This document shows, piece after piece, positions 1 to 32,000 of a stretch of 32,000 nucleotides of DNA (position 1 is the stretch's first letter; each line of letters begins with the position of its first letter). The translations under genes and the position numbers were made by a program. The stretch lies in contig NZ_OZ017288.1 of the NCBI RefSeq assembly GCF_963967315.1, positions 480,001 through 512,000 on the forward strand. Reading direction: 5' to 3'. The notes under the pieces are model-generated. The model did not search any database and was not told where the DNA came from. It saw only the letters and a list, made by a program, of their open reading frames with translations. Source of the stretch: Candidatus Minimicrobia sp. QA0096 (GTDB lineage: Bacteria > Patescibacteriota > Saccharimonadia > Saccharimonadales > Saccharimonadaceae).

Positions 1-1103
1 ACGGCGGCGGCGCCGAAAAAGTCGTTTTGGAAATTCATAAATTATATCCAGAAGCGCCAATTTACACTTCTTTTTGTAGCGATGAGTGGCGAGAAAGATT
101 AGACAACAAAGTCGTTACTGGTTATCTACAGCGATGGCCGTTTTCAAAAATCCGACGATTGTTACCGCTTCTTAGACAGTGGTGGTTCGCTAAGCTTGAT
201 CTTAGTGAATTTGACATTATCATCTCCAGCTCGGGAAATGGCGAGGCAAAATTCGTCCGCAAATCCAGACCAGATCAACTTCATATTTGTTATTGCCACA
301 CGCCAACGCATTTTTATTGGCGACACTACGACGAATACATCAAACGACCAAGTTTTCGTCCGCAATGGCTGGCGCGCCTAGGCTTAAAAACCCTAGTTCG
401 ACCACTGAAAAAACGAGATTTTAACGCCGCTCAGCAAGTTGATGTTTTTATTGCCAACTCTACGGGAATTCAGGCTGATATCGAAGAATTTTACCAGCGA
501 AAAAGTACGGTTATTTTTCCGCCAATTGACGTGTCGAGCTTTTCGCCGCTTGCTAAAAATCGCAAGCAAACATCCATCCCCAAAAAACCTCGCTGCCTGA
601 TTTGGGGACGAATTGTGCCAATGAAACGTCTTGATATTGCTATTAAAGCTTGTCAGAAACTTGGCTGGCAATTAGATATTATTGGAAAAGGTCCAGATGT
701 TGATAATCTAAAAAATATCGCCGATAAACATACTAATTTCTTAGGATTTGTCGATAATGCCACACGAGAAAAATACATTAAAAAAGCAGATTTGTTTATT
801 TTTTGTTCGCACGAAGATTTCGGAATTGCGCCAGTCGAAGCGTTGGCGTCTGGCATTCCAGTAGTTGCGTATGAAGCTGGCGGCGCACTTGATTATATAA
901 AACCTGAAAAAAACGGCTGGTTCTTTTCTGAGCAAACAGATTCTTCATTGATAGAAACCTTAGAGAAACTTCCAGGAAAAAAAGTTTCACCAACAAAAAT
1001 CTCAGCCACGGCCAACGAATTTTCAGCCGCAATTTTCCATAAAGCGATAAAAAATATAGTTGATAAATCATGGAAGGAACATTATCGTGAAAATCGTAAT
1101 TGA
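1..1103 (+). CDS. Glycosyltransferase family 4 (GT-B), 5'-truncated by the window edge
   Basis: The reading frame is open from base 3 (GGGAEKVVLEIHKLYPE...), so the TTG at 27 in the ORF track is probably internal. The C-terminal half has a GT4 EX7E-type motif (EDFGIAPVEALASGIPVVA). TGA stop at 1101-1103. Confidence 0.85.
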   Translation, partial: GGGAEKVVLEIHKLYPEAPIYTSFCSDEWRERLDNKVVTGYLQRWPFSKIRRLLPLLRQWWFAKLDLSEFDIIISSSGNGEAKFVRKSRPDQLHICYCHTPTHFYWRHYDEYIKRPSFRPQWLARLGLKTLVRPLKKRDFNAAQQVDVFIANSTGIQADIEEFYQRKSTVIFPPIDVSSFSPLAKNRKQTSIPKKPRCLIWGRIVPMKRLDIAIKACQKLGWQLDIIGKGPDVDNLKNIADKHTNFLGFVDNATREKYIKKADLFIFCSHEDFGIAPVEALASGIPVVAYEAGGALDYIKPEKNGWFFSEQTDSSLIETLEKLPGKKVSPTKISATANEFSAAIFHKAIKNIVDKSWKEHYRENRN

Positions 1104-2184
1104 CGCCCGAACATTAAGGACTAGTACTGGTCGGTACATCGAACGGCTGATTCATTATTTGCAGAAAATTGATAATAAAAACGATTATGTTATTCTGCTC
1201 AAGCCAAAAGACTTTGATGGTTGGCAACCAAGCAATCCAAGATTTCAGAAAGTTATTTGCCCATATAAAGAATACACTTTTGCTGAGCAAATCGGCTTTA
1301 AAAAACAACTTGAAAGTCTTCATCCAAACTTAGTACATTTTGCGATGGTTCAGCAGCCAGTTCTATATAATTCCAGTCCAGTTGTTACTACGATGCAAGA
1401 TTTGACCACTGTCAGGTTTAAGAATCCAGATAAAAATCCTGTCATTTTCTGGATCAAACAGCAAGTTTATAAATGGGTCAATAAAAAAGTTGCGAAAAAA
1501 TCTTCGCACATCATCACAATTTCTAACTTCGTAAAAAATGATTTGATTAAATTCACCGGCGTAAACCCAGAGAAAATTACTGTAACTTTGGAATCTGCGG
1601 ATGAGTTACCAAAAGGAAACGAACCTGTTGACGAGTTAATTGGCAAAAAATTCATTATGTATATCGGTAGACCAACACCACATAAAAACCTTCGACGACT
1701 AATCGACGCATTTGCTTTGTTACAGAAAAAATATCCAGATTTAACACTGGCTTTGGCAGGTAAAAAAGATAGCAATTACGCTCGCCACGAGACATATGTA
1801 AATGAACATGGAATTAAAAATGTTGTGTTTACCGGCTTTATATCAGACGAGCAATTGCGCTGGATGTACGAAAATACGGCAGTTTATTGCTTCCCTTCGC
1901 TCAGTGAAGGATTTGGTTTGCCAGGGTTAGAGGCGATGCTACACGGCGCGCCAGTCGCTTCGAGCACAGCCACTTGCTTGCCAGAAACCCACAGTGATGC
2001 TGCTCACTATTTTAACCCTTTCAGTGTCGAGGACATAGCAAAATCAATTGATGACATCTTATCTGATGACAAATTACGCAATGAACTCGTTAAAAAAGGC
2101 AAGAAACATGTTAAGACATTTTCATGGCAGCGCATGGCCGAGCAAACTTTGGTTGTATATGAAAAATATGGTCGGAAAAGTTGA
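1087..2184 (+). CDS. Glycosyltransferase family 4
   Basis: EX7E motif (EGFGLPGLEAMLHGAPVAS) and the typical N-terminus VKIVIDARTL. I prefer the GTG at 1087, which has GGAAGGA 8 nt upstream, over the TTG at 1060 in the ORF track. It overlaps the upstream gene by 17 nt. Confidence 0.85.
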   Translation: MKIVIDARTLRTSTGRYIERLIHYLQKIDNKNDYVILLKPKDFDGWQPSNPRFQKVICPYKEYTFAEQIGFKKQLESLHPNLVHFAMVQQPVLYNSSPVVTTMQDLTTVRFKNPDKNPVIFWIKQQVYKWVNKKVAKKSSHIITISNFVKNDLIKFTGVNPEKITVTLESADELPKGNEPVDELIGKKFIMYIGRPTPHKNLRRLIDAFALLQKKYPDLTLALAGKKDSNYARHETYVNEHGIKNVVFTGFISDEQLRWMYENTAVYCFPSLSEGFGLPGLEAMLHGAPVASSTATCLPETHSDAAHYFNPFSVEDIAKSIDDILSDDKLRNELVKKGKKHVKTFSWQRMAEQTLVVYEKYGRKS

Positions 2185-2186
2185 GG

Positions 2187-3230
2187 TTAAGCCTGAAGTT
2201 TCTTAGCTATATCGCCACATTTAGCCGCAACATCCCTGCGCGCTACTAGTACACCATCGGGCGTATTGACGACTACCACGTTATCAAGACCGATTACCGC
2301 TACTGGTTTATCTGGTTGTTCATTGCGAATGTAAGTGTTGTCAATGTCGATAGTATGAATATTCTCGCCACGAACATAATTGTCGTTTTCGTCCTTAGCT
2401 ACCGCATTATGCAGGTCCTTGAAATTGCCAATATCCATCCAGTCAAAGTCAGCCGACACTACCGCCAACTCAGCCGCTTTCTCGATAAGAGCAATGTCAA
2501 TAACTTGATTATCAAGCTCTAAGTACGTCCTATTGTATTCTTCGCCACCAAACTCAGCAACGGAAGCTAAGGTTTGATAATTTGACCACAAATCAGGAGC
2601 ACTTCGTTTCATTTCATTCATAAAAACGTCAACTGAGCCAACAAAATAACCACAGTTCCACAAATAGTTCCCCGACTCAACATATTGCTTCGCCGTATCA
2701 TAATTAGGCTTTTCTTTGAACGACTCAACGTTATAAACACCCGCTCGAGCATCAATCACACCATCACGCTGAATGTAGCCAAATCCAGTCGACGGGAAAG
2801 TAGGCTCAATACCGATAAGCGTAATGCAGCCGCGGTCACTAGAAACGCGCGCCGCCGTATCGAACGAATGGGCAAAACCTTGAATATCGCGGACGTTGTG
2901 ATCAGAATGAATAAAAGCAATAGGCTCAGTGTGATCATGATTACGATTGATATAATCTAAGGCAAATATAATACAATGCGCAGTCCCTCGTCGCCCTGGC
3001 TCAATCAAAAACGCTTCGTCTGGCAATTCTGGCAGTTGCGCTCTAAGCGCTTCAGCGTGACTGGCTTCAGTTACTACATAAACCGTATCACCAAGCTTCC
3101 TCGCTCGATCATAAGCTTGCTGAACCATAGTACGTTCACTGGTCAATGCTAAAAGTTGTTTCGGTTGAGTAGAGGTTGAAAGCGGCCATAGACGCGTACC
3201 TGAGCCACCAGCAATTATTACAGTTATCAT
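2187..3230 (-). CDS. manC: Mannose-1-phosphate guanylyltransferase (nucleotidyltransferase domain only, no PMI/cupin domain)
   Basis: N-terminal MITVIIAGGSGTRLWPLS...PKQLL and EPGRRGTAHCI motifs are typical of ManC/CpsB-type GDP-mannose pyrophosphorylases. 347 aa. Confidence 0.8.
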   Translation of the reverse strand: MITVIIAGGSGTRLWPLSTSTQPKQLLALTSERTMVQQAYDRARKLGDTVYVVTEASHAEALRAQLPELPDEAFLIEPGRRGTAHCIIFALDYINRNHDHTEPIAFIHSDHNVRDIQGFAHSFDTAARVSSDRGCITLIGIEPTFPSTGFGYIQRDGVIDARAGVYNVESFKEKPNYDTAKQYVESGNYLWNCGYFVGSVDVFMNEMKRSAPDLWSNYQTLASVAEFGGEEYNRTYLELDNQVIDIALIEKAAELAVVSADFDWMDIGNFKDLHNAVAKDENDNYVRGENIHTIDIDNTYIRNEQPDKPVAVIGLDNVVVVNTPDGVLVARRDVAAKCGDIAKKLQA

Positions 3231-3237
3231 ACTACAT

Positions 3238-3243
3238 ATTATA
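3238..3243 (-). promoter_or_regulatory. TATAAT 7 nt upstream of the manC ATG
   Basis: The minus strand reads aatcgcTATAATatgtagtATG with no Shine-Dalgarno. Confidence 0.45.
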
Positions 3244-3296
3244 GCGATTTAAGCACATAAATGCTATCTGTTTCTAGGCAAGATCTTAGAGTGAAA

Positions 3297-4112
3297 TCAT
3301 TCAAAAATATTCCGCACAAACGAAACGGCATCTTCCACACGCTTCACGTTCTCACCCTGCTCGCCTGGACGCATCTCAATTGAAACAACACCGCTATAAT
3401 CAATACTTTTTAACGCATCAGCTGCGGAACGATAATCAACATCATCACGATCGTAAACTCGATCCAACATAGGAGCGCTAATATGGAAATGTTTCAATAT
3501 ATCGCCATTATCTTGTATTGATTTGCTAATATCATCGCCCGCTAGAGCCATACATGCAGTATCAAGATGCAGACCAATTCCTTCCGAGTTAATTGTGCGA
3601 ACAAGTCGTGCACCCTCATCCGCCGTTGTTATATAATCACAATTATATTGAGGAGCATTTGGCTCAATACAAAGCATCGTATTATATTGCTTAGCGACAT
3701 CACCAAGCTCAGAGAAAAAGCGATTGGCAATATTATCCGCCTCTTCTGTCGACATTCCGCCTCGCTGTCTATTCTTTGGCGAGCCAAAAACTAATCGACT
3801 AGCGCCCATATCGCCAGCTAATCGCAAAAAATCAGCGAGGTATTGACGTGTTTCATCACGAAGCTCGCTTGATTCAAACATTTTAAGATCAGGTCGCGCA
3901 AATAACATCGACTGAAAAGCTACAATCTCAATATCGTATTTCTTCCACCATTCGATATATTCATTGATCTGTTCAATAGTAGCCTTAGTTGGGTCACTCC
4001 AAATCTTAGTTGGCGCAATCTCAATATAACGCACGCCAAGCTCTTGCAGTTTCGCCGCAACGTCCGCCTCTTCTTCGTTAGTCCAGGCAATATTTGATAT
4101 AGCTAATTTCAT
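3297..4112 (-). CDS. Sugar phosphate isomerase/epimerase, xylose-isomerase-like TIM barrel (AP endonuclease 2 family)
   Basis: 271 aa. The pattern of beta-strand-end acidic and His residues (IEIAP, LVFGSP, CIEPN, LHLDTAC, HFHIS, SIEM) is typical of this TIM-barrel family. Substrate unknown. Confidence 0.65.
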   Translation of the reverse strand: MKLAISNIAWTNEEEADVAAKLQELGVRYIEIAPTKIWSDPTKATIEQINEYIEWWKKYDIEIVAFQSMLFARPDLKMFESSELRDETRQYLADFLRLAGDMGASRLVFGSPKNRQRGGMSTEEADNIANRFFSELGDVAKQYNTMLCIEPNAPQYNCDYITTADEGARLVRTINSEGIGLHLDTACMALAGDDISKSIQDNGDILKHFHISAPMLDRVYDRDDVDYRSAADALKSIDYSGVVSIEMRPGEQGENVKRVEDAVSFVRNIFE

Positions 4113-4115
4113 ACC

Positions 4116-4877
4116 TTACCTACTTCTTGCAACAAACTTTTTAATATCATCTAACTCTTGTTCTTTTGTATAGAGATATTCTCCTTCACCTCCATAAACA
4201 GACGCGTATTTACTATGCATATCCCAATATGCGGGATTTATTCCCTCTGGCTTGTTGGTAAAATCTATACCAAAAGCAACCTTCGCAACTTCTCGCGTAC
4301 TGACTGGTGGCGTAGCAAGGTTGACCAATGGTAAATTATTCTCCAAAGCAATGTTAATATCTCGCCAGATGTTATCAAGATTATAATATTGGTACATACC
4401 ATCAGCGTGTATTTTTTCAACCATATTGTTATTCATAAGATCATAAATAACATTCTTCTTCAAACCGTCACCGAATAAACCCGGCAAGCGGACAATAGTC
4501 GTATCAAAATTCTCGCGACAAAATTGCTCAAGATAATACCTGTTAACTCCGTATGGCAATAGACCTTCTGTTTCAATGGGCGTATCTTCATTGGCACCAT
4601 TTGGATTTTTATAAACTCCAACTGTTGAAATTAGCACAAGTTTCTTAATTTTCGCCTTTTCGATGTGCGATATAAAATCTTCAATTTCTGCACGATCAAC
4701 TTCTGGCTCTTGATTAATTCGCCACATCTCAGCACGATTCGCAGCGCTAACCACGAGATCGTACTCTTTACCTTCAATATCAGATATGTTCTTACTATTA
4801 TAATAATCGTCAAACTCGTGTTGGTTCTTAATATTTCCGCCAACAAATCCAGTGTATCCAATCAGTGCAGTTTTCAT
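4116..4877 (-). CDS. Short NAD(P)-binding epimerase/reductase-like protein (Rossmann, SDR-related)
   Basis: N-terminal MKTALIGYTGFVGGNI glycine-rich dinucleotide-binding motif. 253 aa. AGGAGG Shine-Dalgarno 10 nt upstream. It ends 3 nt before the TIM-barrel gene. Confidence 0.6.
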   Translation of the reverse strand: MKTALIGYTGFVGGNIKNQHEFDDYYNSKNISDIEGKEYDLVVSAANRAEMWRINQEPEVDRAEIEDFISHIEKAKIKKLVLISTVGVYKNPNGANEDTPIETEGLLPYGVNRYYLEQFCRENFDTTIVRLPGLFGDGLKKNVIYDLMNNNMVEKIHADGMYQYYNLDNIWRDINIALENNLPLVNLATPPVSTREVAKVAFGIDFTNKPEGINPAYWDMHSKYASVYGGEGEYLYTKEQELDDIKKFVARSR

Positions 4878-4982
4878 TAATATAATTCCTCCTATATTTA
4901 TTATAGTAGATTTTATATAAAAGACATAACACTAGTTAGTATAGACATATCCCTGATATCAATTTAGAATAGTTTAAGTAAT

Positions 4983-7097
4983 ATGAATATACGTAAGACT
5001 CTAAGTAATATAAATCTTAAACGAGCGCTACTTTTTACTGCAGTATTTGTAAGTGTCGTTTACATACTAGTTTTTGTAATTTTCGCTACGCTTGCGGCAT
5101 TAGGAAACGGCTTAGCTATGGATTCGTATGCAGCCAATGGAACTTTCCAATTATACAACCCGCTCCGTCGCCTATTGGACGGTGAAGTTCTGGCACGAGA
5201 TTTCCCATTCTTTCACGGAGTCGGAGTTCCACTTCTTCATTTTCCATTATTTTATATTATGGGACACAATTTATTCGCCGTGGAAGTTGCAAAATTGTTA
5301 GTATCGCCAATATTATTCCTCGTTTCGTCCTTTTTCCTGTTTTGGGCTTATTTTAGAAATGTTAAAAAATCCATCTTCGCAACCAGCATATTCACAATAA
5401 TCTCTATTGACGCTATTGACGCTATTTGGGCAGGCAATTCTCTTCTCGGTCTCAGGACAACATTTCCGTTTATCGCTACGGCTTTCATGTTATGGCGTCC
5501 AAATTGGCAAATGACTATTGGCAAAAATAAAATTAACCTCTATTATCCTATTTTATATACAATTATGGGGCTTTCCGTCGCGTGCGGCACCGAACAAGGA
5601 CTAGCCTTTATTCTTGCTTACGTTATCATTAAAGCCATTCGATACATTCGCTCAAAAGAAACTACAAAGAAAAAGATAATGATGTTTTTCGGAGAGTTGT
5701 TTGGTGTGGCAATTGCAGTTTACGCCGTATTATCAATTATGACGCTCGGTCATGCACACGACGCGCTTCGCTACGCATTGATTGAAGTTCCTAAAGACCA
5801 AGGGTGGTATTTTGGGGCTCCTCCAAATAGTTTTCTGCAATTAAATACTCTTGACCAGCTCGTCACAAAAAGAATGTTACTTTATATGTTACCTGTTATG
5901 ATAGGTGGAGTTGTTGCGTATATAATAAGCATAAAGAAAAAGATATTATCCAAAAAAGAATTTTCCACCTTTTCTATATTATTACTGTATGGAATTATAG
6001 TGTTCGCCGTCTCCATAACTGGCTACTGGGCGCCTGGCGCGCAACTTATACCATTAGAAAGAGCTGCGGGATCTATTCTTGTAATGGTCTTAATTTACGC
6101 GGCGGATAAAATAATCCGAACAAAGAAGCCGAACGTTAATGCTATAAATAAGAAAATTTCGTTTATAGCATTCGGATTACTACTCGGCTGCGTAGTTGCT
6201 ATTGGATACAACACGGCAATATTCCTGCAAAAAATCAGCTGGATGCCAGTAAAACACATTGTCACCGAATCAAGGAAGGCTAGACATTCTACTGACGACT
6301 CTGAATACGTGAGCGTTGCGTGGAAAAAGCGATTAGAGGCTTTTGCGCCGTACATTAAAAATGGTGCTAGTATCTGGTCTACTTATACCAGCGTTTACGA
6401 CTCTATTCACAAGCAGAAAAACGGATCTTCGGGAGGTGAAGACTACATTATACATGCATTAGGTCCTGATAGAAGAGATAAATATACTGAAGATTTTATA
6501 GAACAGAAACCCGATTACGTCATAACATTAAATCCGTCATATTTCGTTTACGAAGAATGGCTATGGTCGCGTCATTGGCAATTTTACAAAGAACTTTTGA
6601 ATAATTATACCGTAATTGCGACAAATGATTCTCACGTATTATGGAAACGCCAATCCGATAGCGCAAACCAAAAAACCACGATACACCCAGAACGTCGCGT
6701 GCAAAAATCTTCAAATGGAGATTACGTCATTAATGCCGACACTGGCAATAATATTAGAGTGTTTGAGATATCTGTGCGTTACAAGGCAAAAAGTATCTTA
6801 CCTATGACCTCTAAGTTGCCGAGATATCTATTAGAAATATCTGGATCGTCGCTACAGGAATATCCAATATCACTGCCACCGTATAGCACTAGTTGGAGTT
6901 TTCCAATAGCACTAGGACCAAACGACTCATCTGTACGAATCTCACCTAAAGCCTACAGTTTGATACCGGGAGTTTCGTTCGAAATACAAGACATATCTTA
7001 CCGCGAGATGCCTGTTAGAGAAGATAACTTATATATCTATAAGAGTAACTTCTGCCTACATAACGCCGATAAATGCACAGAAACTAATAAACACTAA
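4983..7097 (+). CDS. Large polytopic membrane protein with a ~285-aa C-terminal non-membrane domain; possible GT-C-type glycosyltransferase or polymerase
   Basis: 704 aa. Many hydrophobic helices span roughly aa 15-416. An acidic/aromatic first loop (RRLLDGEVLARDFPFFHG) resembles GT-C loop-1 motifs. The remainder (DNA ~6240-7097) is hydrophilic. The functional call is inference. Confidence 0.45.
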   Translation: MNIRKTLSNINLKRALLFTAVFVSVVYILVFVIFATLAALGNGLAMDSYAANGTFQLYNPLRRLLDGEVLARDFPFFHGVGVPLLHFPLFYIMGHNLFAVEVAKLLVSPILFLVSSFFLFWAYFRNVKKSIFATSIFTIISIDAIDAIWAGNSLLGLRTTFPFIATAFMLWRPNWQMTIGKNKINLYYPILYTIMGLSVACGTEQGLAFILAYVIIKAIRYIRSKETTKKKIMMFFGELFGVAIAVYAVLSIMTLGHAHDALRYALIEVPKDQGWYFGAPPNSFLQLNTLDQLVTKRMLLYMLPVMIGGVVAYIISIKKKILSKKEFSTFSILLLYGIIVFAVSITGYWAPGAQLIPLERAAGSILVMVLIYAADKIIRTKKPNVNAINKKISFIAFGLLLGCVVAIGYNTAIFLQKISWMPVKHIVTESRKARHSTDDSEYVSVAWKKRLEAFAPYIKNGASIWSTYTSVYDSIHKQKNGSSGGEDYIIHALGPDRRDKYTEDFIEQKPDYVITLNPSYFVYEEWLWSRHWQFYKELLNNYTVIATNDSHVLWKRQSDSANQKTTIHPERRVQKSSNGDYVINADTGNNIRVFEISVRYKAKSILPMTSKLPRYLLEISGSSLQEYPISLPPYSTSWSFPIALGPNDSSVRISPKAYSLIPGVSFEIQDISYREMPVREDNLYIYKSNFCLHNADKCTETNKH

Positions 7098-7123
7098 CTT
7101 CAATAATAATTATCGCAAGTAGA

Positions 7124-7948
7124 CTATTTTTTAGGCTTGCGATATTTTCCAGCCACCGCACGAAGTAGTACGTTCATAACGTGCATATTCCCCTTGATTG
7201 GGCTAATCTTCGTTGGTGTTTTACCCTTCTTCGGATATGTTCGCACAACTGGTGTTTCAGCTGTTTTGTACTGCTTACGACGGCTACTTTCAATAGCGAG
7301 ATAGTAATGAAGTTCGTAAGTTTGAAATATATCACGAAATACAGCAATGTCTGGATCTTTGAGCAATTTTGCACTATAAGCACGGAATCCATTTGTCGTA
7401 TCGGTATGTCTTTTTCCAGCCGCAAGACTTATTAATGGTGCGTGAATAAGATGAAGACCAACTTCCCTCGAGAGCGGCGTATTTACAGCCTTGCCGCCTG
7501 GTATAAATCGTGATCCTTGAATATGGTCATATCCTTGGTCAAGCAATTTGATGAAGTTAGGAATTCTTTCTATACTATCCTTGCCATTTCCATCAACGAC
7601 CACAACGCCCTCATAACCTTCAGAGAGAGCCCAAGCAAATGCCATTCTCATCTGCGCGCTCAGTTTACCCTTACCTTTTTTCGTCAATAAAGCTCGCACA
7701 TCTTGAGACTTTAGAAAATCAATTCCAAGCGACCCGTCAGTACTTCCGCCGTCAGCCACCACGATATCGATTTGGTCAGCCAGCGGTTTCATTTTCTGTA
7801 GCTGTTTTTGAATGCGCTCTCCTTCATTGATAACAAAAACACACACGCAATATTTATGCTTCTTTTTGTTTATCTCATCAATTTCAAACTCTGGAAATTC
7901 CCATTCTGGATGTAATTGGTTTATTTTCTCAGAAGTTATTTTGCTCAT
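7124..7948 (-). CDS. Glycosyltransferase family 2, soluble DPM1/GtrB-like catalytic domain
   Basis: Motifs VVADGGSTDGS, VVVVDGNGKD and DTTNGFRAY. I prefer the ATG at 7948 (GGAG 7 nt upstream, no overlap with the upstream gene) to the ORF-track start at 7987. Confidence 0.8.
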   Translation of the reverse strand: MSKITSEKINQLHPEWEFPEFEIDEINKKKHKYCVCVFVINEGERIQKQLQKMKPLADQIDIVVADGGSTDGSLGIDFLKSQDVRALLTKKGKGKLSAQMRMAFAWALSEGYEGVVVVDGNGKDSIERIPNFIKLLDQGYDHIQGSRFIPGGKAVNTPLSREVGLHLIHAPLISLAAGKRHTDTTNGFRAYSAKLLKDPDIAVFRDIFQTYELHYYLAIESSRRKQYKTAETPVVRTYPKKGKTPTKISPIKGNMHVMNVLLRAVAGKYRKPKK

Positions 7949-7952
7949 ATTA

Positions 7953-8942
7953 TTACTCCGAAAGATTTTTTCTTTCTGTATCGGCAATAGATACCGTACT
8001 GCTTAATTCATCCATCACTATATATGAAGCATCGTCTCGCGCCTCTTTAAGTATTTTTCCAACATATTCCGCTAATACAACCAAAAACATAAATAGCAAG
8101 AAAAACATCACAGAAAGCTGCAAGGACATAGTTGTCCATCCCGCAGCCACGTCGCGCTTAAATACTGATACGCAAACAACGTATAATGCGTAAATTAGAT
8201 TAATAACACTAGCACCAACACCAACCCACGACATAGCCCTTAGCGGTTGGGTGGAGTGGCTAGCTGCTATATCTATAGCCTCCAACACTCCCGTGCGCAG
8301 TTTACGTGTCTTTACTGGGTCTACTTTCACTTCATAGCTATATTCCGCACACTTATATCCAATTTGACGAATCAAATGACGAATATGTCCATCGTGCCTA
8401 TTTGTAGTAGAAACAGCTTTTACTGCACGCCTACTGAGCGCGATAAAATATGTCGCAGCGGCAGGAATATCAACACCGAGATATCGACGGTTGTACCAAT
8501 AAAATGTTCGCCTACCTAAATCATCTTTCTTTGTGTGGTTAGTTGCTATTCCATTAACGATGTCATATTTCTTGTTTTCTTCGACGATAGAAGGTATGGC
8601 GTCTATCGGGTCAATTGCTGGGTTAGTCAGTACTACATAATCTCCGATTGCCCCCTGAATACCAGCCATAAGAGCGATATCATAACTATATTCCCTAGAC
8701 AGACGAATTAAGCGTATGCACGGCAGCATCTTCAATATATCTATTACTTCTTTTACAACTTCTGGCTTCAATTCATTATCTATCACGATGATTTCGTAAT
8801 TTTCATAACTACCACCAAGTAATTTCGATAAATCCGTTAAATATTCGCCCAAGCCAGTATAGTTACGATCAACTCCAACCACAACAGATACAAAAATATC
8901 TTGTTTCTTTACAGTTTTATTAGTTTGCTTTTTCTTGACCAT
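7953..8942 (-). CDS. GtrB/DPM1-like family 2 glycosyltransferase homologue with C-terminal TM helices and degenerate acidic motifs
   Basis: It aligns along its length with the in-window GtrB-like protein at 22276-23223 (LSREYSYDIALMAGI vs LSRNFGKEIAMIAGI; QPLRAMS vs APLRMAT; two C-terminal TM helices then EYVGKI vs EYVGRI). However, NDGS, DAD and GDFRL are replaced by DNEL, NPA and TYFIAL. GAGGAGG Shine-Dalgarno 4 nt upstream. Confidence 0.7.
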   Translation of the reverse strand: MVKKKQTNKTVKKQDIFVSVVVGVDRNYTGLGEYLTDLSKLLGGSYENYEIIVIDNELKPEVVKEVIDILKMLPCIRLIRLSREYSYDIALMAGIQGAIGDYVVLTNPAIDPIDAIPSIVEENKKYDIVNGIATNHTKKDDLGRRTFYWYNRRYLGVDIPAAATYFIALSRRAVKAVSTTNRHDGHIRHLIRQIGYKCAEYSYEVKVDPVKTRKLRTGVLEAIDIAASHSTQPLRAMSWVGVGASVINLIYALYVVCVSVFKRDVAAGWTTMSLQLSVMFFLLFMFLVVLAEYVGKILKEARDDASYIVMDELSSTVSIADTERKNLSE

Positions 8943-10050
8943 ATATCCTCCTCAATTCCTCAAAAGCATCATAAATATTATCTAATTTTCCGCCCATAAT
9001 ACAAATATATCCATCGTTGCCAAAGTCATTTCTGAACAATATCGGACGACTGTCATCGTCTTCACTCTTCACTAAAACCGTCTTCACTTCAACGATAGAT
9101 TCACGATATTTCATATTTTTCAAGGCTGGAATAAACCTCACAACATCATTATACATCTGCCTATAGTTTGATTTAAAGGGGCGATTTTTCAAATATTCAT
9201 GAGTTTTGATACGCTCGGCGCTAGTATTTTCATCATCAATCCACGATTCATGTGGCGTGTAACGAACGTGTGAAAGAGTATATAAATTCTTCGAAGGAAA
9301 TGGCATAATCGAGAAAAACGGACCATCCATCACTGTTATGCTAAAGTCCTTAAGCTGCTGAGGTAGCTCAACAAGACACATCTCGGTAATTTCATGTTTA
9401 AGTCCAACTAGCGGTAATCCAGATGCACGATGTAGCGTATTAATATTTGAGTAAGTACAGTTTAAAACAAAATCCGCTTCATAACTATCACGATCAGTAA
9501 CAACATTTATTTTACCCGCGCCGCCAGCAGGCAATTCAATTTTACTGACAGATTCTCCAGTATGAATACTAATGCCCTTATATTTATTAATGCGCTCTAC
9601 CAAAAGCTCTCTTAGCTTTCGTGAATTGAACGCGTATTCTTTAACCTTAAAAACCTCTTCAATCAACGACGGATTAAACATTTTTTCTATATCATGCGGA
9701 GCACGCTCAATTTCAGAACCAATCTTCTCGCAAAAATGTTCGAATTGCTTAGCGTTAACCTTTGAAAGATGCTTAGCAATTCCATAATATTTCTCAAAAT
9801 TAGATACTACAGCTGGACCGTATTCATCAACAAAAACTGGAAAGTTAACCGCTGAACGAAACCCAGTCAAAACGCTACGAGGATAATGATATCCATTATG
9901 GATGCGCGCCTGATTCACATAAGAGGCTCTATCCATCAACGCAGTTTCTTTCTCGATAATAATTATATTGTCTACACCAAGTTCTTCGTGCAGATATAGT
10001 GCTATCCTTAGCCCATAAAATCCACCGCCAATAATAACTGTACTATTCAT
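8920..10050 (-). CDS. FAD-dependent oxidoreductase (DAO/LhgO-like Rossmann flavoprotein)
   Basis: N-terminal VIIGGGFYGLRIALYL...IIIEK beta-alpha-beta FAD motif, followed by ASYVNQARIHNGYHY, which resembles the S-x-x-N-S-G-V-I-H-x-G-x-Y-Y signature of DAO-family enzymes. 376 aa. Confidence 0.7.
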   Translation of the reverse strand: MNSTVIIGGGFYGLRIALYLHEELGVDNIIIIEKETALMDRASYVNQARIHNGYHYPRSVLTGFRSAVNFPVFVDEYGPAVVSNFEKYYGIAKHLSKVNAKQFEHFCEKIGSEIERAPHDIEKMFNPSLIEEVFKVKEYAFNSRKLRELLVERINKYKGISIHTGESVSKIELPAGGAGKINVVTDRDSYEADFVLNCTYSNINTLHRASGLPLVGLKHEITEMCLVELPQQLKDFSITVMDGPFFSIMPFPSKNLYTLSHVRYTPHESWIDDENTSAERIKTHEYLKNRPFKSNYRQMYNDVVRFIPALKNMKYRESIVEVKTVLVKSEDDDSRPILFRNDFGNDGYICIMGGKLDNIYDAFEELRRIYGQEKAN

Positions 10051-11416
10051 ACTTCACCGTCCTTTTTACTACATAATCAGCCCACAACCCAATCAACATA
10101 TATACGAACAATAGTAGAGGTATGTAGAATATAATGCCGTTTATGTGAGCGTGCGGCAATGCGTGCCCCGGCATAAGAGCAAGCCAACAAAAAGCTCCAA
10201 TAACAGAGAAATTCATAGACCAAAGAAAAGGTCTGCTGTATTTCTTACTAATGATCTTTCTGGAGCTAAGAATAATCAAATACCCAAGAATAGTCCAGAA
10301 TAGAATAGACTGCACAAACTCGCCAAACATACCATTAATATGTACAGGCAAAGTAATTGCTGGAAGTAGCAAATAATTGACGACATTTACAATAATATAC
10401 TTATATGTTTTTCCGCTATTATTAGCCATATTGTCCAGATTCACTATTTGATTTATGAAGTTGTAAGTTTCAGGTCGTAAGATTTTAAAGTTACCGACGG
10501 CGTATGCCCTCATAGAACGTATACCAGAAATTCCCCTATCTGACGCCCTGGCGTTTATAGCACTCGCGGCTTTATCGGACGACCCGTAATAATCAGTAAG
10601 CGATATAAAGTTTACCCAATAAGCACCAAAAAACGCAACAACCGTAGCAGCAAACACGGGCACTGCTTGCTTCCAAAGATTAATGATTTTCACGTTTTTA
10701 TAAACTAATTCAAAGAATACTACAGGAACTAATACAGATATAGCGATTGTCGATACGTATTCATATCCATTTAGTAGCTTGAGGAACATAGCTACAGATT
10801 CAATAATGTAAAATAGCCAAAGTTTTTTTGATTTCTTAAAATATTGATAGCCAACAAAAGATATTACAAACGGAGCTATCAACAGCGGTTCTATCCAATA
10901 TATATTGCGAGCATACCCAGCAATCCAAGGGCTAAACGCCAACATTACGGTGAAAACAGAAGCAGTAATTCCGCCAAACAACGCTCTTATTTTTTGAACG
11001 ACTAGAGCTAGTAAAAAGGCAGTAAGCACAGCCAGGAATATAGATACTCTTTTGATGTAAGCTGGGATTTTGGAGGCATCATTCGGAGATAATCCAGCTA
11101 TAGCCCTCGCCTGTAAACCGTATTGAGATACATAAGGTTTTACCTGAGACGGATTACAATCTTGGCTCATCATTATCTTATTGTAATCTTTACTGTCGGC
11201 TGCTATTAACGGACCTTTATAATCATATTTATTTTTGCAATAAGCAGTTTTCTCTATTATGGCAGACGAATCTTTCTGAAAACCGTCAAACCAGCCGTTC
11301 CATAGTCCTGTTCCAAAAAAATTACCAATAAATGATATTGATAATATAAACCAGACTACAAAAAAGAAAACTACCCCAGGTTTATTCTTACTCCACTCTT
11401 TCATTACAAATATCAT
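10043..11416 (-). CDS. Polytopic integral membrane protein (possible GT-C/polymerase-like), first gene of the 11416->7124 operon
   Basis: Hydrophobic helices throughout. The ORF-track start at 11530 would overlap the divergent gene at 11465 and its promoter. The internal ATGs at 11416 or 11404 are more plausible, and 11404 sits 10 nt downstream of a TGcTATTAT box. Confidence 0.5.
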   Translation of the reverse strand: MIFVMKEWSKNKPGVVFFFVVWFILSISFIGNFFGTGLWNGWFDGFQKDSSAIIEKTAYCKNKYDYKGPLIAADSKDYNKIMMSQDCNPSQVKPYVSQYGLQARAIAGLSPNDASKIPAYIKRVSIFLAVLTAFLLALVVQKIRALFGGITASVFTVMLAFSPWIAGYARNIYWIEPLLIAPFVISFVGYQYFKKSKKLWLFYIIESVAMFLKLLNGYEYVSTIAISVLVPVVFFELVYKNVKIINLWKQAVPVFAATVVAFFGAYWVNFISLTDYYGSSDKAASAINARASDRGISGIRSMRAYAVGNFKILRPETYNFINQIVNLDNMANNSGKTYKYIIVNVVNYLLLPAITLPVHINGMFGEFVQSILFWTILGYLIILSSRKIISKKYSRPFLWSMNFSVIGAFCWLALMPGHALPHAHINGIIFYIPLLLFVYMLIGLWADYVVKRTVKYE

Positions 11417-11423
11417 AATAGCA
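11415..11423 (-). promoter_or_regulatory. Extended -10-like TGcTATTAT 10 nt upstream of the ATG at 11404
   Basis: The minus strand reads gTGcTATTATgatatttgtaATG. It lies back to back with the plus-strand -10 at 11452. Confidence 0.3.
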
Positions 11424-11451
11424 CAAAATAGACTAAAGAAGCTACCTAGTC

Positions 11452-11457
11452 TATAAT
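11452..11457 (+). promoter_or_regulatory. TATAAT 7 nt upstream of the ATG at 11465
   Basis: tagtcTATAATctgaattATG with no Shine-Dalgarno. Confidence 0.45.
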
Positions 11458-11464
11458 CTGAATT

Positions 11465-13615
11465 ATGAATAAGAAAGATTGTGTATTGTCTATTATTATA
11501 ACCGCCCACCGCGAGGGTCTTGTTGCGCATAAGACTATGAAATCAGTCGAGCGTGCTGTAAAAAAAATTGAGGAAGCGTCCATACCTTATGAAGTGATAG
11601 TTTCTATAGACAGAGGTGATGATCAAACTATTAATTATTTCGATAATTATACTGGTCTACCTATACACGTATATCAATGGGATCATGGAGATCTTTCAAG
11701 TTCGCGAAATAGTGCCATAAAAAAAGCGCATGGCCAATTTGTTTCTTTTATCGACGCCGATGACTTAATGAGTGAAAATTGGCTGCACGACAGCGTTCAA
11801 TTGCTATTAAAAAAACCTTACGGGAAATATGTTGCCCACAGCGCTTATACTATAGAATTCGAGGGCGCGGACTCTATTGTCCAAAAAACTGGCTGCACCA
11901 CTAAAGACCAAGATATCTTATTAAGCGTTCTATCTGGACGCTGGAATTCCGTTATCATCGCGCCGATTACGCTTCTTAAAAAATTCCCGTATGCACCAAA
12001 TAGCCCAGGATATGGATATGAAGATTGGTACTTAAGTTGTTGCTTGATTGAAAATGGCGTAAAAAACATTCTCATTCCACAAACAGCAATATTTGTACGT
12101 CGTAAATCATCAGGATCAGAGTGGGCGCGCCAAAAAGCTAGTCGATCATTACTGCACGCACATCCAATATTTAAGCCGTCCAATTTTCGCTCTATAGATA
12201 TCAACAAAATTCGCGTTCCTCAATCAGAGCAGCACCGTCAAACAAAAAACACAATCAAAGAATTAATCATACGATCGCGCATACCGTTAGGATTGATCCG
12301 CCGACCCCTGGCTATAATACGCCGTGGACGCAATGCATTACTAAAACGACCAGCACATTCACAAATTGCAGAATCTATACCAAAATGGCTGAAAACAGAA
12401 TGGAAAGCTCTTCACTCAATAGAAAAAGAAATTTTTCCACCATCACCACTACCAAGCACATACCACACAATCACCGACGACCATTATCGAGTTGGTCTTG
12501 CGTATTGGGAAATATGTAAGGAATTACGAAGTGATAGCTATGATTACGCTCTATTTGTACCCTGGCTTAAGAGAGGCGGCGCAGATTTATTTGCCGTCAA
12601 TTACGCAAACACCGCGGCTTCAATAGGAAAGAAAGTGCTCGTTATCTCCACTAATGAAGTTCCCGCTGACTATTCAGAATGGAGGTCGCAGCTAGATAAG
12701 AAAATAGATTTCTTACAATTTGGGACAATAACTCGGTTCTTTAGTATTGACCAAAAATACAGATTGCTTGAACAATTGATCGAAAACACCAATATTAAAA
12801 CTTTACATATTCTTAATTCTGAGCTAGCTTATGATTTTGTACGTGATCACGAAACATACATAAAAGCTACCAACAAGCGAATAATAGCTACTGCATATAG
12901 TCAGAGTACTGATGAGACGGGACGAATTTTTGGATTTTCACACAGTCACATACCGCAGGTATATCAACTTCTTGATTTAATTACGACAGACAACGAAGCA
13001 GTAAAATCTATGTGGGTCAATGAATATGCATACGATCCTCAAAAAATAGTCGTACATCATCAACCACTGACAAAAAATCATTATCCTGTAGTAGACAAAT
13101 TACCGAATAGTCGTAGAATATTATGGGCTTCTCGATTGGCGCCAGAAAAATTGCCTAAATTAGTATCGGAAATTGCAGATCTTCTTCCTGAAGACGTTCA
13201 TATAGATATGTACGGAGATCCTTCACCAGAGTTCCCTGCAAGTAGCCTACCGCCGCATCCACGTGTTCATTATATCGGTGGATTTAACGGAGTAGCATCT
13301 TTGCCGGCTGAAAAATATGACGCTTTTCTATATACCTCACTTTTTGATGGTATGCCAAATACGCCAGTCGAGATAGCTTTACGCGGACTACCAATAGTTG
13401 CAGCTAGAGTTGGCGGGCTTCCTGACTTTATAGGTGAAAACGGCTTCATAGTTGACGATATCACTAATCCAAAAGCATATGCGAAATGTATTAAGCAGAC
13501 TCTGGATGATATAAAATCATCGTTCCATAAAGCCAAAAACTTGCGGGAGAAAGCATCCCGCGAGTTCTCGGAAGATTCGTTTATGGATGAAGTTAAGGAT
13601 ATGTTCTCAAATTAA
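11465..13615 (+). CDS. Bifunctional glycosyltransferase: N-terminal GT2 domain fused to a C-terminal GT4/GT1-like GT-B domain
   Basis: N-terminus LSIIITAHREG...FVSFIDADDL (GT-A fold with DXD). C-terminus RILWASRLAPEK...SLFDGMPNTPVEIALRGLPIVAARVGG (GT-B EX7E-like). About 110 aa of basic linker lies between them. 716 aa. Confidence 0.8.
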   Translation: MNKKDCVLSIIITAHREGLVAHKTMKSVERAVKKIEEASIPYEVIVSIDRGDDQTINYFDNYTGLPIHVYQWDHGDLSSSRNSAIKKAHGQFVSFIDADDLMSENWLHDSVQLLLKKPYGKYVAHSAYTIEFEGADSIVQKTGCTTKDQDILLSVLSGRWNSVIIAPITLLKKFPYAPNSPGYGYEDWYLSCCLIENGVKNILIPQTAIFVRRKSSGSEWARQKASRSLLHAHPIFKPSNFRSIDINKIRVPQSEQHRQTKNTIKELIIRSRIPLGLIRRPLAIIRRGRNALLKRPAHSQIAESIPKWLKTEWKALHSIEKEIFPPSPLPSTYHTITDDHYRVGLAYWEICKELRSDSYDYALFVPWLKRGGADLFAVNYANTAASIGKKVLVISTNEVPADYSEWRSQLDKKIDFLQFGTITRFFSIDQKYRLLEQLIENTNIKTLHILNSELAYDFVRDHETYIKATNKRIIATAYSQSTDETGRIFGFSHSHIPQVYQLLDLITTDNEAVKSMWVNEYAYDPQKIVVHHQPLTKNHYPVVDKLPNSRRILWASRLAPEKLPKLVSEIADLLPEDVHIDMYGDPSPEFPASSLPPHPRVHYIGGFNGVASLPAEKYDAFLYTSLFDGMPNTPVEIALRGLPIVAARVGGLPDFIGENGFIVDDITNPKAYAKCIKQTLDDIKSSFHKAKNLREKASREFSEDSFMDEVKDMFSN

Positions 13616-16279
13616 TTAAGCAGAAACCCTCATCTCAGTCTTCACCACCTCTTGTCCAGTTTCGAGGGGTGGTGTTTTGTAGTCTTGCCACCTTCTACCG
13701 TCAAATGTAGAGAAATATGCGTTATATGTACCTACTGGGAATTGACGAGTTGCTTTGAATTCTAACTCTTGATTTGACTGAATTGTTGATGGAGAAAGAC
13801 ATCCTAGATCGTAGTTTTGCCCGCTTTGGTTACGTAGGATTAGACAAGTGTACTCACTGGTTGTTATTGGTTGATTAGAGGAGTTTTTTAGTTTGAATGT
13901 AGTTGTGACTGAATCGCCAGAGCGAGGGTTAGCACTAGAGAACGTTATACCTTGAGTGAGTGTTAAGCTAGGAAGAACTGTGAAGGTGGTGCGAGAAGAT
14001 TCCTTTCCTGTAAGTCCTGGAGGATAAGCTCCTTCACGCCATACTCCATTGTCATAAAGCGAAAAGAACGCTTCATATTCACCAGGTTCATTAAACGTAC
14101 GACTCAGAGAGAAGCTTGATTGGCTCTTAGGTGGAATTCCACTCGTAGGCAAACATCCTAAGTCATAGTTGCCACCCTGCCGCCTGCGAATGATATAGCA
14201 TAGCTGCTGATTATGATTAGACACGCTAGAGCTAAGATTCTCTAACTTGAAAGTACCTGTCAGTTGCTCACCGACATGTGCAGTAGTGCTACTAATTGAT
14301 AGTCCTTCAGAAAGAACGACGTCAGGAAGAACCCTCATCTCAGTCTTCACCACCTCTTGTCCAGTTTCGAGGGGTGGTGTTTTGTAGTCTTGCCACCTTC
14401 TACCGTCAAATGTAGAGAAATATGCGTTATATGTACCTACTGGGAATTGACGAGTTGCTTTGAATTCTAACTCTTGATTTGACTGAATTGTTGATGGAGA
14501 AAGACATCCTAGATCGTAGTTTTGCCCGCTTTGGTTACGTAGGATTAGACAAGTGTACTCACTGGTTGTTATTGGTTGATTAGAGGAGTTTTTTAGTTTG
14601 AATGTAGTTGTGACTGAATCGCCAGAGCGAGGGTTAGCACTAGAGAACGTTATACCTTGAGTGAGTGTTAAGCTAGGAAGAACTGTGAAGGTGGTGCGAT
14701 TGCCAGCACTGGCGTCCGTAGCTACAGGATACTGAGCTTCTGTCCACGTCCTACCACCGTCAAGAGTCCCGCTAATTCTTGCTCGATACAGCCCTTCTTC
14801 ACGCGGTAAAAACTCTTTGTTGTAATTGTATACAGCGCCTGGAGATAATTGATTAACTGTATCAAAGACAACATCAGCGTTCTTTCCACTTGGACTTGTT
14901 ATAGCTAAGCCAAAGTAACCAAGATCAACAGGTTTGGCACTATTATTTTTTACCTGAAAACCTACGTTAACTGATTGATTTTTATGAATGCGCGAAATCT
15001 GTGTCGTGACGGCAGAAACTACTGTTGGAGACGATTGAACAAATGCTGCAACTTCACGAACATTTCCCGCTGAAGATTCTGGATAATTGTCGCTCCACCC
15101 ACTACCATCACGATAATTACTGATCCAAAACTTATAATCACCTTCTTTATTCAATCTAGTTGACGCTCGATAAGTATATGATTGCCACGGCTCAAGAACA
15201 ACGCGCTGACTGCCAAAATCGTAATTATTCGAATTGCTATCCCGACCTGCAATTACCATCACACCTAAGTCACGACGCTGGTTAGTGGAATTGCGAATAG
15301 TGAAAGATGCTGTTATTTCCATATTCGTAAACAATTTTGATCCAATTTTCTCCGTCTTTATGGATAATGGCGAATCAATTTTGACAGAATTCAACGGAGA
15401 ACCGAACCACTCATTGAAGAACCTCCAGAAGTTTCGATTGCCATAAGCTCCACAATGTGCAGTTCCCGCACCAGCGTCCAAAGCCCCTTGATTCGGCTGA
15501 TATGGCGTGTAGTTATACAGACTCGCGGTCGCTTGGTTCTCAATATATACCCAACTTCCGCCACAAGCTGCATCTGGATTGTATTGGATGTAGTTGGTTC
15601 GACCCGCCTTGTAACGATATTCATTTGGCCTATTCGCATAAAGTCGTAGTTGGCGCGCAGCCATACGCAACTGGTTGTATAGTCCAGCATATTCACTTGA
15701 ACAATTTGCAGTATTTCCTGGACCGTTGTCTGGGCAAGCAAATCCCATAGCATATTTATATTGACTCTTTAAAGGCCACGAGTCAGTAAACAAAGACCCC
15801 TGTTCCTTCTTCAATATCACTAACATAACCTGTGGGTTAATGCCAAATTCTTTTGACACATTCCAAATAATTTGTGCAGTAGATAATCCACCACTAAACC
15901 AGCCGCCGCCTTTTTCAAATGAGGTTTCTTTAGTGTTTGGATTCTCGTGATAATTACGCAGGCAAGCATACGGCGGACCATGCCAGCCGCGGTTAACAGC
16001 ATATTGCGCTCGCGTACCGCCACCATATTCAGACCGTCCAGCTCCCCATGTGTCACAGGCAGGAGTATGGTCGTTTATAAAATTCTGGATATCTTGAACG
16101 CTAGCAAATGTATTTGTATCATAAAAAACATTATCATCGATAATCCTACCAGCATTCCAAGGAGATAGCGCTCCAGTCCTCGGCCAAAAAATAAACCCTA
16201 AGACAATAACACTCACCATAGCTAACGTGCAGCTGACATATTTTAATCTCGTCCACTTCGTACGTCTTATTTCAATCAC
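13616..16279 (-). CDS. Secreted, N-terminally anchored protein: Cys-rich lysozyme-like (putative peptidoglycan hydrolase) head plus five ~115-aa CARDB/Ig-like repeats
   Basis: TM/signal anchor LKYVSCTLAMVSVIVLGFIFWP. The head contains GINPQVMLVILKKEQGSLFT (resembling the catalytic-Glu region of lysozyme-like folds) and 6 Cys. The repeats carry a G-x-x-V-T-x-x-F-x-L-K-N-x-S pattern. GTG start overlaps the upstream stop (GTGA), with AAGGAGAG Shine-Dalgarno. The enzymatic call is inference. Confidence 0.55.
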   Translation of the reverse strand: MIEIRRTKWTRLKYVSCTLAMVSVIVLGFIFWPRTGALSPWNAGRIIDDNVFYDTNTFASVQDIQNFINDHTPACDTWGAGRSEYGGGTRAQYAVNRGWHGPPYACLRNYHENPNTKETSFEKGGGWFSGGLSTAQIIWNVSKEFGINPQVMLVILKKEQGSLFTDSWPLKSQYKYAMGFACPDNGPGNTANCSSEYAGLYNQLRMAARQLRLYANRPNEYRYKAGRTNYIQYNPDAACGGSWVYIENQATASLYNYTPYQPNQGALDAGAGTAHCGAYGNRNFWRFFNEWFGSPLNSVKIDSPLSIKTEKIGSKLFTNMEITASFTIRNSTNQRRDLGVMVIAGRDSNSNNYDFGSQRVVLEPWQSYTYRASTRLNKEGDYKFWISNYRDGSGWSDNYPESSAGNVREVAAFVQSSPTVVSAVTTQISRIHKNQSVNVGFQVKNNSAKPVDLGYFGLAITSPSGKNADVVFDTVNQLSPGAVYNYNKEFLPREEGLYRARISGTLDGGRTWTEAQYPVATDASAGNRTTFTVLPSLTLTQGITFSSANPRSGDSVTTTFKLKNSSNQPITTSEYTCLILRNQSGQNYDLGCLSPSTIQSNQELEFKATRQFPVGTYNAYFSTFDGRRWQDYKTPPLETGQEVVKTEMRVLPDVVLSEGLSISSTTAHVGEQLTGTFKLENLSSSVSNHNQQLCYIIRRRQGGNYDLGCLPTSGIPPKSQSSFSLSRTFNEPGEYEAFFSLYDNGVWREGAYPPGLTGKESSRTTFTVLPSLTLTQGITFSSANPRSGDSVTTTFKLKNSSNQPITTSEYTCLILRNQSGQNYDLGCLSPSTIQSNQELEFKATRQFPVGTYNAYFSTFDGRRWQDYKTPPLETGQEVVKTEMRVSA
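13625..13994. repeat. Copy 1 of a 370-bp perfect direct repeat (encodes the C-terminal 'A' domain of the 887-aa protein)
   Basis: I compared it base by base with 14330-14699 (offset 705 bp) and saw no mismatch. The flanks diverge immediately (gaagat vs ttgcca on one side). Confidence 0.9.
14330..14699. repeat. Copy 2 of the 370-bp perfect direct repeat (encodes the internal 'A' domain)
   Basis: Identical to 13625-13994. The two copies are separated by 335 bp encoding a related but strongly diverged 'B' domain. Confidence 0.9.
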
Positions 16280-16860
16280 CGCAAACTCTCCTTACGGAAT
16301 GACGGATTATTCGAAGACTCTCCTGTATACAATTTTGATGAATAACTCACCTTTACCGATATATCTACCCCTGATGGCAATTCCGACAATGGTATCTCAA
16401 TCATATGACAACTCGTCGAACTTGGACCAGCAAATGAACTAGATTTACGAGAAATACTTCCGCCAGCCCAATACAGTGTAAATTCACAACTACCGCCGTT
16501 CTCAACAATGGAGTTAACCCCTCCGTCAATCTGTAAATATTGCTTATCCGCACTCAATCCATATCCGCTTACAATTGGAACTACTGATTTTTTTGACCCT
16601 GACGACTGCTGATCTCCAGTATTAATTGGTTTATCAGGACTATATCCATCGCGTTTTTCTGGCTTCGCGCTGTTGTCATCAACTTTCTTAGAGTCTTCTT
16701 TTTTATCTGTAGACTCTTTTACTACGGGATTATTAGAATCAGTATTGTTTTGTTGCGGCTTATAAATATACGCAACTGTAGCACACGCCACTAAAGCCAA
16801 AGCCAGCGTAGAAGCAAGTATAATTCTAGTTTTTTTCTTCATTTTTTGTTTGATTTTCAC
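16276..16860 (-). CDS. Small N-terminally anchored (possibly lipoprotein-like) orphan protein with a charged low-complexity linker and a ~100-aa C-terminal domain
   Basis: KKKTRIILASTLALALVAC hydrophobic anchor with a Cys, then a K/D/S/N-rich linker. The C-terminal domain has 2 Cys. GTG start at 16860 (ATG alternative 18 nt downstream). The stop overlaps the start of the 887-aa gene. Confidence 0.5.
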   Translation of the reverse strand: MKIKQKMKKKTRIILASTLALALVACATVAYIYKPQQNNTDSNNPVVKESTDKKEDSKKVDDNSAKPEKRDGYSPDKPINTGDQQSSGSKKSVVPIVSGYGLSADKQYLQIDGGVNSIVENGGSCEFTLYWAGGSISRKSSSFAGPSSTSCHMIEIPLSELPSGVDISVKVSYSSKLYTGESSNNPSFRKESLR

Positions 16861-16937
16861 GATACAATCTCTCGTTTTATTTTATTGCTTATAATAATAA
16901 CATTTCGGTAATAAGATTTCAACGCCGCTATAAAAAA

Positions 16938-16946
16938 TGTTATAAT
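16938..16946 (+). promoter_or_regulatory. Extended -10 (TGtTATAAT) 7 nt upstream of the ATG at 16954
   Basis: aaaaaTGtTATAATatcacatATG with no Shine-Dalgarno. Confidence 0.5.
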
Positions 16947-16953
16947 ATCACAT

Positions 16954-17937
16954 ATGGTAAAAAAGACTTCTGAAGATAAAACACCGCTAGTATCAATTAT
17001 TACTGCGACTTATAACGATGAATTGTATATAGAAAATTCTATTCGCTCTGTTCTATCTCAGGACTTTACTGATTTTGAATATATTATCATAAACGACGGC
17101 TCCGTTGACAATACAAAAAAAATCGTTCAGCGCCTTCAAAAAGAAGACAGTCGCATTCGCCTCATTAACCAACAGAATAAGGGTCTTGTTGCTTCGCTTA
17201 ATCGTGGTATAAGTGAAGCCAAGGGAAAATACATTGCTCGAATAGACGGGGATGACGAATGGTTGCCTCATAAATTAAAAACTCAGGTTGATATGCTGGA
17301 AAATGATGACGAGCTGGTTCTCGTTGGCGGGGGCGCAGAAATCATTAACCAAGACAGCGTACCTACTGGTTTTATTATTAACGTTACTCGCGACAAAGAT
17401 ATTCGGCTTGGTCTTTGTATTTTTAACCAATTCTGCCATTCATCAGTAGTTTATCGTAAACAGACAGCAATTGAGGCGGGGCTATATCCTAATACGTGTC
17501 CAGCCGAAGACTATGACCTGTTTAGCAGTTTTGCTAAATATGGCAAACTAGCTAACGTCGCTTACCCTATTTTTAGATATAGAATTAGCGATGGCAGCAT
17601 ATCAGCTCAAAGACGCGACGAACAAAATCTCCTTGCTAAAAAATTATCATATCGCAGCTGGGACACTATTTCCCCAGAGGTTACATCTAGATCAGAAATC
17701 AAACAGTCTTTTAATTATTATATGAAAAGTTCGGTTACTGACGACTTTGGAATAAGTCTTAAGCATGCGTATATATTTGTACTAATGCGCGTCGGGTATC
17801 GTATGATTAAAAAAGGCAATGTTCTACAAGGATTACATCAATTGTGGAATATCGCATCGACTGGGCGAACTGCTGCCAGAATAGTCGTTAAATGGGGTCT
17901 TGATATTATCAAAATCAAGCTTCACCCGTCAAAATAG
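16954..17937 (+). CDS. Glycosyltransferase family 2
   Basis: VSIITATYNDELYIENSIRSVLSQ...IIINDGSVDNT and ARIDGDDEW (DXD) motifs. 327 aa. Confidence 0.9.
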   Translation: MVKKTSEDKTPLVSIITATYNDELYIENSIRSVLSQDFTDFEYIIINDGSVDNTKKIVQRLQKEDSRIRLINQQNKGLVASLNRGISEAKGKYIARIDGDDEWLPHKLKTQVDMLENDDELVLVGGGAEIINQDSVPTGFIINVTRDKDIRLGLCIFNQFCHSSVVYRKQTAIEAGLYPNTCPAEDYDLFSSFAKYGKLANVAYPIFRYRISDGSISAQRRDEQNLLAKKLSYRSWDTISPEVTSRSEIKQSFNYYMKSSVTDDFGISLKHAYIFVLMRVGYRMIKKGNVLQGLHQLWNIASTGRTAARIVVKWGLDIIKIKLHPSK

Positions 17938-17949
17938 ATTTTCTCTATA

Positions 17950-19131
17950 TTATTTCTTACTGGTGTGCCACTTACGTGGAATCATAGTTAAGCCGCCAAA
18001 TGAATGCTCGACTGCGGAAAAATCATTCGTAATAATAAATTCTTCAGCACGATACATCACGTCATACTTCACGGTGCCGTTGTGATTGAGCAGATTAATG
18101 TCGACATAATACGACCCTGGACCTAAATTTGCTTCAATATCAAGAGTTAATTTATTATCGCTAGGCAATTTAGGAAATCCCTCTCTGTTGGTGATAAAAT
18201 TCGATACCAAATTGCTGTCTTTACGATACAAATCTACCATAATAGCCTTAGTCTTATCATTATCCCATGACAAGTCAAGAGAAATCGTTTCTCCCACTTT
18301 AAAGCTACGGCGCTTCTTACCCGTTTTATCGTATATGGCGGTTTTAATATTTTTACCTGTATATTGATGTCTTTGGTCTACAGCTTTATCTATTACAGCT
18401 TGATTGAGCCTACTATATTCATCCGCAACCTGCACTGGACTACCTTCTTTAATAATCTTACCCTCGTGGATCAATACGGCTCGATTACAAAACTTTTTAA
18501 CAGTATCCATATCATGCGTAACCAATATAACCGTTTGCTTGCTGGACTTGTATTGTTCAAAAATGTCTATACACTTACGCTGAAAAGCTTCATCACCAAC
18601 AGCCAGCACCTCGTCAAAAATCATAATATCATTGCGCGCTTTTATTGCTACTGAAAACGCCAAACGAACCTGCATACCCGATGAATAGTTCTTTAATTTC
18701 TGATCCATAAATGGCTCAAGCTCCGCGAACGAAACGATATCATCATATATCAGTTCCATTTCCTTACGCGTAAATCCAAGTAGAGCACCGTTCAAAAAAA
18801 CATTATCTCTACCAGACAGTTCTGGGTTAAACCCAACCCCCAACTCTATGAAAGGCGTCAATTTGCCATTTATTTCAATGCTTCCGCTCGTTGGCTGATA
18901 AACTCCAGCTAGCATCTTAAGCATAGTACTCTTACCTGAACCGTTTCGGCCAACAACACCAAAAAAATCACCTTGATTCACATTAAAGCTGACACCGTCC
19001 AACACTTTCTGAACTGTCTTTTTATTCTTCTTAACAATGTTAACAAAGGCGCTTTTAATACTAGAATTCTTTGACTGTGGAAGAATAAATTCCTTATGTA
19101 TATCTTTTACTACAATTGCAGGTTTTGTCAT
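17950..19131 (-). CDS. Polysaccharide/teichoic-acid ABC exporter ATP-binding protein (Wzt/TagH type) with a C-terminal beta-rich extension
   Basis: Walker A GRNGSGKST, signature YSSGMQVRL, Walker B IMIFDEVLAVGD. About 140 extra C-terminal residues occupy the position of the Wzt carbohydrate-binding domain. GGAGGA Shine-Dalgarno 7 nt upstream. Confidence 0.9.
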   Translation of the reverse strand: MTKPAIVVKDIHKEFILPQSKNSSIKSAFVNIVKKNKKTVQKVLDGVSFNVNQGDFFGVVGRNGSGKSTMLKMLAGVYQPTSGSIEINGKLTPFIELGVGFNPELSGRDNVFLNGALLGFTRKEMELIYDDIVSFAELEPFMDQKLKNYSSGMQVRLAFSVAIKARNDIMIFDEVLAVGDEAFQRKCIDIFEQYKSSKQTVILVTHDMDTVKKFCNRAVLIHEGKIIKEGSPVQVADEYSRLNQAVIDKAVDQRHQYTGKNIKTAIYDKTGKKRRSFKVGETISLDLSWDNDKTKAIMVDLYRKDSNLVSNFITNREGFPKLPSDNKLTLDIEANLGPGSYYVDINLLNHNGTVKYDVMYRAEEFIITNDFSAVEHSFGGLTMIPRKWHTSKK

Positions 19132-19938
19132 TTAAATGTCCTCCGCGAAAAATCGTTGTCTGCGCTGAAAATACCAACTTCCTAAACCAAATATCACAAT
19201 AACTATAATGATTGGAATAAACCACAATAACGGATTATGAAAAGTCTGCCAAATAGTTTGAGATGCGGGATTATTAGGCATTAAAGCGTGTCTGGCATCT
19301 TGGATAATCTGTGTAATTGGATTTAAAAATGCAATCTTTTGTATGACTGACGGCATAGAAGTAACCGCAAAAATAATACCGCTCGCATAAAGTCCTGCCT
19401 GCAATAAGATTTCCCATATATAAGCAATATCGCGAAATATCACATAAAGAGCAGAAAGTAGCAAGGACAGTCCAACGGATAATATAAATAGCTCAGCTAT
19501 AGCTGGAATAAGTAGCAACCACGAAAAAGTAGGAAATAAACCACTAAGAAACGCAAAAAGTATCACCACTATCATTCCTAAGCCGAGGTTAATAAGCGCC
19601 GACACACTGCTTGCAATAACCAGAAGATGTCGTGGAATTGCCACCTTGCGAATCAATTGTCCATTATCAACAACGGAACGCGTACCTATCATAGTAGCCT
19701 CAGAGAAAAAGTTCCACAACACAATTCCCATTAGCAGCCAAACCCCATAAGATTCAATACCTTTACTACCCTGAGGAAATGCATATGTAAACAACACATA
19801 TAAAATACCAAACATAAACATAGGTTTTAAGAGAGACCAAACATATCCCAAAACTGAACTTTGGTATCTTACTTTAAAATCTGTACTAACTATTGCGCGT
19901 AAAATCGCCTCATTTTCTTTATTCACAAGAATACGCAT
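19132..19938 (-). CDS. ABC-2 type polysaccharide/teichoic-acid exporter permease (Wzm/TagG type)
   Basis: N-terminal DFKVRYQSSVLGYVWSLLKP motif typical of ABC-2 permeases, with six or so hydrophobic helices. It abuts the ATPase gene with no gap. Confidence 0.9.
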   Translation of the reverse strand: MRILVNKENEAILRAIVSTDFKVRYQSSVLGYVWSLLKPMFMFGILYVLFTYAFPQGSKGIESYGVWLLMGIVLWNFFSEATMIGTRSVVDNGQLIRKVAIPRHLLVIASSVSALINLGLGMIVVILFAFLSGLFPTFSWLLLIPAIAELFILSVGLSLLLSALYVIFRDIAYIWEILLQAGLYASGIIFAVTSMPSVIQKIAFLNPITQIIQDARHALMPNNPASQTIWQTFHNPLLWFIPIIIVIVIFGLGSWYFQRRQRFFAEDI

Positions 19939-19947
19939 CTCCTTACG

Positions 19948-19956
19948 ATTATATCA
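19948..19956 (-). promoter_or_regulatory. Extended -10 (TGaTATAAT) 9 nt upstream of the Wzm-type permease ATG
   Basis: The minus strand reads TTTGATATAAT-cgtaaggag-ATG. The 11-mer TTTGATATAAT is the same as at rnpA. Confidence 0.45.
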
Positions 19957-19974
19957 AATTGCATAAAAAAGATA

Positions 19975-19980
19975 TATACT
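19975..19980 (+). promoter_or_regulatory. TATACT 7 nt upstream of the ATG at 19988
   Basis: gatataTATACTctatagtATG with no Shine-Dalgarno. Located in the divergent spacer shared with wzm. Confidence 0.4.
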
Positions 19981-19987
19981 CTATAGT

Positions 19988-21136
19988 ATGAGTGCTTTAC
20001 GAATCGTCTTAGTACGCAACGCCGCATCTTATGATTTCGGCGGGGGTGAGCGTTTTCCTATTTTCCTAGCAAAAGAACTACAAAAATTAGGACATTTTCC
20101 AATAATTCTAAGTCACCATAAAAAGTTGCGTGATTACGCTGAGCACGAAAACATTCCACATTATCGATCTTGGTGGTGGCCTAAACAAAATTGGAGCGGA
20201 AAAAATGCTCTGCTTGTGCCGTTTTATATATTGTGGCAATTATTGCTGACTATATATTACGCCATTCAGTTTAGTAGATTTAAAGCGGACGTTGTACACT
20301 TGCAAAGTAAAGATGATTTCATAGCTGGATCTATTGCCGGAAAACTTGTTGGCGCTAAAGTGATTTGGACTGACCATGCCGATCTCAAACATGTCTGGAA
20401 AAATATCTGCGTAAAACATAAGAATCCAACAGGCAAGTTGGTTGCGTGGTCAGCTCGCTTTGCCGATGCTATAACCGCAGTCAGTAAAAGTGAACAAACT
20501 CTTATTTCCAATAATCTACCCGCAAACTCGCCAATTCGCAATAAAATAATCGTTATTTATAATGGAGTTGAAGATCAAAAGCAAAAATACGAATCGCCTA
20601 AGAATACGGTATTTACTTTCTGCATATCCGGTCGCCTTGTCATAGACAAAGGTATTGGAGAAGCGATTACTGCTTTTAAAGAATTTAACGCTACGTATAA
20701 AAATTCACAATTAGTACTTATTGGTGATGGCCCTGATCGATTACAGTTTGAGCAACAAGCCAAAGGGCTACCTGTTACTTTTTATGGATATAAGACAAAT
20801 CCCCTACCTTATGTCGCATCCGCTGATATATATCTACATCCAACATATCATGAGGGATTTAGCGTTTCCTTAATTGAAGCTAGCATGCTAGGGCTGCCTA
20901 TCATAGCAACCAATGTCGGTGGAAATCCAGAAATTATTCACAATAATAAAACGGGGCTTCTCATTCCTTCTAAAAACGCATCAGCATTACAGGATTCTAT
21001 GAAAAAATTATATGAAAACGACAAGCTCAGAACCAGCCTATCTATGGCAGCTCGACAGCAATATTTAGACTTATTCGTATTTCACAACATAGTAAAGACG
21101 CAATTTATTCCTATATACGAAAATGGTATACTTTAA
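19988..21136 (+). CDS. Glycosyltransferase family 4
   Basis: EX7E motif (EGFSVSLIEASMLGLPIIATNVGG). 382 aa. Confidence 0.9.
   Translation: MSALRIVLVRNAASYDFGGGERFPIFLAKELQKLGHFPIILSHHKKLRDYAEHENIPHYRSWWWPKQNWSGKNALLVPFYILWQLLLTIYYAIQFSRFKADVVHLQSKDDFIAGSIAGKLVGAKVIWTDHADLKHVWKNICVKHKNPTGKLVAWSARFADAITAVSKSEQTLISNNLPANSPIRNKIIVIYNGVEDQKQKYESPKNTVFTFCISGRLVIDKGIGEAITAFKEFNATYKNSQLVLIGDGPDRLQFEQQAKGLPVTFYGYKTNPLPYVASADIYLHPTYHEGFSVSLIEASMLGLPIIATNVGGNPEIIHNNKTGLLIPSKNASALQDSMKKLYENDKLRTSLSMAARQQYLDLFVFHNIVKTQFIPIYENGIL
21124..21132 (+). promoter_or_regulatory. Extended -10 (TGgTATACT) 7 nt upstream of the ATG at 21140
   Basis: aaaTGgTATACTttaatatATG. It lies inside the 3' end of the preceding GT4 gene. 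Confidence 0.35.
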
Positions 21137-21139
21137 TAT

Positions 21140-22273
21140 ATGAAGATTCGTATCGAAACTGCTGCATTAACTGCCCCAAATATATCTGGAGTAGGTCATT
21201 ACACACGAATGCTCACTAACAGCCTAGCTATCTATTCTCCATCAAATACGGAAATATCCGCATTTTATTTTAATTTTCTTAGCAAACATAAAGATCCCGA
21301 ATTAAATAAAGCCGTCAAGCACGAAAAGCATATTTTTATGCCGCAGCGCTTGTTTACAAAACTTCAAAGTTACAATATTCCGCTGCCGTATGATCTATTT
21401 TCCCCTCGCGTAGACGTATCTATATTTCCAAATTTTGATCTATGGACGACAGTAAAATCCTCCATCTCCGCCGTAGTTATTCACGACCTTGGATATTTAT
21501 ATTTTCCTGAGACCATCGAGCAACGCAACTTGGCGCATCTTAGGAGATGCGTTCCTCGCTCTGCCAAAAAAGCCGATATCATCATTACAGTTTCAGAGTC
21601 AATCAAATCAGAGATTATCGCCGAGTACAAAGTCCCCGCATCAAAAATTGTTGTAACACCTATACCAGCAGACCCAATCTATCGCCAACCTAGCACAATA
21701 GACGTTGCAACCAAATATAACTTACCAACCAAACGATATATTTTTTCAATCGGCAATTTAGAGCCGCGCAAAGACTTACCAACAATGATAGCCGCTTTTC
21801 GATCACTACCGAAGGAAATTCGCGAAAAATATTCCCTAGTCTTAGCAGGCGGAAAAGGATGGAAAACGGAATCCACTGAGCTTGCCATAAAGGAAGCACA
21901 AGCTGCGGGAGAAAATGTTATACGTCCAGGATATATACCTCAAGAAGACGTTCCTGCATTCTATCAACAAGCCGACCTTTTTTGTATGAGTTCTATCTAT
22001 GAAGGTTTTGGAATGCCTATCGTCGAAGCCTTAACGAGCGGAACTCCTGCTGTCGCTTCAGATATCCCAGTATTGCGTGAAGCTGGAGGTGATGCTATTT
22101 TGTACGCTCAACCCAAAAATCCCGAAGATTTTGCTGAAAAGATTTTATCTATATTATCCAATCCGAACAGCCGTAAAGAAATGAGTGATCGCATGCAAGT
22201 ACAGGTGCAAAGAATTTCGTGGGAAAAGAATGTAGACACCTTGATGAAATCATTTGAAGAAGCTTTGAAATAG
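21140..22273 (+). CDS. Glycosyltransferase family 4
   Basis: EX7E motif (EGFGMPIVEALTSGTPAVASD). 377 aa. Confidence 0.9.
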   Translation: MKIRIETAALTAPNISGVGHYTRMLTNSLAIYSPSNTEISAFYFNFLSKHKDPELNKAVKHEKHIFMPQRLFTKLQSYNIPLPYDLFSPRVDVSIFPNFDLWTTVKSSISAVVIHDLGYLYFPETIEQRNLAHLRRCVPRSAKKADIIITVSESIKSEIIAEYKVPASKIVVTPIPADPIYRQPSTIDVATKYNLPTKRYIFSIGNLEPRKDLPTMIAAFRSLPKEIREKYSLVLAGGKGWKTESTELAIKEAQAAGENVIRPGYIPQEDVPAFYQQADLFCMSSIYEGFGMPIVEALTSGTPAVASDIPVLREAGGDAILYAQPKNPEDFAEKILSILSNPNSRKEMSDRMQVQVQRISWEKNVDTLMKSFEEALK

Positions 22274-22275
22274 TT

Positions 22276-23223
22276 ATGAAAACCATCACCCTTCTCATTC
22301 CTGTCTACAACGAAGAATCCGTTTTGCCGCAATTATTTAAGCGCTTGGACGAATTTACAAAAAACACACCCAATTATCAATTCGAATTTTTCTTCATAAA
22401 TGACGGCAGCATCGATAAATCTTTTTCAATCATAGCCGAGCAATCGAAAAAAGATTCTCGAATTAGCTATATAAATCTATCGCGAAACTTCGGTAAGGAA
22501 ATTGCCATGATAGCTGGAATTGACCACGTAAAAAGTGACGCTCTGGTGATTATCGATGCAGATTTGCAAGACCCGCCAGAGATCATCCAGGAAATGATTT
22601 CGTATTGGGAAGATGGTTACGATGACGTCTATGCTCGCCGCAACAATCGACAAGGCGAAACCTGGCTGAAGAAAAAAACCAGCCAATGGTATTACAGAAT
22701 ATTGCAAAAATCGACCAACATCCCCATTCAGGTCGACACTGGAGATTTTCGCTTACTGGATCGCCGATGCATTGAGGCTTTGCAAAAATTCCGCGAATCT
22801 CAACGCAATACAAAAGCGATTTTCAGCTGGATTGGATATAAGAAAAAAGAGATATTTTATGATCGCGACCCCAGATTAGCTGGTCAAACCAAGTGGAATT
22901 ACCGGAAACTACTCAATTTGGCAATTGACGGAATTACCAGCTTTACTACCGCACCGCTACGCATGGCAACTATTTTTGGATTTATCATTTCGTTTATTGC
23001 TTTTGTCTGGATTATTTATCTTTTAGTTCGCCCTTTGTTCGGAGTTTCCACTGGCGCTGGATATTCTTCCTTAATGGCAGTTATCTTATTCCTCGGCGGA
23101 GTTCAGTTATTATCCCTGGGTATAATTGGTGAATATGTAGGACGAATATTTATTGAAACAAAAAACAGACCATTATATTTAATAGAGGAGTATCATGCAG
23201 GAAATATTAAAAAAACACGCTGA
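22276..23223 (+). CDS. Polyprenyl-phosphate glycosyltransferase (GtrB/CsbB/ArnC-like GT2 with two C-terminal TM helices)
   Basis: LLIPVYNEE, FFFINDGSIDKS, VIIDADLQDPP, TGDFRLLDRR, then two TM helices and EYVGRIFIETKNRP. These are canonical for this family. Confidence 0.9.
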   Translation: MKTITLLIPVYNEESVLPQLFKRLDEFTKNTPNYQFEFFFINDGSIDKSFSIIAEQSKKDSRISYINLSRNFGKEIAMIAGIDHVKSDALVIIDADLQDPPEIIQEMISYWEDGYDDVYARRNNRQGETWLKKKTSQWYYRILQKSTNIPIQVDTGDFRLLDRRCIEALQKFRESQRNTKAIFSWIGYKKKEIFYDRDPRLAGQTKWNYRKLLNLAIDGITSFTTAPLRMATIFGFIISFIAFVWIIYLLVRPLFGVSTGAGYSSLMAVILFLGGVQLLSLGIIGEYVGRIFIETKNRPLYLIEEYHAGNIKKTR

Positions 23224-23629
23224 TAAATTCAGGTTTCTCATTGTCGGCAGTACTAATACAGTACTAGATTTTGGCATACTTTTTAGCCTAACAATCTTTT
23301 TAAATATCCCAAAGGAGTTTGCTAATTTCATATCAACATTCGTTGCTTTTTTGTTCTCATTTTTTGCAAATAAAAAATATACTTTCAAGTCAACATCCCA
23401 AAACTTGAAAAAACAATTTCTTTTATTCGCCGCAGTTACACTATTTGGTTTATGGGTAATTCAGACAATTATCATCACTATTATCACACCGATATTTATA
23501 AACTTCGGATTAAATAAATCACTTGCTCTATTAATTAGCAAGCTAGCCGCCACGGTAGTCAGCCTCGTCTGGAATTACGTTCTATACTCCAGAATAGTCT
23601 TTAAAGACACTAAGAACTCTTCTGACTAA
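23195..23629 (+). CDS. GtrA-family small membrane protein (putative lipid-linked sugar translocase)
   Basis: KFRFLIVGSTNTVLDFGILF N-terminus and four hydrophobic helices. 144 aa. GAGGAG Shine-Dalgarno 4 nt upstream. It overlaps the upstream GT2 gene by 29 nt. Confidence 0.85.
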   Translation: MQEILKKHADKFRFLIVGSTNTVLDFGILFSLTIFLNIPKEFANFISTFVAFLFSFFANKKYTFKSTSQNLKKQFLLFAAVTLFGLWVIQTIIITIITPIFINFGLNKSLALLISKLAATVVSLVWNYVLYSRIVFKDTKNSSD

Positions 23630-24071
23630 TAATTAGCCGTCGTTCGCGACCTTCACCTTCAGAATGCGTATCAATATCACTATATTCACCAGCCAAGTGA
23701 TGCACCGTCCAGCGATCAGCAGCATTCAAATCCACTATCTTTGACTCGCCAGTTCGACGGACTTCCTCAATCCAACCGCGCGCCTTTTCGGCAATTTTTT
23801 CAGCGTGCTGCTTTTTATAGTCTGCAATGTCCAAATTAACTCGAACAGTTGACGCTTCTTTATGATGAAGAGCTGTCGACAAAAGGTTCTGAATACTGCG
23901 CAATGTTTCCGCATTTTTGCCGATTAAAATACTACTTCGCTCGCTATGCGGAATTGAAGCCACAACAATTCCATCTTCAATTTTTACTGAAACTTCCAGA
24001 TTCAAGTCAAAGAATGTTAGCAAATCCTCTAAATATTTTTTTACAAATTCAACTGTTTCAATTTGGTCCAT
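23610..24071 (-). CDS. jag: Jag/KhpB-type RNA-binding protein (KH + R3H domains, lacks the Jag_N domain)
   Basis: The C-terminus LNAADRWTVHHLAGEY...THSEGEGRERRLII is an R3H motif. It occupies the conserved position downstream of yidC. AAGGAGG Shine-Dalgarno 4 nt upstream. Confidence 0.85.
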   Translation of the reverse strand: MDQIETVEFVKKYLEDLLTFFDLNLEVSVKIEDGIVVASIPHSERSSILIGKNAETLRSIQNLLSTALHHKEASTVRVNLDIADYKKQHAEKIAEKARGWIEEVRRTGESKIVDLNAADRWTVHHLAGEYSDIDTHSEGEGRERRLIISQKSS

Positions 24072-24080
24072 AAATCCTCC

Positions 24081-24989
24081 TTAATCCTTAGCCTTGATTC
24101 GAGTTACCCTGGCCTCTGTAGCCTTTTTAACACGTTTGTCAATTTTTGTCGATGCTTTAGATTTTTTATCTGCAATTTCTTGCATTTCTTTAGAGTCTTG
24201 CTTGAAGATAATATAATTCTGGAGATATCCCACGGCGCTAGCTGTCGTCAAATAAAGCGCCAAAGCTGCCGGCAAATACACAATCACGAAGAACATCATT
24301 ACTGGCATAAATTTCATCATTTTTCGCGTCATAATAGCATTTACTTCTGCCTGATCTGCCTCTTTTCCATCACCAGCCTCAGCTAGAATATCTCGCAACT
24401 TACGATTGCTGTCAGATTGGGGTGACAATTGTTTTGAAGTTAAATATTGCAAATATGCCGCAACTGCCGCCAAAATAACCAAGCCAATAACAATTCCATT
24501 CTTTGATATTGCGTGTTGTGTCAAATCTATAATTCCCAGGAAATTCTGATTAAATTGATCTGGATTATTTACTAGATTATTAGCAACCGGCAGATTTTTC
24601 ATAAAATCATAAACATATTTTCCTAAGTCGGCGCGGCTAGAAACGAAAATCTGCACCACTCGATACATCGCAATCAAAATCGGCAACTGAATAATCATAA
24701 CACCAATTGAGCCAAAGGCACTGACGTTGTGTTTTTTATAAAGCTCCATCATCGCTAGGTTACGCATTTGCGGATTTTTTGCGTATTGTTTTTTAAGTTT
24801 TGCTAGCTCTGGCTGCATTTTACGCATGGCTTTTGCTTGGTGAAGTTGCTTTTTAATTAGCGGCCAAAGTAAAAGTCTTACAATAATCGTAAAGATAATA
24901 ACGCTAACACCAAAATCCGGAATCAGACTATAAATAGCCATTAGCAAATTTAAAATCGGTCGAACAATAAACTCATCAAAAAAACTCAT
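24081..24989 (-). CDS. yidC: Membrane protein insertase YidC (short, Gram-positive type)
   Basis: GVSVIIFTIIVRLLLWPL...KMQPELAKLKKQY motifs. Conserved position in rnpA-yidC-jag synteny. 302 aa. Confidence 0.95.
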   Translation of the reverse strand: MSFFDEFIVRPILNLLMAIYSLIPDFGVSVIIFTIIVRLLLWPLIKKQLHQAKAMRKMQPELAKLKKQYAKNPQMRNLAMMELYKKHNVSAFGSIGVMIIQLPILIAMYRVVQIFVSSRADLGKYVYDFMKNLPVANNLVNNPDQFNQNFLGIIDLTQHAISKNGIVIGLVILAAVAAYLQYLTSKQLSPQSDSNRKLRDILAEAGDGKEADQAEVNAIMTRKMMKFMPVMMFFVIVYLPAALALYLTTASAVGYLQNYIIFKQDSKEMQEIADKKSKASTKIDKRVKKATEARVTRIKAKD

Positions 24990-24995
24990 GTCTTG

Positions 24996-25001
24996 ATTAT
25001 A
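24996..25001 (-). promoter_or_regulatory. TATAAT 6 nt upstream of the yidC ATG
   Basis: The minus strand reads TAG-gcgcttttttgc-TATAAT-caagac-ATG with no Shine-Dalgarno. Confidence 0.35.
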
Positions 25002-25013
25002 GCAAAAAAGCGC

Positions 25014-25361
25014 CTATTTATACAGTTGAGCTTGAGAGAAAAGATTCTTTATTGTCTGTTTTAGATCTTTATGTGGCATCGATAAAACTTCCGCCGAAAA
25101 TATAATAACAGCCACATCTTGGTCATTTTTCATATTAGGCAGCTCCAGGCGAATAATTTCATAAACACGTCGACGTATACGATTCCGACGCACCGCTGAT
25201 TTTAGAACTTTTTTACTAACAACAACCGCAAACCTGCTGTGGCTTCGATATGGGTTCTTCACGTATTTTATCGTGGCTATAGACGAACGAACCGCTTGTC
25301 CATTTTTATAGACAAACTTAAGACTGCCATGACCATGAAACCGATTACATTGTTGTAACAT
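25014..25361 (-). CDS. rnpA: Ribonuclease P protein component
   Basis: Basic 115-aa protein with the RNR-type motif (AVRRNRIRRRVYE), located between rpmH and yidC. Confidence 0.9.
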   Translation of the reverse strand: MLQQCNRFHGHGSLKFVYKNGQAVRSSIATIKYVKNPYRSHSRFAVVVSKKVLKSAVRRNRIRRRVYEIIRLELPNMKNDQDVAVIIFSAEVLSMPHKDLKQTIKNLFSQAQLYK

Positions 25362-25369
25362 ATTTTACA

Positions 25370-25378
25370 ATTATATCA
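25370..25378 (-). promoter_or_regulatory. Extended -10 (TGaTATAAT) 8 nt upstream of the rnpA ATG
   Basis: The minus strand reads TTTGATATAAT-tgtaaaat-ATG with no Shine-Dalgarno. It directly follows the U-tract of the rpmH terminator. Confidence 0.45.
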
Positions 25379-25404
25379 AAAAATCCCGCCTTCATCGACG
25401 GGAT
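25378..25404 (-). terminator. Intrinsic terminator/attenuator immediately downstream of rpmH
   Basis: The minus strand reads ATCCCGTC-GATGAA-GGCGGGAT, an 8-bp stem including one G-U pair, followed by TTTTTT. It is the only clean hairpin plus U-tract I found in the window. Confidence 0.65.
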
Positions 25405-25420
25405 AATTTTTAGCTATCAA

Positions 25421-25558
25421 TTAAATAGCAATTTTAGCGCGGCCCTTTAGGCGGCGGCGCTTCAAAACCATCCTACCAGCCTTGGTAGAAACTCGTGCCC
25501 TAAAACCGTGCGTCTTTGCGCGGTGTCGGGTGTGTGGTTGAAATGTTCGCTTTGGCAT
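25421..25558 (-). CDS. rpmH: 50S ribosomal protein L34
   Basis: Absent from the ORF track because it is under 60 aa. My manual translation of the minus strand gives [45 protein letters not shown], matching the L34 consensus (KRTFQP...HGFR...GR.VL..RR.KGR). Canonical position upstream of rnpA and divergent from dnaA. Confidence 0.95.
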
Positions 25559-25568
25559 ATCAATAAAT

Positions 25569-25597
25569 AGTATATATTCTTTCAGCACTTTTTGCAA
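25569..25597 (-). promoter_or_regulatory. Candidate rpmH promoter: -35 TTGCAA, 17-nt spacer, -10 TATACT, 10 nt before the ATG
   Basis: The minus strand reads TTGCAA-aaagtgctgaaagaata-TATACT-atttattgat-ATG. No Shine-Dalgarno is present. Confidence 0.5.
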
Positions 25598-25609
25598 GTC
25601 GACAATGAC

Positions 25610-25726
25610 TTTTCCACTATCGACGTATATTTTTCCACAATTTTAACAGATGAGAATTTTAATTGTGGAAAACTCCACCCCTGTTTTGAATAGTAACCTT
25701 TCTACTCCGTTTATACTTGTGGAAAA
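25610..25726. promoter_or_regulatory. DnaA-box cluster 1 (rpmH-dnaA spacer), candidate oriC half and dnaA autoregulatory site
   Basis: TTTTCCACT 25610-25618, TTTTCCACA 25631-25639, TGTGGAAAA 25664-25672 and TGTGGAAAA 25718-25726. All are one or two mismatches from TTATCCACA. Confidence 0.7.
25631..25672. repeat. 12-bp perfect inverted repeat formed by two convergent DnaA boxes (18-nt spacer)
   Basis: ttttccacaatt (25631-25642) is the exact reverse complement of aattgtggaaaa (25661-25672). Confidence 0.9.
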
Positions 25727-25746
25727 CTCCCCTTATTTGCTATAGT
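25717..25746 (+). promoter_or_regulatory. Candidate dnaA promoter (extended -10 TGcTATAGT; -35 TTGTGG overlapping a DnaA box)
   Basis: TG at 25738-25739 and TATAGT at 25741-25746. TTGTGG at 25717-25722 with 18-nt spacing. This implies a ~30-nt leader containing the Shine-Dalgarno site. Confidence 0.45.
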
Positions 25747-25781
25747 AAAGACAGTTAACAGAATTTGAGGGAGTAATTTTC

Positions 25782-27137
25782 GTGGATAGTCATGCGGTTT
25801 GGCAGGGTGTTTTAGGTGAGATTGAAGTAACTGTATCGTCTTCGTCGTTTACTGCGTGGTTTAAAAATACCAAATTGGAAATAATCTCCGAAAAAGAAGT
25901 TCTTATAATTGCGCCGAATATTTTTGCTAGAACTCAACTTGAAAAGCGATTTCACCCGCAAATATTAGAAGCCTTGGCTCACAATGGCATTAATGCTCCG
26001 TCTATTTCTTATAACGTCGAATCTAGCAATAAAAAACCGCGCGTTAATCGTGAAGTTGATAAAAGCGGACAACAAGAAACAGCGAAGCCTCTGATTTTAC
26101 CATCGAGGAAATCTCATTCTAGTAATCTTAATCCCAGGTATACCTTTGACAACTTCATCGTTGGCTCAAGTAATGATCTTGCCTATGCCGCTTGCCAAGC
26201 CGTCGCCGCACATCCAGGAGAAAAATATAATCCGCTCTATCTTTACGGAGGGTCTGGACTTGGTAAAACTCACTTAATGCAGGCAGTTGGAAATGAGATA
26301 ATTAAAAAGCAGCCATCGGCGCGAGTGCTTTACATTACTACAGAAACGTTTGTTAATGAATTTCTGGATTCTATTCGTTTCAAGAAAAAAGGTTTTTCTG
26401 ATAAATATCGCAATGTCGATGTATTGATTGTCGATGATATGCAATTTATCGCTGGGAAAGAAAAAACTCAGGACGAATTTTTCCATACATTTAACGATCT
26501 TCATCAAAACAACAAGCAAATCATTATTAGCTCAGATAAACCGCCAAAAAGTATTCCTACTCTAACCGATCGTTTGCGTAGTCGATTTGAATGGGGTATG
26601 GCGATCGATATTCAGATGCCCGATTATGAAACTCGTTGTGCTATCGTTAAAGCAAAAGCTGAACTCAGCAACACTGAACTAGATTCCGATGTCGTAGAAT
26701 ATCTGGCGACCAACTTTAAGACGAACATTCGCGAGTTGGAAGGCGCTTTGAATAGACTGCTTGCTTATGCGGAAATGCAGAATTTCACTCCTGATTTAGC
26801 GGCGGCTGAAGGAATCTTGGGAGATATTAAACGCAATAGACCACAACATATAACCGCCAAACAAATAATTGATAAGACGGCGCGCTATTATAATATTGAC
26901 GTAAAAGATATGTGCTCATCCAGGCGAGATAAATTTATCGCGATGCCAAGGCAAATTGCGATGTTTCTTCTGCGTAGTGAGCTGAAAATGAGTTTTCCGA
27001 AAATTGCCCAAGAGCTTGGACGAAAAGACCACACTACCGCTATGCATTCAATTGAAAAAATCACCAAGGAAAGCCTTACTAATGTCAGTATTCGCGAGCA
27101 AATTAACGACATTAAGGATAAATTATATGTTCATTAA
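25782..27137 (+). CDS. dnaA: Chromosomal replication initiator protein DnaA
   Basis: AAA+ Walker A GGSGLGKTHL, Walker B VLIVDDMQF and a C-terminal DNA-binding domain (GRKDHTTAMHS). GTG start with GAGGGAG Shine-Dalgarno 8 nt upstream. Confidence 0.98.
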   Translation: MDSHAVWQGVLGEIEVTVSSSSFTAWFKNTKLEIISEKEVLIIAPNIFARTQLEKRFHPQILEALAHNGINAPSISYNVESSNKKPRVNREVDKSGQQETAKPLILPSRKSHSSNLNPRYTFDNFIVGSSNDLAYAACQAVAAHPGEKYNPLYLYGGSGLGKTHLMQAVGNEIIKKQPSARVLYITTETFVNEFLDSIRFKKKGFSDKYRNVDVLIVDDMQFIAGKEKTQDEFFHTFNDLHQNNKQIIISSDKPPKSIPTLTDRLRSRFEWGMAIDIQMPDYETRCAIVKAKAELSNTELDSDVVEYLATNFKTNIRELEGALNRLLAYAEMQNFTPDLAAAEGILGDIKRNRPQHITAKQIIDKTARYYNIDVKDMCSSRRDKFIAMPRQIAMFLLRSELKMSFPKIAQELGRKDHTTAMHSIEKITKESLTNVSIREQINDIKDKLYVH

Positions 27138-27138
27138 T

Positions 27139-27338
27139 TGTGGAAAAGCTGTGCAGATGTTGTGTTTTTGCGGCGACTTACCAACACACAGATCTGTGGA
27201 AAGAAAACAACAAGTCAGCAGACAGTGGAATAATACACAAATATCCACTATAAAGTCCACAAATAGCACACAGAGTTTTCCACCTATTTTATCGCCACTC
27301 TACCCCTGTTTGAACACATTTTTTACCCAGTTTCCACA
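27139..27338. promoter_or_regulatory. DnaA-box cluster 2 (dnaA-dnaN spacer), candidate oriC core
   Basis: Seven box-like 9-mers. TGTGGAAAA 27139, TGTGGAAAG 27195 and AGTGGAATA 27224 are in reverse orientation. ATATCCACT 27241, AAGTCCACA 27253, TTTTCCACC 27276 and GTTTCCACA 27330 are in forward orientation. Confidence 0.7.
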
Positions 27339-27343
27339 GCACC

Positions 27344-27373
27344 TATTACTATTAAGACTAATTAAAAAATTAA
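27344..27373 (+). other. DnaA-trio-like triplets followed by an A/T-only run (candidate unwinding element)
   Basis: After the last box and a short GC spacer (gcacc), the sequence reads TAT TAC TAT TAA GAC TAA with an A at every middle position, then ttaaaaaattaa. This resembles the box / GC spacer / trio / AT-rich layout described for Bacillus subtilis oriC. It is short and runs into the dnaN ribosome-binding site. Confidence 0.3.
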
Positions 27374-27383
27374 GGAAAGTATA

Positions 27384-28481
27384 ATGAAAGTATCAGTCAC
27401 TCAAGAAAAACTCGCAAAAGCACTTAATCTAATCAAAGATATCGCATCGAGCCGTAATGAACTGCCGATATTAAATAATATTTTACTTCGCACCGATGGA
27501 GGAAGATTATTGATTGCTGGAACGAATTTGGAAATTGCTTCTACTCAATACATTGGTGCGAAAATTGAAGATCATGGATCTATTACAATCCCTGCCCGAT
27601 TGGTATCAGAATTCATTACAAACTTACCAAGCGGTCCAGTGGAACTTGAAACCAAAAACGAACATTTGCATATAACTTCAGGAAAATTCTCATCAGTTAT
27701 CAATGGCGTAGTAGCTGACGAATATCCTGAGCTGCCTACAATTGACGAAAAGACCGCCATGCAATATGAAATTGATGTTGAGGATTTAAAGAAAGCCATA
27801 GTCCAAACGAAGTTGGCTGTTAGCTCTGACGTTACGCGAGCGGTGCTCACGGGAGTTTATTGGCATAATTATGAAGGATCGCTATACTTAGCCGCTACTG
27901 ATGGCTACAGGCTGGCAGAAAAGCGTCTGATAAAGTCGGATAATGAAGTTTCAGCGATCATTCCTGCGTCTACATTGGCGGAAGTCAGTAAGAGCGTCGG
28001 CGATGAGAAGAAAATTACGGTTCTTTTTGACGATTCTCAAGTTTGTTTTAAGACGGGAGATATGGAAATTGTTAGTCGATTAATTGACGGGAAATTCCCT
28101 GATTATCGCCAATTGATTCCAGCGACTGCCGAAACTGAGATCGTTATTAAGAAGTCTGATTTTAGTCGAGTTACGAAAATTGCGGCGTTATTTGCGCGTG
28201 AATCTGGTGGTGGAATTACAATTACCGCATCAGAGGAAAATTCTCTGCTTTCTATTCATTCGATTGCGTCTGAACTTGGTGAGAACACCTCAGAGGCAAC
28301 AGCCAAAATATCCGCAGATGGTCAAGTTACTCTCAATTCGCGCTACCTAACAGAGGTTTTGAATATTATTGACGCGGATGAAATTGTATTCTCATTTAAT
28401 GGTAAATTGTCGCCGTGCGTAATTCGCGAGCAAGTAAAAAATCCTGATTATACACACATTATCATGCCGCTTAAGAGTTAG
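27384..28481 (+). CDS. dnaN: DNA polymerase III beta sliding clamp
   Basis: Typical N-terminus MKVSVTQEKLAKALNLI...PILNNILL. 365 aa. Directly downstream of dnaA. AAGGAAAG Shine-Dalgarno. Confidence 0.97.
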   Translation: MKVSVTQEKLAKALNLIKDIASSRNELPILNNILLRTDGGRLLIAGTNLEIASTQYIGAKIEDHGSITIPARLVSEFITNLPSGPVELETKNEHLHITSGKFSSVINGVVADEYPELPTIDEKTAMQYEIDVEDLKKAIVQTKLAVSSDVTRAVLTGVYWHNYEGSLYLAATDGYRLAEKRLIKSDNEVSAIIPASTLAEVSKSVGDEKKITVLFDDSQVCFKTGDMEIVSRLIDGKFPDYRQLIPATAETEIVIKKSDFSRVTKIAALFARESGGGITITASEENSLLSIHSIASELGENTSEATAKISADGQVTLNSRYLTEVLNIIDADEIVFSFNGKLSPCVIREQVKNPDYTHIIMPLKS

Positions 28482-29121
28482 TAGAAAACGGAGATAATCT
28501 GGAGGCTGTTTCTGATAAAATATCTTCTGGTATATCTTTGGTGTTGTATATAGTATTGATTATTTGTGGCTTAGTTTTAATCACCCATTTGTTATTTTCT
28601 TTCTTCAGAATAACAGTGTAGATATCGCCGGAATTTCTATCTATGACACCTCTCTGATAACTAGCCGCATACCAGTCTGCGTTATTTCCTAGGATAATTT
28701 CTTTTTGAAGTATAAAAGATGATTTTAGCTCTGGATATTTGGCAAATAATACCTCTGAAATATCACTTCTATATTCATTTATTTTACTAGACATGAATTT
28801 TTGGCTATATTCAGTTTTTACAGATATATTTTCATCCGATCCTTTTACGGTAAATTCCGTGGAATTCTCATTGATAGAACCAGATTTAGATGACGTCTTT
28901 ATTATGTATTTGCCGTCTGATAACTGTATCTTAGAATTACCGTTTATCGACGTAATTTCGGAAGTGCTTTTGCTTGTGTTGCGATATATTTTCGCTGACA
29001 GATTTTCCTTATCGAAAGTTATAGATATAGTATGTGTTGGCTGGATGAACATAATCGCTAGCAATATTAACGTTAATATTGCCAATGTAATGCTGCCGAT
29101 GATAATATTCCTTCGATTCAT
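28471..29121 (-). CDS. N-terminally anchored orphan protein (PEGA-like beta domain plus small C-terminal domain)
   Basis: TM anchor IIIGSITLAILTLILLAIMFI. 216 aa. Last gene of the five-gene operon. Its 3' end overlaps the dnaN 3' end by 11 nt (convergent). Confidence 0.55.
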   Translation of the reverse strand: MNRRNIIIGSITLAILTLILLAIMFIQPTHTISITFDKENLSAKIYRNTSKSTSEITSINGNSKIQLSDGKYIIKTSSKSGSINENSTEFTVKGSDENISVKTEYSQKFMSSKINEYRSDISEVLFAKYPELKSSFILQKEIILGNNADWYAASYQRGVIDRNSGDIYTVILKKENNKWVIKTKPQIINTIYNTKDIPEDILSETASRLSPFSTNS

Positions 29122-29123
29122 AA

Positions 29124-29735
29124 TTACTCCGTAAATGTATTAGCGTAGTTTCTAAATGTGATATTTAGTTTTGACGGGTCAAATCCCTGCTCTTTAATCT
29201 TATTGAGGGCAGCATTTCTATATCCTTCTATAGTATCGATTTCTACGATAACTCCATTCTTATGACTAGGGTCTGCCTTATATCCAATTGAATAAATTAA
29301 GTTTTTTATTGGTAATTTTTTAATTATAGGATTGGCGTCTTCTAGTTTTTTTTGTTCATTAGCAAGTCTGTCCGTTGTAGCTCTGTCTATTTCTGATGTT
29401 TTGGAGGAAGACTGCAATTCTTTAATAGCCTCCTCTGTTGTGGGTGTGAGTGCAAAAATTATCCTTAACGGATTACCTTTTTTTACTTCAACATTAATAT
29501 TCTCATCTTTAAAGCCACTTCTTGATGCTTTAAAATTGTACGTTCCTGGTCTTAAATATACGACTTGCGAGCCGATAAATTTTTGACTACCAGTAGTAAT
29601 TTCAGCTTTATCGGGCGAGGTTAGTAGGTAAACCGGAGTGGTGTCATATCTATTTACGTAGGTTATGACGCCATATACTAATGTACTGGCTGATAATAAT
29701 ATTAATATACTGCTAATTATTTTTTTATTCATCAT
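29124..29735 (-). CDS. N-terminally anchored orphan protein with a PEGA-like domain
   Basis: TM anchor IISSILILLSASTLVYGVI. VVYLRPGTYNFKASRSGFKDENINVEVKKG resembles the PEGA motif. The start overlaps the upstream stop (ATGA). Confidence 0.55.
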   Translation of the reverse strand: MMNKKIISSILILLSASTLVYGVITYVNRYDTTPVYLLTSPDKAEITTGSQKFIGSQVVYLRPGTYNFKASRSGFKDENINVEVKKGNPLRIIFALTPTTEEAIKELQSSSKTSEIDRATTDRLANEQKKLEDANPIIKKLPIKNLIYSIGYKADPSHKNGVIVEIDTIEGYRNAALNKIKEQGFDPSKLNITFRNYANTFTE

Positions 29736-30952
29736 TTCTTCCTAAACCAAGTTACGCTTGGTGATGTTAAGCTCTCGTTGCCTGCTTTTGGGGCGTATTC
29801 ACACAATGAGGCGGATGCTATATTTGAGTCAAATCCTTCTATATTACCAACAAAAACAAATGTATGTCCTGGACTATGGGCGACATCACCGGGTTTAAGG
29901 TCTGCTACGTTGATCGAGCTACCGTTACCAAGAGTTTGCCAGTTGGCTTCTGCCCACGCTCTCTGTACGCCAGTCGGCCCAGCTTTACCGCCCTCACCTC
30001 CGTAGTTGTAATTTTTATCAAACCCACTGTCGTTCAAAATCGTTGTTACAAACGCGCCACAATCGACACCGCCGCCATAACACGTACCGCCAGTAAATCT
30101 GTTCTCACTTTTTGCCTTTTCTATAGCTTTTTCGTAATCAGGTTTTTTATCTGTACGAACCCTTTTTTCTGGCCAGGCATAACGTTTGACATAGTCGATA
30201 AAGTCGCCGCCACCGTTTGATGAAGAGCATCCTCCTCCACTTCCGCCTGTACCATTAAATCTTTCATAGATTTTTTGTGCGGCGGCACCGCGTATATTTT
30301 TAACGTCATCTTTTGTCATGGCTGATTTTTCAAAATCGTCATGCCAAAAAACAGTGGCGTCATCAACTGTCTTCAGGGTTTTTAATAATTCCCATGAATT
30401 TGAAGCGGTACCAAATCCACGAGCAGTAACGGGTCTTTCTGTCCCCTCTTGCACTAAATACTCTAATTCGAAGATCAATAGCTTGTCGTTGTCTTCTACC
30501 GGAATAGAATCGACCATACCCTTGTCGTTAGGCGCGCCACCATACTCTTGGCTGTAATATTTTTTTAACTCAGACGGTATTTTATTAGCTATAAGCGTTC
30601 GCCTTCCGAACGTCCACTGGGCAAGTCCCCAACCTCCAGACCCCCATCCTTGACCTACTTCGTGTCTGGTAGGACTAAATCCTGACTCTGCCTGAATATT
30701 AGCCATCACGCCAGCTGTTTGTTCGGCGCTTAATCCTGCGTTGCGTAGATATCCCCAAATCTTTTCTTGGTTATCAGATCCTGATACTCCATTAGAAGAT
30801 GATCCGGAACAAGTTGTTGAATCATTTTCTTTATACCAAAGAATATCGTTTGTTACATATGAATCGGGATATCCTGCCGCCAAAGATACTGGCTGCATAG
30901 TAATAGCAAAAGATATAGCAAAGCAAAGAGCGATAGACAACTTTTTATACAT
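29732..30952 (-). CDS. Secreted two-domain peptidoglycan hydrolase: N-terminal phage-tail-lysozyme-type muramidase plus C-terminal NlpC/P60- or CHAP-like cysteine peptidase (CwlT-like architecture)
   Basis: Signal peptide MYKKLSIALCFAISFAITMQPVSLAA. IWGYLRNAGLSAEQTAGVMANIQAESGF...GWGLAQWT matches the phage tail lysozyme family. A Gly-rich linker follows. The C-terminus has GGVDCGAFVTT (Cys nucleophile context) and AHSPGHTFVFVG (His). Confidence 0.75.
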   Translation of the reverse strand: MYKKLSIALCFAISFAITMQPVSLAAGYPDSYVTNDILWYKENDSTTCSGSSSNGVSGSDNQEKIWGYLRNAGLSAEQTAGVMANIQAESGFSPTRHEVGQGWGSGGWGLAQWTFGRRTLIANKIPSELKKYYSQEYGGAPNDKGMVDSIPVEDNDKLLIFELEYLVQEGTERPVTARGFGTASNSWELLKTLKTVDDATVFWHDDFEKSAMTKDDVKNIRGAAAQKIYERFNGTGGSGGGCSSSNGGGDFIDYVKRYAWPEKRVRTDKKPDYEKAIEKAKSENRFTGGTCYGGGVDCGAFVTTILNDSGFDKNYNYGGEGGKAGPTGVQRAWAEANWQTLGNGSSINVADLKPGDVAHSPGHTFVFVGNIEGFDSNIASASLCEYAPKAGNESLTSPSVTWFRKK

Positions 30953-31394
30953 CAGATCGATTCCTCTTATATTCGTTTATAATATCTGCAGGAACACCAA
31001 TATTTTTTAAGGCGTCTGGGGATTTTCTATCATTAACGCCTGTTATGACTGAATTATTTCTTAGGACTGCATACGTGTTGTAGGTAGATTTGAATTTCTC
31101 GCTATAAATTTCTAGTGCAACCAACTTAAATTCGCCCTGCTCTTTTACTATTGAATACTTTTTTAATTCACGGTTGCCGTAGGTACTAGAGGTAGAATTT
31201 AGTAATTCGGTAATAACTTTCTGTTCTGATGATTGCTCGTGAGTATTATTTTGATTCTCGTTAGTGTTTTGGGATGATGACAGAATAGTTGTGTATTGAT
31301 TGCTGTCAGGGTTTTTAATAATAAGGAAGGTTGCCGTAATACTTACTAAAAATAATACGGATGATATTAGGATAACTTTATTTTCTTTATTCAT
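30945..31394 (-). CDS. N-terminally anchored orphan protein
   Basis: I prefer the ATG at 31394, which overlaps the upstream TAA by 1 nt (TAATG), giving MNKENKVILISSVLFLVSITATFLII. It has a Q/N/S-rich linker and a ~80-aa C-terminal domain. Confidence 0.5.
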   Translation of the reverse strand: MNKENKVILISSVLFLVSITATFLIIKNPDSNQYTTILSSSQNTNENQNNTHEQSSEQKVITELLNSTSSTYGNRELKKYSIVKEQGEFKLVALEIYSEKFKSTYNTYAVLRNNSVITGVNDRKSPDALKNIGVPADIINEYKRNRSDV

Positions 31395-31948
31395 TAGACC
31401 TTCCTCGCATACTCCCAGTGCCATTGTTCGGGGTTACTCCCACCCGGCTCAGCCCAAGCGGGATGTACATAACCGTATTTGTGGGCGTTAGCTTTTAGCC
31501 AATTATATGTAGAAGACCCAAACGCGCCAACTTCAATATCTGCAGCAAGTCCCCAGCCGTGGTTTGATACACACGGGGGAGCTGGAGCTGCTCTTGATCC
31601 TAGCTCTTTACTATATCTAATTTGCGTTGCACAATCTCGATACGCTTCATTAATTATTAAGTCTGACCCGTTATCGGCTTTATACGCTTTATTCATTTCT
31701 TCCATGGCCGCTGCAGCTTTCTTATTCATTTTATTGCCTGACGAGAAAGATAGAGTTTGCAATTCTGAATCTGGAATTCCGCCGTTGCTATGACCTCCCC
31801 ATCCGTCTTGTTGCGCCTCTTCTAATTGAGGTTCGCCAACTGCCTCGCCATTGTCTGGAGCTTTAGCCGTGGTTGAAGGAGCGTCTTCTTCGTCATCTTC
31901 GCCATTGATTGATTGGGCAATTTGGAAATCAATTAATAATACTGACAT
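31394..31948 (-). CDS. Zinc D-Ala-D-Ala carboxypeptidase / peptidase M15B (VanY-like); the 5' end is possibly beyond the window
   Basis: LIINEAYRDCATQ, SNHGWGLAADI and EQWHWEY correspond to the M15 SxHxxGxAxD and EPWH zinc-ligand motifs. The frame stays open from 31948 to base 32000, and no signal peptide is visible, so the true start may be upstream. Confidence 0.8.
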   Translation of the reverse strand: MSVLLIDFQIAQSINGEDDEEDAPSTTAKAPDNGEAVGEPQLEEAQQDGWGGHSNGGIPDSELQTLSFSSGNKMNKKAAAAMEEMNKAYKADNGSDLIINEAYRDCATQIRYSKELGSRAAPAPPCVSNHGWGLAADIEVGAFGSSTYNWLKANAHKYGYVHPAWAEPGGSNPEQWHWEYARKV

Positions 31949-32000
31949 TGCGGAAAGCTTTCTATCGTCGTATTGCTTAGCGGAATTTTCAGCTCCGAAA

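Follow-up and report, generated by a model that had tools for sequence, protein, structure and literature searches.

A base-perfect domain repeat in a candidate envelope protein gene of Saccharibacteria, probably kept identical by gene conversion

Duplicated bacterial sequences, among them tufA/tufB, the rRNA operons and the opa and pil families, undergo RecA-dependent gene conversion. Among surface proteins built from near-identical repeats, the closest described counterparts of the gene analysed here are the Periscope Proteins, which include Rib/alpha C, SasG/Aap and the SHIRT arrays of Sgo_0707 (Whelan et al. 2021, PMC8201768). Here, we describe a gene for an 887-aa protein within a 32-kb stretch of DNA (the window, or W; database loci compared with it are numbered L001, L002, etc.). 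The organism behind the window is placed as an oral Saccharibacterium (TM7), Candidatus Nanosynbacter HMT-352-like. The protein carries Ig-like domains in the order D1-D2-A-B-A, the two A copies being its third (A1, d3) and fifth (A2, d5) domains.

Like the Periscope Proteins, this gene is predicted to encode folded, beta-rich domains from DNA repeats of ~100% identity within an exported envelope protein, and intragenic homologous recombination probably homogenises the repeats and could delete units without breaking the frame. There are also candidate length variants, together with relatives that hold two to three adjacent identical copies (L067, L068). Unlike the Periscope Proteins, however, the gene has only two identical copies, split by a diverged B, and adjacent domains are never identical; no C-terminal wall anchor is present in the 887-aa protein, and the repeats form its free C-terminal end rather than a stalk projecting an N-terminal head. 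Length variation here is read from short-read assemblies, and the organism is an ultrasmall CPR epibiont. The alternation of identical domains with a dissimilar module resembles the G5-E array of SasG/Aap, although SasG contains many identical copies of the complete G5-E unit, whereas here homogenisation affects A alone and there is just one B. Adjacent domains of multidomain proteins follow a rule of less than ~40% identity (cited in PMC8201768); by analogy, the 39% identity between A and B would limit misfolding between neighbouring domains. As in concerted evolution of the tufA/tufB type, the A copies are identical within and diverged between genomes, with mosaic tracts and variable ends, but they belong to a single polypeptide and lie 335 nt from each other instead of in separate genes, and the tract is limited to ~360-370 nt by loss of flanking homology. 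Gene conversion is familiar in bacterial surface proteins and appears not to have been reported for Saccharibacteria; our search of the literature on gene conversion in this group, or on the 887-aa protein, returned nothing relevant.

The repeat, its protein and its neighbourhood

A script comparison shows that A1 and A2 (Table 1) read the same base for base over exactly 370 nt, with 0 nt of extension on either side, where flanking identity falls to 10-55% per 20 nt. A repeat search of the 32-kb window returned this pair, listed at 300 nt and spaced by 705 nt, as the sole substantial repeat; by chance, an exact pair of 370-mers would be expected ~1e-211 times in 32 kb. The period corresponds to 235 codons and keeps the reading frame, and each copy encodes the same peptide (RTTFTVLPSLTLTQG...KTEMRV). 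From the stop codon (13616-13618), the numbering passes through the Ser-Ala codons (13619-13624) to the start of the repeat at 13625; the initial annotation was therefore right to place the repeat 7 nt past the stop. Its description of a base-perfect, in-frame direct repeat of 370 bp agrees with the script, as does, together with the repeat search, the period of 705 bp.

Table 1 Features of the repeat gene and its neighbours in the window
Feature	Position	Strand	Basis
Convergent GT2+GT4 glycosyltransferase gene	11465..13615	+	Pfam
Gene of the 887-aa protein: putative signal/anchor, probable lysozyme-like domain, Ig-like D1-D2-A-B-A	13616..16279	-	ORF listing, orthologues, conserved synteny
Repeat copy A2, fifth domain, residues 763-885, two codons short of the stop	13625..13994	-	Exact 370-nt identity; modelled beta-sandwich
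Spacer domain B, residues 651-762, homologous to A	13995..14329	-	Sequence comparison
Repeat copy A1, third domain, residues 528-650	14330..14699	-	Exact 370-nt identity
Ig-like D1 (residues 301-420) and D2 (421-527)	14700..15379	-	Partial alignments to A
N-terminal globular domain, residues 36-300	15380..16174	-	AlphaFold2 model, invariant columns
N-terminal hydrophobic segment, putative signal peptide or signal anchor	16175..16279	-	Sequence VSCTLAMVSVIVLGFIFWP
Upstream 194-aa partner gene, lipobox-like LALVAC	16276..16860	-	ORF listing, conserved pairing

The gene starts with GTG in the ORF listing. Its N-terminal segment is the only hydrophobic one, the C-terminus (..EMRVSA) ending two residues beyond the second repeat, and distant homologues show classic ..AHA|VS signal-peptide ends. 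Searches of the whole protein against Pfam and NCBIfam gave sub-threshold noise only, and sequence and profile searches of the PDB gave nothing meaningful, the sole match being a spurious one to a sodium channel (E 4.5). Since the product combines an N-terminal signal or anchor with six invariant cysteines, it is plausible from sequence that it is a surface protein.

The N-terminal domain is modelled by AlphaFold2 as a helical fold (pLDDT 91.8), and the alignment columns of this domain include an invariant E159 and the six invariant cysteines, the glutamate sitting at a helix end in the model. No family in Pfam, NCBIfam or the PDB matched this domain by sequence or profile. The matches returned by Foldseek are almost all GH73, g-type lysozyme, SLT and tail-lysin structures, none of them significant, with best E-values of 0.06 (PDB) and 0.03 (BFVD) and TM-scores of 0.2-0.4. 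Lysozyme-like peptidoglycan glycosidases (GH73 LytB/AtlE/SagB, g-type lysozyme, SLT/MltE, phage tail lysins) are its only structural neighbours, and the invariant helix-end Glu may be a further resemblance, but there is no statistically significant structural match and no sequence-family match. Judging by the model, the domain is probably a lysozyme-like glycan hydrolase, and it could act on the surface glycan of the organism itself instead of peptidoglycan.

For the Ig-like part, the description of A as a Cys-pair beta-sandwich and the order D1-D2-A-B-A were correct. The AlphaFold2 model of residues 520-887 (pLDDT 95.6) consists of three all-beta sandwich domains. D1 and D2 are 31-34% identical to A in partial alignments and do not have the Cys pair, and the alignment consensus shows recurring N.S...G...R/D..G.N.D...W motifs. 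Between B and A, identity is 39% at the protein level and 45.6% at the DNA level, and it is 35% at third codon positions, which are saturated. Foldseek relates A and B to MG-domain arrays, the FdeC adhesin and an archaeal S-layer protein (E ~1e-8 to 1e-6), whereas Pfam gave sub-threshold MG2, DUF1573 and MOV-10_Ig-like matches only; some homologues carry CARDB annotations. We infer that the protein is exported and acts as a lysozyme-like glycan hydrolase, with distal Ig-like domains that would bind a ligand of the cell envelope.

The gene sits within a surface-glycan gene cluster of conserved synteny. A partner gene of 182-197 aa lies directly upstream in L001-L004 and also in the distant relatives L066-L068; in the window its stop overlaps the start of the 887-aa gene, and the 194-aa product has no match in Pfam. 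On the other side, the stop of the glycosyltransferase gene abuts that of the repeat gene. In a sister species this glycosyltransferase gene occurs as two haplotypes, ~65% identical to each other, which served as flanking markers for conversion events. The surface-glycan locus has two ancient haplotypes and clear inter-strain mosaics.

Concerted evolution of the two A copies

Substitutions that distinguish strains are found in both copies. In A1, 10 sites separate the window from L001, and each of the 10 recurs in A2 at an offset of 705. Across the 355-nt core, 25 of 32 two-copy loci have 0 mismatches between copies, although several of the 32 are possibly redundant records of one sample and the counts are therefore not all independent; over the same segment, the median number of mismatches between genomes is 9 for the W type (n = 12) and 26 for the X type (n = 15). 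The repeat core of the X type contains ~86 variable sites, and d3 and d5 share the same state at all of them in 12 of 15 genomes, the exceptions being L035 (few differences at the 3' end), L012 (one difference) and L039 (a mosaic). Between strains, dS in the A domain is 0.1-0.4 (omega 0.04-0.15), and within genomes it is 0.

Intermediate states are also on record. L006 is half-converted, with 9 mismatches in the core that all lie on the 5' side of an identical 3' stretch of 158 nt; so is L039, with 24 mismatches confined to the 5' half. Residual differences between copies (2-5) persist in L029, L031, L035 and L040; L039 and L029 are metagenome mosaics and might be chimeric contigs of co-resident strains. 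In gene coordinates, the tracts of identity span 1581-1950, 1591-1951, 1592-1955 and 1627-1956, and tract ends in orthologues vary by ~11 nt at the 5' side (1581-1592) and ~10 nt at the 3' side (1946-1956). Flanking markers add the direction of transfer. L003 has the configuration X-B-Y with a Y-type tail and a Y-type downstream gene, L013 is X-B-X with a Y-like tail (TN) and a Y-type downstream gene, and their flanks are 93-97% identical, indicating that in an allele like that of L003 the sequence of d3 replaced that of d5. Conversion runs both ways, the d5 type being fixed in the window and L002 and the d3 type in L012 and L013. B evolves between strains like an ordinary orthologue and is never homogenised with A, because the tract stops where homology ends.

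Taken as a whole, these data are best explained by ongoing intragenic gene conversion that keeps the A copies identical, a reading that we regard as very likely. The initial annotation had offered it alongside a very recent duplication and an assembly artefact, and it is the one upheld: the copies co-vary in dozens of genomes, some tracts are only partial, and there are heterotypic alleles as well as a derivative that was converted but kept its flanking markers. Repeated unequal crossing-over could contribute to homogenisation as well, although the partial tracts favour conversion. In mechanistic terms, recurrent non-reciprocal homologous recombination would keep the third and fifth Ig-like domains identical in DNA, and whenever one copy mutated or took up an imported allele, the change would soon be erased or passed to the other. 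The limits of the tract would be the limits of homology, set on one side by the pre-domain linker and on the other by the stop codon or the point where B begins. The enzymology presumably depends on RecA. Where the recombination is instead reciprocal or proceeds by single-strand annealing, it may give rise to a single-A form of 652 aa, and selection may maintain the two-A form.

The A-B-A layout is older than the identity of its copies. Orthologues at 99, 78, 73 and 63% identity are every one exactly 887 aa long, and W, L001, L002 and L004 each carry a perfect repeat of 364-370 nt at the same 705-nt offset, whereas dS among the 887-aa orthologues is saturated elsewhere in the gene (the dN/dS of W against L004 in the N-terminal part was left out, being invalid from an indel offset). 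A very recent A-B duplication in the window lineage, with copies yet to diverge, would account for the 0 differences over 370 nt in the window, but it is extremely improbable and we reject it as the cause, since the same layout is kept in lineages with saturated synonymous divergence in their other domains. Such an event would also have left two B copies, yet a single B is present and is only 39% identical to A; furthermore, heterotypic X-B-Y alleles exist whose copies are 70% identical, and strain-specific substitutions occur in both copies. There is next to no likelihood that the identity stems from protein-level selection alone, or from a DGR or silent cassettes templating on one copy. CPR bacteria are known to carry DGRs, and A is a plausible binding domain, but synonymous sites are identical too (dS 0 within genomes against the between-strain values above), and the copies have neither adenine-specific nor any other mismatches. 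No reverse transcriptase was found among 27 window ORFs searched against Pfam (the scan being partial beyond ~28.5 kb), the repeat search found no third A copy in the 32-kb window, and the A-domain pattern matches one locus per genome. Given the absence of a reverse transcriptase among the scanned ORFs, of mismatches and of a third copy, we reject DGR or cassette variation for the window.

It is likewise very improbable that the assembler made the second copy or its perfect identity, and that the real genome holds one copy or two clearly different ones. Contigs do often break at the repeat edges (L019-L025, L046-L050, L057), in L024/L057 with a 55-nt overlap, and short-read assemblers collapse near-identical bubbles; moreover, an exact protein look-up did not find the window protein on record. 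Breaks of short-read contigs at repeat edges are, however, expected for a true repeat, and A-B-A was recovered in Flye assemblies of long reads from two saliva samples (L040, L051 and L053; PromethION reads averaging 13 kb), with 0, 0 and 2 inter-copy substitutions across the set. The same layout is seen in cultured strains at ~1000-3000x coverage, including TM7-087 (L005), in the complete chromosome CP128407.1 (L012), and in more than 30 assemblies. Differences are preserved where they are real, ranging from 2 to 106 mismatches (L031, L029, L006, L039, L003, L008), and B, which is under purifying selection, is found only between two A copies. With long-read contigs, cultured strains and a complete genome all reading A-B-A, we reject an artefact as the main cause. 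Most assemblies are nonetheless short-read, the long-read contigs were given a single Pilon round, and bulge removal by metaSPAdes, or Pilon, may erase a few true differences, so "exactly zero" is possibly overstated in some genomes.

Length variants and implications for Saccharibacteria

The initial annotation had proposed that recombination between the copies would give in-frame length variants of 705 bp. Forms of 652 aa, shorter by exactly 235 codons, occur at 8 of ~41 assembled loci (7 with both flanks), in all three close species clusters and in several cluster members; these candidates come from short-read assemblies only, mostly at 4-16x coverage, whereas two copies are present in 3 of 3 long-read contigs, in cultured strains and in complete genomes. 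The predicted contraction thus has candidates, but its counterpart, an expanded 1122-aa form (A-B-A-B-A), was not seen among 120 matches and ~120 cluster members. A single-copy allele with a convincing chimeric X/Y domain would prove a true deletion in a heterotypic parent; none was found, L043 and L055 showing isolated Y-like residues only. Among distant family members, L066 has a base-perfect A-B-A with a period of 699, L067 three tandem base-perfect copies with a period of 351, and L068 two base-perfect copies with a period of 357, and family lengths cluster at ~640, 760, 880 and 990 aa, i.e., three to six domains.

These observations raise the question of whether copy identity is itself selected, as part of a programmed, Periscope-like switch of length or valency that toggles the protein from two A domains (887 aa) to one (652 aa) and back. 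Such a switch would alter how far an envelope enzyme or adhesin reaches, or how avidly it binds, with consequences for host attachment and for phage or immune evasion. The presence of 652-aa forms in three close species clusters (8 of ~41 loci), the recurrence of base-perfect domain repeats in the distant L066, L067 and L068, and the clustering of family lengths by domain number all point in this direction, and the class is established in other bacteria (PMC8201768). We nevertheless consider this reading doubtful, if well worth keeping in mind, given that long-read contigs, cultured strains and complete genomes are all two-copy, that the single-copy forms are short-read only and an assembler could skip the A-B loop, and that no 1122-aa form was seen. 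Furthermore, the repeats lie at the free C-terminus and not between an anchor and a functional head, and neutral conversion suffices to explain the identity. The broader proposal, in which the perfect repeat is the working part of a recombinational switch conserved across Saccharibacteria that tunes the binding or cutting of the envelope of the actinobacterial host, strikes us as rather unlikely. The number of identical distal Ig-like domains on the putative exported, lysozyme-like enzyme would alternate between one and two, reaching three in relatives, and entire A alleles would be exchanged between strains. If true, the locus would be a fast-evolving determinant of host range, and CPR bacteria would have a version of the Periscope principle in which the tip, not the stalk, carries the variable array.

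There is a practical warning here, in that the repeat locus is mis-assembled or broken in many MAGs, and calls of 652-aa versus 887-aa forms are consequently untrustworthy without long reads. Saccharibacteria are obligate epibionts. Their strain-level host range shifts faster than phylogeny (PMC9040727), and the 887-aa gene is a concrete candidate for an envelope or host-interaction factor. Since gene conversion is a textbook mechanism, the value of the locus lies in the system and not in a new principle. It provides an unusually clean natural record of gene conversion, with unconverted, half-converted and converted-derivative alleles in dozens of genomes, and offers a measure of homologous recombination in a reduced CPR genome.

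Sequence identity within a single gene

In the window, bases 13625-13994 and 14330-14699 agree at each of their 370 nt, and base-by-base comparison extends the match by 0 nt on either side. The copies are spaced 705 nt apart and were the sole substantial repeat that the search returned across the 32-kb window, where an exact pair of this length is expected by chance at ~1e-211. Both lie in one gene, whose protein carries an N-terminal domain followed by five Ig-like domains in the order D1-D2-A-B-A; they code for residues 528-650 (third domain, d3) and 763-885 (fifth, d5), with the stop codon two codons past the end of the second copy. The 335-nt spacer codes for domain B, which is homologous to A (39% protein and 45.6% DNA identity, 35% at third codon positions), while D1 and D2 show 31-34% identity to A and both lack the Cys pair. 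The initial annotation had described the 370-nt identity, the single 887-aa ORF and the diverged B, D1 and D2 accurately.

Coordinates of the features discussed (window positions; for L066-L068, homologous loci from other genomes, positions in the locus)
Feature	Position	Strand	Description
Repeat gene	13616..16279	minus	single ORF, 887 aa, GTG start, holds both copies
Small partner gene	16276-16860	minus	194 aa, lipobox-like LALVAC, Ser/Asp/Lys-rich linker; stop overlaps start of 887-aa gene
Glycan-cluster gene	4983-7097	plus	large protein, 704 aa; no Pfam match at E <= 1e-4
Glycan-cluster gene	10043-11530	minus	hydrophobic, 495 aa; no Pfam match at E <= 0.01
jag/KhpB-like	23610-24071		replication-origin region gene
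yidC	24081-24989		replication-origin region gene
rnpA	25014-25361		replication-origin region gene
dnaA	25782-27137		replication-origin region gene
dnaN	27384-28481		replication-origin region gene
Phage_lysozyme2 (PF18013) protein	29732-30952	minus	406 aa; predicted cell-wall hydrolase, unrelated to the putative one of the repeat gene
L066	4552-5550		A-B-A, period 699 nt, identical run at least 300 nt
L067	3441-4442		three tandem identical copies, period 351 nt, identical run at least 300 nt
L068	2250-2906		two tandem copies, period 357 nt, identical run at least 300 nt

Origin of the copy identity

Three causes had been proposed for the perfect repeat, namely a very recent duplication, ongoing gene conversion or an assembly artefact. 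Recent duplication is rejected because orthologues at 99, 78, 73 and 63% identity are each exactly 887 aa, and a perfect repeat of 364-370 nt stands at offset 705 in the DNA of the window and of homologous loci L001, L002 and L004, lineages among which synonymous sites are saturated. The A-B-A layout is old and only the identity of the copies young. An artefact is rejected as the main cause, since A-B-A occurs in 3/3 long-read contigs (L040, L051 and L053, from human saliva; PromethION reads averaging 13 kb, Flye, one Pilon polish; PMC7782811), in cultured-strain assemblies at ~1000-3000x coverage and in the complete chromosome CP128407.1, which has a 356-nt perfect run and one mismatch near the 3' end. 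The copies differ by 2 substitutions and one homopolymer indel in L040, and by 0 in L051 and L053. Many short-read contigs, from MAGs and metagenomes, stop precisely where the A repeat begins or ends (L019-L025, L046-L050, L057, L065); the contig ends of L024 and L057, for example, overlap by 55 nt, equal to a k-mer length. Breaks of this kind are what a genuine repeat exceeding k produces, and the gene is therefore a recurrent breakpoint in Saccharibacteria assemblies. Bubble collapsing or polishing might mask a few true differences in certain assemblies, leaving the conclusion unaffected.

Gene conversion is strongly supported by co-varying copies, partial tracts, heterotypic alleles and a converted derivative. 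Of the 99 differences between the window gene and that of L001, 10 lie in the d3 copy and the same 10 (+705) in the d5 copy. A 355-nt core is free of mismatches between copies in 25/32 two-copy loci, whereas the median difference between genomes over the same segment is 9 sites (window type) or 26 sites (X type, one of two A-domain allele classes, X and Y, that are ~70% identical). Across ~86 variable core sites of the X type, d3 and d5 haplotypes match in 12/15 genomes, the exceptions being L035 (a few 3'-end differences), L012 (one difference) and the mosaic L039. The dS of the A domain is 0.1-0.4 between strains and 0 within genomes, with purifying selection between strains (omega 0.04-0.15). 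Tract ends vary by lineage (1581-1592 and 1946-1956, gene coordinates). Partly converted states exist: in L006, from a cultured strain, 9 core mismatches all precede, on the 5' side, a run of 158 identical nt; the 24 mismatches of L039 are confined to the 5' half; and L029, L031, L035 and L040 show 2-5 differences between copies.

Heterotypic X-B-Y genes are carried by L003, L008 and P0153 (a homologous protein). The downstream GT2+GT4 glycosyltransferase gene likewise has two haplotypes, only ~65% identical in DNA; L003 combines X-B-Y with a Y-type tail and Y-type downstream gene, and L008 combines it with an X-type downstream gene. L013, a close relative of L003, is X-B-X but still has a tail of Y-like type (TN) and a downstream gene of Y type; in its lineage d3 has overwritten d5. 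The window and L002, however, have the d5-like type at both positions, and conversion is therefore bidirectional. The repeat is real and well explained. Gene conversion drives concerted evolution of duplicated bacterial genes; there it acts between genes, whereas here copy identity is ordinary concerted evolution by conversion between two domains of one polypeptide.

We also surveyed haplotypes over the region orthologous to window 11465-15019 (L002, L003, L007-L010, L012, L013). Two old haplotypes occur in the sister species (oral taxon 488 group), both for the GT2+GT4 gene and for the D2-d3-B part of the repeat gene; they are ~65% identical in DNA, or their synonymous sites are saturated, and the 1.5 kb upstream shows 83-95% identity. 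Recombinants pair these haplotypes in different ways, as in L003, L008 and L013 above, and the pattern looks like a hypervariable surface-glycan locus shuffled among strains.

Length variants and the wider family

Of the 705-bp length variants that had been predicted, the deletion has a candidate in databases and the expansion was absent: no A-B-A-B-A form occurred among 120 homologue hits and ~120 cluster members. Proteins of 652 aa (887 minus 235) were found in all three close species clusters, and D1-D2-A-stop is encoded by eight loci (7/8 with both flanks), roughly a fifth of those assembled. These are without exception short-read assemblies, mostly of low coverage, in which an assembler can validly traverse the graph without entering the A-B loop; the deletion product is therefore a candidate from database records. 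Two copies are present in all long-read contigs, cultured strains and complete genomes. One of the eight single-A loci (L044:1501-3552) also lacks the stop codon, so that its reading frame continues for 31 residues within the convergent gene (683 aa); with contig coverage only 6x, a sequencing error may be the cause. P0136 (RYC74755.1, Candidatus Nanosynsacchari sp. TM7_G1_3_12Alb; 647 aa, one A unit), labelled 'putative glycosyltransferase EpsJ', joins the N-terminal part of the adjacent GT2 glycosyltransferase onto the repeat-gene protein from residue ~130, probably through a mis-join in a draft assembly.

Among the best 120 homologues, 10 repeat a 100-aa segment within the protein at 100% identity. 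Proteins of the family group around 640, 760, 880 and 990 aa, sizes that match 3, 4, 5 and 6 Ig-like domains. Three perfect-repeat homologues compared in DNA (L066-L068) encode proteins only 34-39% identical to that of the window. Given these distant repeats and one-domain length steps, recombination seems to add, remove and homogenise domains of this gene as a general rule in Saccharibacteria. Separately, P0053 (815 aa) repeats 215 residues of its lysozyme-like domain exactly, 543 residues apart, which may reflect a genuine duplication or fusion, or else a mis-assembly.

Protein, genomic setting and related systems

Sequence searches matched the 887-aa protein to no curated family (Pfam, NCBIfam) or solved structure (PDB). 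Its N-terminus is a predicted signal peptide or signal anchor; in distant homologues the segment closes with AHA|VS-type sites. Residues 36-300 form a helical domain with a confident AlphaFold2 model (pLDDT 91.8), whose Foldseek neighbours (PDB, BFVD) are almost exclusively lysozyme-like glycosidases (GH73 LytB/AtlE/SagB, g-type lysozyme, MltE/MltC, SLT, tail lysins), none a significant match (best E 0.06 in PDB, 0.03 in BFVD). Because of these neighbours, and of Glu159 and six cysteines invariant across 53 homologues, a lysozyme-like glycan hydrolase is probable though unproven; its substrate could be peptidoglycan (own or host's) or a locus-made glycan. Residues 520-887 are modelled as three beta-sandwiches (pLDDT 95.6) resembling generic Ig-like/macroglobulin arrays, the FdeC adhesin and an archaeal S-layer protein. 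We infer from this model that the recombination unit is shifted one strand relative to the structural domain, since the first seven repeat residues (RTTFTVL) form a strand immediately ahead of the fifth domain proper.

Strains related to the window are human oral Saccharibacteria. The gene sits inside a large surface-glycan cluster (GT2 and GT4 glycosyltransferases, nucleotidyl transferase, Wzm/Wzt-type ABC exporter, GtrA), and its pairing with the small partner directly upstream, whose protein has no Pfam match, is conserved in every relative examined, distant ones included; in distant relatives the pair again lies inside a glycosyltransferase cluster. Given rnpA-yidC-jag and dnaA-dnaN, it lies ~10 kb from the likely origin; the CP128407.1 orthologue is at 841.7-850.4 kb of 856 kb.

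The nearest described class is the Periscope Proteins, surface proteins with DNA-identical domain repeats whose number changes by recombination (PMC8201768). The mechanism is common to both, but the present gene falls outside the class on two counts: its identical copies are non-adjacent, and it lacks a C-terminal anchor, with the repeats a free end rather than a stalk. A third count concerns length variation, where its shorter forms are candidates from short-read assemblies. The presence of a diverged B between identical A copies agrees with the rule by which adjacent domains of multidomain proteins stay below ~40% identity (cited in PMC8201768), as a resemblance only. The gene is of interest chiefly because it is a candidate host-interaction locus, offers a read-out of recombination in a CPR bacterium and gives a warning about MAG assemblies at this site.

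Follow-up and report, generated by a model that had tools for sequence, protein, structure and literature searches.

Chromosomal T4SSs have been described in Saccharibacteria (Wang 2023; Quiñonero-Coronel 2025). They belong to the conjugative MPF-FATA lineage and are thought to have been acquired horizontally, relaxases being rare in such loci. In Southlakia epibionticum the system is encoded by SEML1_0006-0019, adjoining dnaA/dnaN, and Tn-seq has found this locus to be required for epibiotic growth, and the genes classed as essential include those for the peptidase and lysozyme that follow virB4. SEML1_0005, SEML1_0006 and SEML1_0007 lose nearly all transposon insertions, the depleted SEML1_0005 being annotated as PEGA/Ig-like and OmpATb-N-like. 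SEML1_0004 may be dispensable, since, despite an 'ES' call, 10-11 insertions and some 430-540 normalised reads remain in it. Tn-seq in co-culture cannot distinguish a role in T4SS assembly from one in division or in attack on the host. Quiñonero-Coronel 2025 likewise placed the locus near dnaA/dnaN in Patescibacteria and suggested that homologues of peptidases and lysozymes, encoded directly after virB4, may stand in for VirB1; VirB1-like components are also listed for the Saccharibacteria T4SS in a 2025 review, and the locus has been described in Nanosynbacter lyticus TM7x (McLean 2020).

The window analysed here is a 32,000-nt stretch of DNA from Candidatus Minimicrobia sp. QA0096, which contains rpmH, rnpA and yidC upstream of dnaA (25782-27137) and dnaN (27384-28481, plus strand). 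The minus strand carries all five reading frames of interest: the 3' end of gene 1 (31394..32000), gene 2 (30945..31394), gene 3 (29732..30952), gene 4 (29124..29735) and gene 5 (28471..29121), which overlaps the 3' end of dnaN tail-to-tail by 11 nt. Re-reading the sequence confirmed the junctions given in an earlier note on this DNA, namely a TAATG (31396-31392) that ends gene 1 and begins gene 2 with a shared base at 31394, 8 nt common to genes 2 and 3 (30945-30952), an ATGA joining genes 3 and 4 (29735-29732) and a 2-nt gap between genes 4 and 5 (29122-29123). Shine-Dalgarno-like GGAG or AGGA motifs lie 4-9 nt upstream of each start. All five genes are real, and conserved orthologues of each occur in dozens of genomes of Saccharibacteria. 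Judged by spacing alone, the array would be co-transcribed; a scan of 28300-32000 for promoters and terminators, itself weak evidence, returned sites no more numerous than in shuffled sequence, so nothing favours separate transcription of genes 1-5.

The content upstream of base 32000, where the window ends without T4SS genes, was read from two relatives, L001 and L009. Close relatives are overall 92-96% identical to the window in DNA, with positions 25831-32000 colinear with L001 at 93.7% nucleotide identity and positions 28471-32000 colinear with L009 at 96.3%. On the same strand these relatives carry two TrbL_3/VirB6-like genes, PrgI, a TraC-like gene, a VirB4-like ATPase and a VanY protein of 980-990 aa, and the whole array from virB6 to gene 5 is co-directional, with upstream gaps of at most 60 nt and overlaps or tiny gaps. 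The ATPase of both, a 619-aa P-loop_TraG/AAA_10/DUF87 protein (E 7.6e-28), is encoded directly upstream of the big peptidase gene, and the VirB3-like PrgI (PF12666) was re-scored at E 4.7e-14. The TrbL_3 and TraC-like (TrsD/TraC-like) calls are precomputed Pfam matches, neither of which was recovered by a fresh Pfam scan at E<=0.1; the VirB6-like protein has many hydrophobic segments. Among the precomputed Pfam matches in the roughly 10 kb upstream there are no relaxase or coupling-protein families. The fetched flanks end at the VirB6-like genes, and a VirB2-like pilin array would lie further out.

Iterated profile searches yielded 81 loci from different Saccharibacteria species, almost all of which hold the order VirB6, PrgI, TraC-like, VirB4, big peptidase, in some cases the small orphan, lysozyme/NlpC-P60, PEGA-like and orphan, followed by convergent dnaN. 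This order persists down to 30% lysozyme identity, a VirB4-family gene being present in 67 of the loci. The four-gene cassette of big peptidase, lysozyme, PEGA-like protein and orphan occurs as tandem copies in at least five loci; these copies are only 24-39% identical (39-66% for the lysozyme), so the cassette has long been maintained as a unit. That the two anchored PEGA-like genes travel with the two hydrolase genes, with joint duplication of all four in some lineages, is a modest new point.

The locus is that of the published Saccharibacteria T4SS. S. epibionticum ML1 (SEML1_0004-0019) and N. lyticus TM7x, members of the same phylum with the locus in the same place beside dnaA/dnaN, share with the window's clade the order virB6-like, prgI, trsD/traC-like, virB4, large protein with a head of DD-peptidase fold at its C-terminus, lysozyme plus cysteine peptidase, PEGA-like protein and small anchored protein. 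By position, size and fold class, SEML1_0005, SEML1_0006 and SEML1_0007 correspond to genes 4, 3 and 1, with SEML1_0004 as the counterpart of gene 5, orthology being judged by position, size and domain class rather than by sequence alignment. Unlike S. epibionticum, the window's clade carries an additional gene, for a 149-aa anchored protein, between peptidase and lysozyme and has no recF between gene 5 and dnaN, and the window's lysozyme protein has one lysozyme domain in 406 aa, whereas SEML1_0006 has two in 643 aa. The published boundary of the S. epibionticum system (SEML1_0006-0019) leaves out the counterparts of genes 4 and 5.

We therefore read the region, with a probability of about 0.72, as the distal end of a chromosomal Gram-positive-type (MPF-FATA-related) T4SS locus beside dnaA/dnaN that would supply VirB1-like wall-opening enzymes, the predicted T4SS assignment being drawn from near-identical relatives. 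The earlier note had proposed a five-gene operon of a gene order not previously described. The genes are instead the last five, gene 1 being truncated, in a run of at least ten genes on one strand as seen in relatives, looking like a set of five because the window ends at 32000, and they form part of a system already known rather than a new stand-alone operon. Its remark that no secretion ATPase was visible reflects the same edge, the VirB4 gene lying immediately upstream in relatives. Of the checks it named, the look upstream for T4SS components turned up, in relatives, the VirB4, TrsD/TraC-like, PrgI and VirB6-like genes, and that of operon conservation the order shared by almost all of the 81 loci; one of the roles it offered, a wall-breaching module for a surface machine encoded upstream, is what the extended locus displays.

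Gene 1 does not encode a 184-aa VanY protein; its frame is open from 31394 to the window edge and comprises the last 201 codons plus the stop, with no other in-frame stop up to base 32000. Because this region is colinear with the interior of a 990-aa gene in L001 (L001:6578-9550) and a 991-aa gene in L009, it is the 3' end of a gene for a polytopic membrane protein of about 990 aa with a C-terminal VanY/M15B zinc peptidase head. The domain call itself holds: residues 89-198 of the fragment match VanY (PF02557) at E 2.5e-12, scoring 47.2 bits against a curated cut-off of 25, and the zinc/catalytic motifs SNHGWGLAAD and EQWHWE (S-x-H-x-x-G-x-A-x-D and E-x-x-H) align to the same motifs in the VanY structures 5hnm and 6a6a. 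Scores against the NCBIfam VanY and LdcB equivalog models are far below their cut-offs, so the head may be a D-Ala-D-Ala carboxypeptidase or a related enzyme. The head differs by lineage, being M23 in 14, VanY in nine and M15_4 in three of 34 orthologues; this swapping between M15 and M23 is a further modest new point. The head is fused to a conserved region of about 800 aa with four invariant cysteines, and throughout the 81-locus comparison the big protein with this membrane part follows virB4.

In layout this protein resembles PrgK (pCF10) and TraG (pIP501), which are likewise membrane-anchored, encoded in T4SS clusters and equipped with peptidoglycan-cleaving heads outside the membrane. 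The head across Saccharibacteria is M23/LytM or M15, and LytM-type, SLT and CHAP domains make up the repertoire of PrgK and TraG. Here, unlike in PrgK and TraG, the activities are split over two proteins, and the anchor protein has the large cysteine-bearing region.

The second of these proteins, the 406-aa product of gene 3, is predicted to be a secreted two-domain peptidoglycan hydrolase. An N-terminal hydrophobic helix (residues 2-18, followed by A-A-G) forms the signal peptide, after which come a lysozyme domain (about 60-232), a Gly/Ser linker and a divergent NlpC/P60-type cysteine peptidase domain (about 250-406). Both domain calls made previously stand. The lysozyme domain matches PF18013 at E 3e-25, and phi29 gp13 (3csq) at E 3e-13 by profile and 4.5e-6 by Foldseek on the AF2 model. 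A Pfam scan of the window's own protein gave no PF00877 match and Foldseek against the PDB none for the peptidase domain, but NLPC_P60 (PF00877) is found in seven of 22 orthologues (best E 5.5e-5); E89, D297-C298-G299 and H363 are invariant in all 22, and the model places Cys298 at a helix N-terminus and His363 at the start of a strand. The catalytic residues of genes 1 and 3 are intact. Among relatives the lysozyme protein's partner domain varies, with Amidase_3, GDSL, glucosaminidase and CHAP also found.

The likeness to CwlT of ICEBs1, a muramidase and DL-endopeptidase, that had been noted for gene 3 holds for architecture, both being exported two-domain enzymes of a T4SS cluster with an N-terminal glycan-cleaving domain and a C-terminal NlpC/P60-type Cys-His peptidase domain. 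The searches did not extend it to family membership: the glycan-cleaving domain of gene 3 is of the PF18013, phi29 gp13 type, while that of CwlT belongs to another lysozyme family; the NlpC/P60 domain of gene 3 is so divergent that it escapes PF00877; and neither the profile search nor Foldseek of the PDB returned an entry described as CwlT or as a conjugative-element hydrolase. The tail-tip enzyme gp13 has a lysozyme domain homologous to that of gene 3 and similarly pairs it with a second, peptide-cutting activity, a pairing that in the phage serves local wall penetration. In gp13, a virion component, that partner is an M23 domain within the one polypeptide, whereas here it is NlpC/P60-like, the M15 or M23 head belongs to a different protein, in the membrane, and the enzymes are encoded in a secretion-system locus.

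Genes 4 and 5 encode bitopic proteins of 203 and 216 aa, each kept in 76 of the 81 loci, the former directly after the lysozyme gene and the latter last before dnaN. N-terminal anchors or a signal peptide, as the earlier note had it, are present on the four proteins other than gene 1. Gene 4 consists of an anchor, a putative PEGA-type beta-sandwich and a small conserved C-terminal alpha/beta domain; the window's own protein has only a weak, sub-threshold CarboxypepD_reg match (E 1.2e-3), but the family carries PEGA (PF08308) in 23 of 34 orthologues, with a best E of 1.6e-10, which supports its description as PEGA-like. The AF2 model of gene 5 (pLDDT 84.8) has an anchor, a transthyretin/PEGA-like beta-sandwich (29-101), a long helix on a four-stranded sheet (107-181) and a final helix. 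Pfam and PDB sequence searches found no family for gene 5, and Foldseek of its sandwich against the PDB gave weak matches to transthyretin-like structures or 3e8v (best E 9e-4). By hhalign it aligns to the gene-4 family over 84 columns with 96.8% probability (E 2.6e-10), and its N-terminal half is a paralogue of gene 4. A VirB8-like (NTF2-like) scaffold was considered for both proteins and rejected, no VirB8-like structure being among the top 50 Foldseek matches of gene 5; searches with genes 2, 4 and 5 matched none of them structurally to any known T4SS component.

The most likely function of the region is that of a VirB1-like module opening peptidoglycan for the T4SS channel or pilus. The two hydrolase proteins would fill the job done in other T4SSs by VirB1, CwlT, PrgK and TraG, making local cuts in glycan strands and in peptide stems or cross-links such that the VirB4/VirB3/VirB6 channel and VirB2-like pilus could cross the wall. 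As one portion of a membrane protein, the peptidase head would stay at the machine, and the PEGA-like pair probably positions or restrains the enzymes, or belongs to a wall-spanning scaffold. The present analysis shows the identity of the locus, its synteny, its domain content and the intactness of the catalytic residues, and the essentiality of the S. epibionticum counterparts comes from the literature; what the enzymes cleave, whether the four proteins associate physically and on which wall, own or host, they act are inferred.

It is unlikely, though arguable, that the hydrolases, delivered to or displayed at the point of contact, instead act on the peptidoglycan of the actinobacterial host rather than on the epibiont's, making an opening in the host envelope through which the T4SS pilus or channel could pass or nutrients be reached, with heads exchanged to fit the host wall. 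The lysozyme domain is of a phage-tail family that breaches walls from outside and pairs with an M23 head in phi29 gp13 and phage Gp16 (9m7n), gene 3 is secreted rather than anchored, and the corresponding S. epibionticum genes are essential in co-culture. Moreover, the varying heads of the big protein, the varying partners of the lysozyme and the ancient duplication and divergence of the cassette in some lineages are patterns typical of host-interaction genes. However, the hydrolases of Gram-positive conjugative T4SSs, CwlT, PrgK and TraG, act on the donor's own wall, and head swapping could equally follow the epibiont's own cross-bridge chemistry, Saccharibacteria encoding FemA/FemB-type bridge enzymes. 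More doubtful is a proposal that the big peptidase, lysozyme/NlpC-P60 protein and PEGA-like pair constitute a self-contained wall-breaching T4SS cassette, inherited and duplicated as a unit, its heads exchanged to fit host peptidoglycan and its PEGA-like pair replacing a VirB8 scaffold; were it true, the cassette would be a determinant of host range. The heads exchangeable in such a cassette are M15 or M23 on the big protein and NlpC/P60, amidase, GDSL or glucosaminidase on the lysozyme protein. A VirB8 scaffold has so far not been found in these Saccharibacteria systems.

A housekeeping autolysin or division operon, remodelling the septal or lateral wall in growth and merely neighbouring the T4SS genes, is very improbable. 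Enzymes of the M15B, NlpC/P60 and lysozyme types commonly serve as autolysins in growth, a place beside dnaN and the origin is what one would expect of core genes, and a sole division hydrolase would be expected to be Tn-seq-essential; yet the peptidase head is fused to the membrane protein that always follows virB4, the genes from virB6 to gene 5 are tightly spaced on one strand, duplicated loci keep the PEGA-like pair with the hydrolases away from dnaN, and the lysozyme is of phage-tail type rather than a typical division enzyme. The Phage_lysozyme2 domain and the conjugative ancestry of the T4SS might evoke a prophage or integrative conjugative element remnant with its own lysis or entry enzymes, an extremely improbable origin given the place beside dnaN fixed across species with such divergent lysozymes, a GC content (0.36-0.42) resembling that of the remaining window, the absence of integrase, relaxase and phage structural genes from the 10 kb upstream in relatives, and the general rarity of relaxases in such loci.

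Gene 2, the extra 149-aa orphan, starts inside the TAATG behind a Shine-Dalgarno-like GAGGAAGG and encodes an N-terminal membrane anchor (hydrophobic segment 5-28). Searches of Pfam and NCBIfam gave no family match, and kinship with genes 4 or 5 was rejected on hhalign probabilities of just 8% and 4.5%. Of its 249 homologues in the database, one ('hypothetical protein, Candidatus Minimicrobia sp. QA0096') is 100% identical. In alignment, 18 columns stay invariant at identities down to 29%. It occurs in 38 of the 81 loci, each time between the big peptidase and lysozyme genes, and is restricted to Nanosynbacter/Minimicrobia-like clades, a clade-specificity that is likewise a modest new point.

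The five minus-strand genes at the right-hand end of the window are, on their sequences and neighbourhood, best read as the last, co-directional stretch of the T4SS gene cluster already known from Saccharibacteria. They consist of gene 1 (31394-32000, the VanY head of a membrane protein of about 990 aa, the 'big peptidase'), gene 2 (30945-31394, a 149 aa anchored protein), gene 3 (29732-30952, a 406 aa lysozyme plus NlpC/P60-like enzyme), gene 4 (29124-29735, 203 aa) and gene 5 (28471-29121, 216 aa), the last two forming a PEGA-like pair. The earlier note had presented them as a novel wall-hydrolase operon, but this novelty disappeared once the window was extended, as the locus is a published T4SS whose hydrolase genes have been noted and are essential in a relative. 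For genome scanning, the lesson is that a window edge can make the end of a known large locus look like a novel small operon.

The genes beyond base 32000 were read from relatives, not from the window's own genome. Two relatives' contigs, with homologues 94% and 71% identical to the lysozyme protein, carry a co-directional array with gaps of at most 60 nt. In both, two TrbL_3/VirB6-like genes are followed by PrgI (VirB3-like), a TraC-like gene, a VirB4-type ATPase and a 980-990 aa VanY protein, and then by a 152 aa protein, the lysozyme protein, a 202 aa protein, a 214-216 aa protein and convergent dnaN. Re-scoring in a relative recovered PrgI with E 4.7e-14 and the VirB4-type ATPase as P-loop_TraG with E 7.6e-28; the TrbL_3 and TraC-like labels are those of precomputed hits only. 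Hence the T4SS genes sought upstream (VirB4-type ATPase, PrgI, VirB6-like) were found in relatives, and one of the roles envisaged in the earlier note, a wall-breaching module for a machine encoded upstream, was right, but its 'five-gene operon' does not stand.

An essential T4SS has been described in Southlakia epibionticum ML1 (SEML1_0006-0019), beside dnaA (SEML1_0001) and dnaN (SEML1_0002) (Wang et al. 2023, PMC10633639). The tables of that study list SEML1_0008 as a TraC/TraG-P-loop ATPase, SEML1_0010 as PrgI, SEML1_0007 (1113 aa) as having a C-terminal Hedgehog/DD-peptidase fold, SEML1_0006 (643 aa) as comprising two lysozyme-like domains and a cysteine proteinase domain, SEML1_0005 (211 aa) as a PEGA/Ig-like exported protein and SEML1_0004 (249 aa) as prealbumin-like and BT0923-like; the correspondence of the window genes to these was judged from where they lie, their lengths and their domain classes instead of from an alignment. 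Almost all insertions in SEML1_0005, SEML1_0006 and SEML1_0007 were gone during outgrowth, while SEML1_0004, labelled 'ES', retained 10-11 insertions and approximately 430-540 normalised reads (Wang et al. 2023, PMC10633639), making that label doubtful. The locus has also been described in N. lyticus TM7x (McLean et al. 2020), and the components listed for the Saccharibacteria T4SS in a 2025 review include VirB1-like ones. Across Patescibacteria, the VirB4 clade adjoins the MPF-FATA class, relaxases are lacking and the locus lies close to dnaA/dnaN; the peptidase and lysozyme homologues encoded just downstream of virB4 may take the part of VirB1 (Quiñonero-Coronel et al. 2025, PMC12102498). 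Among T4SSs, that of Saccharibacteria was the first for which essentiality to the carrier bacterium itself was reported. In S. epibionticum, recF lies between dnaN and the gene 5 counterpart, whereas the window's clade has neither recF nor a gap; several more distant loci have a gap of around 1 kb at this boundary, which could hold recF.

Gene 1 had been started at ATG 31948 in the earlier note, which proves to be an internal methionine: there is no in-frame stop from 31394 to the window edge (201 codons), and the window runs colinearly into the interior of a 990 aa gene in the closely related locus L001 (93.7% nucleotide identity over 25831-32000) and, likewise, of a 991 aa gene in locus L009. 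Window positions 31394-32000 are the 3' end of the L001 gene (L001:6578-9550). The fragment matches VanY PF02557 with 47.2 bits (cut-off 25), and its SNHGWGLAAD and EQWHWE motifs align to VanY crystal structures. The full-length L001 protein has an acidic N-terminus, hydrophobic segments at approximately 105-128 and 341-376, and a region of around 400 aa without a known family. Its orthologues (in L035-L081) are membrane proteins of about 900-1100 aa encoded downstream of virB4; among 34 diverse examples, the central region, which has no assigned family, contains four invariant cysteines, and the C-terminal head is variously Peptidase_M23 (14/34), VanY (9/34), M15_4 (3/34) or C39_2 (1/34).

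The gene 3 protein carries a signal peptide. Its lysozyme domain, of family PF18013 (E 3e-25), is related to phi29 gp13 both by profile search (E 3e-13) and by Foldseek with the AF2 model (E 4.5e-6), and E89 of the NIQAES motif is invariant in 22 orthologues. In the C-terminal domain D297-C298-G299 and H363 are equally invariant, the AF2 model places Cys298 at the N-terminus of a helix and His363 where a strand begins, and NLPC_P60 is matched in 7 of the 22 orthologues (best E 5.5e-5); the Foldseek search with this model matched the lysozyme domain only and returned nothing for the C-terminal domain. The region encodes three wall-cleaving domains with intact catalytic residues, of which one is attached to a large membrane protein and the other two are carried by a secreted protein. 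Elsewhere in related Saccharibacteria, the PF18013 domain is found with a varied partner, being GDSL esterase (PF13472), Amidase_3 (PF01520), glucosaminidase (PF01832), CHAP (PF05257) or canonical NlpC/P60 (PF00877) in a survey of gene 3 homologues P0010-P0016, P0033, P0078, P0079 and P0081.

The three anchored proteins had been regarded as orphans in the earlier note, whose reading of domains (VanY-like, lysozyme, NlpC/P60-like and PEGA-like) was good. PEGA is found in 23 of 34 gene 4 orthologues (best E 1.6e-10), with the window protein itself sub-threshold; a PDB profile search with gene 4 gave nothing beyond generic beta-sandwich matches. In the gene 5 AF2 model (pLDDT 84.8), an anchor helix is followed by a transthyretin-like sandwich and a domain of a helix plus four strands; hhalign shows the N-terminal half to be homologous to gene 4 (probability 96.8%, E 2.6e-10). 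For gene 5, neither Pfam scans of individual members nor a profile search against the PDB found anything consistent, and Foldseek returned only weak transthyretin-like matches with no VirB8-like structure among them; its C-terminal domain was identified neither by Pfam, nor by PDB-sequence search, nor by a significant Foldseek match. VirB8 proteins are NTF2-like, and the family profile gave a weak, non-significant match (E 0.17) to an NTF2-like domain, PDB 3h51, at residues 141-179 or so. Gene 2 encodes a conserved anchored protein present in 38 loci, only in Nanosynbacter-like clades, with no relatives detected outside them. The best 120 of 249 matches in its homologue search were all at least 88% identical, and one, a hypothetical protein of Candidatus Minimicrobia sp. 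QA0096, was 100% identical. The idea, formed by eye, that it is a copy of the gene 5 C-terminal domain was rejected (hhalign probabilities 8% and 4.5%).

A one-genome-per-species scan gave 429 relatives of the lysozyme protein, of which 77 loci were kept, and 81 loci were compared through iterated profile searches on six-frame ORFs. The window belongs to a Saccharibacterium (TM7) of the Nanosynbacter/Minimicrobia group, and the nearest of these loci is in Candidatus Nanosynbacter sp. TM7-087 (96.3% nucleotide identity over 28471-32000). Where the flanks were long enough, nearly all loci share the gene order given above, even when the lysozyme is only 30% identical. The cassette of the big peptidase, the lysozyme enzyme and the PEGA-like pair (genes 1, 3, 4 and 5) has been duplicated in tandem, in the interval from virB4 to dnaN, in at least five loci (L053, L063, L064, L070, L073), and partly so in L057, L061, L062 and L078. 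Duplicate copies are only 24-39% identical (lysozyme 39-66%) and, where motifs are readable, the head is of the M23 type in the copy closer to dnaN. The first PEGA-like pair does not adjoin dnaN in the duplicated loci, implying that its linkage is to the hydrolases and not to the origin. The four distal genes behave as a unit and, since the PEGA-like pair is duplicated with the hydrolases and tracks them, we think that these two proteins, although outside the locus boundary as published, are probably a functional part of the module, serving as a scaffold or to position or restrain the enzymes. In L056, L066, L067, L072 and L074, a single PEGA-like ORF of 300-330 aa, matched by both the gene 4 and gene 5 profiles, precedes dnaN in place of two genes; this may be a fusion, or one paralogue may have been lost.

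In other T4SSs, VirB1, CwlT, PrgK and TraG open the wall locally. By analogy, the enzymes encoded here would open peptidoglycan locally, allowing the channel and a VirB2-like pilus to pass. The main alternative is that they act on the host's wall, as might be suggested by the phage-tail-type lysozyme, the secretion of the gene 3 enzyme, the swappable heads and partner domains, and the old, diverged cassette duplications. A housekeeping role in division is unlikely because linkage to virB4 is fixed, and a prophage or mobile-element origin is unlikely, given that the chromosomal position is fixed and the GC content normal. The hydrolase genes are the components most open to biochemistry, as their products can be tested against sacculi from the epibiont and from its host. 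S. epibionticum can be genetically transformed. The increments on the described system are that the PEGA-like pair is inherited and duplicated along with the hydrolases, that the peptidase head swaps between M15 and M23 and that the 149 aa gene is clade-specific; these could guide experiments on epibionts crossing two cell walls.

The remainder of the window begins with a surface-glycan synthesis and export cluster (1-23629), including a sugar nucleotidyltransferase (2187-3230), a Wzm/Wzt-type ABC exporter (17950-19938) and numerous glycosyltransferases of families GT2 and GT4; four large ORFs within it had no Pfam match (4983-7097, 704 aa; 10043-11530, 495 aa; 13616-16279, 887 aa; 16276-16860, 194 aa). 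These are followed by yidC, rnpA, rpmH, dnaA (25782-27137) and dnaN (27384-28481), and then by genes 5-1, convergent with dnaN. The 11 nt tail-to-tail overlap of dnaN and gene 5 (28471-28481) leaves no space for a terminator between them. The junctions reported in the earlier note are exact (TAATG, 31396-31392; 8 nt overlap, 30945-30952; ATGA, 29735-29732; 2 nt gap, 29122-29123), and a Shine-Dalgarno-like motif precedes every start among the genes of the region. A scan for promoter-like and terminator-like sites inside it was uninformative, these being no commoner than in shuffled sequence. In the complete genome of Candidatus Minimicrobia vallesae IHU2 (L029), several genes (VirB4, the big peptidase, the lysozyme gene, PrgI and dnaN) are broken into multiple ORFs each, a pattern more suggestive of assembly frameshifts than of gene decay. 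Gene 2 has two candidate starts, ATG 31394 (149 aa, inside TAATG) and ATG 31424 (159 aa, with a 31 nt overlap with the VanY gene), and public calls of its homologues use both (149/152 aa and 162 aa).
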